Assembly: GCF_964204865.1 (NCBI RefSeq) | Contig: NC_135254.1 | Location: forward strand, 21,446,199-21,510,198 | Reading direction: 5' to 3' | DNA: 64,000 nucleotides | Source: Styela clava | Taxonomy: Eukaryota | Shown: in pieces, positions 1 to 64,000 of the stretch | Numbering within the stretch: position 1 is the first letter of the stretch | How the letters are laid out: every line of letters starts with the position of its first letter | Made by a program: the position numbers and the translations under genes | The notes under the pieces: generated by a model | What the model saw: only the letters and a program-made list of their open reading frames with translations | Database searches by the model: none | What the model was told of the DNA's origin: nothing

Positions 1-46
1 CACACCACCATTTTTTGCAGAACAGTCAAACACAACACGAATTTTA

Positions 47-292
47 TCAGGTTTTTATTGGATGATACACACCCAAATGAGGAACATAAATCACTCTACC
101 ATTGCTCAAACTTACTTCATCATCAGGCACCCGTTCAGCATAATTCTCAATGATGTCCGACATAAATTTATAATAATCATTTTTGTACTTCTGATCTCGA
201 AGCATACGCTTCTTCAGCTGCCCAAGTCTTTTTTGAGCAAGAGGCAAATTATGTTTCTCATTTGGGTGTGTATCATCCAAAGAACACATCAA
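47..292 (-). mobile_element. Possible BEL/Pao-like retrotransposon pol fragment, truncated at the window edge
   Basis: ORF ending ...GRVIYVPHLGVYHPIKT resembles the conserved YxPHHxV-type motif of BEL/Pao polyproteins. There is no other support, and the ORF runs off the window start. Confidence 0.2.
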
Positions 293-462
293 TCGGACAC
301 GATTTTGATTTCAACAGCATTTGTCATTTCTTGGGTTAGGTGGCGAAAATGGGAACGAATATCACCGCTTTTCGCAAGCCAGAGAAAACGAATTTATTTA
401 TAGATCGCTTGTACACCAAACTTGATTAATTTCAAGCAATTAATAACCATATTGGTGGTTGG

Positions 463-3400
463 CAGTGGCGGCGCGTGGTCATTTTGACAACCGGGGAAAG
501 CTACTGCGGGACCAAGTCACCCCCATCTACGGGGACAGGATGAGCGCTGTGAGCTCTCCCATCATTTTGTGAGTATAAAAACCATTTCATCGGTAACAAC
601 CAATCGGCAAAAGCGACAATTTTTGATGATAAGAAAGTGTCTTTAAAACCGGTCCAAGTCAAGGGATTAATAAATATAGACATAGTTTATTTTGAAACCT
701 CTTTCAAAAGGAAAGGCAATATTTACCCAGATAAATACAATGACATATTAACAGAAACTTCGGGAAAGCAGACAAAACCTAAAATAAGGTTTAAAACGTT
801 ACTATGGAGAAAGGAAAGGTAATGCAAAGATAAGGACATGCGTCGCTCACTCATAGATATATATGCTGCTAGACTTCTACTGCTTGAACATATATGCAAC
901 ACGCCGCGGTTTCTTGGAAGCAAAATGCTCAATAACGCGCTGATTAAAGTCATGCATCCCAGAAATAACGTCTCTGTGAATGGATAAAACAGCCAAGCAA
1001 TTTAATCTAACTTGCTTCATTGTGTTTCTGAGATACGTTTTAATACGCTTCAGCGTGCTGAATGTTCGCTCTGCGTCGGCGGAAGAAATAGGCGTCGTCA
1101 AAATGATGTCCAGAAATTTTGCAGACGCCGCAAAAGTAGTTACTAGAGTGTTATCTATGAGGAACCCATAGAGCGCGCAAGTTGATGTGATGTTCAAAAA
1201 AGTTTGATTGGTGTATATACATCGCAATTCATTTTCTAATTTACCCACGTTTATCATGGGGTAAAATTTGGAGACAGTAGCCAACAAATAGATGGGAAAT
1301 TGACGTGCAAATTTTGAAAAATTTTTGGGGTTTATCAAAGGGAACGCGGCAAGGTGTTCAGTGCGCAGACGATCGCCTATTTGATTCACCAGAATATCAC
1401 AGCATTCCTTTGCAGACAAAATCAAACGCTGCGTTGTTTGCCCGCGGCGTAAAGCATAACTCTATGTGTCGTCGTATTTTATTGTTTCCCGGATACGAGA
1501 TACAGCATTGCAGAAGACTGAAATACACGACTGCACAGACGCTCCATCCATTAGCCTTGACTGCAATGCGCCGTTTAATACATCCACGTGATAGAATATT
1601 GTGGAGAAAAAATGAAAACTCACCATCTTCTAGCAGACGCTTTAGACCTGCCGCCTCCCTCACAGAGCGTTCGTCCCAAACCGGAGAGCTCTGAATGCCA
1701 TTGAAACACTCGATGAGCTCAGACCTAATTTCGGATACGCCCTGCACCACGCGTGATTGGAAGTTCCAACGTGTTGGTGCACAAGTTGGGAGACGGCGGC
1801 TACATATCTGGCGAAGGAGGTCAGAGCGCTTCGGCGAAACGGAAAAAAATGAAGAAAAGCCCGGAACATTAGCAAAAATATACGGACGAGAGGGGTATCA
1901 AGACACATATTTTTATTAACGAGGTTAAATTGGTGTGCATAACAATGTAAAAAATGCGCATGAGGAAAATCTTCTTTTATATAAACTTGAACACCATGTT
2001 TCGACCCACTCATGACTGCCGCGCTTTGAGCTATCAATTTTGACTTCGCGTTGTAAGGCTGTAACACTTCTTTCAGTACAGCCGATATCCCGCAAGCCGT
2101 GCGATCAACGATTGGTACAAAGCTGTGAAATCTCTCGGTAGGTTTACCATCTTTCACAAACCGAAAAATCACAGCCAATTGGGAAACGCACATGATGTCA
2201 GTTGTCTCGCCAGACTGAATCGAAAGGAACTGGCAATTCTCAAATTCCAGAGCCAAATGTTGAAATAAATTTTATACATTGAGTCGAGCAAATCATTTTG
2301 GATATCCTTAGATGTCCCTTTCGAAACAGTTGCGTCATCAAGATGATCTCTCAATACTGTATCTAGGGATGCGGTGTATTCCACCATATCCAAAAATACC
2401 CCTCTATTAGAAGAGCCAGCCCGTTCATCGTGCCCACGGAGGGACAGCTCGCGACAACCAATGAACTTCAAAACATCTATCAATCGACCGAGAACATGGC
2501 GGTTTTTCTCGACGTTTTGGTTGTGCCGACGAATAGAAACCGCGCGTCCTTCATCCAACTGTGCTGCAATATTAACATTTCCGAATATTCGGTATTTTAC
2601 TGCATTGTCCAGATGCTCCATAGAAGATTGATGATTCCTGGCACGCTCGGAAAGATGTTTAAGATCTCTAAAACCAAATTTACACAAACGTGAGTCACGG
2701 GCGGTAGCAAAAAGTATGCAATAAAAACAAAAAAGTGCATTTTTGTCCTCGCTGTAACACAACCATTCGTGTTTTTTATACCAAGTTTCTGCGCAGAATG
2801 TACGCCGACACTTTCCTCCGTCATGGGATTGTTCCAGTGAACAATTTTTTGGTTGATAAGGCCCAAGACGTTGTACCTCTAATTTTTGTTCCAGCGGCAG
2901 CTGCGAAAACGGAGTGCGAAGTAGTGCATCAACCTTATTCATTATGAGGTCTAAGGCTAAGAAATGCGAAGCCGGAAAGAAGTGAGGAGCTCAAAAGGAA
3001 TGTGGAAAGCAAATGGACTAAAGGTTCTAACTGATTCAACTAGCTAAACAAGCGACAAAAACGAAGGCGAGGAAACTATCAACGCTTCAAGCAACCAACG
3101 AACGAGAAGGAATGCGTGAATATGTCAACACGTTGTTGTAAGAAACGTCGGCATTGTGTCGTCATAATTTCGGGGCTAGCCCCGATGATTTAGTAAAAGA
3201 AACAGAAAACAAACGAGACAAACGCGGCGAGTGGAAGATAAAAGAGAGAATACGATATACAATGAGCAACCGGGGCAAAATCGGCGTCGCCCCGTCGACG
3301 TTCGGCGAAGGCTTTGCCAGCGAAAAATGAACCATGTCGGGAGAATATGGCTAGTGTAGACAGTCTGTGCAACCGATATTGAGGTATTTTTCGAATATTT

Positions 3401-3464
3401 TTTATTATACCGAAAAAACAACCGGGGCATTGCCCCGGTTGGCCCTATTGACGCGCCGCCACTT
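463..3464 (-). mobile_element. hAT-superfamily DNA transposon, about 3.0 kb, complete with TIRs and a perfect 8-bp TSD
   Basis: Left TIR CAGTGGCGGCGCG at 463; right end CGCGCCGCCACTT at 3452-3464 (12/13 inverted match). It is flanked by the identical 8-bp direct repeat GTGGTTGG (455-462 and 3465-3472). Subterminal palindromes at 3170 and 3421. The internal ORFs encode a hAT/ZMYM1-like transposase. Confidence 0.8.
877..2942 (-). pseudogene. ZMYM1-like (TTF-type zinc finger + DUF4371 + hAT C-terminal dimerisation) transposase, interrupted by at least two frameshifts
   Basis: Three consecutive minus-strand ORFs: 2169-2942 (N-terminus with the CFYCILFATARDSRLCKFGFRDLKHLSERARNHQSSMEHL TTF-type finger), 1660-2256 and 1397-1750 (middle), and 877-1425 (C-terminus with the canonical hAT dimerisation motif ISSADAERTFSTLKRIKTYLRNTMKQVRLNCLAVLSIHRD). 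The segments are in different frames, so the CDS is broken. Confidence 0.75.
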
Positions 3465-4612
3465 GTGGTTGGTACTCCAGGTGATGATGTCGTTCTTGAG
3501 TAAAAGTTTACTTAAATAGCAGAACATTGCTTAAATTTGGCGTATCGCGAATCGCTCTAATTTAATTCATTCCGAGGTTTATATACTGTGCTCAATATTG
3601 TGCTGTGAACTGTCAATGTATTTTAAAGTTGCAAAGTCTAATATACCAAGTAAAATTAAAAAAAAAATCCTTAAAGCAACAACGCGCACATTATATACGA
3701 GTCACAAGCTGACAAATAGAACTGACGACAAACTGATCTTGATTCGAGGTGCGGTAAAGTACGAGTCTCACGAAGTAATCGCGTGTTTAAAATAATACGA
3801 ATGTGCCACTGGTTTTGGGAAAATCGATAATTCACAACGAACGGGACCGCAGTTTGTGATCATTCAACGCCGTCGCTCCAGTCATGTGACCAAACAACAT
3901 GCTGTTATAGATGAACGATGTTCGTAGATGTAGACCATGCATCATATAGATGTATTGAAAAATAGTAATAGCCTAGTAATTATAGATGTTCTTTAGTGAG
4001 GTGAATATGGTAAAAAATCAAATAACGCTCCCAACATAGCATCACTGCGACAGATCTGCGGAGCTCCATATCATGTTGATCAAACGATATTTCCAGGTAT
4101 CTATGGACCTTTCCCCGAGCATCGACTTCCTTGTTTACTCCGTGATATTGGCCAATCAACAAGATGCAAAAGTGACGTAACAATGCTCCCTTTTCGCAAT
4201 CGCTCAGACACTTTTCTCACTCAGACAGATTTTCAAGCGTGGTCGTAAACAGTACCTCCTCGTTTTCGCGTTTTAGAACTCTATTCGTTAGTTTTTGGTT
4301 GTGTTTCGGAAACTTAAATGTAAATCAGATAATTCAATGATCACTATGTCTTCCTAGGAGTTTTTATTAAATTGCAGTAGTAAAAATTAGTGTAGAAATA
4401 GCTGTGATAGACTAGGCTAAAATTCTTTACCGGTACTTTTGGAAAAGCAGATTGTGGTATGTGATGAATCATAATGATGGTTTGAAACACATAATTATTT
4501 CACAGGCGCTAAATCGCAAAAGCACTTTTAAAATAGCCACGAAAATTTTGCAATGGTAAAGTATAGGAAGTATTTTTCGGGGATCAAAGGTCGGGGAAAG
4601 GTCCATTACCTT

Positions 4613-6466
4613 GTACCAGGCTTGCAAATCTACGCGAGTACGCGAGTCATACTCTAGTCTAGACTCGCGTATTTTGCCCTACCCGAGTCTAGCTATTACT
4701 CCCGTAAAAAACGTCATTACTCGCGTCCAGCAGTACACGAGAGTCCGAGGCGATTTTTTCCGCCGCCTCTCGCTCTTTATTCTTTAGTGACGTAAAATCG
4801 TTTGCGGGCGATGGTTTATGATGTCACAATAGTACATTAGAGCGAAAAGCGAGGAATCAAGCACGGGCACGCCTCCGGACGACTTGGCGTTGGCGAATGC
4901 AGAATGTTCCCTTGTAATAAGGCAGACTGCGAATGCGTATTATGAATTTAATAGAAGTGTTGCAGACTAACAAAGATGAGATGTCGGTAAGATTAGGGCT
5001 AGTGTAATTAATTAGTTATATTAACGGCTGTTTTGTTGTAAATTACCGGTAAAAGGGTATCTTTGCGTAACATCGTTTTTTTTTTGTTTAAAAATACCAC
5101 AGGAGATATTATAAATTGTATGATTAGAGTAAATGGAGGAAAAATCAAGGTCCGTCTCTGTAGCGGCCTGGAGGTTTTGGCCAAACAGATTAAAGGACAG
5201 TTTTACGTTCGGTTTCAACGAAGATAATATCAAAGTCGTACATGCAGCATGCATTGTATGCAAAAAACATTGTGACAGAATACAGCGCGGCTATGGAGGC
5301 AAAGTTGTTAATGATGTGACGACTTGCGGGGAGAATGGCACCAACTGGGATCTAAGATATAATTTAGAACGACACCTCAATTCCGAGGGCCACTTAAAGT
5401 GTGTCGAAATTGAGAATGGGAAGCTCCCGACGCAAACAAGTATCGCTCGCTTATGGGGCTGCCAAAAACAGAGGGCGGAGAACGCCATAAAACCTCTTGT
5501 TCGTACTGCACTGTATGTCTCTAGGAAGGAACAGTTTGAAGACGGGGCCATTCGAGAAAATCTGGTCAACAAGGCTTCCGCCCGATTTATGGGAAGCGAT
5601 GGGACGTCTGAACGAGGTCTCGTGAAACGACGTATAAATTCAATTTTAGGGGGGTTGGAAACAGCAAAGCCCAGCTTGGTACAGCCTCAACTAATAAACA
5701 TCGACGATAGCTCGTCGGAAGAAGACTAAAACTGTGATATGTGAACCTGAAAGCGTCTCACGCATTTCTTTGTTCGTGACACAATTTCTAACCTTTCTTT
5801 TTATACATTTTAAATGATGCGAAGTCGACGGGCGGCGGGCGATTAGCGTTTAATATTCAATTTCGTTCTTTCTGTGCGATGTTTACTTTGCATGAACTCA
5901 TCTGCTACATGCGAACTTATTTTATAGATTTCAGTTTGTACGGCAAATGTCAGACTGCATGAATGGTTTTGTTTATTAAAAAAAAAAAAGCAGGCGATGG
6001 CAACGGCGACTGCCGTTTATTAAAGTTCCTCCCTTTATTGTGCAAAACTTGAGGTATTATTTTCTTTGTAGGGTAACATGTTGAGAGTTATTCACAGTCC
6101 ACAGTTTGCAGCAAAACCTGCAAAATGGTTGACCCCGATTTATAATTAGGTCATTTACGTCGTGCGGGGAAAACGGCGTCGCAGAGCACGCAGCTATCTT
6201 GATTAGTATTTAATGAGACGCTCGCAAGTAGCAATATCGCAGAACGAGGGTACCGACGGAGTAGTGTTTATCGAGCGAAAGTAGGTGTGTAGATAGTGTG
6301 TGCGTAGATATATTTAGACACATTGACTCGCGCCTGACTCGCATAGCATTTTCCTGGGACGGGAGTATATGTGACGTCACTATGACGTCATTGAATCTTT
6401 CGAATTCCGTTAGGAGGTCGACGAGAGTATGCCTAGACTCTCGTTTTCGGGCGCGGATTTGCAAGC
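4613..6466 (+). mobile_element. Roughly 1.85 kb TIR element carrying a single BED-zinc-finger ORF (non-autonomous hAT-like derivative?)
   Basis: Termini CAGGCTTGCAAATC (4613-4626) and GATTTGCAAGCCTG (6453-6466) are perfect 14-bp inverted repeats, followed by diverged but related subterminal sequence (CATACTCT, CTAGACTC motifs). Flanking TTGTAC on both sides (4607-4612 and 6467-6472) is a possible short TSD. Confidence 0.6.
5133..5729 (+). CDS. 198-aa BED-type zinc-finger protein with an acidic C-terminal tail and no transposase catalytic domain
   Basis: Intact ORF. Residues ~10-95 fit the BED finger signature (WRFW...F, then CIVCKKHC, then NLERHLNSEGHLKC: aromatic W/F, Cx2C, then H-x-x-x-x-H/C). 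The C-terminus is DDSSSEED. The ORF lies wholly inside the 4613-6466 TIR element. Confidence 0.6.
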   Translation: MEEKSRSVSVAAWRFWPNRLKDSFTFGFNEDNIKVVHAACIVCKKHCDRIQRGYGGKVVNDVTTCGENGTNWDLRYNLERHLNSEGHLKCVEIENGKLPTQTSIARLWGCQKQRAENAIKPLVRTALYVSRKEQFEDGAIRENLVNKASARFMGSDGTSERGLVKRRINSILGGLETAKPSLVQPQLINIDDSSSEED

Positions 6467-6552
6467 CTGTTGTACTGTAATTATCAAAATGGGTTTAGCG
6501 CTATGAACAGCGAGAGTAAAATTATCTAAATGCAGCAATTTCATGCCATATA

Positions 6553-7096
6553 GCAGGGGTCGGGAACCTTTTTGGTCAAGAGAGCCATAAAATATACATA
6601 TTTTCAATTGCATTTCCGTGCGAGCCATATAACATTTCTTCACTTAATCAGGCCTGAAATGTTTCCTCAAAAGTCAACACATACAATGTCAATATACATT
6701 TAATGAGATTTCTGATGCTGCATGTAGTCGCTGCGGGCCTTGAACGGTTGCTCACTTGCAGCCCAAGTTGAAATCTACGGTACTCATCACCCTTTTTCGT
6801 TTAGGCATCTCCGTAGTGTTTTTTAAACTCTATCGCTTTGTGATGTCACAATATATGTTCCAGAATCCCCTTGTTTGTCACAATGCCTGTCTGGGATTAT
6901 CTTACATATCATAGACATGTGCTGGGCGCGCGTTCTCAAACGTATTGGGAATTTTCTGCCAAAATTGGCTATAAAAGTGTTTGAAATTTCGTAACAATAG
7001 TAAGCTTAGTCTTAGAATATTAGATTTTTCTGGGAGCCATATGCCGTCACCAAAAGAGCCATATATGGCTCGCGAGCCATGGGTTCCCGACCCCTG
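6553..7096. mobile_element. hAT-type MITE, about 545 bp
   Basis: TIR CAGGGGTCGGGAACC at 6553; its inverse GGTTCCCGACCCCTG ends at 7096. Same TIR family as the MITEs at 33893, 50228 and 50831. Confidence 0.6.
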
Positions 7097-7530
7097 TGGC
7101 ATGGGGCTCGGCATGCAAATCCCATCTCAAAACAATATCTGTTCTTCAAAACCGTGCCCTGAGATTGATGACTGGTGCTCGTTCTAGACAGAGTTTGGGA
7201 CCAATTTATAAAAAAATGAACATCCTTAAACTTGAGGATGTGTATAAACTTGAAGTGGCGAAAGTCATGTTCCAGTTCAAATTCGGTATGCTGCCCATTG
7301 CTTTTAACAATTATTTTACCAGTTGCAGCAATGTCCATAGTTATAACACCCGTTCAGCTGGCAGAGGCTCTTATTTTGTTAGAAGGACAAACTCCACCCT
7401 GGTGCAAAAATCTATAAAAATTGCTGGCCCAAACATATGGAATAACATTCCAAATTTGATCAAAGAATCTTCGTATAATAGTTTTAAGAGTAAATTCATG
7501 AGGCATCTCATTGATAAGTACTGAAGGTAT
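7096..7530 (+). mobile_element. 3' tail of a non-LTR (CR1/L2- or RTE-like) retrotransposon ORF2, followed by its satellite tail
   Basis: The 142-aa ORF ...ILKLEDVYKLEVAKVMFQFKFGMLPIAFNNYF...HSYNTRS...YFVRRTNSTLVQKSIKIAGPNIWNNIPNLIKESSYNSFKSKFMRHLIDKY has the character of a LINE ORF2 C-terminal region. A homologous degenerate copy lies at 14280-14560. Confidence 0.45.
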
Positions 7531-7559
7531 GATTTTGTCCAAACTTCATGATACCTTCT

Positions 7560-9400
7560 GTATCCTAGCATATATAAATTACTATTATGTTTTTTATGTT
7601 TATCCATATTTATATATTGAGTACTATTTGTGTATCTGCAATAACTGCCATCTAATTTTGAGGCAAACCCTTGCTGATTTAAATAATAGTTTATTCTCCA
7701 TATTTATATAATGAGTACTATTTCTGTATTTGCAAAAATTGCCATCTAATTTTGAGGCAAACCAAACCCTTGGTGACTCAAATATTAATTTATTTATCCA
7801 TATTTATATATCGAATACTTTTGTGTATTTGCAATTACTATCATCCAATTTTGGGCAAACCCTCATTTACTCATATTTATATATTGAGTACTATTTGTGT
7901 ATCTGCAATAACTGCCATCTAATTTTGAGGCAAACCCTTGCTGATTTAAATAATAGTTTATTCTCCATATTTATATAATGAGTACTATTTCTGTATTTGC
8001 AAAAATTGCCATCTAATTTTGAGGCAAACCAAACCCTTGGTGACTCAAATATTAATTTATTTATCCATATTTATATATCGAATACTTTTGTGTATTTGCA
8101 ATTACTATCATCCAATTTTGGGCAAACCCTCATTTACTCATATTTATATATTGAGTACTATTTGTGTATTTGCTAAAATTGCCATCTAATTTTGAGGCAA
8201 ACCCTTGCTGATTCAAATAATAGTTTATTCATCCATAGGCTATTTATATTATGAGCACCATTGGTGCCCTTGCAATCTAATCTAAACTGCCATCTAATTT
8301 TGAGCCTAACCCTTGCTGATTTAAATAATAGTTTATTTTTCCACATTTATATATTGAGTACTATTTGTGTATCTGCAATAACTGCCATCTAATTTTGAGC
8401 CTAACCCTTGCTGATTCAAATAATAGTTTATTTCTTCATATTTATATATTAAGTACTATTTGTGTATCTGCAATAACTGCCATCTAATTTTGAAGCTAAC
8501 CCTTGCTGATTCAAATAATAGTTTATTTATCCTATTTATATTTTGAGTACTGTTTTATGTATTCGCCAAAACTGCCATTTAATTTTGAGGCAAATCCTTG
8601 CTGATTCAAATTATAGTATATTTCTCCGTACTTATATACTGAATACTATTTGCGTATTTGCAATAACTGCCATCTAATATTGGGTCAAACCCTTGCTGAT
8701 TCAAATTATAGTTCATTTATCCATATTTATATATTGAATACTATTTGTGTATTCGCAATGACTGCCATCTAATTTTGGGGCTAACGCTTGCTAAGTCAAA
8801 TAATAGTCTATTTATCCATGTTTATATATTGAATCCTATTTGTGGATTCGCAATAACTGCCATCTAATATTGGGGCAAACCCTTGCTGATTCAAATTATA
8901 GTTCATTTATCCATATTTATATATTGAATACTATTTGTGTATTCGCAATGACTGCCATCTAATTTTGGGGCTAACGCTTGCTGAGTCAAATAATAGTTTA
9001 TTTATCCATATTTATATATTTAATACTTTTTGTGTATTCGCAATAACTGCCATCTAATTTTGGGGCAAACTCTTGCTAAGTCAAATAATAGTTTATTTAT
9101 CCATATTTATATATTGAATACTATTTGTGTATTCGTAATAACTGCCATCTAATTTTGGGGTAAACCCTTGCTAAGTCAAATAATAGTTTATTTATTCATA
9201 TTTATATATTGAATACTATTTGTGTATCTGCAATAACTGCCATCTAATTTTGAGGCAAACCCTTGCTGATTCAAATAATAGTTTATTTATTCATATTTAT
9301 ATTATGAGAACCATTGGTGTATTTGCAATAACTGCCATCTAATTTTGAGGCTGAACCCTTGCCATATTCTTTATATTGAGGTCTATTTTGTGCATTTGAG
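7560..9400. repeat. Tandem satellite, roughly 95-bp unit, about 19 copies, with higher-order (~270 bp) variant structure at the 5' end
   Basis: CTGCCATCTAATTTTGAGGCAAACCCTTGCTGATTCAAATAATAGTTTATTTATCCATATTTATATATTGAGTACTATTTGTGTATTTGCAATAA recurs with period about 95 (8287, 8382 and 8477). The first about 700 bp alternate three sub-variants. The array starts immediately after the LINE tail at 7096-7530. Confidence 0.85.
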
Positions 9401-10957
9401 AGGCTGACCCTCTCTATTTCAAATAATGTTTATTTATCCAAATTTCCACTCGATATTGAGATTACCAAAATTGTTTCACATTTTGGGTATATAATAGTTT
9501 ATAAATTGGTACTTATATATGTATTTGTGGGTATTAGTCACCCATCTGGCTAAATTCTTTCTTGTTATAAGGCTGATTCCACTCTTTATACAATTGTTTC
9601 CCAATATTATATTCACATGACTATGAGTACCATTTTGTTTATCTCCAGAAACTTATTTTTATATGTGAGGCTTACCGCTTACTCACTCAAACAATTGTTA
9701 TGTGTCCAACATTACATTTGAGTGTAGTAGTCCAATAGCCAAATTTGTTTTTTATTCATGGGACTTAGACCTCGCTTTCAAATAATAGTCTGTGTAATAG
9801 TTGATTATTCGTTCAAACTGTTTCATTTCTCAAAGACAAATCTTATCTTTTAAAAATTTACTTTGCTAAAATAATTATATTTTTTTTGTTCAATTTGTAT
9901 AACGCGCCTCAGCCCTTCTCTTATTTTCTCATTTTGTTTTTAATCATCACATGTCGATGGCTATTGAAATTTGTAGCCCAATTGCAGGCAATTTAGGTAA
10001 ATTAGATAACAACATCACATGTAATATCAAAACTATAAATAGCATCCCGATCCCGCTTACATATATTTTCCAAATATGTATCCATGACGAATGCTTGTAA
10101 TATCCTTACCTGACCCCTTCATAAATTATTCTCCCAGTCCAAAATGAATGCAATATTTCTTCAAATGAAAAATAGTAATGGGCTTCTTAGTTGCATCATA
10201 CCACATTTATTTTGTTTTTTATAACTTTTCTGTATTACCATGTTTATTCAAATTGTTTGTTTGTATATATAGATGTTAACACGAACAATTGCTTAGTCCA
10301 TTTTTTTGTTTTGTTCGTTTTTTTTTTTTTTTTTTTCAAATTTTGTTTCATGAATTTTAACCACTTCAAATAGTCATATTTTACTGTGAACTTATCAGCG
10401 TAAACTTGGAGGGAGCTGACTCCGATGACCGCATGGTCGTATCGCTCCTTCCAGTCTATACCGAAAAAAGTGTATTTTTTGTTACCATTATTTATTGTTA
10501 TGACTGTTGTTTTTTTTCTGGTTGACGAAAATAAATCTCTCTCTCTCTCTCTCTCCCTGCCATATAGCCTAGGGAAAGTTGACCCTACTCTTCGTATCTT
10601 TACTCCAGTTCTATTAAAACGTACTTTAGCGGAGTAAACCTCAATCTGAACCTATTTTTATAGGTCAGTAAGCACACAATAGATTGTAATGCCAAATATT
10701 CGCATATTGCACAATGCCAAATAATGTAAGTTGCAATGTAAGTGGAAATTAAATATGTCATCAACTTTTTCGCTTAAAACGTTGCGTGAAAATATATATA
10801 TTAAAAGAAAATGAAATCGACCTTGTTTGAGACAAATAACACACACAATTACGAATAAGGGGTTAAAAGCATTGAAATACACAGTACCATCCTTTTGTAC
10901 TCGCTACATCGTCATTACACAAAATGGTAGAAAGAATTGCTATTTTTCAATTATTAC

Positions 10958-11345
10958 TTATCGATTTTAATCGGTAAGTATGTTGATAGGTATTTGTCTG
11001 TATGTTTGTCTGTTAGATTCACGCGATATCTCACGAAAGCGAGATTGAATCTGCTCCAGATTTTGCATGTGCATTAATCTTATCTCGAACCAGAAGCCTA
11101 TTGATTTTGGGCGAATTATGTCGTATAATTAGCGAGTTATCAATCAATTATTGATATAGTGATCTAGATTTTTGTAAAGTGAGAGAATTTTGAGACCCGC
11201 CGAGTGCGTGTGTGTGCGATGCGCAGTGTGCAAGTTACAAGAGCGGATGAATCGAAACTGCAGTTTCTGTTTCGGGGGATCCCCTAACTATCGATCGATA
11301 AGTCTTCGGTTTCCAACCGATATTCTCGTTTTCAGGGACAAGACT
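10958..11345 (+). repeat. Dispersed repeat (SINE/MITE-like), copy A
   Basis: About 90% identical over about 380 bp to the reverse complement of 29275-29760. It contains a degenerate (GTCT)n tract and palindromic CTTATCGAT...ATCGATCGATAAG ends. Confidence 0.7.
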
Positions 11346-12639
11346 CCAGATGCTAGGAGAATTTTTACCTCATTTTCTGAACTTACTCTTATAATACATT
11401 GTTTGTCCTTTTCTGTCCAATGCTTTTTATTAAATAACTTGTTCCGTGTATAATCTCTGTTTTTTAATTAGACTTTAGCCCAATCAATCAACGATTCATG
11501 TTCAGTAAAGTTTTCATCATTGTTAGTTTTCGAAACAAGACAGGTAAATGATGCAATAAAGTTTATGAATGTAGTGCTTCTGCTTCAAACAACTTCATTG
11601 CTATGGTTCTTAACAAGAACAATATGATTTAACTTATCTATACTACTTATCACATTTTTAGAGACTAGTTATCACATTCTCACCGAAATTTGCATCAGCG
11701 AAGTACATGTCATGATTTATTTAGAGTAGACAGAGATACTCTCGTATAGACGCATAATATTTACAATTCAAAAAGTGTTCAGGTAGTTGCTACTGTGCTA
11801 CATGATCAATCGATTTGCTGGAGCCGCTTGCAACGGTAAAGTTGAGATATTAGCTGAAAATTCAGGTTCACTGTTACATTTTAGGAGATTCGTGTTTACA
11901 TTACTAAATATGCAATATTATAATTTTGATCCGCTTAAGTTATGTCAATTCGAAATTTAAAATCGTTTGGTGTTATTCATGCCGGAGGCTTGAATTTGTG
12001 CACCACACTTTGGTATGCTATTTTACGTGTTTGTTCCGCACTGCTAGCTTTACTCATCACTTTTCTTATCGCTGTGTATGACTTTTCAGCAGTTCATTCA
12101 ACCTCGCATAACATATGAGTAATGTGAATAGCAATATAGTTAAGACAGAGGATAAGCACAGAATTTAGGTTTGTCCAAACATAAATTTGTGATTTAAAAT
12201 TTGGTTCGATTAACAAATGAATTTTGTGTATTTGGAGTGACATCGTGTAGATATTTCATACTGAGCAAAAAAATTTTGTGTCACGTACTTCAGAGTTAAA
12301 TATCGCATGCTATAGACGTTGTGAAGACAGATTATTACCTATTCAATACGAAAAACCTCTTTTCTTGCGTCAGGAGTTTCAAATATTCTTGCCGAAACAG
12401 TGGTCGAGATATATTGTTTGAAAACATGTTTTCAAGAAAACTGGTACGAATTTAATAAATATTCTAGCCAAGATGTTTTCGACGTTGGGAGAAACGTTTG
12501 TTTCTCAATATGTGTCATCATAATGAATCCTCGCGATGCGCACTTTTGCAATGGCCGAGTCGCCAGTATGAGTTTTGCCTTCACTAACGTGTGAAATGAA
12601 ATACCTACTGAATCCTATAGTGGTGGTAACATAAAAGTC

Positions 12640-12930
12640 ATATTGGGGATGGCAGAATAGGGATGGCAAAATACGGTCGAAAGGTGGCAGATTAGGGATG
12701 GCAAAATAGGGTCGAAAAGTCATATTGGGGATGGCGAAATGCGGTCGAAGCGTGGCAGATTAGGGATGGCGAAATGCGGTCGAATGGTGGCAGATTAGGG
12801 ATGGCAAAATGCGGTCGAAGCGTGCTGGCAGATTAGGGATGGCAAAATGCGGTCGAAGCGTAGTGGCAGATTAGGGATGGCAAAATGCGGTCGAATTGTG
12901 GTGGCAGATTAGGGATGGCGACGTTTGAGA
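12640..12930 (+). repeat. Subterminal minisatellite, about 45-bp unit, about 7 copies (left arm)
   Basis: Direct tandem repeats of GGTGGCAGATTAGGGATGGCAAAATGCGGTCGAAGCGT with length variants (41-47 bp). Confidence 0.85.
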
Positions 12931-13849
12931 AAGTGAAGGGCATGGTGTCAGTGTTACCGTACCGTATACCGGTACCGTACGAACATTTTAAGGTTCTTAA
13001 GTTTAGCATGTAGCCTGAATGTATCTGCATATGCCAGAGTTACCAGACTTGGACTTTTAATTACTATGGTAACGGTAGACTACCGTATCATCGGACTACC
13101 GGTATGCCTTCGCGGTAGAATTATTGTGTGGCAAGATGTAGGCACGAACACGGTATGTCAAATTGGGACTGGTACCGGTACCGTACCGTACCAGTAACAT
13201 TGCAGCATTGTGTGGAGCAAGCGATAAACTAAAAAGTGAAACTGCTAAAGACATTTGACTGTTTGAGTGAACTCCGCAGACCTAAGCAAAATGTTAATAT
13301 GCATTCTAACTATTTGATACCGGTATATTTAATTGCTGAATTGTCTAACTTCAAATTAGCAGTGGTGTGGCTCATCGTGCTAAGCCTGTAAGCGGAATAA
13401 GCTTGGCATCGCACCTCTTATTACTTACACTATGTCAGTCTGTGTAGGTTCGCAGGTTTAAATGTGGAGATCGTTAGGAATACGCTCGTCACCCCATGGT
13501 TATGTGCGAGAGGATTACTGGACTCCTCGTCGCAGTTGGGTGGTTCACATAACCGCTGGTCGGTTACAGCTTCCTCCACCATCTGGTCCATTATCTCTCT
13601 CCTGGGATAGATATGTAGATCCTATCGTTAATCCGAGCGAGACACATATCATGTTAATTAACTGTAGTAAAAGCCCCGAACTTCCAATTCCATTATAAAA
13701 TTTTATCGTAAATGACATTAAGTCTATAATGACTACTTGAAACTCTGTCAAGTATTTTGATATAATTTCAGATATGAAGATTAAGGTTATCTAGTCTTTA
13801 GGGATATTGCTGCAATGACTGAAGTGAGTCTATTTGTGCCAGAAAGGGG

Positions 13850-14560
13850 ATCAAGAACTTTATAGTTTGCACTTTCAACAAGAGAGCGATGCTCAAATAT
13901 ATGGACACGCAGCCTGAGCGAAGCAGTAGTCCAGCTTACCTTTGACGGTTCGCTAAACACTAGAAGCACCAATGTTCGCTGACCTCGTGACTCGCTCGCA
14001 CGATGAACCACCACATGGTGGCAATTTTTGATGAGGTCATAGCACAAAAGAAATGAATTCCATGCAGCTCTCAGAAATATTGGAAATATATGAAAGTAAT
14101 AGCCTTCAGGCAAATCAATCTTAAACCATTGAAAATTTCAAAGCAATTCGTCCAGTAATCAACAAGAAAAGCGGTTTTTCAATATGTGTCAAAGAACAAC
14201 AACATAATAACAAAATGATCCATATGTCCACTACATGCCCACAAATGAATTGTGACATGGGACTTACTCCAAAACTATTTTTGTACTTCAAAACTGTGTT
14301 TTGAAGTTGATGACCGGCTCACATACTCTACTGTGTATTGGTTCAATCTGCAAATATTCTGAAACTTGAGAATGTTCAGTTCAGATTTGGTATCATTGCT
14401 GATCATTGCTTGGGACAATTCATTAAAAAGAGATAATAATCGTTCAGCTGATAAAGGTTCCTATTTTGTTATAGTAACTTTACCCTGGTACAAAAATGTA
14501 TTGAAGATACTTTCTAACACAATAGCTTCGTGTAGTATTTCACTAGTTCTTTGAATATGA
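13850..14560. repeat. SINE-like dispersed repeat copy plus a degenerate LINE 3' tail
   Basis: 13850-14240 is homologous to 25020-25200, 27700-28100 and 28090-28470 (GAGCGATGCTCAAATATATGGACACGCA...; ...AATAGCCTT..AGCGA.AAATACAATC...). 14280-14560 matches the LINE tail at 7140-7530 (ILKLE..VQF.FG...). Confidence 0.45.
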
Positions 14561-17180
14561 TTATGTTCAAATTTCATAAAGGAACCATTCTAATATAGTA
14601 ATATTTAATATTTATTCAGCATTTTAGCTTATAAGGCAAATGTTAAATGAGAAATTAGACCTAAACTTGTTATTTGTAAAGGGCATATAAAACATTAAAC
14701 TTTAGTGTATGTTTGCTAATCCATATGTTAGTAAGAGTTGTTTATTTGCCATAATTGCTTCTATTAAAATAATTTTCCTATTTTTGTTAATGTAACTTGG
14801 ATCAATCATAAAAATCACTCTCATTGTTAATCTTGTTTTATAGTTTATTTATTGCTACTGTTTTTTATGCAAACTGTATTCCAATTGTTGCATCCAAGGT
14901 TATCCATCCAGCTAATCTAAACATTTTTATGACAGATCAACTTTTTCATAGATTTCACCTAATAGCACATAGTCAGCCCTATAGTTATCATTTTATTTAC
15001 ACAAACATTTGAAAGAGTGCATTCTCCTGGTCTGATCCTTTACTTCCACAAATATTTTATCATTTCGACTTGCTACTAGTATGCAATCTCACTTACTTTT
15101 GTGATTTCCATTTTCGTGTCTTGAAGACATTCTCATAAAATTCAGTTCCTAACCCTACCTAAAATCCCTGAGATCACACAATCGCTGAGATTGAATACCT
15201 TTATATGTTTAATAGGTGCTCCCGTGTGTGCATCCCGTCCCAGCATGTGCACCAAGATGGCACACAGCCTGAACATATTATGTGTACCAGATTAGGGTTA
15301 TCAGGTTGTACGCCATCTCAGTGCACATACTACGGAAGCGTCGTTTAATAACCTAATAGCTCTATTTGTGCTACTGTTCAAATTAATGTCACTGACTTCA
15401 ACTTGTGTACACAAATTCCAAATATTTATTTTTTTCTTCTAATAACGTGCAACATACTAAATTGTATTTGTTTGAGATTACATTTTTCCAAGATACAGAA
15501 ATATGTTTTAATTTGCTTTCAGTATTTTTTGCCAATTATTAAACACTATTTATGGGGACTGTAGCATTTGTGTACACGATATTATATTCTTTGTCTAGTG
15601 CTTGTTTGTTTTGAAGTCAATCAATAAGATCTGATTTTCATTCATGAATCATAACCACTTTGTACTAATGCATTGTCTGCAATCCTAAAATAACAATTTC
15701 TCTGCTACTACTCCATACTGTGTTATTTTGTTCTTGTTATAAGATAAACTTGTTATTTATGTGGGTGGGTGCATATGCTGTTATATATCTTCTATAATGA
15801 AGTTCCTGATTACTTTCTGTAGCAATAGTTTTCAGTGTGTAATCTTGAAATCTTGCAGTGAAAATATGTCTTCCCCCAGATAATGTCCTAGCATTTACTA
15901 AGTCCTTTGGTTAAGTTCATGTTTTAATATGCCAAACTATGCATGGAAACACATGTAATTGTGTGACAACATTTCGAATCAATATGATATACTGGTGTTA
16001 TATGCTTTCATTAATATAAAATATTGTAAATTAATTTCTCAATAATGTAATAATTTTTTATTGGCTGGATATCCCAATTTTTGTGTTCACATTTTGAACC
16101 TTACTGTAAATGATGTAGGATTTCCCATTTTGCATTTCTACCCGATATCTTTACAGCATCATGTCATCTCAAATTATGTGCTTCATGTTATCTCAAATGT
16201 CATCTCTTTATTTCCGTTTACAACTTCTTTCTTGCGCGCATGTATGAATAAACATGCATGGTTCACTAACATTTGCATGTTTTCTCATGAATGTCCTGCT
16301 TGTAATTTTCTTAAAAGCTTCTTAAATATACTCTCACTCTCATGTCAGTACGCTTTCGTTTCTATAATATAAAGCTTTCAAAATCATATCATATTACATG
16401 AGCCAACTTTAGTGTTGCTCAATTTTGAAATGATTGATGATAATGATTTTTTTAAACCTACTTAGTGACAACAACTAGACCATTATAGTTATTTTTGATG
16501 CCTTATACCTTACTTTGAGTCATTCACCATTTACATATCTTAAGTAACCAATGCCATTACCTCAAATTTGAAAATACCATAAAACCTACGATCTCTGGTC
16601 GTTCTTAGAGCATCGATTCACGGGCCTTTCAAACTCTCTGGTCATTTAGTTCAGGGACATTTTATTCATCCCTACATATATACCGTTCAATATGTTTTAA
16701 TGTTAGTCTAGTCTTGGAAAGTTTTGAGATTGTTTTTATCGTGGAAAACTGAATAAAATGAAATAAAGAGGCCTCCTCATTCACTGTTTTTATCGTGGAA
16801 AAATGAAATGAAGAGTTTCTAACGCCTCTTCAATCACGTAGTCGTTAGGGGGTTGTGATTAGAGTGGTAGTGACTTCAACATGGCAGAAAGCCAATCTAA
16901 AAATGCAATTCTCATACAGTGAAATCCCGTTTCAAAGCTCTTTTGAAACCATGGGGAATATTTACCGTAGCGTTGGAACATATTTCGGTTATTAGTATTA
17001 CACAAATTACATAAAATCGAGTACAAGATATTACCTTAGTCTTTCAACTTCAAAGATTATGAGTCTCATGGAAAAATTGCGGCAGCGGGTTTCTCTTCAA
17101 TTAAATACCTACGAGTGGCCAATACCGAATAGTTCACTGTTTCAAATACATTTGAAGTTCAAAAAACGCTTATCTATAAT

Positions 17181-18825
17181 TAGGGCTGGGGAAAATATTC
17201 GAATAGCGAATCGAATATTAAATTATTCGAATGGCATTTTACTATTCGAATATCGGGTACCACGTGATCTGCGTCGCTTCCCTTGGACACGGAACGTCTG
17301 TGAACCGATCGTGAATTGCGCGAGAATTCACCTACAAGCTCGCTCGCTAACAGACAAATTTGAAAAATCGTTTTTGCGTTGTGGTGTTATTTGTTTTCTT
17401 TGCGTTTCGATCGTTCATTTCAATTCCCTATGTTGCACAAAGAGGTACCGACACCGTTCCCTAAATTTAGAAACGTTAAATCAGATGAGGTATTCAAAAT
17501 AAATATTCCAGATTTTAAACTCCGTATGATTGGCGGCACGTGATTAGCCGTTTCATGAATGAACCAAACATAAATTTGTTTAACGAAAATTAAAAGTTGA
17601 ATTAACTTTTGCGTGGAACCATATATACATAGCATAACACGAACAAGCTATGACCAGAAAAGAAATGGCAGGACATAGTTCTTTTAATGTACTTTCAAAT
17701 AATTCTTTAGTGATCCCTTTCATTCTTGACCAAATAATGTTTCGAAAGTGTAAACATTTCACTCGGGCATGCATGGCGGGTGGAGTGTAGAAATCGTGAA
17801 CAGGAGTATGGCGTAAAATCAATCGTGAATTTCGATGTAACAACGCGCACTGTCTCGTTTACGAATTGTTGTATCGTCGGAAATGATTACATTCGTTATA
17901 TTTTTGAGCATTTTTGCACTAATAAATAGGGCGTGACATTGTCAAAATTGTCAAGAGAAGTAAAGGTGAATTCGCGAATTCCGTAAATAAAATTGTGAAT
18001 TACTCGGTAACGATATTAGCTATAATGACCGCGCGGTTTGTTGAAAGAAAACGTCGGAACTTGGAAGAGTTAGTTATAAATAGCGCCTGGCCGTCTATTA
18101 GGCACAAAAGTACAAAAGCGCAATTTTTTCAGCATTTGGTCGCATATGCAAATTATTATTTAGGAAGCGCTGTTTATTAACGTCATCTCGTCATATGGCC
18201 ACGCAGAAATGCCTTTATTGCCGAATTATTTAGTCACTATTTTAAATCAACATTCGGGATTGACGCAATCGCAGCTCTGCGAGGTTTATCTGTAACGTAA
18301 CATAACCACCATAGAAAAGCATAGCAAAGTTAATTACGGTATTGTCTTAATAAATATCTGCATCCCGGTATCGATAATAATATCACCGTTCGCTTAATAT
18401 TGTGACGGTAAATTTACAAACGTTGATAAGTAATATGAAAGCTAACGCAAATGATAAAAATTAGAATAATATTAATTTGGGTTTTTACATCAATCCTTAA
18501 TGGTTTTAACAGTTGTTGCCGACGTGAACGCACGGGTAAACCCGAAATATAAACGTCGATGTCCGCCGACGCGAAAGAATTAATACTTGCAAATAACAGA
18601 AAGGGTCACGGTGACAAAAACAATCATGATTATGACGAAATTAACCAGTAAAAAACGCTTTGTAGCCGGTTTTCAATGTCTTTATTAATTTTCAAAGGGA
18701 GTATCGACCGACGTTGTAGACCTCCTGTTGTGTATAAAAAATATTCGTTATTCGACTATTCGGTATTCGTTAAAATATTCGAACTATTCGATTCAAAAAA
18801 AAATATTCGATTTTGCCCACCCCTA
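17181..18825. mobile_element. Non-autonomous hAT-like element (~1.65 kb) with an 8-bp TSD, nested in the 12616-23347 element
   Basis: TIR TAGGGCTGGGGAAAATATTCGAATA at 17181; its inverse TATTCGATTTTGCCCACCCCTA ends at 18825. Subterminal TTCGAATA motifs at both ends. Flanking direct repeats TCTATAAT (17173-17180) and TCTATGAT (18826-18833), 7/8 match. Confidence 0.7.
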
Positions 18826-19109
18826 TCTATGATATGCGAAGGAATTTGCATGCAATAAACAAAGGAATAACTGGCTATATTACCAGGCATTTCATATTCA
18901 CAGATTACTGCGATATATATTTTAGAATAGTAACGCTTTTATTATTTTATAAGTCGACGTAATCATGAGTTAGTTACGTTAACAGATTTAAATTAATATG
19001 GCAAGGCATTTGAAATAGTGGTATCGGTCATGGATTTGAATATTTGGCGCAACACAAAATCATCCTGGTAAAAAGTTCATACTTTCAAATACCAACCATT
19101 ATTCAAATT

Positions 19110-19900
19110 ATTTGCCAAAAAGCGGGATAAAGTATAAATTATTTTTCCGACCTGGGACAATTTTTCCAAGAGTCCTAAAATACGAATCAAAAATTAATTA
19201 TGTTCAGGCACTTTACCACACATTTAAAGCCCACAAATTGCCGTTGTATTTTGGAGTAATAATACTTTTATTATTTTGTGAATACGAAAAAACGAATCAG
19301 CAATTAATTATATTCGGGCACTTTACCACACATTTTGAGCCCACAAATGGCCGTTGTATTTTGGAGTAATAATACTTTTATTATTTTGTGAATACGAAAA
19401 AACGACTCAGCAATTAATTATATTCGGGCACTTTACCACACATTTTAAGCCCACAAATTGCCGTTGTATTTTGGAGTAATAATACTTTTATTATTTTGTG
19501 AATACGAAAATACGAATCAGCAATTAATTATATTCGGGCACTTTACCACACATTTTAAGCCCACAAATTGCCGTTGTATTTTGGAGTAATAATACTTTTA
19601 TTATTTTGTGAATACGAAAATACGAATCAGCAATTAATTATATTCGGGCAATTTACCACACATTTTTGGCCACAAATTGCCGTTGTATTTTGGAGTAATA
19701 ATGTTTTTATTATTTTGTGAATACAAATCAGAAATTAATTATATTCGGGCACCTTGCCACACATTTTAAGTCCACAAATTCCAGTAGATTTCAAAGTAAT
19801 AATACTTTTATTATTCAGTAAATCCGAAAATAGGAATCAAAAATGAATAATAATCGGGCAGTTCACTACACATTTTATGCTCACAAATTGTCGTCGCAAC
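19110..19900. repeat. Tandem repeat, 112-bp unit, about 7 copies
   Basis: CCGTTGTATTTTGGAGTAATAATACTTTTATTATTTTGTGAATACGAAAA recurs at 19241, 19353, 19465 and 19577 (period 112). Outer copies are degenerate. Confidence 0.85.
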
Positions 19901-20029
19901 CATAAGTTACGTTAATAAACAAAACTAAATTAATAACGCATAATAATTTTATATGCTGGTATCGGTCATGGATATGAATAATTTGCACAACAGAAAATCA
20001 TCCCAGTAAAAAGTCGAAACTTTCAAAGG

Positions 20030-20270
20030 TGCTCCCAAAGTATGCGAACCAAGATGGCGGACATCGGAACGTAACATGGGTAACAGGTTAGGGTTAGGCG
20101 ATAATTTTTTTCCAATTTTTCTTATTTTAGTCCTATTATCAGTTCGAAGACTAGCCAAGAGCCTCCCGTAGTATTTATACCTAAAATTATGGCCTAACCC
20201 TAACCCAGTACACATATTACATTCCGAGCTCCGCCATCTTGGTTCGCATACTTCGGGAGCCCCCTTTCAA
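20030..20270. mobile_element. Palindromic MITE, about 240 bp
   Basis: GGTGCTCCCAAAGTATGCGAACCAAGATGGCGGACATCGGAACG at 20030 pairs with its inverse ...CGGAGCTCCGCCATCTTGGTTCGCATACTTCGGGAGCCCC at 20220-20270. Related half-sites occur at 15230-15340 and 22075-22140. Confidence 0.6.
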
Positions 20271-22399
20271 ATATCATTATCAAAATTATTTGCCATAAAG
20301 CGGGAAAAAGTATTAATTATTTCCTCTAATAAATCGACTTGTTTTCCGACTTGCGACAATTTATTGGGTATCATAAAAATTACGACATTGAATAATCTTC
20401 AATTTCTTGACGTAATGGAAATGAATGTGTAAAATCGTTTGAAGATTCCCGCAAAAACGAAAAACCGTGTTTACGATGAAAAGAGACTATATATTATTCG
20501 AAAATCAGCCGAAAATGTATTCGAATATTTGATTCGTTTTGGACAACCCTGTCTACGAACCACAGTCTTCTTTTCTACAATACAACAATAGTTTTCGTCC
20601 CAATTCTTTAAAAAGGTTCGCCATTCCTGCTAGACTAACCCATCAAATTGCGTGTTCCCTGACTACTACATGAAACATTAGCGTTTTCTGACCATCAAAT
20701 GTTTGAGATTGTTTTGTAAAGTTCAAAAACAATTAGGTTGAAAATTTTCAGTTGCAGATTAGTAGTAATTTGACTCCAGTGTAAATGTCGAATATTCAGG
20801 GAAGTATTTCACTGGCTTTATTTCGCTAAATGTCCGTACAATTATAGAGACCCTGCTCAGCGCAGAATGTTTTCAAAACATTTCGCCTATAAGTTTTTGA
20901 AAGTATAATTTCATTTGATTTCAATTGAAAATCTAGAAAGGCTTTTTGTATCTTATACTCACCAGAACAAATATTACAATCATTAGATATGAATATTGAA
21001 CGTATTACTAGCTCAAAATTAATCCCTCATCAAACGCATTTGAACGTGAAATAACGGTGCACGAAACTACGCCAGTTATAAGCACCATTAAATATTAAAC
21101 AATGCGGATATATATAGCACCAAGGTCTAATCCACCCTATTCCAAACAGCACGAAAAATTCGTCGCAAATGCGTCTTTCCTTGGAATTCAATTGCAACAA
21201 AGAACAAGACTTGCGTTACACGTAACACATTAATTTATAAGTTGCTCCTTCGCTATCCAGTAAGACATGGGTTGGATTCTGTACCAAGTAATGGTAATTA
21301 TGTTCCTCAAGAAGTAAAGCATGCAAGAAGATTCCTAAAAAGTCAAACTAGTCTTCGACATTTTCTTTCTGAAAAACGATAAAATGGATGACTTTGGTGG
21401 TTCCCAACATTTTGTGTTGAAATCTTCTATTAGTTGGTTTTTGAACTGTTTATACCAAAATCCCTATGTTTAATTACCTTGCCTTTTGTAGTATCTTTTC
21501 CAGTGTTATACAAAAGTCGCATTTTCATTTTTACGCAGTTCAAATAGTTTGTCGCGTTTTCATGAATAATATTATACAAAAGTGAGTAATACTACAATGT
21601 ATATTCCTATTCAAAGACTCTCCTCTAGATAGGAATTCACTCAATATCATAAAAATCATTTTATAGCATAATATATCGAACACATCTTTACATCAAAAGG
21701 TTATATTCAAATGATAAAACCAATTAACTTCGAAAGAAATTTTGAGAATTGAAATTAACGAAACACGGAGAATGAACTCTTCATGCAGTGTGATCGTGAA
21801 TTATGCCAAAAATATTTTAAAGCAAAACAGGATTCTTCTACATATATACTTGAGCAATTTGAAATATTTGTAATTGTAAAGAATTGTTTAATAACAGTAT
21901 TTGGAATATAAATATCGCAGGCTTCGGGGTGGCGTAAAAAATTGTAGCGACTATAATACCAGGGAAAAATTGGAATTTCCATGACGAAAGAGATAAAACA
22001 TATGACCTCATAAATGATGGCACGATCCAGAATGCTATGCCAGCCAATGCAGACCTCTTGAAATATGCGCAACAAGCTGGCGCACAACCTCAGGTTAGGG
22101 TTCAGGTTGTGCGACATCTTGGTGCGCATACTTCAGGAGTACCCAAAACTTGATGAGAGAAACGTAATAATATATCAAACATTAAAAGATTGTATTAAAA
22201 TTATTAATCAGAAAAATATGAAAAAAATGTTCAAGACTTGATGAGAAAAATGTAATAATATATAAAACATTAAAATTAATCATAAAATAAAGACACGATG
22301 AAAAATCGGACAATACCTTTTAAATGAATTTTAAAATGTGAAACACTGATCAGATTAATTCCTTAAATTTGACAATGTTCGTTTCCAAATCTGACACGC

Positions 22400-23310
22400 A
22401 TTTCGCCATCCTTAACATGACACCCGTCAACCCACTGCCCTATTTTGCCCTCCCTAATCTGACACGCATCGACCATATTTCATCATCTCTAACCTGACAG
22501 GAATCGACCCTATTTCGCCACCCCCAATTTGACACGCTTCGTCCGCATTTTGCCATCCCTAATCTGCCACGCTTCGACCGTATTTTGCCATCCCTAACCT
22601 GCCACGCTAAGACCGTATTTCGCCATCCCTAATCTGCCACCACGCTTCGACCGCATTTTGCCATCCCTAATCTGCCACCACGCTTCGACCGCATTTTGCC
22701 ATCCCTAATCTGCCACCACGCTTCGACCGCATTTTGTCATCCCTAATCTGCCACGCTTCGACCGCATTTCGCCATCCCTAATCTGCCACCACGCTTCGAC
22801 CACATTTTGCCATCCCTAATCTGCCACCACGCTTCGACCGCATTTTGCCATCCCTAATCTGCCACGCTTCGACCGCATTTCGCCATCCCTAATCTGCCAC
22901 GGTTCGACCCCATTCCGCCATCCCATTTTGACACTCATCGACTGTGTTTTGCCAGCCCGAATTTGACAGGTACTAATCCATTTCATCAGCCCCAAATCTA
23001 AACACTTTGGCCATATTTCTTTGTAATTTCGAGGCAATTGTTAATTGTTATTTGTATACTAAACAGCGCATTATGACAGTCGATTTGGCAAAAACTGACA
23101 CCCATCGACCGCATTTTGCCATCCCTAATCTGCCACCACGCTTCGACCGCATTTTGCCATCCCTAATCTGCCACCATTCGACCGTATTTCGCCATCCCTA
23201 ATCTGCCACGCTTCGACCGCATTTTGCCATCCCCAATTTGGCCTTTCGTCCCTATTTTGCCATCCCTAATCTGCCACCTTTCGACCGTATTTCGCCATCC
23301 CTATTTTGCC
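22400..23310 (-). repeat. Subterminal minisatellite, about 45-bp unit, about 20 copies (right arm; reverse complement of the 12640-12930 array)
   Basis: Tandem CCATCCCTAATCTGCCACCACGCTTCGACCGCATTTTG units. Inner copies (22380-22560) are progressively degenerate. Confidence 0.85.
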
Positions 23311-23522
23311 ATCCCCAATATGACTTTTATGCTACCAACCCTCCTCACTGAATCCTTGCGATTAAAATATTACACGGCTACTGTGCAACAGAGGGCACCA
23401 TTTTCCATGCAAATTGTTTTTCACATTGAAAATAGTGTTTGTCGTACGTTTATGTTTCTCAACTTCTGTTTAAAGTGTAGTATCAATTATATACTTTTTC
23501 ATTGTGTCGGGAAGGTATTGAT

Positions 23523-23759
23523 ATGAAGACATTTTTTTATTTGACAATTATATTCTTGCTACTTCGCCTGCAATACAAATACGCGTTTTGCCAGCGCAAT
23601 GTAATATCCACCGAAGAAAACAGTTACACAGTGTGCCAGAATTTCAAAGGAATTTTTGATCCGAGCAAGCAGAACCTGCATAGTAAAGTAGTTCAAGGAA
23701 TTCCTGGTAAACGAGGACCTAAGGGTGACAAAGGATCACTCGGCAATATAGAAGAATCT
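23523..23759 (+). CDS. Collectin-like gene exon 1: signal peptide, short collagen-like Gly-X-Y stretch and neck
   Basis: MKTFFYLTIIFLLLRLQ is a hydrophobic signal; GIPGKRGPKGDKGSLG is a Gly-X-Y repeat. The donor is uncertain: GAATCT|GTAATA at 23759 gives phase 0, compatible with exon 2. Alternative donors exist. Confidence 0.4.
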
Positions 23760-24290
23760 GTAATAGTGCAAAATTTGTCCGAAGAATTGAAAACCTTCAA
23801 AAGTGAGAAGCTAATTTTTGCAATTACTTAGTGTTTTTAATATCACAGAAAAAGAAATAAAAAGTGGACTTTTTCGTAGCGGTGGCCGATATTTTTATGG
23901 TCCATATGATTTATCTCGCAACGTGTTTTTAAATATACCATTCAATGCTTAAAAAAGATAGTAATCTTGAAATCCGTCTTATGTAAAAATTAAAACCTCT
24001 AACAGAGGACTACACTATCAATTGCACAACATTTGCAGATAAAACACTATATCATTTGAAAAAAGAGTTTATAGAGATTTTTTTCTTAAAAATCAACGAT
24101 TAAGCAATGTCTTTGTCATGTTTGTGTGGCAATATTTTGAAGAGTTATACAAGTTTCAGTTGCAAGCAGAAAAGGCGGATTATTAAAACAAAAAATATTC
24201 TATTACGTATTTAGAATTTCCAGAGTCGTATATAGAGATAGACCAATACCATAATAGAATTTATATTAAATTGGTCAAACTTATTTTTAA

Positions 24291-24515
24291 GACTGTGATG
24301 GACTGTATCGCGCCGGAATTTGCTACTTTTTGTTAGAAGAGAAAGTCAGCTACGAAAATGCTGTCAGCAAGTGTGAATTACACGGTGGACATTTGGCATC
24401 AATTACTAGTCGTCAGTTGTATGGTGCTCTTTTCAGATTTGTGTACGATGGTTTTGTGCTTTGGCAGTCAAGTACATACGCACAGTTTTGGATTGACGGA
24501 ACCTATTCAAATGCA
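24291..24515 (+). CDS. Collectin-like gene exon 2: N-terminal half of a C-type lectin domain
   Basis: Acceptor TTTTTAAG|GAC. Encodes DCDGLYRAGICYFLLEEKVSYENAVSKCELHGGHLASITSRQLYGALFRFVYDGFVLWQSSTYAQFWIDGTYSNA (the C..CY.F....W..A...C...GG.LASI.S..E..F signature). Donor GCA|GTAAGT. Confidence 0.7.
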
Positions 24516-25361
24516 GTAAGTTTTGGTTCCACGTATACATGCTTTGTGGGCATTATTCACGCAGTATTATTATTTAGCAAAATGCGTAGATTATGGGCCA
24601 CTTATACAAGTTACACACTCGCATTACGTTTTTCTCAAATCTCACATTTTTTGCATTAGTAGCAGCATTGGCGGGGTCTTTGTAAAAAAAAACAGATTTT
24701 GTACTACTAACAACTTGTTACCTGGGCCAACATCATTCAAGTTTGGGTAACTTATTCGAAGTGCACTTTATACAGGTCGTGCACTTAGCATATGATGCAG
24801 ATGTTTGAGTGGGTTTACTACTGCACGTGATTGAGGATGGAATCAATAAATTGTAAAAAAAAAAAAATTATAAGTATGAACACCAAGCAGGATACAATTT
24901 GTGCAGATAGTAAAAGTTTTGTAAGTGATACACAAATTATCTGTATCAATTTTCAAAAAGTCATGACACAAAATTTAGAATTGAAAAACGGATCACATGA
25001 ATCCCACAAAATTTTTTGAAAAAAAATAATATTAATAGCCTTATAGCGAGAAATACAATCATTGATCATTGCAAATTTCGAGGTAATTGATCCAGTAGTT
25101 GACGAGAAAAGCGATTTTTTATACGTTAAAAGTAAATACCAACAAGAAGAATAACATAATAACAAAAGGATCCATAGGTCAACTTCATGTTCAATATATA
25201 GAAGTATATATATGGGTATTCTACAAAATAAAATTGCCCAGGCTAGCTTTGGTATAGTTATTATATATGTGATGCAGCTGTTTGTCAATGAAAAACAATA
25301 ATATTAGATATCGTGAGACAACTTGAGTCTCTTTTTCACATTATATTATTGGTATTTACAG

Positions 25362-25547
25362 AATGGTCTCGTTACTCTGAGAGACACCAACAAATCTCCG
25401 TATATCTTGTGGTATCCAGGATACCCACGACCCACGGAGGGTCATGTTTATATGGCATTTGAAGTGAAGAAGTCTTTCAGCGGAAACCAGAATATGTTCA
25501 ACATTAACCCGGCTCATCGGATATATTCTCTATGCCAGAAATCATAA
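25362..25547 (+). CDS. Collectin-like gene exon 3: C-terminal half of the CTLD, ending at the stop codon
   Basis: Acceptor ATTTACAG|AAT, phase 0. Encodes NGLVTLRDTNKSPYILWYPGYPRPTEGHVYMAFEVKKSFSGNQNMFNINPAHRIYSLCQKS*. There is no canonical EPN/QPD or WND motif, so this may be a non-Ca-binding lectin domain. Confidence 0.6.
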   Translation, partial: NGLVTLRDTNKSPYILWYPGYPRPTEGHVYMAFEVKKSFSGNQNMFNINPAHRIYSLCQKS

Positions 25548-26365
25548 TTGAAATGGAGAGAATTTTGAATAGTGAAGCATATTCTGCATCATTTTCTCTA
25601 AAAATTCTTTTTCTTTCTTTAAAAATGAAATTATTATTTCACATATCAGGATCAAGAAAAAATACATCGTTCACGAAAAGTAAACATTGTTTTAGGTGAA
25701 TTTTCGATGGAAATTCGTATCACAATCAGTGCGAATATGGCATAATTGTCAATAATAATACCCATGTTCAAGTTCAATATATCATCCAATGTAACGGATA
25801 CAGACACAATACAACGGACACCTCGACGTAAAAATAAACATTTCCGTATACTGAATAATAGCCCTAATATATAATAGGAACGCTAATAATAATTGCATGT
25901 AATAATTTCTTCATGACATATTTTACATGTAAAGCAGTTATAACATTTAAGAAAACAAGTGATACTTTATATGGACATATTACACCCCTCATAGTTTTGA
26001 AATCATTATTTTCTGTTCTTTATTTCTTGCAAGCTGTAAATATAATGGAAATTGTAAAAAACAAAGAACAATGAATTCAATGAATAACTCGAGGTCTGCT
26101 GCTGGGGCAACAGTTCTCAGTGTGTTATATGAACTTAATAACTGGTTCAACGTAGCGGCAAAAGTGCAGGATTTCATATAGCAAGTTTATATCGGGTCAC
26201 TGATATTAGTTATACACGCAATTACCCAGTTTTCTATTTATATATAGCTTGAGTGTCATAACTTGCTTTGCCAGGTAATCAAATTACATTTCTATTATTC
26301 TGCTACATTTATATTTTACTTCATATAGCTTTGTCCACAATGGCCCATTTTTTTTTGTTTTAGAC

Positions 26366-26650
26366 CAGTGATTCTCAAACGGTGGGGCGCGCCCCGCGAG
26401 GGGAGGGGGGCGTGGACAATTTTTTGCAGGGACATGAAGCAAAATAAAAATATTTGTAATATTTGATCTTGCCCGCCTCATTTTGGATATTTAAGTTCCA
26501 TCCATTTTCAACGTGTTTCTTGAATAAGACATATTTTCGCTTTACTGTCTGTTATTTTTAGCTCATTGTTAGCTAGTTATTTTAAGGTGGGCGCGAGACC
26601 TGACAAATTCTAAAAAAGGGGTCGCGGCTTAAAAATTTGAGAATCACTTG
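26366..26650. mobile_element. hAT-type MITE, about 285 bp
   Basis: TIR CAGTGATTCTCAAAC at 26366; its inverse ...TTTGAGAATCACTTG ends at 26650. Flanking 8-mers TTTTAGAC and TTTTATAC (7/8). Confidence 0.6.
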
Positions 26651-26767
26651 TTTTATACTTTTCATCAACATAGCAACGCAAAAAATAAAATTGTACACAT
26701 TACAAATTTTAGAATTTTTTTTATTGTAAATTCTGCATGTACCGACTAAAAACAAAGATATACTTAC

Positions 26768-26950
26768 GAACACATTTTGGTGGGTCTGGATCCCAGTTTA
26801 CTGATATTAATCCATTAGCTGTGCAAGTAACCGGCGAGGTACCCTCCAGCAAAAAGCCTTCATCACACGTACAGGTGGCTTCTGCTCCAACGCGGGGAGA
26901 AGTGTATGTACACGTACCATGTTCGATAACAATATCGGCACACCCAATTC
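26768..26950 (-). CDS. Sushi/CCP-repeat gene, exon encoding a complete CCP domain
   Basis: Minus-strand acceptor TTTTAG|GAATTGG. Encodes (R)IGCADIVIEHGTCTYTSPRVGAEATCTCDEGFLLEGTSPVTCTANGLISVNWDPDPPKCV. Donor C|GTAAGT, phase 1. The gene continues to lower coordinates; those exons were not resolved. Confidence 0.65.
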
Positions 26951-27469
26951 CTAAAAGTAGAATTTAGGATTTAGCTGAAACATGAACAGGAACGAGAGGA
27001 ATTAAAAATAAATTTAACATAGTATATATAATATTCACACTAACGACGTATGTTACGCTATTTATGTTTATGCTAAAATAAAGAAAAAATTGTTTGCTTT
27101 GGTGAATTTTCTATTATCACGCTCAAAGTAGTGTTGTCTCGAATTGTTCCAAGTGTCGTGTCTCTAATATAGATTGAAATTACAGTCGTTAATTTTAAAC
27201 ATATTATATAGCTCCAACACTTACTGTTTCCTTGGGTAGGAGACATGTGGATGTATGTGCTTAGAAAATCAAAAACCAGGATCTATTAGATATAATGCAA
27301 TGGCCGTTTATGGAGAGATTTTTAATACCGTATCAGTACGTATTGATAAATAATTGTCTTTTTCTTCGATAAAGTAGAATTTACCAATTTTCAATTTGCT
27401 TTTTCAGAGCGGCAAAGGTCATTTTATCATAATTGCATACTTGGAACGATAAAAATACAAAAAACTCAC

Positions 27470-27682
27470 TTTCACAAACTGGTTGGTTCCATCCGTCAAA
27501 GCACCATTCTGTGGCATATGTTGTACTGGAGAAAATGCAAGTGGCTTTCTGAGAACGTTGTAGTTCGTACGATGAATCACACGAAAAGGTGCACACGGTT
27601 TCCAGTGGGTAAGGACTCGTAGCTATACCACAATCATACGTAACTCCAATGGCGTCAAGGTCGGCCGCGGCACAAGTAAATA
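27470..27682 (-). CDS. Sushi/CCP-repeat gene, exon encoding a CCP domain
   Basis: Minus-strand acceptor AATTTCAG|TA. Encodes (V)FTCAAADLDAIGVTYDCGIATSPYPLETVCTFSCDSSYELQRSQKATCIFSSTTYATEWCFDGWNQPVCE. Donor A|GTGAGT, phase 1. It is phase-compatible with exon 1 and with the next exon. Confidence 0.65.
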
Positions 27683-29274
27683 CTGAAATTGAAATTGTTG
27701 AATTAAAAAATCAAGAGATCGATGCTCAAATATATGGACACGCAAACCAAAACGAAGTAGTACAGATTATCAGATTTGGCACCGTAGTCTATTGTAATCC
27801 ATAAAAAATATTTCGACTTTCGTTAGGCACGAGATCCGCCGACTATCGCTGAGCACAAGATACGCGGGCGCGGAACCAATGCAATTAATTTTCAATTTAG
27901 TTGAGGTCACCACACAAAACATTAGAATTTAGATTTTAGATAGACAAACGAATCCCACGGAGCCTACAGAAAATTTTGAAAACAATAAAAGTAATAGCTT
28001 TGTAGCGAAAAATACAATCTTCAACCAATGAAAATACCAAAGCAATTGGTTCATTAATAAATGCGAAAAGCGAGTTTGTTACACGGTAACGACAAGAACA
28101 TGAGAGCGATGCTCGAACATATGGGAACGGAGACCAAATGGAGCCGCTCGAGAGAGGTCGCAGAACCGCTAAAAATAATTTTTCTTATTTTGAATAGGTC
28201 ACAACACGAAATTCCGAGTGAAAAATTAATCACATAAGGGCAACAGAAATTTTGGAAATAAATAAAAATAATAGTCTTCTAGCGAAAAATGCAATCTTTA
28301 GCCACTGAAAACTTCATAACAATTGGTCAAGTAGTCAATGAGAAACGCGATCTTTTCAAAACAACAAGTAGTGAAATACCAACAACAGCAACATAAAACC
28401 AAAACGTTCAATATGTTATGCTTCGTGTCCAACAACAACAACATAATAATAACAAAACGATTCATATGTACACTTCCTGTCTAATAAGGGCACGAAAAAG
28501 AATTCCAACAACAATGTAATATTAAAACGATCAATCGGCCAATAATAACCAAACGATCCGTATATATGTAGGCTACATTTCGTGTCAACAACTATGGCAT
28601 TATTATCCGATGAAACAATTAATGTCTATCCAAATAAGAATACCTCCGAATATATAAAATTTAGTATCGGTGAGATTATTTACAATAAATTTAAGCAAAG
28701 TACCCGTTCAGCAGGTTATCCAGAGTAGTTGAAAGTGATGTTCGAACTTAGACCCAATTTATCACGTTTTAAAAACTAATGACTATTCTCGTTGGACACG
28801 AAATGGATCGATCTGCTAAATTTTTGTTGTTATTAGTCCTATTGGAATTGCTAGAGGTATTTTAATTTTATTATTATTTTGTGTGGGGGAGGCCAGGGTT
28901 ACTGGCGATGTACTGAAATAAAAGTACTCAAAGTCTCTTTTCTCCGAAACGACTGTGCCAATTTCAATTTTCAGTACTTGATGATGAGACCAAAATAGCC
29001 ACGCCATATGATTAACACTATTTATAAAAAACAATTCGGAGATCTCCTACAATGAAATGATTGATATGAGGATGGGGATTAATAACAATAATACCAGGAC
29101 GCCTAGTATTGTGGTATAAAAACAGAAAGAGAGCTGATTATATAATGATTGACTCTAATTGACGAACAAATGGTGATTTCGGAATTAATTGGTTATTATG
29201 GAAAAAAATTCTTTTTTGAATATTCACATTTTATAATCAACCACAAAAAATCTAAACTCATTTCTTTTTGCTTT

Positions 29275-29662
29275 ATCCCGATCTCAAACTAGTATAAACT
29301 AGCGCAATAGACACGTTTTTACAACCCAATAATGAAACGAGAATATCGGTTGGAAACCGAAGACTTATCGATCGATAGTTAGGGAATCCCCCAAAACAGA
29401 AATTGCAGTTTCGATTCATCCGCTCTTGTAACTTGCGCACTGCGCATCGCACACACACACTCGGCGGGTTTCAAAATTCTCTCGCTTTACAAAAATCTAG
29501 ATCACTATATCAATAATTGATTGATAACTCGCTAATTATACGACATAATTCGCCCAAAATCAATAGGCTTCTGGTCCGAGATAAGATGAATGCACATGCA
29601 AAATCTGGAGCAGATTCAATCTCGCTTTCGTGAGATATCGCGTGCATCTAACAGACACACAC

Positions 29663-29693
<31 letters not shown>

Positions 29694-29760
29694 TACAGAC
29701 AAATACCTATCAATATACTTACCGATCTTAAGATCGATAAGTAATAAACGACAGTCCAGT
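29275..29760 (-). repeat. Dispersed repeat copy B (inverted relative to 10958-11345), with an expanded (ACAG/GTCT)n microsatellite
   Basis: Reverse complement matches copy A over its whole length. (ACAG)n at 29650-29700. Lies in intron 1 of the sushi gene. Confidence 0.7.
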
Positions 29761-29855
29761 GCACAGACATAATTATAATACTGTGAGAAGCTAAATTGTA
29801 AGCATTTACTTAATGCAAAGTCCAAAAACTATTATGTGACTATATACGCTCTTAC

Positions 29856-30114
29856 CTTCACAAGCACGAGGGCAGTCTCCTGTCCATTGGTCATCGCTGC
29901 CGCAAGTTAAAGAAGAACCACCTTGGAAATCACCAGTAGTACAAACAAATGAACATACTGTGCCAGGAGTAAGGGCACATGGATTGTTATCGGATGTTTG
30001 AAGGTTAGGAATGGTGCCATCAGTTAGGCCCGTAATATCACCTGCGGGACAATCAGACCACACCCCCGTCAAGCTGACTATCAACAAAAGCACTGAAATT
30101 ACATTAAAGAACAA
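29856..30114 (-). CDS. Sushi/CCP-repeat gene exon 1: start codon, signal peptide and Cys-rich N-terminal module
   Basis: MFFNVISVLLLIVSLTGVWS is a signal peptide; DCPAGDITGLTDGTIPNLQTSDNNPCALTPGTVCSFVCTTGDFQGGSSLTCGSDDQWTGDCPRACE follows. Donor GAAG|GTAAGA, phase 1. Confidence 0.55.
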
Positions 30115-32309
30115 TCATGATGAGACCAGATAATATATTTGCGAGTATATCCAATTAAACAAGCGCTTGTGATGTTTTGTTTAGTCAGCCTAGCCGTAAA
30201 TTTTTTCTGTTATAAACAAACATTCCGAAAAACGTTTATTAATTAACCCCATTTCGAGGGTGAACTAGATATTCAGGCGCTCAATTTTTTCTCCATTGTT
30301 ATATATATTACAACATGGTCTTTTTGTATTGCAAAAACATTTTACTCGTTTGTTTCGTCTGTTACTCGTTTAAAATGAACATTTATAACTAAGAATTGAT
30401 TAGGTTTCAAGTCTGACATAAATAAGCTGAGTAAAAAAAGTTTCGTCCAACACACCAAAACTATCAATAAAATTATTAGGTTAAATAAAATGTATTTAGC
30501 TCTTATTTCCCGTGCCATTTGAACGCTCTGTTTTTTAAAAAAAGGGACATAATTTAGAAAATTGCTTACAAGTTTTGATTTCGTTTCGGAGAGCTTTCAT
30601 GTCCATTTCACTTTCTACTAAATATGTTCCCGTTCAGTCGTCAGTTAGTTGCGCAAAAACATTAGATTGCCAGTTGCCAATCAGGTCTCACTGATATTCG
30701 TTGCTATGATGGAAATTATACTCAGGAATAAACCCGGAAATAAGCGATGAAATATCTTTCCGACAAGATGGAAATTTTTCAATGGAGCGGAGGAATGACT
30801 AATAATATATGATACGCTTCTGCTTCAATAAAATTCTCAGTAATTGAACTGAGCTTAATAAACACTATGCTGCTACAAACGCTTGCCTACGTTAATTTAA
30901 ATTCTTGTCGCTGTACCAACATACACGATATTATTAAACAATTCAACTTATATCTTATGTTACGAGAACATGTTATTACTTCCCATGGAGTCTATGTTTA
31001 GTGATTTCAGTTGCCATATTTCTGTTTGTTGTAAATTAAATTTGTGAAATCAAAGGTAAATCGAAAGAGTGTTTACAATCATCTCAAATTTCGATATTTT
31101 TGGAAAAGAAGAGCATACATTTTGTTTTCGTAAGAGCTTAGGATTGTAGGTAACTCTTGTGTCTGCGATTTGTCCAGCGCAATATGATAAAGCACGTTTC
31201 GCGTGGAATAAATATATTTGAGAAGCGAGTATTTAATGTTCTACTTCGGGAGCATTGTGGATAGGGGGCGACATAGGGTCGATATACAAATTTGAGTTCG
31301 TTTGATACCTCATATTCCATACTTAGTCTATAACTGATAATTTAGTTCCACTGGACATAAAGTGGTCCTATCGGACATTATTTCGCATTTGCTATTTCAT
31401 TCTCATTCATGAGAACAATTTTATATGAACTATGGGAACGTTTTCATACGACATTGTCCACATATTTTAGCATCGTTGTCTTATTTTTTGTTCATTTTTT
31501 TCACAATATTTATTACATGGTTATGCAGCCAGCATGTCAAAAAGCTCAGCGCATAAACTATTATCATCTTTATACTGCTGTGCTTGTGTATTGGGTGGTT
31601 AACAGGTTGTTGTTTCTCATTTTCGAAATTGTGTATGATAAATATTTTCGCTGTGAAAAAGTGAATATCATTTTCTTTTTCGATTTATATACAACATCTC
31701 GCTCTACATGGTCCAAAATAAGAACGTAAAAATAGTGACAAAACTGCTTACTAACGAGCTGAGCCAAGAAGCAAATGTCTACTCAGCACAGCATAAGTCC
31801 AAACTCTAAATCACCATCGTGCAGAGAAGCTTGACCCAGTTTAAAATATCAATACTTAGTAATTAAATAACAAATAAAGTAATTATGCAATAACATCGAA
31901 TAAACCACTCGGCATAATTAAAGCTGACAAACAATTTTTGTTATTATGATTAAACATTGCTTTATGGCAACTTTGAAATACAGTCAAAGTACGGGTCACA
32001 ATTATGCTCTACACAGCATACTCCCTGCCAATTATAGGTTCCATACCGTTTGTCACAAAATTTCGACTGAAGTAGTTTGGATAGTTTTATTTTCAGGATT
32101 ATTTTTGGACCGCCTCTTTATCAGTTTCGATTTGTTATATATTTAAAATATGATAAATCCATGGATATTGCTCATAGTCATACATATTTGAAAACCCATC
32201 TCCTTTGATACTTCCTATCAATATCCTGGCTATTACTGTGAGGATGTCGTTTAATGGAGATTATTAACTTGATTTGTTTTAAGTCCTCGAGTTTTCTATA
32301 TATACATGT

Positions 32310-32510
32310 TATGGTGACCGTACATTTGAACCCACGTACATTTGAACCCATGCGTATATCCACGGGTTCAATCTATATGCGGGTGCTAAAACCCATGGGT
32401 TAGGGTTAGTATGGGTTTAACTATCCGTGAAACAAAAAAAATTCCATAGGTGCAATAGCATACAGGTGCAATTGTCATGGGTTCAAATGTACGTGGGTTC
32501 AAATGTAATG
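32310..32510. mobile_element. MITE of about 200 bp with roughly 27-bp TIRs
   Basis: ACATTTGAACCCACGTACATTTGAACCCATG at 32320 and its inverse CATGGGTTCAAATGTACGTGGGTTCAAATGT at 32475-32505. Confidence 0.55.
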
Positions 32511-33892
32511 GAACCACATGTTATATATATATAATATGTATTTATACAGCTTTTCTTGCGTCAGTGGTAGTTTGTAATGTTTTTGTATTTTTCTAGTTTC
32601 TACATTTTCTAGTTGAAAACTTGGATTATGCTTTAAACAATTGTATGGAACTCTAAGTCTGTATGTTCGTGTTCATAGCATTTCCATGCAGTCACAAGGT
32701 ATACTAATTCAAAATAACAAGCGTATTCACGATGCGCGTTGCTGGCTTTGCGTTTTATTGGAACTTAGATCGGGAAATCATGACCTCATGTGTAATTGCA
32801 AAAGAAAACTCACTACATTTTATGGGAGTATGCTGCTTGATTTTACACTGTTGTGTCAAGCATTCAGTTTGATGGATCGTATTAAACCGAAAATATAGTA
32901 TGCTACTCCCGAATTCCACAAGCACTGCGTAACCTACGATACTTTTCGATCGCATTTAAACTGCGAAAAAGAGTATCGAATCATTCTAAACTATCCAGTA
33001 GTGTGATTGCTTTTGTACATTACGATCAGTATCGAAAGATAGGTTTTTCCAGTTGTTGAAACTATTTATTGACCGTTGTCCTGTTAGCGCACATACTTGA
33101 ACCCGTTGTTTCTAAATATTCCCATAGCATGGTCTTAAATAACAATGTAAATGGAATAATTATGTACATTGTACACTTTTGATTAATAAAAAGGTAACAA
33201 CTCTTGCGTGAAAATATTATTGAAAGAGACGGTAATTTAAACAACATATTTAAAACATTTTTATATGATATAACGACATCAATAAATGAGATTGAAGTAC
33301 AGGAAAAACTTCAAAGACTGGGTCAGGTGCCGACTGCCGATCGCTATATCAAATCACGAAATCATTAGGTATCAAAACTCTTCTGCATGTTGCGCAGTAT
33401 TCTTTGCTATATTATTTCCATGAATTTTATGCGATTGTGCATCGGGATACAGCCTGATTTTAATTAAGGGAGGCTATGTACGTAGAAAAATTTATTTAAA
33501 AAATTTATATATGACAATATCCAAGCATCTGCATAAAATTCGCTAGGACTCAAATTCATCATTATACTACGGAGATTTATTGATGGTATGTATACAGGAT
33601 GGAAGCCAATCTGCATTTGAAATCGTATAAATTTTAAACGGAATTTTGCTTGAAGATATTAATCTTTCATCAAATTTGAATATTTTTAGGCATGGGTGTG
33701 GGCTGTATACAGTGGTGGGATTCAATTTTTTTGTCAGCCGGTTCCATCACACAGGTCATATTTTTTGGCCGGTTCTGTTATATGTTTTTTAGTAATTCTA
33801 ACCGGTTCGCTGATCTCACAAAATTCCGCGAGACGGTTCTATAGAACTGGTGCGAACCGGCTGAATCTCACTACTGGCTGTATACCCTACTG

Positions 33893-34331
33893 CAGGGGTC
33901 GACAACCGTTTGTCGCTCGTGGGCCAAAATTAAGGTTGCAAGTCATTGGCCCGCACATATTTTTAGAAAGTTGAAAAACCGAACGGATGGTACTTTTCAT
34001 AATAATATCAAGCAGTGATACATCTCTCGAATAGAGTATAGATTTATTTCCTCATTGCATATCATAAAATTCCATTTGAATATTATCAGCGCCATTGAAC
34101 CCTTTGCACTTAGCATCAACTTTTCTGCGTTTTGTTGCCATTTGCCTAATTATAATTAAATTATATGCTCATTAAACGAGTAATTGTGAATTATATAACT
34201 GTTAGGTTATAATATAACTTAGTCTAAAGAATATATTTGTCAAAACGGATGTTTTGTTACTATAATTTAGTGAAGCGTCGCGGGCCGGATTATAGTGCTC
34301 CGCGGGCCGGGCCGTAGGTTGCCGACCCCTG
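33893..34331. mobile_element. hAT-type MITE, about 440 bp, with a perfect 8-bp TSD
   Basis: TIR CAGGGGTCGACAACC at 33893; its inverse GGTTGCCGACCCCTG ends at 34331. Flanked by identical CCCTACTG (33885-33892 and 34332-34339). Confidence 0.75.
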
Positions 34332-37300
34332 CCCTACTGCTTATGGACTCCCGAGTCGACTGGAAAAAATTACCATAGCAAATTCAGTAGGCGGTAACTG
34401 TAAGTTATTATAATGCAACAGAGTCGCGATCACAGAGTGTTATTGCATTGTAAGATTTTTATTGGGCAACACTTTTATAACATTAAAATGATTGCTCGAC
34501 AAAATTCCGCCAAGTCAAGTATTTCGTGTTACTTTATACTGAGCTCATATATTCTAATTCGACATAATGCTGACGTGACTGGATCGGGGACCTTTGGCTC
34601 CTGCCATTATTCAATATGGTGTCTAGGTTAACAATTTTCACGTCGCAGTTTCGGATATTTTTTGTAAAAGAGATATTACTAATTGCTAATTAAAACATTG
34701 TGGACATTGGTCTTAATCGACATCGGCCCAGTTCCAGGAGCATAAAAATGTCTTTGTTATGCGGCGTGACCGATGGACGAGAATTTTATTGCTTACTTGG
34801 GATGCTAAACTTTCATTGTTTTTGTCGGGATGCTTCTTTATTCATTTTGTTCGTATTGCGGGACCCCCTGGGGTTGACGATCTCGGAAGCGTATCACGCT
34901 AAGAAGTTTCCCGCAGCTTTAATGATTTATTCATAAACGCAGTGTCGCGCTCTCCTTTTCTCTGAAGGAATCGTAAAGTGCGTTGCTCTCCCTCTGCGGT
35001 ATTGGTTCGTTATTGAGACTCAGCGCTTTAAATACAGCTTCGATAAACGTTGTGAAATCAGAAGTAAGTTTAAAACCTCAAAGGTGGCTGTTGGCTGTTC
35101 GAACCTGTGCAGGCGAAACGAAACCATGCACATCGAAGTGATTATAAGAAGAATGAACATTTTTGTGGATCTTTATGATATTCCGAGGTAAGAAGGTATG
35201 ACAACATGTTGTCATTAAACATAGTTAGAAGGCGGTATCATAGTACTGTAGTCTGTAGTGTATGATTTCTAGGGCAGATATTTCATGTTCAGTTTCCATT
35301 TGTAATTCATTTTCATTCTCGTTTCATTTCGGTAATCAGTTAGTAAAGAAAACTTAGACATTTTCTTCGATATCATCACAAATATCAAATTGATAAAACT
35401 TCTGGGTTCCGTGAATCTCTTCCACAAAATACCCGGACAGTTTTGGTGTCATCATTTGTCATTTATTCAATATATACAAGATAAGTAGATCGTATTGTTC
35501 TTTTTGTTAACAACCTCATCATGTTCTTAAATTTGTTGACAATATTCAGATCATTTATCAAGTATAATAACTTGCAGCAAACCACCATTAATGTGTTCAC
35601 TTGCTTAAAACGAAATGCCAATTTCAGTGTAAAAGTTCGTACGTTGTTCATTGTTTGAAAGTCTCGAAGTTGAGAGCGTTTCTGCCTCTAGCCGACTGGA
35701 CGTGATTAATATAACAAATAAAAATATCCCTGTAAACAGTACGATAAAAAACGTCGACATAGCTATATCTTTCAACACTGGCAATATTATTCATACAAAG
35801 AACAGAGACCGAATATATATTTTTGCCCTGTTTTATTATTGACTGTAAACGGGATTCAGAATCAGTGTTTCTTACTCATTCGGCATTAATAATTTATCCC
35901 ACTGCACTGGTCGATGGTACTATTCTGCTAAGATCAGTAACGTAGTGGGGACATTTGCTGTATAATATTGCGAACTTCTGGCCACATATAACTAATCCAT
36001 TTCTATTCGCAGGGTCGGGTTATTCCCAGTTTCTGAGTTTGGTATTCATCAATGAAAGCATATCAGAAAATTTTGAAGTTTGAATGAGGATGAGTTGTTG
36101 GAAATGACGAATCTAAGACAGCATCTGTACAGGTACAAATGCCTTTGTGAATTGATTTAAAGATGTGATTTAAACTGTAGTACGTCCGTACGTTGAAAAT
36201 TATAATAAAACTGTGGTGGCTACTAATCTTTTGACTTTGACTATCAACATCATTGAATATTGCTGTTGAATTTGTCTGACATCATACTCACGAGAAGTTT
36301 GAATACTTTAATTAATATTAACATGGTGAGTATTAATTTGTTCACTAAACTGAGTGATGTAAATCAGTATATATGTTTAACATTGTACACTGAAACATTT
36401 CCTTATTTCTTCTACCTTTAAATCAATATTGGCCGTCGCTGTAACGGAAGCTCATTTTGACGACTGATCGATATGACTGCATCACGTTTGGACGAAAAAC
36501 AAAAATATTTTCATATTTCACGAAAATTAAATTAATCATCCAGAAATTAAACAACTCCCGAAAAATTGTTCAGTTTTTGTAAAGTAAATTGTTGACATGT
36601 TGAGAGAATCAGAACGCTAGGGTAACTGTTTTATTCTATGGTGATTCCTTATTATTCTCAGATTATTACGTCAAGAAAGGCTTCACATGTTACGTTCGCA
36701 CGTTATTTCGGAGAGGAATGTTGGTTATTAAAAATCGCAGATGGCAAAACTTTTTTATATTGTGGGCTTTGGCACGCGGAAGCTACTCAGACTAGGAAAG
36801 TTGTTAAACTTCGGATTCCACAGATTGATTTCAGTGAGAAAAATGCTCACGTCATACGTGGCCCATTGTTAGTATATACATTTACGCTTTACACACGCAT
36901 GAAATTGTACCAAATCAAATTGATGGCAGGCTAGAACTGAAAGGGAGTATCTAATAAACTAGTTTTCAACAAAGCAAAAAATGCGTTGGTTTGTTTTATC
37001 AATGGAATGATTTACACTCTCCTTTCCCGTCGTTGTACTTTACATTCGAAGCTTGATAAGTTGCCATCTTTCAAGTAAATGTTATCGCGTGGGAATTCTG
37101 AAACTTTCAAAATCTTTCAATTACAACCGCGGAATTCGTTACTGGCATGATGATTTGAAAATCCTTCCATCCGCATGTAAATCAGAATAGAGTGTTCGTT
37201 ATTATCTTCCTGGATTGTCAAGTAAATGTTGAATGCGATCTTGGCGACGGCTCCTTGATTGTCCAAACGCAATTTGTGTACCAAGTTCAAATATCACAAA

Positions 37301-39019
37301 TTGAGGTGGACATCAAAATGCCGATTCGTCGAACTCACAATTAATTTTAGAACTAAACTCACCAACGTTCAAGTTATTATTCTATCCAATTTGTAGTTTT
37401 GAATGATATACCCAAACTAAACCTTTTATTCGGTCACTGGGGGTATCAATATTATCATTTTGGAATTATAGTTCTCTGGCGCTTTTTTTTTCTTGTTCTC
37501 GTGTGATATCATTTGAAAATATATATTTTCAATAGCCCCTGCTGGTGATGTTAGAGATGATTTCGCAATGTATATCTTATAGAATATTTTGTTGAAAACG
37601 GCTTAAACGTTCCTTTAAGGCAAAAACTGTTTCAAGATTTGGAAGCGAAATCTGAAATCGAAGTGTTTACTATTTTTTTACGAGGACGAAACTTTACCTT
37701 AACTTACACACCTCTATATCCCTTGACTCATACATCTTGATTGCCTGTAAGGTAAAAAAAAATCTGTGAGAACGAACGCGCAATTAAGTAAAAAAGTTAT
37801 CTCTATGGCCAATGAATTTCATTATTCGATAATAACATATCCAGAATTTTTTTGGTTTGCCAAATTCTTTGTAAATATTTCCAGATAAACAAAATATTTT
37901 CCTGCGATTATTACCAGTTTTTTTGACAGTCGCGTCTTCAAAATCATCCGTCTATGGTTATTTTTTTCACTTTCTTCACTGTGACGTAACATTTAATATT
38001 TCAATTAAGACAACTCAAATTCCCATCCCTCGCCGTGAAGGCTCTCGAGATACAAACTGGAGATATAGACAAAAAGGGGTGAAATACAGACAGTGTTTAA
38101 CCCTTCATTCAATATCATACTATATCATCAAAACCAAAATAAAATATCACACACGTGGACAATTTACGCCAAATCCCCACATGCAGCGAAATGAGTACGG
38201 ATTCGAATACAGCTGAGCAGTCAATTAGTCACAACACAATCACAATGCTGCGTAAATGATTGGCGTTGTGTATCGTTTTCCCGTCCATATAATTCAAATA
38301 TATTGAACGAGAATGTGACCAGCCATTATCATTTAAAAATCGAATATTATTTTTCAATACACTAAATAAAAATGAAAAGTTGCAAACAGTTACGACGATG
38401 GAAAAGCGGTCCATGTTTTTAAATGAGATTACTCCATTGCACACTCTTTGTTTCCTACCGATGTAAAACCTAATGTAAAGGGGATTGCAATATCCTATTT
38501 GGTTCAGCACGCATATTGCCCCATCTATATTGAATTGTATAATAATTAGCGGAATGATGGGATATCGTTCATATTTCAATATTAAAATTCTCAAGATAAC
38601 CCATAAACACCAATCCCGAATAAAGCAGAATGAGTCATTACAAGAATAATATATAAGTCGGTCACTAATATAATCAAATTGGTAAAAACCGCGAAACGAT
38701 AACTGTGATTTCTTCCTTTGTCCTATCATCAGATTATCTTAAGGGGCATGCTATAATAATTAGTAGGGGCAGTTTTTTGCATCAATCTGGCATTTTATAT
38801 TTTCCAAATACCTTGTGTTAAATTCATGGTTTCTAATTAATTTAATCCTAATTTCTACCAGCTGGACGTTTAAAAAGTGTACAGTGGAACCCAATTGAGC
38901 ACGACATAAACACAATGCAATAAAAGTCGCAGACAAATTAGCTCGTCTTGAAGAAAACCCCTTTACCTCATTATTGCATCACTTTATGAAACCACTATAA
39001 ATAAGTTTGTAGATTGAAG

Positions 39020-39275
39020 ATGTGCTACGGGGGCGTAGCCAGAAATTTCCAAAGGGGGTTCTGCATTTTTTTTTTGCTAAGTTAGATTGAAACAGCTTGC
39101 GGGTCCGATCGAACGCTGGAATACGCGTGCTTTCAGTAGTCTTGGAGGTCTAAAAAGCATTTCAAGCTACGGAAAATTGCTATCTATGACACAGAAAATT
39201 GATTTTATTTTTTTTACATTTCAAAAGGGGGTTTCGACTCGCAAAACCATTCCCCTGGCTACGCCACTGATGTGC
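39020..39275. mobile_element. MITE, about 255 bp
   Basis: GGGGGCGTAGCCAGAAATTTCCAAAGGGGGTT at 39024 and its inverse ...AAAAGGGGGTTTCG...CCCCTGGCTACGCCAC at 39225-39272. Confidence 0.55.
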
Positions 39276-42200
39276 TAACTCTAAGACCTAAGTCCTCTCC
39301 CGATCCCACACAAATCAGATAAGTCGGTGTTGTGGACAGAACAAAGCCTTCTGACGCAGATAAATAGCAATGTTAATCTGAATTTTGAAATTAAATAAAA
39401 TGTATCGTGAGTAATGATAGTTTGTACTAAACATTAATGCAAATGTTTTGTCGACAGTTTATTACCAATGGCAACCGCATCGGCACTGCATGTACCTAAG
39501 GTCTAATAATTTGAACACTGGTTTTGGATTTCAGCAATCTGAAACCGGTTTTCATGGGTTTCATTATCTTTCTAAAAAAAGCTTTCAGTTTTAAAATAAC
39601 GAAAATTCATTGATTTTTATATTTTACATCTCGTTCATTTTTTTAATTGGTGTAAAACAATAATTGTGTTCAACGTGTCGTCATTCAGCCTACTTCTAAT
39701 CTTTGCAGCGCCCACAGCAGAAAATGTTTCCCTTTTTTCCACAGACGTTGGTATAATTCTGAGGATAGCTGGGTAGGCTAAAGGTTTTCATATTTTACTG
39801 CTTAACTTGTATTCAAAATACTTTCGAGAATTTTGAAAGAACACATAAATACAAAGCAAATCCGATGGATCAATTGGCATTAGTCAAGTACTCAATTTCC
39901 ACGTAATAGCATGCATGTTCTTCCTGGTCAAACCGATCCAAACTTGCCCCCCGGAGTCCTGTTTATTATGATATTTACTTGAACACCTGTCATCTAGTTA
40001 CGACAACGCACATTGGTACTTGGTGTTGCATATGGCACTGGCTAAATATGTATATTTGGTTGGATGTATATAAGTTAACTGAAATGCATATTGTGGCTGT
40101 ATATGCTCGTAGAACTCTCGACCCTATCGATGCTTTTTTGTTTTCGTGGTAATCGGATTTGATTTAGAATGGGGTCTATAGAACCACCCGTGGATTTTGT
40201 CGGATTGGCGATCACCCGTAAGGAAAACGAGTCGTTTGGATTTTGAATCGATCTGGCAGACAGAACTAAAACTCTTTGATATCTACGAATCAACATGCAG
40301 CTTTTGGTCAATGGCGGTCCATGATTTCCGGACACAAGCTTTCCCCCTCCGTGCATAAGCTTAAATATAAATGCATTTTCATGAAAAACATCCCATGATA
40401 CTGTAAAAAAGTTGTTGACCGCGACTGGGTTACACTAACAGATATATACATTATACCTAAGTCCGTTTTTTCGAGTGATCCACTTTCAAACTGTTATTTG
40501 GCAGTAATCTTATCCCACTTTTGTATGCTAAAATTTAATTGCATATATATACCAAAATAGACGGGCTCAAATGAGTACCAGAGCATGATTTGAGTGATCT
40601 TTCCTAATACTTTATTATATTGGTGAAGCGTGCCCCTGTTTCAAACTTTATATAGGATACGATGTCGCCAACTATGGATTTTTATTCGTTTTATTTATAT
40701 TAATATATATATTCATAAGATTGAGTATAAATAGATATTTTACATCAGCTATTACTTCAAAACCCACTAATACGCAATCAAAGAAAACAATTTGGAAAGC
40801 CCCCAGAATTTAAATGACCACAAATATGTATTTCTAAAAACATTTGATTTTGAAACTATGAACAAACAATTTTGTAACTCGTACTTTAAAACTAGTATTC
40901 AACTCAATGAACTCGGACAAAGGGGAAATTGTTTTGTTCGATTCATGAAATCAATCCGCCGGAAGTCGCAATTAGGCCATATGCCGTAGATCCAGCTCGG
41001 GGGTTCCCAAGCTTTCCTCAGGACGACCCCAAAGACAACTTTCAAGTGTCCAGTGCGACCCCGGGTCAATATTTTCACGAAACTTTAGAGCTTCTTCTAC
41101 TAGACTTTTGAGTTTGGTCATGTGGTGGTATTTAAGTAAAATAAGCTAACACATTTAAACTTTTTATTTTTATTAAAAATTAAAAATAATGAAATTACAA
41201 AAAAACAGTTTGAAAATTTCTTTTTTGGGAATGGTCACTGTTTTATTTTAATCAATTGCCTATAGTTTTACTCTTTCACAAAATCAAAATGAACAACTTT
41301 ATGGTAGACGTACCAGAGTCGCTATTTGTTAGTTATTTCACTATCCTAATAGCCGTATGTTGGCGCTTTTTCCTAAGACTGAACCAGCGGAGGATAAACC
41401 GAAGGCGTCGATATATTGCCATCTTGTCCATGTTATTCAGAAAAGTGATCAGACGAAAAAAAAGAAAATACTGTATGGTCAAAAGGCGATATAAACTTGG
41501 TCTAGTCTAGGTGATAGTCTGGTACAGTAGTACCGGTACTGTATCATGGCTCAATGACGGGTACAAATCGTGAACTGATGACTTTAATTCAGGTAGCCAA
41601 AAATGTAAAATAGCAGCACTTACGTACATCAAGATTTCACTATATCTATACTAGCAATTCCAATATACATTCCGAAGATAAAAACTTTCTGATTAAGCTG
41701 TTGCTGTATGATGTGAGTGCCATTATATTTTTTGATAATTTTAGACGAGAGAATTGGTGGCTGATAATAGATAAGCATTATTCTGATGCAGAGTGGTTGA
41801 AAGAACTTCCGTATGAAACGATCACCCTTTAGAAAAATTGTAGATATGGTAAAAGAAGATATGAAGCCATGTAAGAATTAAAAAAATATTCCATCTTCAG
41901 ACTATTCAATATTTTTATTTTCAGATGAACACTGGGTAAGTCAGCCTAAACCAGGGTTGTCCAACCTTCATGGCCGAAGGACCACATGTGGTTTACGAAT
42001 GATTGCGCGGGCCACTTGACATGGTATTATGTTCTAGGTTATTTCACAGGGTGTTTTCGCTTTCTTATGCGTGAATTGTTTGAACATAATGGGATTGCGA
42101 ATCTATCAATAAAAATAACTCTATAAATACCTCTGCAATATTAATCTTGGCAATTTTTGCAAATTAGTGGAAAATATTATAACTGATCTTTCATCTATTT

Positions 42201-45200
42201 GTTCGACTTCGTGTTGCCAAACTTTACGACTGAAAAATAAAGAACAAACTCGATTCATTTTGCGGATTTACTTTTTTAATCAGCGTCTTGTGGCAGAATT
42301 ACATTTGGAAAATGCTACAGTGGTTTAAATATATATCAATATCTTTAAATAATATTGTTGCATTAGTGGAAATAACAGTAAACTTAACAAATCGCGGTGA
42401 AAATACTCTCGATCTCCGTGCCTGACCTATTTCTGTAACATATTTTTAAGTGAAATAACGCATATTATTTTGTTTGTCTCAAATCATCTAGATTTTATAC
42501 TTGTTTTGCTTTTTTGATTCTGTAACCAGTCCTTTTGTTATATTGTCTGTATATATATATATATATATATTGACTATATATTAGAATCAGCATATATGTG
42601 CTATGGTATTTCAATGACTAGCAGATGTGTAGTTGGTGGTTACAGCAGAGTTAACAGTGATTGTCTGCCCCTAAATGAATTTTCTAAGCATGAAACAAGA
42701 AGACAATTATGGATCAAATTTGATCAACTAATCCTTTCTGATGTATTCATGGAACTCCTCTAATTTGAGTCGTTTCAGCGTAAAAAAAAGGGCCGTGCAA
42801 ACTCCTGCTCCAAAGCCTACAATACCGGACGCCGTTGAGTAAATAAAGAATATTATATCAAACAGTCGAGAAACGAGATAAAGTGACTACAGAGTCAGTA
42901 GTTCAAAGCCTCCCACTTCCATAATTCAATTCAACTCAGTGGCAAAAAAAAACAAAAAACAGCACCATTATTCATTGCTACTACAGTCAAAGTTTAACTA
43001 ATTCATCAATAACTCTAGCAAGTTTGTGGCCTACCTGAATGTGATTCTGTGGACCAGCAGTGCGCCCACTGGTTGAGAACCGGTGCACTCAACCATAACT
43101 AACCATAACGTGGATTCCACGTTCACTTGATTCCTTTGGAAAATTAGCCCATTTGTAGTGCCCTGCCGCTCAAGTTGCAACTTCTATCATGTGTTACTAA
43201 TCTTCAGCCCTGCAAGATCTTCACATTGTATTCAAGTTCAATCATTACCTATTACATGACATCTTCATTGTGCATCTTGTCCTCCTCGTTACTACTTTTA
43301 TATTCGCAGCGACGCATCCTCTCGTGCACTCAAGTATTTAAATATTTAACCGAACCTGTTTCCATGGCTGATGAAAACACGAAAATTACGAATTGCACGA
43401 ATTAGTAAAATTGCACAAGCTTGTACGTGTAAATAAAAGAAAACTGGTGAACAATTAAAAAATCGTTAGAGGAATAATGATATTACGCAGTCACAAATCA
43501 GCATTTATCTCCAAAACGCAAGGGCTACTACTTGTTTGTCTGTTAAGCTAGTCCTCAGTTCAAGGGGAGTTGCCCGAAGGCCTCGGCATTAAATTTTGAA
43601 CTGTTATTCACTTTTAGTTGTTTTTGAATTTTGAGGGATTGCTCAAGAATAATTGCGGTTTAAAATTATATATACTCGATATTAATAACTGCTGATCCGC
43701 ATATCTACCGTTCAATAATATAAAAAAAGAAATACGGCCGAATACATATATTGTCCAAATTTGAAAAAAAACTCTAGCACTTGAACGCGCATCTCGCGAC
43801 TAAAAACGACTAAAATACTGTGGGTTTTTGTGGTGCCTCGACTTTTTTTTCATAATAGCTTTGAGTTTCTAAAGAGTTGCTGAATGCAACTTACTGGTCA
43901 ATCTACTTCGGTAATATGAGAGTCTTGCGTGTGACTGAAATACCGCATTTTCCTCATTTTGAAAAACAGTAGGTTTATGACGCCGAGACACATTTTACAT
44001 AGCTCATTATGGCTAACCTAATTACTTTCATGACGTCATTATTAGAGATGGAGCTCATAAACAGCATAGTATAGGGCCCGACCCTGCGCTTACATCTTAT
44101 GTAATGGTTGGGCTCATTTGCTACTTTATCCGATGCCACAGGTCCTTGCGAACCAGGGCAGTGATGATACGTTGACTAATTTCAGTTTGCATTTGTTATG
44201 ACGTCCTAATATTCGTTTCGAAAGTCGAAACAGCACCGTTTCGACATATCAGTGTTTCGAAACGCCCAGCACTACTTGATAGCATCATACGTTGAACGAA
44301 TATTATATAAACAGTCGAGAAACGAGATAAAGTGACTACAGAGTCAGTAGTTCAAAGCCTATTGCGAAATTGCCAGTATCGGCACGTTCGTTACATAGGA
44401 CGTCATTTCTTGATTGCCTGACTGTCCGAGTACATAATTGTTTCAATAGTCATGAAATCACGCGATGTGAAACTGGAATTAAATGCCAAAAACAGAGCTC
44501 AAACACTCTAATCGCGAGTATGCGATGAATACAAGTTTGGGAACGAGTTCTCAGTACTACGTCATCAAAGACTGTTTCCGAACAGCGGTCAATTTTCGTT
44601 GAAACGAATTTCAAAAATTCAGAAGTGTAAAACTAAGTTGACTTTACGTAAATAGTAGGCGTAAAAGATTCTGAAAAAATATGTATAATCAAATTCATAA
44701 AAAAAAAAAATCTTCGTGATAACCCACATTTGACAGCATAGTTTTCGAGTTTCATTATTTTGCCAAGGAGAAAATGTGTACAAATCAAGTGGTTTTTAAT
44801 CAGACAATTAGTTCTAACATACTCTGTTACACAAAACAGTCAATGACTACTTATTTTCAAGAACGTTATGAATGCATCCGAAACTGGATACTCGTGCAAT
44901 ATTGTTTTCCTCCTACTGGACAGTTTAGTATTTTTTGCTTCGCTGTCCATCAATGTTCCAATATATTACAGAAGTATACAATTCATAAGGATGAAGAAAA
45001 CAGGCACGGGACCAGGAGCAATGCTCTGTATTAAACTCGACAAAGCCCTAGTTTTAAACCGAAAAGGCGACGTGAAACGTTTATATTTTTTTTTTGTTTT
45101 TAGACGTCTAGACCTGCCTTCCTGAGTCGTAAACAGGGTTCTGAAAATGCTTTGTACCCCTATCGTAAATTAAATCATCAATTCATGTTTGGCCATTTGA

Positions 45201-47154
45201 AAACTCATATTTATGTTACATGGGACACGTAGATTAATCTGGTATGATTTATATATTGCGGCTGTTCAAAATCGAATGAGAACCGGAGATGAAGACACTT
45301 CATCACGTGTGCGTCACCCAACCATCATGCTTGATCAATATTATTGTACGTTGTCGATAACCTCGGTGACTTCAAAACATACATTTCCGGAAACCCGTAT
45401 GTACTTGCCAAATCTGTCGGAAAACATTTTCATGTTTTCACCCCAAAATGAGTGGAACTGCGTCATTATATCGCTCTGTGTTATGAAAGTTCGTGTCTAA
45501 AGCAAACTTAGCATTTGGCCCCTGTTTAATTGTTTTTTCTAAAAGTATATTACTTAACAGAGCTGGGGTAGTTTTTTTTCTTCATTTCATATTTCTTAGG
45601 TTACGATATATTCTTTTCAACATTAACTTCTTTCTTTTGTCTGTAGTATCGGTTGTAGTTGACTTTTAATTTGTAAGATTCGTCGGCTTCGCGGCGACGT
45701 ATTAATCAATACTAAGTAAGATTTGGTGATACGATGAGTTCAGAAGTGCGGCAAAAACTTTCCAGATTTTGTTAAATGATACTAAGTAAGATTTGGTGAT
45801 AGAATGAATTCAGTAGTCCGGCCAAACTTTCCATATTATTTTGTTAAAACATTTGGATTGGAAACACAGAACAAAGCAACAAAATATCAGCGATGGTGCC
45901 AAAAAGTGAATTGGTTCACGCATCAAAAAAGTTTGCAGAGAGTGTGCAATTGATATTGTGAATAAAAAGCTATTTACCCAAATACGAGCGGGGTCGCGAT
46001 TCCAAACATTGATTACAAAAGTTGGCCAAGAAAACCCGTTATATATGCAAACTTTCCATAAATGAACGACCACATGGGTAATTGTGACAGCCTACAATCA
46101 TGCTTGGTCAGACGCGAGAAAAGGATTCATTTTTATCAAGAGTGTAGGTGCAAAAGTGCTATTTGTTTAGACTGGGATTAAGGAAGTCTTCACACCCGAG
46201 CAAAAGTGGTGTGAAAATGTAAGTAGTATTTGCAGAATACATGAACCATGTCGCGTGTCAATGCGGGAGATTTTGCAATTGGGTCGTCAATTGGATGATA
46301 CAGCGTATACGAGCGGTTATTGAAAGTAAAGTGGTTTGAGTAATGCGAATTTTAGCTTTAATTGAAATAAAGTATTTTTTGTGCCTGCGAATATATTTAA
46401 TCCTGAATAATATTTAAACTTTAACTTAAATAATCTCAAACAATCCGCTTCGCAGTTTTTGGCAGGTGTCGACAAATAAAATTGTAAATCCAAAACTCGT
46501 CATTGGACAATCAAGAAATTGAGTGATATACTTAGAGTTGTGTAGTGAAGCCCACACGAAACAGATGTTTTTAACGAGGCTATACAGTCATAGGCGAAGG
46601 CACCTCAAAATTTTAGAAAAGGCTAGCTAATACATAGAAATATACGAGATATTCTAGTGTTTTGTAAACAAACTCGCTTCCATTGCCGCAAACTTGTTGG
46701 TCAAATTGGACAAACGGGACGTAAACTTTTGATAAAGTTATAAAAAATATTGAATCATTTTGTAAAAATGGATTTCCAAATGCGATAATGTTGAAGTTCT
46801 GAAATTTCCAGAAATAAGATGTCAGAGCTGCTACAGTAAAAATAGTAAGCAGCCCAACTGCTTAGTCTAGGCTTAGTCATATTAATCTTTTTATTTTAAA
46901 ATCCCGTTACTTTGCAGTTATTTCCAATTTATAGAATGCAGAATGCGAATAAGGAATATTCACGTTACGGGAATTTAGCTCATTCTATTTTATATACAAA
47001 TGCTTATTTTTAGCACAGAATTAGAGATGTAAATAGTGAGAGATGTAATAATATAGTAGTATGTTTATTCATATAACTAAATCTAATTGTTTTTTTTTTA
47101 TAGAAGGTAAAAATTAGGTACGTAGTGTGGTTACGTATTTACAGTAAAACCACG

Positions 47155-47437
47155 ATGCGTACCATACACTTGTGTGGACTTTTCTTGTTGTTATGCCTTA
47201 TCGAAGTCTCGAGCGGTCAAAGGTTGCGCGGACGAATACGCGGTTCTACATACAGGAGAGATATGAGAGAGGTTCCACCTGGATCTGCGTCTCTAGCATT
47301 TGTCTTTGACGTCACAGGTTCTATGTGGGATGACCTGGTACAAGTCATTGCCGGAGCAAAAAAGATTTTGGATACAACCCTTGGAAGACAAGAACAACCT
47401 CTGTTTGATTATATTCTTATCCCATTCCATGATCCAA
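47155..47437 (+). CDS. Hemicentin-like gene exon 1: start codon, signal peptide and start of the VWA domain
   Basis: [21 protein letters not shown] signal; then ...[50 protein letters not shown], which is near-identical in pattern to the hemicentin N-terminal VWA ([27 protein letters not shown]...PLFNFALVPFHDPEIGPVTIT). Donor A|GTGAGT, phase 1. Confidence 0.75.
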
Positions 47438-48298
47438 GTGAGTTTTGTTGAATAACGACCTTTTTGATGTGCTAACAATATCAACTAGCCACGAACTATA
47501 TAGAGCCACAAATTTCATAAAGTAGATATCATGTTAGAATTCATAAACATTTAAAAATGATTAGAACAGGATATATGTGAATGAAGAGGTTTGTCTCGTT
47601 GTACTGATGAACATGATTTATTGTGGTGTGCCTGACACGTATCACTCTAAGCGTTTACAAGAATCATCACGACCTTAAACTGTGTCCTCTTAGGATCATG
47701 ATTAAGTGAAAAGCCTAAAACTAAATTCCAGGCCTGTCGTTGACTCAATCACCAAATATAATATCATTATTTAAAATAATATGAATAAGATGAACGAGTG
47801 TGCAGATGTTGTGTTTTAACAAATCCGATTTAAGTTTTGTTATTCTAACAAAATAGCTAACACGAAGCGATGTATAAAAACTGTAGTTTTAGTTTTGTGC
47901 TTTTAACTTCGATTCCTACTTATATAGGTACGTAAGGCTATGTCTACAGAGTTTAAAAACCGGCCGAACTGGCAATTCATACTGCACTTTATTGCGCGAG
48001 AAAGTATGTTTTTGAAATTTTATTGTATATATTACATATTCCTGGTATAACCGATAACCATCACAAAGTTTAACCTTCGCTTCATCTATGATAACAAACT
48101 TAATTGACCTTGAAGCGATAAATACAACAAATGTTACTTTCAGAGAAAAAATGAAAGCTATTGATCGTTTCAAATTCTTCGTCATGATCCAGATATTCTC
48201 ACCTCCAAGTTGAAAAGTTTCTTTGAACATTTTGTAAAATAAAAGAGATTTAAAGTTCATTACGTGATAGTAACTAATCATATTCTCTACCGTTCTAG

Positions 48299-48410
48299 TT
48301 GTCGGACCTATCACAGTCACGTCGAATGGGGAATTGTTTCAGAAAAAATTGCGAGATCTTTTTGTCCAGGGAGGAGGAGATTGTCCAGAAATGAGTCTGA
48401 CTGCGATCGA
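48299..48410 (+). CDS. Hemicentin-like exon 2 (VWA)
   Basis: (I)[36 protein letters not shown](E), compare hemicentin [37 protein letters not shown]. Acceptor TTCTAG; donor GA|GTAAGA. Confidence 0.75.
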
Positions 48411-49015
48411 GTAAGATAATAATTAACCGTATCAGTTTAAAATGAAAATAAATCTTTTAAAAAAGGTTACAACTGGAACTGGGGATAAAAACGCGATGAC
48501 TGTTAATCAGCCAAAATTGACCGAGGACCGTTTCATAAGGCGAGTTTTAGGTCATCGGGTAACGATTATAAAGTATTATCGAATTGTTCACTCTTTTACA
48601 AACGAGATGCTAAATTTTCTGAATGTTTGGAAGTATTTTATTCCAACCTATTCGTAGAATAACTATTATATGTGACAAGCGTGTAATTTTGTATTCAGTG
48701 AATATTGTAAATTCGAAGCGTTCAGCACTACGACCCGAAATTTATTCACTAATTTTTGAATGACATTCATTGGCCGTTCGTAAAATTACCATTATGGAAT
48801 TACGCTTGAATCAGTATTGCCTAGAATGATACTTAGCGGTCAAAATAAATGTGACCGTCAACCAACTAAAACCGATTAACCAATTAATCGGTTAACCAAT
48901 CCAACCAAGCTCTAGTTACCACAAGTCTCTCTCGTACAGTATTTCTATGGACATTCTAATTGATTTGCCTTTCGAGAGTGGAAATTCAAACTCATTCCCT
49001 TCAAATTTTGTTCAG

Positions 49016-49133
49016 ACAAGCATTGGAACTTTCTCTTCCAAGCTCGTTCATCTATGTTTTCACCGACGCCAGCGCCAAAGATTATTATCGACTAAAGGAT
49101 GTTTTGAGAGTAATTCAAAGAAAACAAAGTCAG
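49016..49133 (+). CDS. Hemicentin-like exon 3 (VWA)
   Basis: [39 protein letters not shown], compare [39 protein letters not shown]. Donor CAG|GTATGA. Confidence 0.75.
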
Positions 49134-49454
49134 GTATGATAGTCAAAATGGCGATAAAAGACGAAAACAATGAGTTTGTTCCCTTGTTTTATGTCCTGTC
49201 TTGCCAATAACGCAATGGTGCATAAAGCGCACAACATGAATTACAATGATGCTTTGTGATATATCCGAATGGAGACGTTGGTCAACAAGGGCATAGTTAG
49301 TCTACCTTGAATTCGCCAGTAAATTGGCTACCTGGCGTGTTTTTCTGGTACATACTGCACGGAGCACACAAAATCTTCAATTTCAATATAGTATAACATA
49401 GCAACATCAGTATACGCGCCGATTAAAAGTTTATTGAAATAAATTTCATTTTAG

Positions 49455-49577
49455 GTTGTGTTTGTCTTGACTGGTGATTGCAACAACAGGGATAGTCCGG
49501 GATACAAGGCATACGAAAAAATTGCTGCGACGAGTTCTGGACAAGTTTTCATCATAACGAAAAGTGACGTTTCCGAG
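49455..49577 (+). CDS. Hemicentin-like exon 4 (VWA)
   Basis: [41 protein letters not shown], compare [41 protein letters not shown]. Confidence 0.7.
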
Positions 49578-49675
49578 GTAGATAATTTCAAATAATAGTT
49601 GGGACATAATGCCCATTTCCATAACCTCAACCAAGTTAAATCAAAGCATGTGTATACAACCATAGAAATAAATCG

Positions 49676-49880
49676 GAGCTCCAGAAATGTGTGTACCAAT
49701 ATGGATATATATTACTAATTTTGTTCACCTACCTTACATCAGGTTGTGTAAAGGGACGGAAACCTATGGGCATGGGGTATATTCACTTGGCTAACACAGA
49801 CAGTCCCCGAACTCGTAATAGAACTAAAATACGGAAAATCGGAATAATATTATGGCCTAACCCTCACCTGGTAAACAAAC
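49676..49880. repeat. SINE-like dispersed repeat in hemicentin intron 4
   Basis: ...GTGTAAAGGGACGGAAACCTATGGGCATGGGGTATATTCACTTGGCTAACACAGACAGTCCCCGAACTCGTAATAGAACTAAAATACGGAAAATCGGAATAATATTATGGCCTAACCC... is homologous to 61795-61995 and to the core of the 20030-20270 palindromic MITE. Confidence 0.6.
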
Positions 49881-50030
49881 TACAGGAGTACCAATAAAAC
49901 AGTGCTATTCATATTAAAGTTTAATGATGATATCACGAATTCGTGACATAATGTTCATGCGCAATTATCTACCTGGCAACGACTGGTGTAATTCCCTTTT
50001 AGACTACGTCAATAATCTATTTCCAAACAG

Positions 50031-50172
50031 GTTGTCAAGTTTATCGAAGTATCTGTCCAAGCACACAAAGTCGTTCTCCTGGCCACAGATCACGATCAAC
50101 CTGGAGACAGAACATGGGAAATTCCATTTGATCCGGAATTAAAAGAAGTAACCCTTTCTTTGAGCGGTCCAG
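50031..50172 (+). CDS. Hemicentin-like exon 5
   Basis: VVKFIEVSVQAHKVVLLATDHDQPGDRTWEIPFDPELKEVTLSLSGP, compare [47 protein letters not shown]. Donor G|GTAAGA, phase 1. Confidence 0.75.
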
Positions 50173-50227
50173 GTAAGATAAAAACATATATATATATAGT
50201 TGACGTATATAGCAGAATGTTGTAAAC

Positions 50228-52465
50228 CAGGGGTGTGCAACCTTTATTACATGAGGGCCAGATACAAGTAACTGGGTGAAGCCGCGGGCCGCACCTAGAA
50301 ACTCTACCTACGATCTACGAAAGGCTCTGGACACGAAAAATGAAACTTACGGAAATTCTGCTCGTAAAAATATTGCTTCGGCTAACGTAAGATTGTTTAC
50401 ATACGAAAGGCCTAATAGCGAACACTTAAAAATGCGTGTAGTGATAATTGTTTATTTTAGGTTAATTTATTGCAGTGTCCAATTCGAATTATAAGAACAC
50501 TGAATATGGCGCACATATCCTAGCGCCGCCGACACGTATTGATTTGAAACGTATTACAATTATTTCATTTTTTATCGTAATCGAAGGCACCCGTGTGCGT
50601 CGCGGCAATAAATTATCTGCCATCCCATTGGCCAGTTTGTTTCTCGCTGGTACGTACAATGTGTTGCTAGCAAAATTCAGTGAATAGACGATGATACGAT
50701 GGAGAAAAAATAAAAAATTGAATTTCATTTTTGTACATTGCGTTATCCCTCAGCTGTCAAATTTTACCACGTCCTCTAACCTCCTCCGACGCCGTCCTCC
50801 CATTCTCTGCGGTCTTCGTTTAGCCTATAGAAGGGGTGGGCAACCTCTGGCACGCGTGCCAAAATCGACACGCGAGCCCATTTATTCGGCACGTGAGCGA
50901 GGCCTCAGAAACAAGATCATTCTTCTTCAGATAAAAAGTTTCAAGACTGTGAATTATCTGATGAAACTTGGTGTTCGTTTATTCAATATATATCGTTTGT
51001 TAAGAATCCGTTATTTATTCAAACTCTTTTTGTCCTTTCATGACATAAGTCTACAAAGAAATATATTATGATATGACGTAACAAATGAGTGAGCTCTCGA
51101 GAAATTTTTTCGAGAAGAGCGCAGCATTCATTTGGCTACATTCTTACATAATATAGTTCGTCTGTGCCACCCTTTTTCTTCATTTCTGCTTGATTTATGA
51201 CGTTTTACAACTCATGTTGGTCACAGTTATTTGCTAACTTATTGTTATAAATTGACTTCGAAATAAATATAAGCGATTAGGGAAGGGAATACAAAAGAGA
51301 GGTGCAGAAAACGAACTATTCCGTGATTGGGATGCCATTGTCGAAAATTTTTTGTGTGTTTGAAACTTTGCAACCGCATTACTCTCCATCATTTCATCTA
51401 CATATTATGCTTGTGAATCTCTGTTCTCAGTTATGAACTTTATTAGGTCTCGTACCAGAGGTAGCCTGAAATAAGAAACCAGTAGTTCTTGTATTTCTTT
51501 AAACGTTACAAAATAGAAAACCCAATGTAAAATCTCTATCAGCGGTAATGCAGCAGCAGAAGTATCACTGATATAGAATAAGAAAAGTAATCAAATCTAT
51601 TTACGGACTGATATTTTCCCGAAAAGTGAATTTGTCTGTACATGTTTAAAAGGTTTATTATTGTGTATTTTGCTTTGAAAGTAGCAAATCGTGGTTTTTA
51701 ATTTTGGTCGGCACGAAGGAGAATTTTGTCGTTAAATTTAGCCGATTTCGGCACGCGATCCGAAAAAGGTTGCCCACCCCTGGGCCCTATAGCCTAGTCG
51801 CCAACGCCAAAGGTAATCAAACATATCGTTCGTAGTTGTTCTTTGGTATATTTCTCTGTCCTTTCTTCTTTCCGTGTGTATCTTTTCTATTTATTATGCC
51901 GAAATCTAATTTTAACATGTATTTGTTACAAGTTTTAATCATTGTTATAATTTATACAAATATTATGTCCGAGTTCTGTGTGGGCTCAGAAAGGATTGGG
52001 GCATTTACAAGTAAAATGCATCTTTACTTACGGAATTTTCTACATACGAAGGGGCTTCCGGAACGAATTAATTTCGTAGGTGGAGTTATTGCAAGCACAA
52101 AAATTGTTTCTTTTTGTTATTGATCTTACGGCATAGTTAGAGGTTCTTTCAGAAATGTTGAGTTAAAACGTGTAAATTGAAAACTGCTATTCAAATTTAC
52201 TGTCGCACCGACTTTGAACGAATTCAGTGAGAAAAACGTTTTCATAACATTGTGTATTTTGCAACAGGATTTTTCTAGCTAGTTTTGCTAAATGATAGTG
52301 GCACTCAGGTACTGGTATAGGCTTTGCCATGTAAAGGGGTTGGAATTGTGCATACGTTCCAGATAAACTAAACTAAAAACTCGTTTCGCGGGTACACCAT
52401 TCAAAATTGGCACTTCTCCGCGGGCCGCACAATTTTCCTTGCGGGCCGCAGCTTGCACACCCCTG
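50228..52465. mobile_element. hAT-type MITE (~2.24 kb) in hemicentin intron 5, with a perfect 8-bp TSD and a second MITE nested inside
   Basis: TIR CAGGGGTGTGCAACC at 50228; its inverse GCTTGCACACCCCTG ends at 52465. Flanked by identical TTGTAAAC (50220-50227 and 52466-52473). Confidence 0.75.
50831..51797. mobile_element. Nested MITE (~0.95 kb) of the same TIR family
   Basis: AAGGGGTGGGCAACCTCTGGCACGCGTGCC at 50831 and its inverse ...GGTTGCCCACCCCTGGG at about 51770-51790. CCTATAG-type flanks on both sides; exact ends uncertain. Confidence 0.55.
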
Positions 52466-52676
52466 TTGTAAACAATGAATGTAACAAACAATACAATTTA
52501 AAAATTCATTTATTGACAAAGGTGAATGGCGTGGTGTTGTTTTTTGTTGTAATTTTCATAATCACAATTCAATGGTGGGACAGGCGATCAAATAAATAGC
52601 TTTCTCATTAATTAACATGCTTACAAATTACTCATTACTCAACGCGTATCTTTCTAAACTTTTTTTTAAATTTCAG

Positions 52677-52793
52677 ACAGAAGACTTCGCTTATTCAACC
52701 CACACGGACACGAAATGACCGAACGAGATGGCCTTGAAACATTACTCGATCTTGAGACTGTTCTTATTCTCAATATAAAAAATGCATCTGCAG
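52677..52793 (+). CDS. Hemicentin-like exon 6
   Basis: (D)RRLRLFNPHGHEMTERDGLETLLDLETVLILNIKNASA(G), compare SPMIEIRNPLGRLIKKGFGLHELLNIHNSAKVVNVKEPEAG. Confidence 0.65.
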
Positions 52794-53448
52794 GTAAACA
52801 TGACGCGCCCAATCATCCTATAATCTCATATGAGACAAAATGCCGAAAGCACAAGCCGAAAAACTTGTTAATATTACGGAAACTAGTATAGTTTGATTAC
52901 TAAATTAACAAACAAAAACGTATTTATTATATATACAGAATATTTCTTTTCTCTAATTTATGTATTGGATATCACCTATGATTATAACGCGGACTCTTCA
53001 CCATTTGACTCTCTCGTGCATATATTTAAAATATGCCTTCTCCCAAATTTTTGCATGATTCTGCGAAATCGCACTTCATGGACTAATTCGAAACAAGTTT
53101 GTGAGACTATTTACTGTTTTCACCAGTAGCTTTTGTTTTGTCATAGTCTTACTTACAGAACCCTAAACCATACGCTTCACTAGGTAACACAACTGCAACT
53201 TATAGGTAGATCGTGCACATTTAATCAGTAGATTAAATGTAAATGGAAAGGCTGGCATACATTTATGTAGTTTGTGCGTAAACAGAAAATGGTATTGCCG
53301 AATAGAGTTTTATGAATGGCCAACATGTTGCACTGATAAACGTATAGGTAAGCGTATTTTGACGTATTCTTTGATTTACAAACGATTTTCGTGGAACATA
53401 GTACAATATTCTTGCCAATGAGTGTAAAAACTTCCGCCATTGCGACAG

Positions 53449-53586
53449 GTTACTGGCGGGTGTCAGCATACAGCAGTGGGGAACATTCTCTTCGAGTGAC
53501 TGGACTCAGCTCTCTCGATTTTCAAGCAAGATTTTCCAGACTTCCCACGTTGGATTGGTCTATCGCTGATTATCAACCGATAGCAG
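53449..53586 (+). CDS. Hemicentin-like exon 7
   Basis: (G)YWRVSAYSSGEHSLRVTGLSSLDFQARFSRLPTLDWSIADYQPIA, compare [45 protein letters not shown]. Confidence 0.7.
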
Positions 53587-54197
53587 GTACTGTTCGCAAT
53601 CGAATAATTTTCTGTTTAATGCTGCATTAAAACTATCGGACAGTTGGTTGTTCGCACAATCACCTCGTGTATAAAGTTTTTGCACCAGGGGCCAAAATTT
53701 TTGTCACCGGATGTGAGTGTGACCTAAAAAGTTACATTTTATGAACAATATTCATAGTGTTAAAAAAGTAAATGTGGAAAACAATAAGCCTCGTGCCAAA
53801 ACTGACTTTAATCGCAATCTTAACAAATTTATTGAGCAATTTTTTAGGTAAAACGTCAAAATTCGGTTTTAGTTAGGTTGTGGCAGCATTTGGCAGGCCA
53901 GATTGAACTACTCAACGAGTCGTAGTTTGCCCATGTCAGATTTAGCTCAATTAATAGGGCAGCATGTAATAACATTACTACAAAAGTTTGAACGTAATTG
54001 TTGCTACCAATATCTATAAGTAAGTCAGTCGGCGATTGTTGTGAAGTAATATGAACCGCACGCTGCCTTGTTGGTGTAAATGGTGTAATTTCATCAATCA
54101 ATGAGAACAAGTTATTCGTACGCCACGACGACAAAAATATATCAGATATACCGATATGGTGCTAAGATTTTATTTGATAAAATTCTTTTGCATCCAG

Positions 54198-54295
54198 ATG
54201 CTGAAACCCATGTACTTTTGAATGCTACCGGTCTCCCGCCACCAGGAGAGTTCCGCGAGATATCTCTGAGAGATATAAGAGGGGATAATATTCAG
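54198..54295 (+). CDS. Hemicentin-like exon 8
   Basis: (D)AETHVLLNATGLPPPGEFREISLRDIRGDNIQ, compare GIPTYVLLNTSGISTPARIDLLELLSISGSSLKT. Donor CAG|GTACGT. Confidence 0.65.
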
Positions 54296-54836
54296 GTACG
54301 TGAATTTCGTTTGATTTTCTAAACGAAATTTATATGTGGACGTATATTAGACAAAATATGGAATTTATCGAGGTCGTGAATTTCAAAAATAGCATGGATT
54401 ATTCATGAGTAATTAGGATGTTAATTCTGGAACGTAACAACACTTGCTTGGACCTTTGAACACGTTTGGACGGGCGGGTTGAAGCAAACACAGGAACAAC
54501 TGATATCGCACAACGCCTTCGGTGTTTTTAAGTTAATATGTTTTTACTCAACTTTTCATTGAATAGATTGTTAACCTTTATCACGCTCTCTCGTTTTCCC
54601 TCTAGGCAAATTGTTAAAGTAAAATTTGCCGTCAATTTTTTTTGTTCTATTTCTATAAGAATACGAATAGAGATCCAAAGGGTAAAAGGGCTCTCGAAGG
54701 AGTATAAAACAATTTTTAAGTTTTATCTAGAATTCGTATTATATAATTGTTGGTTAAGGCGAAACTGTAGTAATTAATTTATCATGTCTAAAAGTACTTA
54801 AATGCAATCATGTTTATACGATATCTATTTTATCAG

Positions 54837-55002
54837 GAAATCACACTCGATCCTCCACCAGATCCCGGAAACCCATATTTATATGCGGTTCGCCCTCTTC
54901 TCACTCCGTCTCAAGATTTTTATATTTATGTGCAAGGCGTAACACATGAAGGATACCCCTTTCAACGAACAACTAAAAACGCAATCTTGAACGTTGAACC
55001 AG
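54837..55002 (+). CDS. Hemicentin-like exon 9 (3' boundary uncertain)
   Basis: EITLDPPPDPGNPYLYAVRPLLTPSQDFYIYVQGVTHEGYPFQRTTKNAILNVEP, compare ...NEAFFLKVTGYDKDDYLFQRVSSVSFSSIVP. The donor CCAG|GTTTGG is weak; the ORF stays open to 55046. Confidence 0.5.
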
Positions 55003-55092
55003 GTTTGGACCCTAGTTTTGTCATGTATAAATCTGGGATAGTTTGACGTCAGTTCGTATCTGTTTTTTCGACCGAGACGACATGCTGTAGAG

Positions 55093-56588
55093 CAGTGGTT
55101 CTGAACCTTTTTCAGTTCGCGGACCGGTAAAATTTCAAAACGAATTTTGCGGACCGGCGGATCCTTAAAATTACCCAAAAATGTCATGAAAACAAAACAT
55201 AATCAAAAGAATGCAATTACGACAAAAGTAGGCGGTGCAAAAAAAGGAAAATCCAATTTAATGAGAAATTTGCTGCTTTCTTTCCGATAGGATACGTGTT
55301 AAACAGACTAGGCACATGGGAAGTGGTACATTTTGGTGCTGGGAACAATAGTGAAACCTAGCTCCAAATAGTTCTTATCTTATTGCCCAATAAAGTCTCC
55401 CTCTCGTTTTTTGCTTGTTTCTGCGTGATCCCTTTCAACATTGCTGCAAGGTCGTTTCGGGGGATGTTATAAAGTTGAAATAACAGTCTCCTCCTCAGTC
55501 CTGTCAACACCACTAACTTTGTTTTCACCGGTGGGTTTCTTTTGAAATAACCAAATAATACTTTGCTGTTTGTTTGCCTCTATTTTACTATAAAACATCG
55601 CTAAATTATAGACCTACTGTCAAATTACGGAACGTACGAACTGCGAAGTTCTCAATCAGGTTCTAAAAGCGCTAAAGCGCTCCACAACTTTTTTTTCTAT
55701 GTTGCTGCCCGCTCTAACGGAAAGTTTTACTTCACCGACCACTTTTATTAACATTTTAGTTTCAGAGGGTAAAATAAGTCGAGGGAGGATTGTCCAAAAC
55801 AAGTCGAATATTCGAATACTTTTTCGGCAAAATTTTGAATAATTCCGAATGATAGCCACTTTTCGCCGTCAGCTGGGTGTTTCGTTTTCGAGGGAAATCT
55901 TCAAACGATTTTCAGCGCCTTTTCACTTATATTAATGACGATGAGATAGAATCGGAACCTCATCGTTTGTCAACTTCTGTGCGAGTGTACGCCGCATATG
56001 GTTGGGACATTTTTGCAGGGTTGCGTTATTTGCATTCCGCCATTGCCTTGCAAGGCTTCTTATTTACGCATTCATTCTCATTGCGTCGAAATTGTCAAAA
56101 TCATGTGAAGCTGTAATTGTAATGATAGCGGCTAAATTGATGAAAGCGATTGGGATTATCACGGTGAAACAATTGATATCCTGCTAAACATTCGAATTAA
56201 TTTTTAATTCTAAGACAAATACTAAAGAAATACGAATAATTTAGCAACAAGTTTGCGGCCCACTATGAGATGCTTAGCTGTTGAGAAACGCTGCCGTACT
56301 ATGCGCTAACTCCTCCGTTATGACGCTAGCCGCATTTCTCAAGTCATAGACTTGACGAAAATACAGCCGTTCAGGGTTTGCAAATGGGCAGAGGACTTCT
56401 CACCAATTTTGGTATTTTGACGAATACCGGTACTACGAATCAATGAGAGTCAAAAAAAAAAAACACAAAATGAATGGACATGCCGTCAATACTTTGTATT
56501 TTGCAATTTGCTTATAATGTATTAATTTTGGAATATATTTGGCGGACCGGTAACAAGGTTGCTGCGGACCGGCGGTTGAGAACCACTG
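55093..56588. mobile_element. hAT-type MITE (~1.5 kb) in a hemicentin intron, with a perfect 8-bp TSD
   Basis: TIR CAGTGGTTCTGAACC at 55093; its inverse GGTTGAGAACCACTG ends at 56588. Flanked by identical CTGTAGAG (55085-55092 and 56589-56596). An internal piece at 55786-55850 (GGATTGTCCAAAACAAGTCGAATATTCGAATAC) matches the terminus at 20500-20557. A further terminus, CAGTGGTAGGCAAAC, starts at 56597. Confidence 0.7.
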
Positions 56589-57184
56589 CTGTAGAGCAGT
56601 GGTAGGCAAACTGTGGGCCGCGGCGTAGACGCATACGATTTCTCATTACCTTCCTGCTGCCCACAACAACAGCCCTTTCGCAAAAGATAGCGTGACAATT
56701 GATGGGACGCAAACGCCAGCATCATTTTCATTGAACCTTGCAATCTTGTACAGCAAATACTTTTTTTTATTACTAATCAGTATATAAAATTAATACTACT
56801 ATATTTTGGGAATGGATGAACATCTCTAGTAGGGTAAATGGAGAAATGAAACATTTATTTATCCTTTCCCAAAGAACAATACATATTGGTTAAAATTTAT
56901 GAAAAATGGGGCCGACATTCAATTTTGGCCATACCGTCAATGAAATCTCCACCCCCCTCTACTTTTTATTGATATTACTTGATCTCAATATCGAATTGTC
57001 TCACATCCTGAATGTAAATTTAATGATGATTAATATTTTACTTTTAGGTATTTAATAACAAGTATTTTAGTTAGCGTTACCTAAAAAGTGTGTTAATTAG
57101 AAACAATCTTCCTTATTGCAAAGGAAAATACTAATTAATGCTAGTGAGCTCCAGATAATAACAACTTTTCTATATATCCGTTAG

Positions 57185-57341
57185 TTGCTCCCTCAGTGTA
57201 CATGAAACCAACTCATCCAGCATATTTTGATTATCCTGCTGAAATACCTTGTGAAGTTTCAAGTTTGATTCCCTACCATGTGACATGGAGTAGAAAAGTG
57301 GATGGCAGATGGAGAGCAGTTGGAAGAAGAACCTTACATCA
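57185..57341 (+). CDS. Hemicentin-like exon 10: first half of Ig domain 1
   Basis: (V)APSVYMKPTHPAYFDYPAEIPCEVSSLIPYHVTWSRKVDGRWRAVGRRTLH, compare VPDAPKVTMPEKTPGYYLQPGQIPCSVDSLLPFTLSFVRNG. Donor CA|GTAAAT. Confidence 0.6.
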
Positions 57342-57502
57342 GTAAATACTATTTTGCGTAATGAATTACACTTGTGCGGGATGCGTCATTTTTTTCGAAT
57401 TTACAAATCATTTAGTTCTAAATCAAATTTTCAAATTCCATATTTGTACTTACCGGTATCATATTTATACATCATAAATTTTTTTGTATGTGTTATTGAT
57501 AG

Positions 57503-57624
57503 AGTCAGTTCTACAGTGTATTTGAATATACCTGAAATAACAGATGAATCAGAAGGAAGTTATAGATGTGTTGCTAACAATTCAAAAGGCCTTGATTATG
57601 GTGAAACGTTTTTGGATGTTGAAG
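57503..57624 (+). CDS. Hemicentin-like exon 11: second half of Ig domain 1
   Basis: (Q)VSSTVYLNIPEITDESEGSYRCVANNSKGLDYGETFLDVE. Donor G|GTTAGT. Confidence 0.6.
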
Positions 57625-57823
57625 GTTAGTGAACATCTTTCTAATTTAGTTTTAATAATAGTATATTATAATATGTCTTTTATATTAACCAATCAACTCA
57701 GTAAAGTAATATGATAGTTTTTATAAGTATACAAAATATACACCAATAATAGTAATGGAAACGCATATCTGTTAATTAGCAATTCATATAACCCCGTTCA
57801 TTTGATATATCATTATTGTATAG

Positions 57824-57965
57824 AGAGACCGCCTTCTATCAGAGTTGATGGTAATGTCACAGTTGAACCTGGTAAACATGCGATTCTGACATGTCACATT
57901 AAAAGCAAGGTGAAGTTTACAGTTTCCTGGAGTAGATTGGATGGAAGAGCATTCGACATAACAAG
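57824..57965 (+). CDS. Hemicentin-like exon 12: first half of Ig domain 2
   Basis: (E)RPPSIRVDGNVTVEPGKHAILTCHIKSKVKFTVSWSRLDGRAFDIT. Donor AG|GTATGT. Confidence 0.65.
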
Positions 57966-58061
57966 GTATGTATGTTTTCAGTAAGTAAGTAAAACTGATG
58001 ACATTCATTAGATGAAGAATTACAGTTTCATGTGACTCTATCATTTTTTGAAATAATTTAG

Positions 58062-58189
58062 AGTTAGAATGTTGTCAAATAATTCACTTGCTGTCACACG
58101 AGCTCGACCTGATGATGAAGGTGGATACAAATGTACTGCAAGAAACAAGGGTGGAACAGCAAACGATACTGTCTTTCTCACTGTTCAAG
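58062..58189 (+). CDS. Hemicentin-like exon 13: second half of Ig domain 2 (apparent GC donor)
   Basis: (R)VRMLSNNSLAVTRARPDDEGGYKCTARNKGGTANDTVFLTVQ. The only phase-compatible donor is CAAG|GCATGT. Confidence 0.55.
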
Positions 58190-58362
58190 GCATGTTATTG
58201 ATTATTCTATCTCATTTTTATTATCATTGTACATATTCTCAGTTGAATTAGATTTGTTGCTATCTCATTTGTACAATTTTATCAAAAAGACGGAGCTTTT
58301 CTTATGTATAACATCCATTTCATCCAGTTTCAAATTTTTACCTAATTAAAACCATATTTCAG

Positions 58363-58513
58363 CTGAACCTGAAGTATTAGTTCGGCCATTGAACCCTGTT
58401 CAATATGTTGTAAATCAGATTGTCTCACTCAGATGTATCGCGAATGGACATCCCGATCCTTCAATTGCTTGGCTGAATGGAACTGAGTTTATAAGTCAAG
58501 ATAAACATGTGAA
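58363..58513 (+). CDS. Hemicentin-like exon 14: first half of Ig domain 3 (3' boundary uncertain)
   Basis: (A)EPEVLVRPLNPVQYVVNQIVSLRCIANGHPDPSIAWLNGTEFISQDKHV(K). The phase needed by the next exon implies the weak donor AA|GTACAT. Alternative GTGAAG donor at 58508. Confidence 0.45.
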
Positions 58514-59133
58514 GTACATGGATTATTATTAATTTATTTTATTTCATTTATTGTTGCATCGTACCCAGAATTACTAGTTTAATCACATGGATTGGGGTAA
58601 GGCTACATACCACTCTTCATGCTAAGTTTACCATAAATTCAAACTTTCATTTTACATTATCACTGTCATAGATAAACCGAAGAACAATTTTTGGTTGGAA
58701 TTATCAACCTACATCAAATGAACCTGATCTCATGACGAATTTGAGCTTATGAATATAAATTGAGCTTACATATCTTCAATATGCAGTATTTGTTGTTGAT
58801 ATTTGCAGCATGCTATTACTGCCTTTAAGCCTAAATTAGTAATGTATATGTGTTCTCAAGGCTCCAGGAATGACTCTGACTTTCGTCCAGCTCTGAATAA
58901 AAATAAGTCAATGCATCAAATGGAAAAGTTTTTTTTTTCTATTTTAGTTTATATTTCTTCAAATCCAAATTATTTGCCACTCTGTCCAATTAGTAATTAG
59001 TATGCCAGAAATAATACAATCTTCTTTAGGATTTTGTTCATCCCAAAACAATTATAGGATGGCAGGGGGCTTCATGAATTTTAATGACTGATAATTTGAC
59101 ACTCAATAATTTAAATATATCTTACACAAATAG

Positions 59134-59258
59134 AATTCGAAGAGGTGGCACAGAATTGCGATTTATCAAAGCTCAACAGGAGCATGCAGGAATTTATACT
59201 TGCCAAGCTACAAACAAAGCTGGTTCTGCAAGTGACACAGGACGTCTGATATACACAG
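59134..59258 (+). CDS. Hemicentin-like exon 15: second half of Ig domain 3
   Basis: IRRGGTELRFIKAQQEHAGIYTCQATNKAGSASDTGRLIYT. Donor G|GTGAAA. Confidence 0.55.
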
Positions 59259-59530
59259 GTGAAATATAAACATGATGTCATTGTTCAACTAATTATTAAA
59301 CTAATTGTTCCTAACTAATATCCAACAAACTTTTTTACCTAACATTCATTTTGACGTTTTTGACTGAAAGTAACTAAAGTTTAGATTATCGCTCTTCTAT
59401 TTATAGATATATTGCAGCATATAACAATGCAACTCTTATTTGTTTTCTGGTTTGTTTAATTTATAATAATGTAATAAATATGTGATGAGGATTTGTTCAG
59501 TAATAATGACAGTTTTGAATAAATTTACAG

Positions 59531-59688
59531 AATCACCTCATGTTAGTTTGGATGAAGATAGGAGACTTGTGCTGGAAGGACAATCAACAGAATTTAATTG
59601 TCATGTAACTGGTGAACCGAAACCAAGAATTGCGTGGTATTTCCTAGATGGCAACCAAATTGTTAATAATGAGAGACATCAGATATCA
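59531..59688 (+). CDS. Hemicentin-like exon 16: first half of Ig domain 4
   Basis: (E)SPHVSLDEDRRLVLEGQSTEFNCHVTGEPKPRIAWYFLDGNQIVNNERHQIS. Donor TCA|GTATGT. Confidence 0.65.
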
Positions 59689-60005
59689 GTATGTTGTTTT
59701 TATTTTAAAGTTTAGCATGTGTACACTCACTTTGGGCCAAAAACTTTGGGCTTTCTTTTTTAATTTTTGAGAGTTAGTATGATATGGGTAAATGCACTTC
59801 TAATTAGTAATATATATTTTAATATTTGAAATATTAATATATAAGATAATTTGTCTAGTGTTCTTTAAAATCAATATCAAGTCCTATGTTAATCGTTATC
59901 TACAGACACCTCCTCGTCAGTAGTAAATCCACATATATTCATTTGCCGGCCTTTAAGCTACTTTGTTTTGTTGTATTAACCCAATTATGAACTTTGATCA
60001 AATAG

Positions 60006-60168
60006 GATGATGGAGTTCTGACTGTAAGAAATCTGCAGACATCTGATACTGGAGAATATACTTGTCAGGCAGTTAATACTGTAGGCAGAGACAGCGATGC
60101 AATATTTTTACAAGTTGGGACGATACCTAGAATTGTGCTTCCACCTATTGACACTGGAATTGATATTG
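60006..60168 (+). CDS. Hemicentin-like exon 17: second half of Ig domain 4 plus linker
   Basis: DDGVLTVRNLQTSDTGEYTCQAVNTVGRDSDAIFLQVGTIPRIVLPPIDTGIDI. Donor G|GTATAT. Confidence 0.6.
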
Positions 60169-60308
60169 GTATATACACAAAGTGATATTCCTTTTTAAAT
60201 TTAATCCCTCGTTCTTTTTATATTTTTGTAAATATTTCATGATGTAGTGATGAGAAAAATAAACCTGACATTCAGTTTATAAGATTGCAAGCTCTTTTCA
60301 TTTTACAG

Positions 60309-60599
60309 GTAATGCTGGTAAACTACCATGTGCTGCTGATGGTTATCCTGCTCCTGAAATTACTTGGTCAAAACTTATCGAATCTACAGAAGAAGAAGAA
60401 GACAATGGTGATGGTGTGATTGTTGGAGTATTCGAAATTGTGATTGGTCAAGAAAATGATAGAGTATACCACGATCTGAACAGCAATAGTCTTATCATCA
60501 AAAATATGGAAATGGAAGATGTTGGGTTGTATACTTGTTCTGCTGCAAATCAATTTGGCGGGGATGCAAAATCTGCTGAGGTTGACATTACAGGATTAG
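60309..60599 (+). CDS. Hemicentin-like exon 18: complete Ig domain 5
   Basis: (G)NAGKLPCAADGYPAPEITWSKLIESTEEEEDNGDGVIVGVFEIVIGQENDRVYHDLNSNSLIIKNMEMEDVGLYTCSAANQFGGDAKSAEVDITGL. Acceptor TTTTACAG; donor G|GTGAAT. Confidence 0.7.
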
Positions 60600-60996
60600 G
60601 TGAATAGAATAGAGTTTTATATTTTGCACATTTAGCTTTTTATTATTTCTGACAATGTTTGATTTTTCCACACATTGGTCAGAGACAGTTTGGTTCCCTG
60701 AATAAAATTAAATTTCCATGAGACAAATGGTTCAATACATTACAATACATACAAAGCATAATAACTTGTGAAGCTATATCAACATTACCAAGTGACTGGT
60801 TTTTTAGCATGATTGCATTTTAGCGGAACCACCAAAAAACTTTACGAAATAAAACTATTAATAGAAAAATTGTCAAGTTTTTAATAAATATTTTGCTTTT
60901 AGATTGTTGGCTGAATTTGTAAAAAAAACTACCGGTACATAATCATAAATTGAAAGAAAATGATTTTAATTGCTTTGCCTTTTTCCTTAAATGCAG

Positions 60997-61148
60997 TAAA
61001 GCCATGGATAACGTTAACTGAAGAAAGGCCCCATGTAATCATAGGCCAATCAATTGCATTGCCATGTCGTATCACATCTGGCAATCCAACTCCATCTCGA
61101 CAATGGCGAAGAGACAGTAGAGTGTTTGATCCAACTGGTAGAATTTCA
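60997..61148 (+). CDS. Hemicentin-like exon 19: first half of Ig domain 6
   Basis: (V)KPWITLTEERPHVIIGQSIALPCRITSGNPTPSRQWRRDSRVFDPTGRIS. Donor TCA|GTGAGT. Confidence 0.65.
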
Positions 61149-61293
61149 GTGAGTTTAATATTGCTTTACTTTTATAATCATTATTTTTTCCCACAAAACA
61201 TGAAGTCACAAACTAAACGCAGTTAGAAATTCATTTTTATTTCTGTGTCATGCATTTTTATTTTTTAATTTATCCACATTCGATTCTTTTTAG

Positions 61294-61414
61294 GTCAGTC
61301 AAGAAGGAAGCGTTGTAATCACACAAGCTCAATCTAGTGATGCTGGAGAATATGTTTGCATTGCAAAAAATGTTGCTGGAGAGCATAGTACAAATACTAT
61401 GTTGGATGTTTGGG
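61294..61414 (+). CDS. Hemicentin-like exon 20: second half of Ig domain 6
   Basis: VSQEGSVVITQAQSSDAGEYVCIAKNVAGEHSTNTMLDVW. Acceptor TTTTTAG; donor G|GTTAGC. Confidence 0.65.
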
Positions 61415-61794
61415 GTTAGCTTTAACTTTGAAATATAAAAGTCCAAAGTTTAATATTCATTTGTGAAGTCTATTTCACAACAAAATAGGACTTAGTTTAA
61501 AAAAATATAAAGAGCGATTGCAAAGTTTAAACAATGGCAAGATCAAAGGTTGTTTGAACATATACTATCTATTCAACTTTGTTCTCTAGGTTGTTGAAAA
61601 TATTTCAAAACTGCTGATTTATTGTTATTGGATTTTGTTCAAATTTTCTGGGATTAACAATGAATATTTGTTAAGCAAAATGTGATCTACAACTATTTCA
61701 TACAATTAGATGGAATGATAAAATGAATAGAATTTTTAAAATGATTTGTAGAATTTTTTGTGTTATTACAATTTAAGTCATTTTTTGGATGCTC

Positions 61795-61995
61795 CAGAAG
61801 TATGTGTACCAATATGTAGGTAACTAATTTCGTTCGCCTTCTTTACATCAAGTTGTGTAAAGGGACCGAAGCCTATGGGCAGGGGGTATATTCACTTGGT
61901 TAACAAAGACAGTCACCGAAATTGTAATAGAACTAAAATAAAGAATCGAAATTCGGAATAAAATAATGGTCTAACCCTATCCTGCTGCACATGCT
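61795..61995. repeat. SINE-like dispersed repeat (second copy) in a hemicentin intron
   Basis: Homologous to 49676-49880 (GTGTAAAGGGACCGAAGCCTATGGGCAGGGGGTATATTCACTTGGTTAACAAAGACAGTCACCGAAATTGTAATAGAACTAAAATAAAG...). Confidence 0.6.
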
Positions 61996-62122
61996 ATGGG
62001 AGTACCGTTTTTAGTATATTGTGTCTACATTGTCAGTTTGGCTTATAAATAACGTCACGTATAAAGAAATGATAGTTGTGTTTATTCAAGATATCAAACT
62101 GTTTTATTTCTGTTGTTTATAG

Positions 62123-62398
62123 TTCCACCATCAATCTCTACGCCTGAAACGGACTACACTACCATAGAAGAAAGATCTATCACACTTAGATGTGAAACTT
62201 CAGGCAATCCAGTACCTACTGTGCAGTGGACTAAAGCAGGTGTAAGAGGTCCACTTCGGTACCTTCCTGATTACAGAGTACTAAGAGATTATAGTCTAGT
62301 GATTTCTTCACCCTCACCAGAACATTCCGGTGACTATACTTGCACTGCAACCAATGCTGCTGGAACTGATTCGATGGACGCTCATTTGATTGTTTACT
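62123..62398 (+). CDS. Hemicentin-like exon 21: complete Ig domain 7
   Basis: (V)PPSISTPETDYTTIEERSITLRCETSGNPVPTVQWTKAGVRGPLRYLPDYRVLRDYSLVISSPSPEHSGDYTCTATNAAGTDSMDAHLIVY. Donor T|GTAGGT. Confidence 0.7.
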
Positions 62399-62680
62399 GT
62401 AGGTTACATTTTTTACTATACTTGCTTATATGAATTGGATGACTAAACACACTCGGTTGATATTTTATTAAGAATACATATACTGTAATTCCATATGGCT
62501 TGGAAATGAGAAGAGATGAAATGTTTTATTCTTGATTAAGCAGTATTTCTGTTTTTCTATAAAAATACCATAATACGGGTATCTAAAATTGAAGCGCAGT
62601 ATTTTTTATCATATAATGCCAAAACGTTTAATATTCATTTTTCTTTTTGTAGGAATTTTTGATAACATGTTTCTTTTTAG

Positions 62681-62890
62681 ATAAACCTCGTACTAGGGAT
62701 GGCTCATTGGATCTCTACACAGTCGTACAAGGTGATTCTATCACACTCGATTGTCCAGTTACTAAAAGTAACCCACCACCAACATTTAGTTGGTCATTTG
62801 AAGGAATTGACATCACTCATCGCACAGGACAATATGAGATATCAGATGATGGAAAGTTGAGGATTTTTTCCGCTCAAGTGTCTGATGATG
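62681..62890 (+). CDS. Hemicentin-like exon 22: first part of Ig domain 8
   Basis: (Y)KPRTRDGSLDLYTVVQGDSITLDCPVTKSNPPPTFSWSFEGIDITHRTGQYEISDDGKLRIFSAQVSDD. Donor G|GTTAGT. Confidence 0.65.
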
Positions 62891-63291
62891 GTTAGTTTAC
62901 CCATCTTTTCTTTTTTGTATCCAGATTTCGATTATTTTCTCAACTAAACTTTATTTGAATATTTTCCGCTGCAAGATATTTTCTACATTTACTGCGGATT
63001 ATATTATATATTTATCCATATTGAAACATTTTGATGTTTCACACGTATGACATGGCACTGTAAGAAGGCTTTCTAGCATTATTCTTGATATTCAATTTTA
63101 ACTTAACTGTAACTTTTATAACATAACATAACAAAACTTAGATATTCATCAAATAAAATGTTGGTAGTCACTATTTTGATAGTTTCAATTTTACTAGAAA
63201 AATATCTTTTTTAATACAAGTTTTCTCACATTATTGTCGCAAGACACAAAAAAATAACCATGTAATAAGTTCTATATTATTTTATATTCAG

Positions 63292-63398
63292 GTCAATATA
63301 CATGCACAGCAGTCAACGAAGCAGGTTCAGTATCTCATAAAATGTCTTTAGTTGTTCAAGTTCCCCCGCGAATCCTTAGAGGACCATCTATAATCAGG
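63292..63398 (+). CDS. Hemicentin-like exon 23: end of Ig domain 8 plus linker
   Basis: (G)QYTCTAVNEAGSVSHKMSLVVQVPPRILRGPSIIR. Donor AGG|GTAAGT. Confidence 0.65.
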
Positions 63399-63804
63399 GT
63401 AAGTTTTTTTCAACATTTCTGAGGTTTTCAGGTCGTCATTCTGAAACTTGCTTCATGTAAGAAGGCCACTTAGACATAGTTTTAAAAGGATCAGATCTTT
63501 TGGATCCAGTATGGCCTATCTTGGAATGTTTATTCTAATGGAATAGCCAGGACTTCGAGCATTAATTTAAAGTAATTCGAAGTTGAATATCTTAGAGAGA
63601 TTTTTCAATTGAGTCTAATTTATTACTTCATGGCTGAGGTGTCAAACTTTAGCTGAATGACACGGGTCTATGATGGGAACACAGTTAAGTGAAAATAATA
63701 TTTAATTGCATTGAGGAATATAGTTGATGTTGAAAAATTATTTGGCTTAATATTCCCTATTTTTGAGTAGTAGTTAAACTGATACTGAGTATATCTTATA
63801 TTAG

Positions 63805-63931
63805 GGTCTAGAGGGTGAAGATATTGGTTTGAGATGTGAAGCTACAGGAATTCCATTGCCAAAAATAAGATGGAGGAAAAATGATGTTGAAGTAACTAGT
63901 ACTGGACGTCTCTCATTAACACATTCTCAAA
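63805..63931 (+). CDS. Hemicentin-like exon 24: first half of Ig domain 9; the gene continues past the window end
   Basis: GLEGEDIGLRCEATGIPLPKIRWRKNDVEVTSTGRLSLTHSQ. Donor A|GTAAGT. Confidence 0.65.
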
Positions 63932-64000
63932 GTAAGTTTTTTATGGATGTACCCATACCGGACATGGATGTTCACAAGCCGAGAGGCCATGGTTTGCCAT

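Follow-up and report, generated by a model that had tools for sequence, protein, structure and literature searches.

A probable internally deleted hAT transposon with a 198-codon open reading frame in the tunicate Styela clava

Within the 64-kb stretch of Styela clava DNA that was analyzed here (the window), a short segment bounded by terminal inverted repeats (TIRs) carries an intact open reading frame (ORF) of 198 codons. Does this ORF encode a transposon-derived DNA-binding regulator that is kept by selection, as a preliminary description suggested, or is it what remained of a transposase after a deletion? The genome expansion of ascidians such as S. clava has been reported as transposon driven (PMC7540406). 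The element locus sits among many repeats, and the frameshifted hAT transposase that had been noted nearby is indeed present at 877-2942 on the reverse strand, where DUF4371 and Dimer_Tnp_hAT lie in separate frames.

Termini, target site and subterminal repeats

The element spans 1,853 bp (window positions 4617-6469). Its left TIR, CAGGCTTGCAAATC (4617-4630, forward strand), is matched exactly over 14 bp by the right TIR, GATTTGCAAGCCTG (6456-6469, reverse strand), which confirmed the perfect repeats described earlier. Both TIRs adjoin a copy of TTGTAC, read from the sequence at 4611-4616 and again at 6470-6475, and this direct repeat is perfect over 6 bp, while the 8-mers flanking the element differ. 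Bounds of 4613 and 6466 had been proposed; the element is real, but these coordinates were 3 to 4 nucleotides off, so that the start fell within the target-site duplication (TSD) and the end within the right TIR. The perfect TIRs and TSD suggest that the insertion is recent. The corresponding empty site would read ...CATTACCTTGTACTGTAATTATC..., but a search found no empty paralogous site, and self-BLAST found no second copy of the element within the window.

The subterminal regions are rich in short repeats. On the left (4631-4740), CGCGAGT/ACTCGCG occurs at 4633, 4641, 4663, and 4719 together with GAGTCTAG-type variants, and the right region (6325-6455) has a pair of TGACGTCA palindromes (6372-6390) and GAGAGT variants in addition to GACTCGCGCCTGACTCGCAT (6325-6344). 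Of the six ACTCGCG/CGCGAGT heptamers present in the whole 64-kb window, five sit in the subterminal 110 to 145 bp of the element, and by analogy with other hAT elements they may be transposase-binding sites. A cluster of TGACGTCA and CGCGAGT near 44,000-44,520 was inspected and found to be unrelated to the element.

Similar ends were found next to homologous transposase genes on unrelated contigs. The terminus in L002 (CAGGCTCGCAAATCC) differs from the element TIR by one mismatch and lies about 700 bp upstream of a homologous ORF, and the similar terminus in L004 (CAGGGCTTGAAATCC) lies about 990 bp upstream of one; each is followed by CGCGAGTCCGCGAGTC, with clusters of the subterminal motif behind both. 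Thus, the TIR is conserved in relatives and resembles that of a transposable element rather than being unique to this locus. Two complete relatives were delimited: one of 4,296 bp in L006 (2260-6555; TIR CAGGCCTCGATTTTCG, TSD TTGTG) and one of 5,995 bp in L005 (438-6432; TIR CAGGGCCTAGATTTTCG, TSD ATCCA). The TSD in L002 is ATTAAG (6 bp), provided that the outer right end is used. The elements of the relatives begin with CAGGCTCG, CAGGGCTT, CAGGCCTCG, and CAGGGCCTAG and have CAGG...-like termini. In L003, a candidate TIR pair (7092/11609) was discarded because it is located within another called gene and is without the family motif.

Could a chance ORF have been caught inside a chance inverted repeat, with no real element at all? 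Perfect inverted 14-mer pairs 0.2 to 5 kb apart are common on their own, with several in the window and a mean of about 4 in first-order Markov shuffles of it, so that a few such pairs per window are expected by chance. However, a 6/6 TSD match at the exact position has a chance probability of about 1/4096, the terminus and subterminal motif are kept ahead of homologous genes on independent contigs, and the ORF matches both ends of a transposase family with E values of 1e-30 or better. The TSD, the conserved termini, and the ORF homology ruled out this reading, and we give it a negligible probability. We regard the termini as real because of the TSD, the clustering of the heptamers, and the occurrence of the same terminus and motif near homologous transposase genes.

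TIRs of hAT elements are about 10 to 25 bp long and typically start with CAG or YARNG, and the canonical hAT TSD is 8 bp. The short, 14-bp CAG-type TIR agrees with this pattern, whereas the TSDs of the element and L002 (6 bp) and of L005 and L006 (5 bp) fall short of 8 bp. The hAT5 and hAT6 groups of animal transposases, as Kapitonov and Jurka (2007) are cited in PMC12730594, have TSDs of 5 or 6 bp and not 8 bp, which would account for the lengths seen here. The CAGG... termini and the 5-bp TSDs in the 4.3- and 6.0-kb relatives likewise suggest a family near hAT5/hAT6; such a placement is compatible with the data and is based on TSD length, not on phylogeny.

The ORF joins the two ends of a transposase

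The ORF at 5133-5729 (forward strand, including the stop codon) is uninterrupted, as had been described. All of the sequence features pointed out earlier are present, including W13..F15, C41-IV-C44, the NLERH81LNSEGH86LKC90 stretch, and the acidic DDSSSEED tail. An exhaustive HMMER scan yielded 36 relatives, and the two parts of the ORF were placed on them by pairwise local alignments, because the C-terminal tail was misplaced when the ORF was aligned globally with full-length relatives in MAFFT. The N-terminal part (amino acids [aa] 1-133; 5133-5531, forward strand) contains a C41-x2-C44 ... H81-x4-H86 zinc finger followed by a helix at aa 111-132, and it aligns with the N terminus of a family of hAT transposases of roughly 860 aa. 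It matched the N termini of P0002 (47% identity; E value, 5.6e-30), P0042, P0006, P0009, and P0019, although identity to the closest full-length relatives was just 30 to 47%. The alignment covers ORF residues 1-135 in P0002 (335 aa), P0009 (354 aa), P0042 (478 aa), and P0019 (795 aa), and all four proteins run on past this region into the transposase body. The C-terminal part (aa 131-198; 5523-5729, forward strand) has a natural stop and ends in DDSSSEED. It is identical at 66 of 68 positions to the C terminus of S. clava LOC120332227 (P0001), within which ORF aa 1-116 have no counterpart.

The two parts meet at R131-K132-E133 (AGGAAGGAA; 5523-5531, forward strand), a tripeptide common to both parental sides: relatives of the N-terminal part read ...(A/G)RKE(K/M)PF at this point, and P0001 reads ...IATRKEQFEDG. 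In the distant P0019, residues 71-74 are GRKE and residues 688-691 are TRKH. The shared RKE is likely a microhomology at which the parental sequences were joined.

P0001 maps onto residues 369-603 and 665-740 of P0019, its tail aligning with residues 665-740, downstream of the Dimer_Tnp_hAT domain; thus, at least one S. clava copy of the family appears to keep the middle of the transposase while being 97% identical in the shared tail. P0019 matches Dimer_Tnp_hAT above the gathering score (24.7 versus 21.4 bits) and carries the hAT hallmarks DGS, HCFAHRLELA, and VERGFS; this single above-threshold Pfam match, the hallmark motifs, and weaker matches in related proteins led us to assign the family to hAT. 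In L003, the finger ORF is followed by called genes that carry FAM200-GTF2IRD2-like. The gene in L001 is a single continuous 795-codon ORF in which the part missing here is contiguous with both of the kept parts, which argues for a deletion at our locus and not for splicing.

None of the missing part was found elsewhere in the window when relatives were used as tblastn queries. With the 795-aa P0019, only its residues 1-82 were recovered, in agreement with the proposed lack of a catalytic domain, and Pfam and tblastn searches of the element revealed no RNase-H-like DDE core, no CxxH motif, and no hAT dimerization domain. The ORF is not a stand-alone BED gene: the relatives show a remnant of a longer transposase, its first ~133 and last ~68 residues, and the catalytic core and dimerization domain that belong between them are missing. 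The termini, the TSD, and the family homology of the only credible ORF bear out a hAT-type TIR element and support its being a genuine transposon of this superfamily. Judged from its sequence, the element is a hAT by descent, through both halves of the ORF and the termini, and not by its own coding capacity.

The label of a BED finger, given in the preliminary description, was not confirmed with Pfam. Neither the ORF nor its N-terminal 113 aa matched zf-BED (PF02892), or any other Pfam family, at E values up to 10, and zf-BED was matched by 0 of 34 relatives at E values up to 1 (0 of 35 family members). The sole recurrent Pfam match was zf-C17orf113 (PF25431), found below threshold at the same place in 17 of the 34 relatives (best E value, 3.6e-5; at most 23.6 bits against a gathering score of 29.5 in the ten relatives tabulated), with no match in the ORF itself. 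Both Pfam fingers resemble that of the ORF in having CxxC ... HxxxxH ligands after aromatic residues at the N terminus of hAT-type proteins, whereas the ORF finger is distinguished by a 36-residue spacer between CxxC and H with a family-specific conserved block, Y.GK.V.DV..YG..GT. An AlphaFold2 model of the finger domain had a mean pLDDT of 90. In the alignment of relatives, C41, C44, H81, and H86 were kept and the conserved finger positions were largely retained; the family-conserved residues that changed were Y64 (to C) and KP at 75-76 (to RY).

About 516 bp of 5' sequence are kept upstream of the ORF. The start codon has a favorable context (A at -3, G at +4), and an out-of-frame ATG lies 13 nucleotides upstream, at 5120. 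With low confidence, a possible 5'-untranslated-region intron can be proposed at 4987-5102 on the forward strand (GTAAGA...T-rich...CAG), with gatgtcg/gtaaga at 4987, a T-rich tract, and ttttttttttgtttaaaaataccacag ending at 5102. The 3' untranslated part (5730-6324, forward strand) is without a recognizable coding remnant, and tblastn with P0001, P0019, P0042, and P0043 gave no match there.

Word-indexed searches of protein collections returned only P0001 for the ORF, only two relatives for P0019, and only metagenome proteins for the family alignment, and none of the three queries returned a named homologue. Neither the 198-aa protein nor a close N-terminal half (more than ~50% identical) was present among ~15 billion proteins, including nr and UniRef, where the only close match to the ORF was that of its tail to P0001; no orthologue or paralogue with the 198-aa architecture was found. 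Exact-sequence look-ups for the genomic context of the ORF and of P0001 had nothing on record, and searches of the PDB with the P0019 sequence or the family profile retrieved neither Hermes nor another hAT structure.

Origin of the element and of its ORF

Taken together, the element is probably a recent insertion: a non-autonomous copy of a hAT-superfamily DNA transposon, derived from an autonomous parent by internal deletion; this is ordinary transposon decay, and the deletion derivative is of the usual kind. The parent would have been about 4 kb or longer and would have encoded a transposase of ~860 aa, with a CCHH zinc finger, an RNase-H-like core (DGS..., HCxxHRLELA, VERGFS), a hAT dimerization domain, and a short tail with an acidic S/D/E run at its end, in that order. 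A deletion of ~1.8 to 2.4 kb, which most plausibly arose through slippage during replication or through interrupted repair of the gap left by excision, would have resolved at the RKE microhomology and removed about 600 to 615 residues, with the first ~133 and the last ~68 staying behind. By chance it would have been in frame, thereby leaving the 198-codon ORF. Because the TIRs at both ends and the CGCGAGT repeats next to them are in place, the element should still be mobilizable in trans by full-length members of the family. We infer the age of the copy, its copy number, and the exact breakpoint.

An intact ORF had been taken as a sign of selection. This does not follow, since the copy, with both TIRs and the TSD perfect, is young, and about one-third of deletions are in frame by chance; our default assumption is that the ORF is a by-product and not a selected gene. 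The preliminary description had likened the element to KP, and the structural resemblance stands, in that the N-terminal finger module was kept and the catalytic domain lost. KP, a derivative of the P element, lacks bp 809 to 2561; its 207-aa product binds to P elements and can repress their transposition (PMC4938643). If translated, the S. clava stub would be expected to compete with the transposase for the subterminal sites. Acting as a trans-dominant repressor, it would bind the CGCGAGT repeats of its own family, inhibit transposition, and so be amplified or retained by selection. The KP-like architecture, the retained ligands and most other conserved finger positions (in a domain modeled with high pLDDT), and the preserved 5' sequence and start context all speak for this. 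However, a single copy was seen in the window, the protein is absent from the ~15 billion proteins apart from the match of its tail to P0001, an out-of-frame ATG precedes the start, two family-conserved sites are changed, and a young in-frame deletion would leave the ORF intact by chance. Additionally, the hAT dimerization domain was deleted, so that neither cooperative binding nor poisoning of transposase oligomers is assured. We therefore consider such a repressor unlikely. Slightly less likely still is the fuller version, in which the protein works as a KP-like inhibitor of a tunicate family of the hAT5/6 type, is under selection, and has had its junction amplified for damping transposition.

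A host gene in the making, as a zinc-finger regulator domesticated from the transposon, was also proposed. Domesticated hAT-derived zinc-finger genes (ZBED genes) are well known in animals, and the ORF is intact, with a putative DNA-binding domain and an acidic tail. In contrast, perfect TIRs and TSD with subterminal repeats mark a mobile copy that was inserted recently, whereas an old immobilized gene would have lost its TIRs and TSD; with all of these intact, the element looks non-autonomous and still mobilizable. The absence of a zf-BED match in the ORF and its relatives, the lack of a homologue with the 198-aa architecture in protein collections, and the location inside a nest of repeats also argue against domestication, which we regard as very improbable.

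As it stands, the result is a routine repeat annotation that delimits the element, gives its TSD as 6 bp, and describes its subterminal motif and deletion junction. Its importance would grow if the exact junction were present in many copies and these were transcribed. To our knowledge, protein-based self-repression by truncated transposases has been documented in very few eukaryotic transposon families, mostly P and Ac. The family, found in a tunicate and in eukaryotic DNA of metagenome assemblies, is apparently an undescribed hAT family that combines short TSDs with an atypical N-terminal zinc finger.

Comparison with known elements

Like KP (PMC4938643), the element is internally deleted but has intact ends, and its ORF, about 200 aa long, retains a putative N-terminal DNA-binding domain without catalysis. 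The two differ in superfamily and finger (P/THAP for KP, hAT/CCHH here) and in the type of product, KP being a truncation with 8 novel residues and the S. clava ORF an in-frame fusion of N and C termini. Repression, DNA binding, and population spread have been demonstrated for KP, whereas for the S. clava element they are hypothetical. With hAT5/hAT6, a Blackjack-related animal lineage, the element and its relatives share a TSD of 6 or 5 bp, although TSD length seems to vary among the relatives described here.

The non-autonomous hAT elements Ds, derived from maize Ac, and the deleted hobo copies of Drosophila also arose by internal deletion. Like our element, they have short CAG TIRs and subterminal repeats, and their deletions take the transposase body and leave the ends for mobilization in trans. 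The S. clava element differs from them in its TSD (6 versus 8 bp), its tunicate host, a finger that is not Pfam zf-BED, and an in-frame deletion that left a 198-aa ORF composed of the head and the tail of the transposase.

Ends of the element and its longer relatives

The window is eukaryotic DNA rich in repeats, and the element within it spans positions 4617 to 6469 (1,853 bp). Its left terminal inverted repeat (TIR), CAGGCTTGCAAATC at 4617-4630, is matched exactly by the right one, the reverse complement of CAGGCTTGCAAATC at 6456-6469; the inverted repeat reported in the preliminary description was thus real and exact, while its coordinates (4613 to 6466) were wrong by 3 to 4 nt. A perfect 14-mer inverted pair alone is not significant, because several occur in the window and about four matches are found in Markov shuffles. 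The ends are real because the hexamer TTGTAC adjoins both of them as a target site duplication (TSD; 4611-4616 and 6470-6475), of the six ACTCGCG/CGCGAGT heptamers that the 64-kb window contains, five fall in the subterminal 110 to 145 bp of the element, and its terminus followed by the motif, CAGGCTTGCAAATCT-ACGCGAGTACGCGAGTC, is kept in two unrelated contigs, 5' of the homologous gene in each, as CAGGCTCGCAAATCC-AGTGCGAGTCCGCGAGTC (L002) and CAGGGCTTGAAATCC-GACGCGAGTCCGCGAGTC (L004). The right subterminal region also holds two perfect TGACGTCA palindromes (CRE-like), 11 bp apart (6369-6392). Further copies of this palindrome cluster near 44.0-44.4 kb (44031-44405), in a region that looks unrelated to the element, and GACGTCA is over-represented in the window (12 observed versus 4.3 expected).

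Two relatives on other contigs are complete. That on L006 (2260-6555; 4,296 bp) has the TIR CAGGCCTCGATTTTCG (15/16) and the 5-bp TSD TTGTG, and gives a single tblastn alignment to residues 2-739 of the related protein P0019; that on L005 (438-6432; 5,995 bp) has the TIR CAGGGCCTAGATTTTCG, the 5-bp TSD ATCCA, and transposase pieces covering residues 1-134 of the ORF and 1-727 of P0019. Compared with these longer relatives, the window copy has lost about 2.4 kb or more. L002 carries a second shortened copy (6931-9328; 2,398 bp) that begins with the left TIR CAGGCTCGCAAATCC; its right end is irregular, and its 6-bp TSD, ATTAAG, is found only with the outer right end and is suggestive only. At 9304-9334 of this contig, 9 nt similar to an internal subterminal motif, AATAGACTG, separate an inner TIR-like GATTTGTGCGAGTCTG from the ATTAAG that matches the left flank, an arrangement that may reflect partial end duplication or filler DNA. 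The TSDs of the family are 5 to 6 bp long, not the canonical 8 bp of hAT elements.

Composition of the ORF

As the preliminary description had it, the ORF at 5133-5729 runs through 198 codons without interruption, and it is the only ORF of the element with any homology support. A word-indexed protein search of about 5.8 billion clusters returned a single relative, P0001 (Styela clava LOC120332227, 304 aa), which matches the C-terminal part only: over the stretch that begins at R131 and runs to the stop, the two proteins share 66 of 68 residues, and each terminates in ...NIDDSSSEED. An exhaustive HMMER scan, run on 1.84 billion representatives, yielded 36 relatives, which match the N-terminal part; ORF residues 1-135 are 47% identical to residues 1-137 of P0002 (335 aa), and residues 63-134 pair with residues 2-75 of the 795-aa P0019. 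In every longer relative the sequence goes on directly after ...LY(I/L)(A/G)RKE(K/M)PF... into a large body absent from the ORF. The P0019 gene is one unbroken 795-codon ORF in contig L001, and its product has the Pfam domain Dimer_Tnp_hAT above the gathering score and the blocks ...LLDGSAAAK..., ...VHCFAHRLELAAKD..., and ...STATVERGFSSIRR..., hallmarks of hAT transposases. P0001 can be aligned to two parts of P0019, residues 369-603 and 665-740, and the tail it has in common with the ORF corresponds to P0019 residues ~687-740, C-terminal of the dimerization domain. Given the N-side matches to the relatives and the C-side match to P0001 and P0019, the ORF is, judged from these alignments, a hAT transposase reduced to its first ~133 residues, to which the last ~68 are fused in frame.

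The ORF lacks about 615 residues, with all of the catalytic core, the insertion domain, and the dimerization domain among them, and tblastn with P0019, P0042, P0043, and P0001 as queries detected no trace of this segment in the element or elsewhere in the window. The preliminary description was largely right in what it observed, and its proposal that only a binding module had been kept was partly right, in the hAT origin and the lack of a catalytic core. Two outcomes that it had named as counting against the proposal were nevertheless observed: zf-BED gave no match, and the ORF is what is left of a longer transposase. P0001 is itself without the whole N-terminal half and the core of the dimerization domain (...LPFSTATVERGFSS...; compare P0019 residues 604-664) and, as a gene model, probably describes a different defective copy of this transposon family.

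The deletion junction lies at nt 5523-5531, in the tripeptide R131-K132-E133. In the family alignment RKE is the N-side sequence at the junction, and it also occurs on the C-side, where P0001 reads IATRKEQFEDG; even in the distant P0019, GRKE stands at 71-74 and TRKH at 688-691. On the simplest reading, the deletion would have been resolved at this short microhomology. In many relatives (P0003, P0004, P0005, and P0011-P0014) the match to the ORF ends at residue ~97, after ...KC.EIETG, and in L004 (8297-8422) it resumes about 125 nt after that break; no such break is seen in the window copy, L001, or L002. This pattern suggests an intron at this position in part of the family.

In the family alignment, a conserved W, a conserved F, and C-x2-C are followed by a block specific to this family, Y.GK.V.DV..YG..GT, and this in turn by (K)PNL.RH..S.GH.KC. 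The ORF retains C41, C44, H81, and H86 and departs at two conserved positions (Y64 to C, and KP to RY at 75-76). Pfam gave no match on the ORF even at E<=10, zf-BED included, and zf-BED was likewise undetected in all 35 sequences (the ORF and its relatives). The sole recurrent Pfam match was to zf-C17orf113; 17 of the 34 relatives gave it, without ever reaching the gathering score, and the ORF itself did not give it. Together with the retained cysteines and histidines, these results support the reading of the finger as a CCHH zinc finger from a hAT transposase N-terminus, and the BED finger named previously is not borne out in the Pfam sense.

Neighboring repeats and ORFs

A decayed hAT transposase of a different family lies on the minus strand at 877-2942, split over three ORFs that differ in frame: 2169-2942 (-), where a TTF-like CxxC finger was recognized by eye and DUF4371 was matched (E 1.6e-6); 1660-2256 (-), the middle ORF; and 877-1425 (-), with Dimer_Tnp_hAT (E 2.7e-9). 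The frameshifted neighbor of the preliminary description is thereby confirmed, and it has only generic hAT motifs in common with the element. A perfect inverted pair of 16 bp (ATGGACCTTTCCCCGA at 4103-4118, its complement at 4593-4608) encloses about 500 bp and ends 3 to 9 nt short of the TSD and left end of the element; this unit may represent a MITE that the element landed in or next to. MITE-like units at 6554-7096 and 50831-51781 have termini related to each other, one unit with CAGGGGTCGGGAACC / GGTTCCCGACCCCTG (15 bp perfect, ~540 bp apart) and the other with (A)AGGGGTGGGCAACC / GGTTGCCCACCCCTG (~950 bp apart). The unit start CAGGGG... is hAT-like, and no clean 8-bp TSD was seen at 6554-7096. 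A 142-aa ORF at 7096-7524 (+), ...LRLMTGARSRQSLGPIYKKMNILKLEDVY...HSYNTRS..., has no Pfam match and looks similar to the C-terminal tail of ORF2 in non-LTR retrotransposons. A satellite-like array of tandem repeats, 95 bp in period (190 and 285 bp also scored), occupies 7599-9362; it holds ~16 to 19 copies at 78 to 88% identity and coincides with an AT-rich stretch at 8-10 kb.

Origin of the element and meaning of the open ORF

On its sequence, the element is an internally deleted member of the hAT superfamily, probably of the hAT5/6 type with short TSDs. It has kept both ends and the subterminal repeats without any catalytic capacity, and it would be nonautonomous, mobilized in trans by full-length family members. 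The insertion is presumably recent, because the TIRs and TSD are perfect. The ORF is probably open because the deletion fell in frame by chance (about 1 in 3) and the copy is young, which leaves no need for selection to explain it, and we consider the ORF likely to be a neutral by-product.

KP, the 207-aa product of an internally deleted P element, binds the P ends and represses transposition (PMC4938643), and an expressed stub of the present kind would likewise occupy the binding sites of its family. Such a function is unlikely here, however, with a single element copy in the window, a dimerization domain that has been lost, and an out-of-frame ATG 13 nt upstream of the start codon; moreover, in the large protein collections searched, the 198-aa protein is absent and its N-terminal half has no close relative. 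Domestication of the ORF as a host gene is more improbable still, because the copy bears all the marks of mobility.

Taken as an internally deleted hAT element, this copy allows the termini, the TSD, the subterminal motif, the deletion junction, and an atypical zinc-finger family to be defined. Families of hAT elements with 5-bp and 6-bp TSDs are already known as hAT5 and hAT6; PMC12730594, with reference to Kapitonov & Jurka 2007, assigns them to a lineage of animals related to Blackjack elements. The family of the element resembles them in the length of its TSDs.

Follow-up and report, generated by a model that had tools for sequence, protein, structure and literature searches.

A collectin-like gene of the tunicate Styela clava is preceded by a 10.7-kb block of non-coding DNA, which raises the question of what this block is and how it came to lie there. 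We analysed the whole 64-kb stretch of DNA that contains it, referred to here as the window. The block corresponds to positions 12616-23347 of the window, and lies upstream of the gene, some 170 bp away from its start codon. A preliminary description, made from the sequence alone, had interpreted it as a single transposition of a non-autonomous element that was very large, and either hAT-like or a new family. The analysis leads to a related but more specific reading, namely that a non-autonomous transposon of foldback type, moved by cut-and-paste (class II, TIR), inserted once at this site and accounts for the block. We put the probability of this reading at about 0.7.

Extent of the element and target-site duplication

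Reading of the sequence at the two ends confirmed the identical 8-bp direct repeats CTGAATCC of the preliminary description. The identity of the flanks extends by one more base (CTGAATCCT), and the target-site duplication (TSD) is therefore 8 or 9 bp long. Among 400,000 random position pairs drawn from the window, an exact 8-mer direct repeat located no more than 6 nt from both inverted-repeat ends was obtained by chance in 0.17% (approximately 0.0017). Comparison of the arms with the flanks found no homology outside the element ends; the flanks are unrelated, and the larger inverted duplication that had been named as a possible objection is not seen.

The repeat unit and terminal domain described below have no further occurrence within the window beyond the two arms, and searches of metagenome, viral and protein-space collections yielded neither another copy nor an empty allele or an autonomous partner. 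Because a single copy of the element is known, the case for its mobility rests on one TSD. The combination of this TSD with a long inverted repeat, unrelated flanks and a lack of coding capacity nevertheless supports the view that a non-autonomous class II element transposed here in one event, in agreement with the original proposal.

Structure of the arms

The arms are composed of tandem units of 35/38 bp, as determined by TRF and by parsing the units, and not of the 45-bp repeats first reported; super-periods of 73 and 111 are also present. Their inverted orientation holds: of the matches to the motif G[GT]G[AG]TGGC[AG], the left arm has 10, all on the + strand, the right arm has 24, all on the - strand, and the rest of the 64 kb has just two. 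Every unit has two copies of the strand-polarised sequence G(G/T)G(A/G)TGGCA, one of which lies inside TAGGGATGGCAAAAT, and each unit of the left array contains TTAGGGATGGC(A/G)AAAT and GTGGTGGCAGA. A 25-nt core of the unit is confined to the two arms.

The terminal inverted repeat is much longer than the imperfect repeat of about 28 bp noted previously. It runs in register for approximately 245 bp, either as 243 nt with 94% complementarity or, in an alternative alignment, as 233 bp with 95.7%. The outer 245 bp or so of both arms are collinear unit by unit, at 94-96% complementarity, such that the outer right array has the same series of unit lengths as the left arm (14, 35, 33, 35, 35, 38). 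Outside the arrays is a unique 30-bp terminal domain that is common to the two element ends only. The total arm lengths are unequal, at about 320 bp (left) and 950 bp (right). Within 22400-23310, where a single right array had been described, the repeats form an outer array and an inner array separated by a spacer. The features are listed in Table 1.

The homology does not end exactly at the direct repeats, as had been thought, since the alignment leaves the last few bases of each end unpaired, namely 3 nt at the left end (TAT) and 5 nt at the right end (TGAGG, in reverse complement). This is unusual, because the tips of a transposon are normally its best conserved part.

Table 1. Features of the 10.7-kb element and its target site (positions in the 64-kb window)
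Feature	Position	Strand	Remarks
TSD, left copy CTGAATCC	12608-12615		Identity runs on to 12616 (T)
Left terminal (flanking) domain TATAGTGGTGGTAACATAAAAGTCATATTG	12616-12645	+	Unique; holds degenerate copy of GTGGTGG(T/C)A motif
Left arm of in-register long terminal inverted repeat	12619-12861	+	Partner 23100-23342; from complementarity and alignment
Left arm array, about nine 35/38-bp units, also variants of 14 and 33 bp	12646-12935	+	From TRF, unit parse and polarity
MITE-like insert, inner edge of left arm	12949-13205		Tips CAGTGTTAC / CAATGTTAC; GGTACC-rich subtermini
Non-LTR retrotransposon (LINE) relic, 3' part	13879-14501	+	DNA similarity to 7128-7415, 24986-25228 and 27712-28479
Nested non-autonomous hAT-type element (MITE)	17181-18825		TIRs TAGGGCTGGGGAAAAT / TAGGGGTGGGCAAAAT
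Repeat block: ~190-bp segment (18953-19144), satellite, second segment copy	18953-20322
Satellite, 110 bp x 6.6	19177-19894
Palindromic MITE	20028-20263		TSD CTTTCAAA at 20020-20027 / 20264-20271
Dispersed repeat fragment	20431-20550		Other copy at 55786-55912
Right arm inner array, about 15 units	22400-22925	-	Centre homogeneous (35/38 bp, 111-bp super-period), both edges degenerate
Right arm spacer	22926-23089	-	Two degenerate units, ~80 bp of non-repeat, unit fragment in opposite orientation
Right arm outer array	23090-23317	-	Collinear with left arm unit by unit
Right terminal (flanking) domain, reverse complement TGAGGAGGGTTGGTAGCATAAAAGTCATAT	23318-23347	-	From sequence and alignment
TSD, right copy CTGAATCC	23348-23355		Identity runs on to 23356 (T)

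The proposed transposase partner

Under the foldback reading, the reiterated motifs of the units would each be bound by a transposase whose gene lies elsewhere in the genome. These sites would allow the transposase to recognise and synapse both ends and then to excise the element, which would reinsert into a staggered cut, whose repair would yield the CTGAATCC(T) duplication.

A hAT-type end motif, TAGGGATGG..., is present in every unit. The unit sequence TAGGGATGGCAAAAT matches the maize Ac TIR, C/TAGGGATGAAA, over its first 8 nt, and it also agrees at 14/15 positions, with one gap, with the 16 nt at the end of the nested hAT-type MITE, starting from the first base of the MITE; the local score of this unit/MITE match is attained by 0.36% of random 60-mers. 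Together with the 8-bp TSD, the presence of such a motif in every unit points to a hAT partner, and an enzyme of the hAT superfamily is the most likely one, at roughly even odds. The hAT affiliation proposed earlier is plausible but unproven: it keeps the support of the TSD and of TAGGGATGGCAAAAT, but is weakened by a TSD that may be 9 bp long and by two further observations. Firstly, the tips (TATAG and TGAGG) are each one mismatch away from the hAT consensus YARNG and are not complementary to each other, while TAGGG occurs in all internal units, and TAGTG / GAGGG are present 2-4 nt inwards from the tips. Secondly, the only element in the window that bears a hAT transposase, at 463-3464 (DUF4371 and Dimer_Tnp_hAT domains), has the termini CAGTGGCGGCGCG, and a comparison confined to the window showed that these do not significantly resemble either the unit or the tips.

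Possible alternative partners are Mutator/FB-type or P/Galileo-type enzymes. A foldback-type element mobilised by a non-hAT transposase would either be of the Mutator/Foldback kind, with the 9-bp TSD CTGAATCCT, or be P/Galileo-like, with an 8-bp TSD and a THAP-type DNA-binding domain that would read the repeated ...TGGCA motifs. The core recognised by THAP domains is GGCA, and descriptions of P-like elements exist for Ciona. Both the 9-bp identity and the departure of the tips from YARNG fit this explanation, as does the fact that most foldback elements have been placed in Mutator, with TSDs of 8-10 bp in Tetris; Galileo has the same architecture within the P superfamily, with THAP sites in its TIR repeats. 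However, the ninth matching base would be coincidental with a chance of about 30%, every unit includes the hAT-type end TAGGGATGGCAAAAT, and no MULE, THAP or P-transposase domain was found in the scanned ORFs, which cover the element and part of the remaining window. We regard a non-hAT partner as unlikely, though worth serious consideration.

A more specific version of the hAT reading is that this is a foldback element of hAT descent, in which the arms would have arisen when an entire hAT end, made up of the TIR and the subterminal sequence next to it, was reiterated head to tail. Each arm would then be a ladder of approximately 9-24 alternative, correctly oriented ends for a hAT transposase. 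We know of no description of a foldback architecture within the hAT superfamily, and consider this version quite doubtful.

The middle domain

The interior of 9.4 kb consists of filler without coding capacity. Its largest ORF is 147 aa, consistent with the earlier statement that no ORF exceeds about 150 aa. No Pfam domain was found in any stop-to-stop ORF of at least 30 aa in the six frames of the element, and tblastn found no remnant of a hAT transposase in the middle domain. At least about 4 kb consists of recognisable other repeats (a LINE relic, a hAT MITE, a satellite and small MITEs), several of which have their own TSD or an empty site.

Most of the repeats in the preliminary description were found again, some in modified form. 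The nested hAT MITE has TIRs and a TSD that matches at 7/8 positions (TCTATAAT at 17173-17180 and TCTATGAT at 18826-18833). The palindromic MITE is also present and has a paralogous empty site at 19082-19089; it has relatives at about 49.7-49.9 kb and 61.8-62.0 kb, and fragments at 15242-15343 and 22055-22139. The satellite exists, with a period of 110 bp rather than 112 bp. The supposed palindrome cluster at 12940-13200 is GGTACC-rich as stated, but is not a strong palindrome (fold z = -1.8); its 257 bp form a MITE-like segment whose tips are short and inverted and which has an imperfect flanking repeat (CATGGTGT / CATTGTGT, offset by 2-3 nt). The LINE relic was matched in a tblastn search with the ORF at 7096-7524 (14271-14470, E = 1e-6). 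In the repeat block, the second copy of the segment (19890-20322) is about 80% identical to the first and is split by a MITE.

Given that other repeats, several of them inserted independently, make up 4 kb or more of the interior, the element was probably much shorter when it arrived, and the idea that its great size is an original property is not supported. It is probably now immobile. The copies of the internal segment are about 80% identical and the arms about 95%, which is a poor fit to a simple chronology of a short element that was later filled, unless gene conversion has homogenised the arms or the block came as one pre-formed repeat.

The same difference in divergence could indicate that the element is a macrotransposon or composite, in which the arms captured about 9 kb of pre-existing repeat-rich DNA and moved it as a 10.7-kb unit, with the interior as cargo. 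The outer TSD is perfect while that of the nested hAT MITE has one mismatch, and unrelated filler is common in Ds2/Ds-like elements and in foldback middle domains. However, arm identity is a poor clock because gene conversion can homogenise inverted repeats, and the TSD comparison depends on tiny counts, being one mismatch in 8 bp. Long elements are less efficient at transposing, according to the Galileo literature, and several interior repeats were inserted in place, one of them with a paralogous empty site. Cargo capture is a tentative option that we place on the unlikely side.

The right arm

The right arm is compound, containing the spacer and within it a short unit fragment whose orientation, as read from the sequence, is opposite (approximately 23072-23088). 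Its history is therefore more complex than that of one clean arm. It could result from two events, such that the left arm and the outer right array with its terminal domain (23090-23347) are the true partners, and 22400-22925 would be what is left of another family member, either older or rearranged. The 165-bp spacer with its degenerate units and opposite-orientation fragment would agree with this, as would the inner array, which is degenerate at both edges like an independent array. However, complementarity reaches 96% between the inner right array and the units on the inner side of the left arm (12752-12921), the spacer shows no TSD or terminal domain of its own, and unequal arms are usual among foldback elements. 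Two events are judged improbable.

It is very improbable that the block is not a transposon at all but a local inverted minisatellite duplication, with an 8-mer identity due to chance or to microhomology-mediated rearrangement: this would suit the single known locus, the non-complementary tips and the absent transposase, but not the low chance of the direct repeat (given above), a homology that stops 3-5 nt from it on both sides with unrelated flanks, the unique terminal domain shared by both ends, or a polarity and architecture that fit a known class of transposon.

Implications

The element has long TIRs, built of tandem repeats plus a flanking domain, a non-coding mosaic middle and, in the one copy, a flanking TSD. 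Judged from its sequence, this anatomy agrees with that of foldback elements such as FB, Galileo, Tetris and TU. It is a fresh case of a known class and leaves current understanding of DNA transposons unchallenged; the suggestion of a new family, in the sense of a new kind of element, is not supported, since the architecture is long known. It does provide a cleanly dissected foldback-type example from a tunicate genome, and in the Styela clava genome paper the repeat annotation is generic, comprising RepeatModeler classes only.

If the hAT affiliation is true, the element would represent an independent origin of the foldback architecture and a natural array of candidate transposase-binding sites. 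It would also support the repeated evolution of long repetitive TIRs from ordinary transposons, for which the proposed route is that the transposase is lost and the ends become longer. If the reading of hAT descent is true, use of alternative ends could give rise to nested transposable units, breakage and inversions beside an immune-lectin gene. In Drosophila, ectopic recombination and inversions are known to make use of long inverted arms like these.

Comparison with known elements

Close in layout are FB and Tetris of Drosophila (Tetris being from D. virilis), whose long TIRs have a terminal flanking domain and an outer tandem-repeat domain, and whose variable, non-coding middle domain lacks an ORF in most copies. 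The TSD of Tetris is 8-10 bp, compared to 8 or 9 bp here. The units differ, at about 220 bp in Tetris against 35/38 bp in the Styela element; those of FB are 10/20/31 bp. The host here is a tunicate, the sequences are unrelated, and FB and Tetris are assigned to Mutator, whereas the unit of the Styela element carries a hAT-type end motif.

The TU elements of the sea urchin Strongylocentrotus purpuratus are cited as a foldback family. They are a deuterostome family with long inverted ends made of short tandem repeats and a heterogeneous middle, and they resemble the Styela element by description only.

Ac/Ds of maize, including Ds2 and Ds-like elements, have an 8-bp TSD, compatible with the 8 or 9 bp here, and share the end motif TAGGGATG... 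and an unrelated interior filler. Ac/Ds have multiple subterminal transposase-binding repeats (the Ac hexamers) within about 200 bp of each end and are mobilised in trans, and the BED domains of Hermes bind several subterminal repeats. In hAT elements the TIRs are short (11-20 bp) and the subterminal motifs are short and dispersed, whereas the Styela element has a TIR of about 245 bp made of head-to-tail units in register. Its hAT-like motif lies inside every unit and not at the very tip, where YARNG is missed by one base.

Galileo, of the P superfamily in Drosophila, also has long, internally repetitive TIRs, and many of its copies are non-autonomous. It differs in having a known THAP and P-type transposase, of which a Pfam scan of the ORFs of the Styela element found no P-type protein, and in its much longer repeats. 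The TSD of Galileo is 7 bp. The DNA-binding (THAP) sites of its transposase have been demonstrated experimentally within the TIR repeats, and Galileo would be the best tested model for the role proposed here for the arrays.

Boundaries and insertion

The foldback element (12616-23347) is 10.7 kb long and is bounded by two copies of CTGAATCC, at 12608-12615 and 23348-23355. These are the 8-bp direct repeats of the preliminary description, though the duplication may be 8 or 9 bp, because the match extends by a T at 12616 and 23356. Of 400,000 random pairs of window positions in a simulation, 0.17% had an exact direct repeat of 8 nt that lay no more than 6 nt from each of the two boundaries. The flanks have no similarity past the ends of the element, and the larger segmental inverted duplication named in the preliminary description as a refuting condition is not seen. 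The TSD, the terminal inverted repeat and the unrelated flanks show that 12616-23347 is the product of one insertion event. The reconstructed pre-insertion sequence matched only itself within the window, and thus gave no paralogous empty site there.

Structure of the arms

Each arm consists of a terminal domain of about 30 bp and tandem repeats, which occupy 12646-12935 on the left and 22400-23317 on the right. The repeats do not have the period of 45 bp originally assigned to them: TRF gives 35-36 bp, with super-periods of 73 and 111, and a unit-by-unit parse yields units of 35 and 38 bp, with variants of 14 and 33 bp close to the tips. The 35-bp unit contains the motifs GGGATGGCA and GTGGTGGCA. 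Within the 64 kb, the 25-nt unit core and the terminal domain are confined to the two arms.

The arms were thought to be related by an imperfect TIR of about 28 bp. The pairing is instead much longer: 12619-12861 is complementary in register to 23100-23342 (243 nt at 94%; 233 bp at 95.7% by BLAST), and unit lengths from the tip inward are identical in the two arms, namely 14, 35, 33, 35, 35 and 38. The arms are a genuine long terminal inverted repeat, beyond mere arrays that face in opposite directions. Their inverted orientation, already recognised, is seen also in the motif G[GT]G[AG]TGGC[AG], with 10 plus-strand copies in the left arm, 24 minus-strand copies in the right arm, and only 2 copies in the rest of the 64 kb. 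Homology does not extend exactly to the direct repeats as had been proposed, since the last 3 nt of the left tip (TAT) and the last 5 nt of the right tip (TGAGG, read as the reverse complement) are unpaired.

The right arm is compound, with an outer array (23090-23317), a spacer of 165 bp, and an inner array (22400-22925) that has about 15 units and degenerate edges on both sides. The spacer contains degenerate units and a short, oppositely oriented unit fragment. Within GATTAGGGATGG, each array unit includes one copy of the chordate telomeric hexamer, TTAGGG. This is probably a coincidence, with a chance of about 2% per 35-bp unit, yet the hexamer is present in every unit.

Composition of the interior

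The DNA between the arms (12936-22399) is a mosaic of other repeats, and at least about 4 kb of its 9.4 kb is recognisable secondary repeat DNA (see table). Its longest ORF has 147 aa, in agreement with the earlier statement that it contains no ORF above about 150 aa and no transposase. A six-frame scan of the stop-to-stop ORFs of at least 30 aa yielded no match to Pfam at E ≤ 1, and no tblastn hit below E = 0.04 was obtained with the ORFs of the window's own hAT element or with their database relatives. Neither search found a hidden transposase or a remnant of one in the interior.

Features of the window and of the interior of the foldback element
Feature	Position	Size	Strand	Details
hAT element	463-3464	3.0 kb		TIR CAGTGGCGGCGCG..., right tip CCACTT; exact 8-bp TSD GTGGTTGG (455-462 / 3465-3472)
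MITE-like segment (interior)	12949-13205	257 bp		only short tips and GGTACC-rich subtermini inverted; fold z-score -1.8
LINE relic (interior)	13879-14501			
Nested hAT-type MITE (interior)	17181-18825			TAGGG... TIRs; TSD matching 7/8
Repeat block (interior)				~190-bp segment, 110-bp satellite x 6.6, second segment copy
Palindromic MITE (interior)	20028-20263	236 bp		inside second segment copy; TSD CTTTCAAA
Dispersed-repeat fragment (interior)	20431-20550			
Collectin-like gene	23523-25544		+	first exon: signal peptide, short collagen-like G-X-Y run, neck
Sushi-repeat exons	~26.7-27.7 kb		minus	
Hemicentin-like gene	47.1 kb to window end			VWA and Ig domains

The nested hAT-type MITE was found with its own TSD, as described previously. 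The palindromic MITE, also described before, is present with a TSD, and has in addition an uninterrupted paralogous target at 19082-19089, 938 bp upstream in the first segment copy. The filled and empty sites form a clean pair, both inside the window. The arms of this MITE (about 93 nt, 83% complementary) hold telomere-like GGTTAGGGTTAGG / CCTAACCCTAACC, and relatives of it are located at 49675-49892 and 61787-62006, both within the hemicentin-like gene. The satellite reported in the interior exists, but with a period of 110 bp and not 112. Likewise, what was called a palindrome cluster is a real GGTACC-rich segment, but its inversion is limited as listed in the table.

There are two ways in which the element may have reached its present size. 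It may have been short at first and grown through later nested insertions, and several of the interior repeats were clearly inserted independently. Alternatively, it may have moved carrying about 9 kb of cargo. The copies of the internal duplicated segment share only about 80% identity, against about 95% for the arms, which fits the cargo model, or else homogenisation of the arms by gene conversion.

Surrounding genes and repeats

The window is eukaryotic and AT-rich (35.8% G+C). No tRNAs and no Rfam families were found in it, and an origin from a structured RNA or tRNA was therefore dropped. The ATG of the collectin-like gene is about 170 bp downstream of the end of the foldback element, so that the insertion parted the gene from its former upstream sequence. 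The C-type lectin match in this gene (ORF 24291-24656) is weak and sub-threshold, at 17.9 bits against a cut-off of 22.6. The genome paper of S. clava gives a repeat content of 46.7%, in which DNA elements form the largest class, and describes expansions of complement and lectin genes; the content of the window fits both.

The transposase gene of the window's hAT element (877-2942, minus strand) is frameshifted into three ORFs with DUF4371 and Dimer_Tnp_hAT (hAT dimerisation) domains, and is 93% identical to XP_077969971.1, annotated as 'zinc finger MYM-type protein 1-like [Styela clava]'. This identity makes the ascidian S. clava, or a species close to it, the most probable source of the DNA; the hemicentin-like gene had only distant matches. 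A candidate hAT-type MITE of about 950 bp (50831-51782) has termini (C/A)AGGGGTGGGCAACCT; its CCTATAG flank repeats are offset by 3 nt, making the TSD ambiguous. At 7096-7524 there is the C-terminal ORF of a non-LTR retrotransposon, and a tandem array with a 95-bp period and about 16-19 copies comes immediately after it (7599-9362); the arrangement resembles a LINE that has a satellite-like 3' tail. The same LINE group has left diverged relics at 13879-14501, 24986-25228 and 27712-28479. An inverted pair, 10951-11331 and 29335-29747, matches over 337 bp at 96% and 65 bp at 92%; its members are 18 kb apart, enclose the foldback element and the collectin-like gene, and probably represent a further young dispersed repeat, present here twice. 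An (ACAG)n microsatellite (29651-29701) lies near the second copy. An ORF of 198 aa with an ATG start (5133-5729, plus strand) has cysteine/histidine-rich stretches and an acidic serine-rich tail, gave no Pfam match, and is bracketed by inverted repeats at 4605-4646 and 6440-6481 (42 nt, 71%). It may belong to another uncharacterised mobile element.

Superfamily assignment

The hAT affinity suggested previously is plausible, and we give a hAT partner a probability of roughly one half. It is favoured by the 8-bp reading of the TSD and by the motif TAGGGATGGCAAAAT, which is present in every unit. The first 8 nt of this motif are those of the Ac TIR (C/TAGGGATGAAA), and it aligns with the nested hAT-type MITE over the terminal 16 nt of the latter, at 14/15 positions with one gap, starting from the first base of the MITE, a score attained by 0.36% of random 60-mers from the window. 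In both arms the motif faces from the tip to the interior, as a genuine end would. On the other hand, the tips TATAG and TGAGG are each one base off YARNG and are unpaired, the direct repeat may be 9 bp, and the only transposase-bearing hAT in the window has unrelated ends. That element was rejected as the autonomous partner, because its termini share just AGTGG.GG with the sub-tip sequence, which is not significant. Most of the remaining probability is shared between Mutator/FB-type and P/Galileo-type partners.

Searches outside the window gave no further copies. The unit core, scanned as exact patterns, had no match in JGI metagenome contigs (two patterns) or in viral contigs, and the 111-bp super-period translated on both strands gave 56 word candidates in protein space, none of them significant. 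Exact look-ups of ORFs within the element, across its left end and in the first exon of the adjacent gene found none on record, nor was the Styela hAT protein P0029 on record. In the literature, the unit and TIR strings gave only an irrelevant match.

Comparison with known elements

The foldback element has a unique terminal domain, an outer tandem-repeat domain, a heterogeneous non-coding middle and an 8-9-bp duplication at its flanks, which together make up the textbook plan of foldback-type transposons as summarised for Tetris. The element is a non-autonomous DNA transposon, inserted once, of this known structural class; the preliminary description was right on the first two points, while its suggestion of a new family is not retained. 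According to the Tetris paper, foldback structures may evolve independently in different superfamilies when the transposase is lost and the TIRs lengthen, the majority of foldback elements are placed in Mutator, and TSD length is the chief clue when the transposase is not known.

The strongly polar, reiterated motifs of the arms, taken together with the precedents of Galileo, Ac and Hermes, suggest multiple putative binding sites at which a transposase provided in trans could recognise and synapse the ends. All three have repeated transposase sites in their end regions. In Galileo, the THAP domain has been shown to bind sites within the TIR repeats, and multiple sites have been proposed to add specificity and to offset a length penalty. 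In Ac, binding is cooperative at subterminal AAACGG hexamers, about 200 bp or less from each end, and in Hermes the subterminal repeats are bound by several BED domains.
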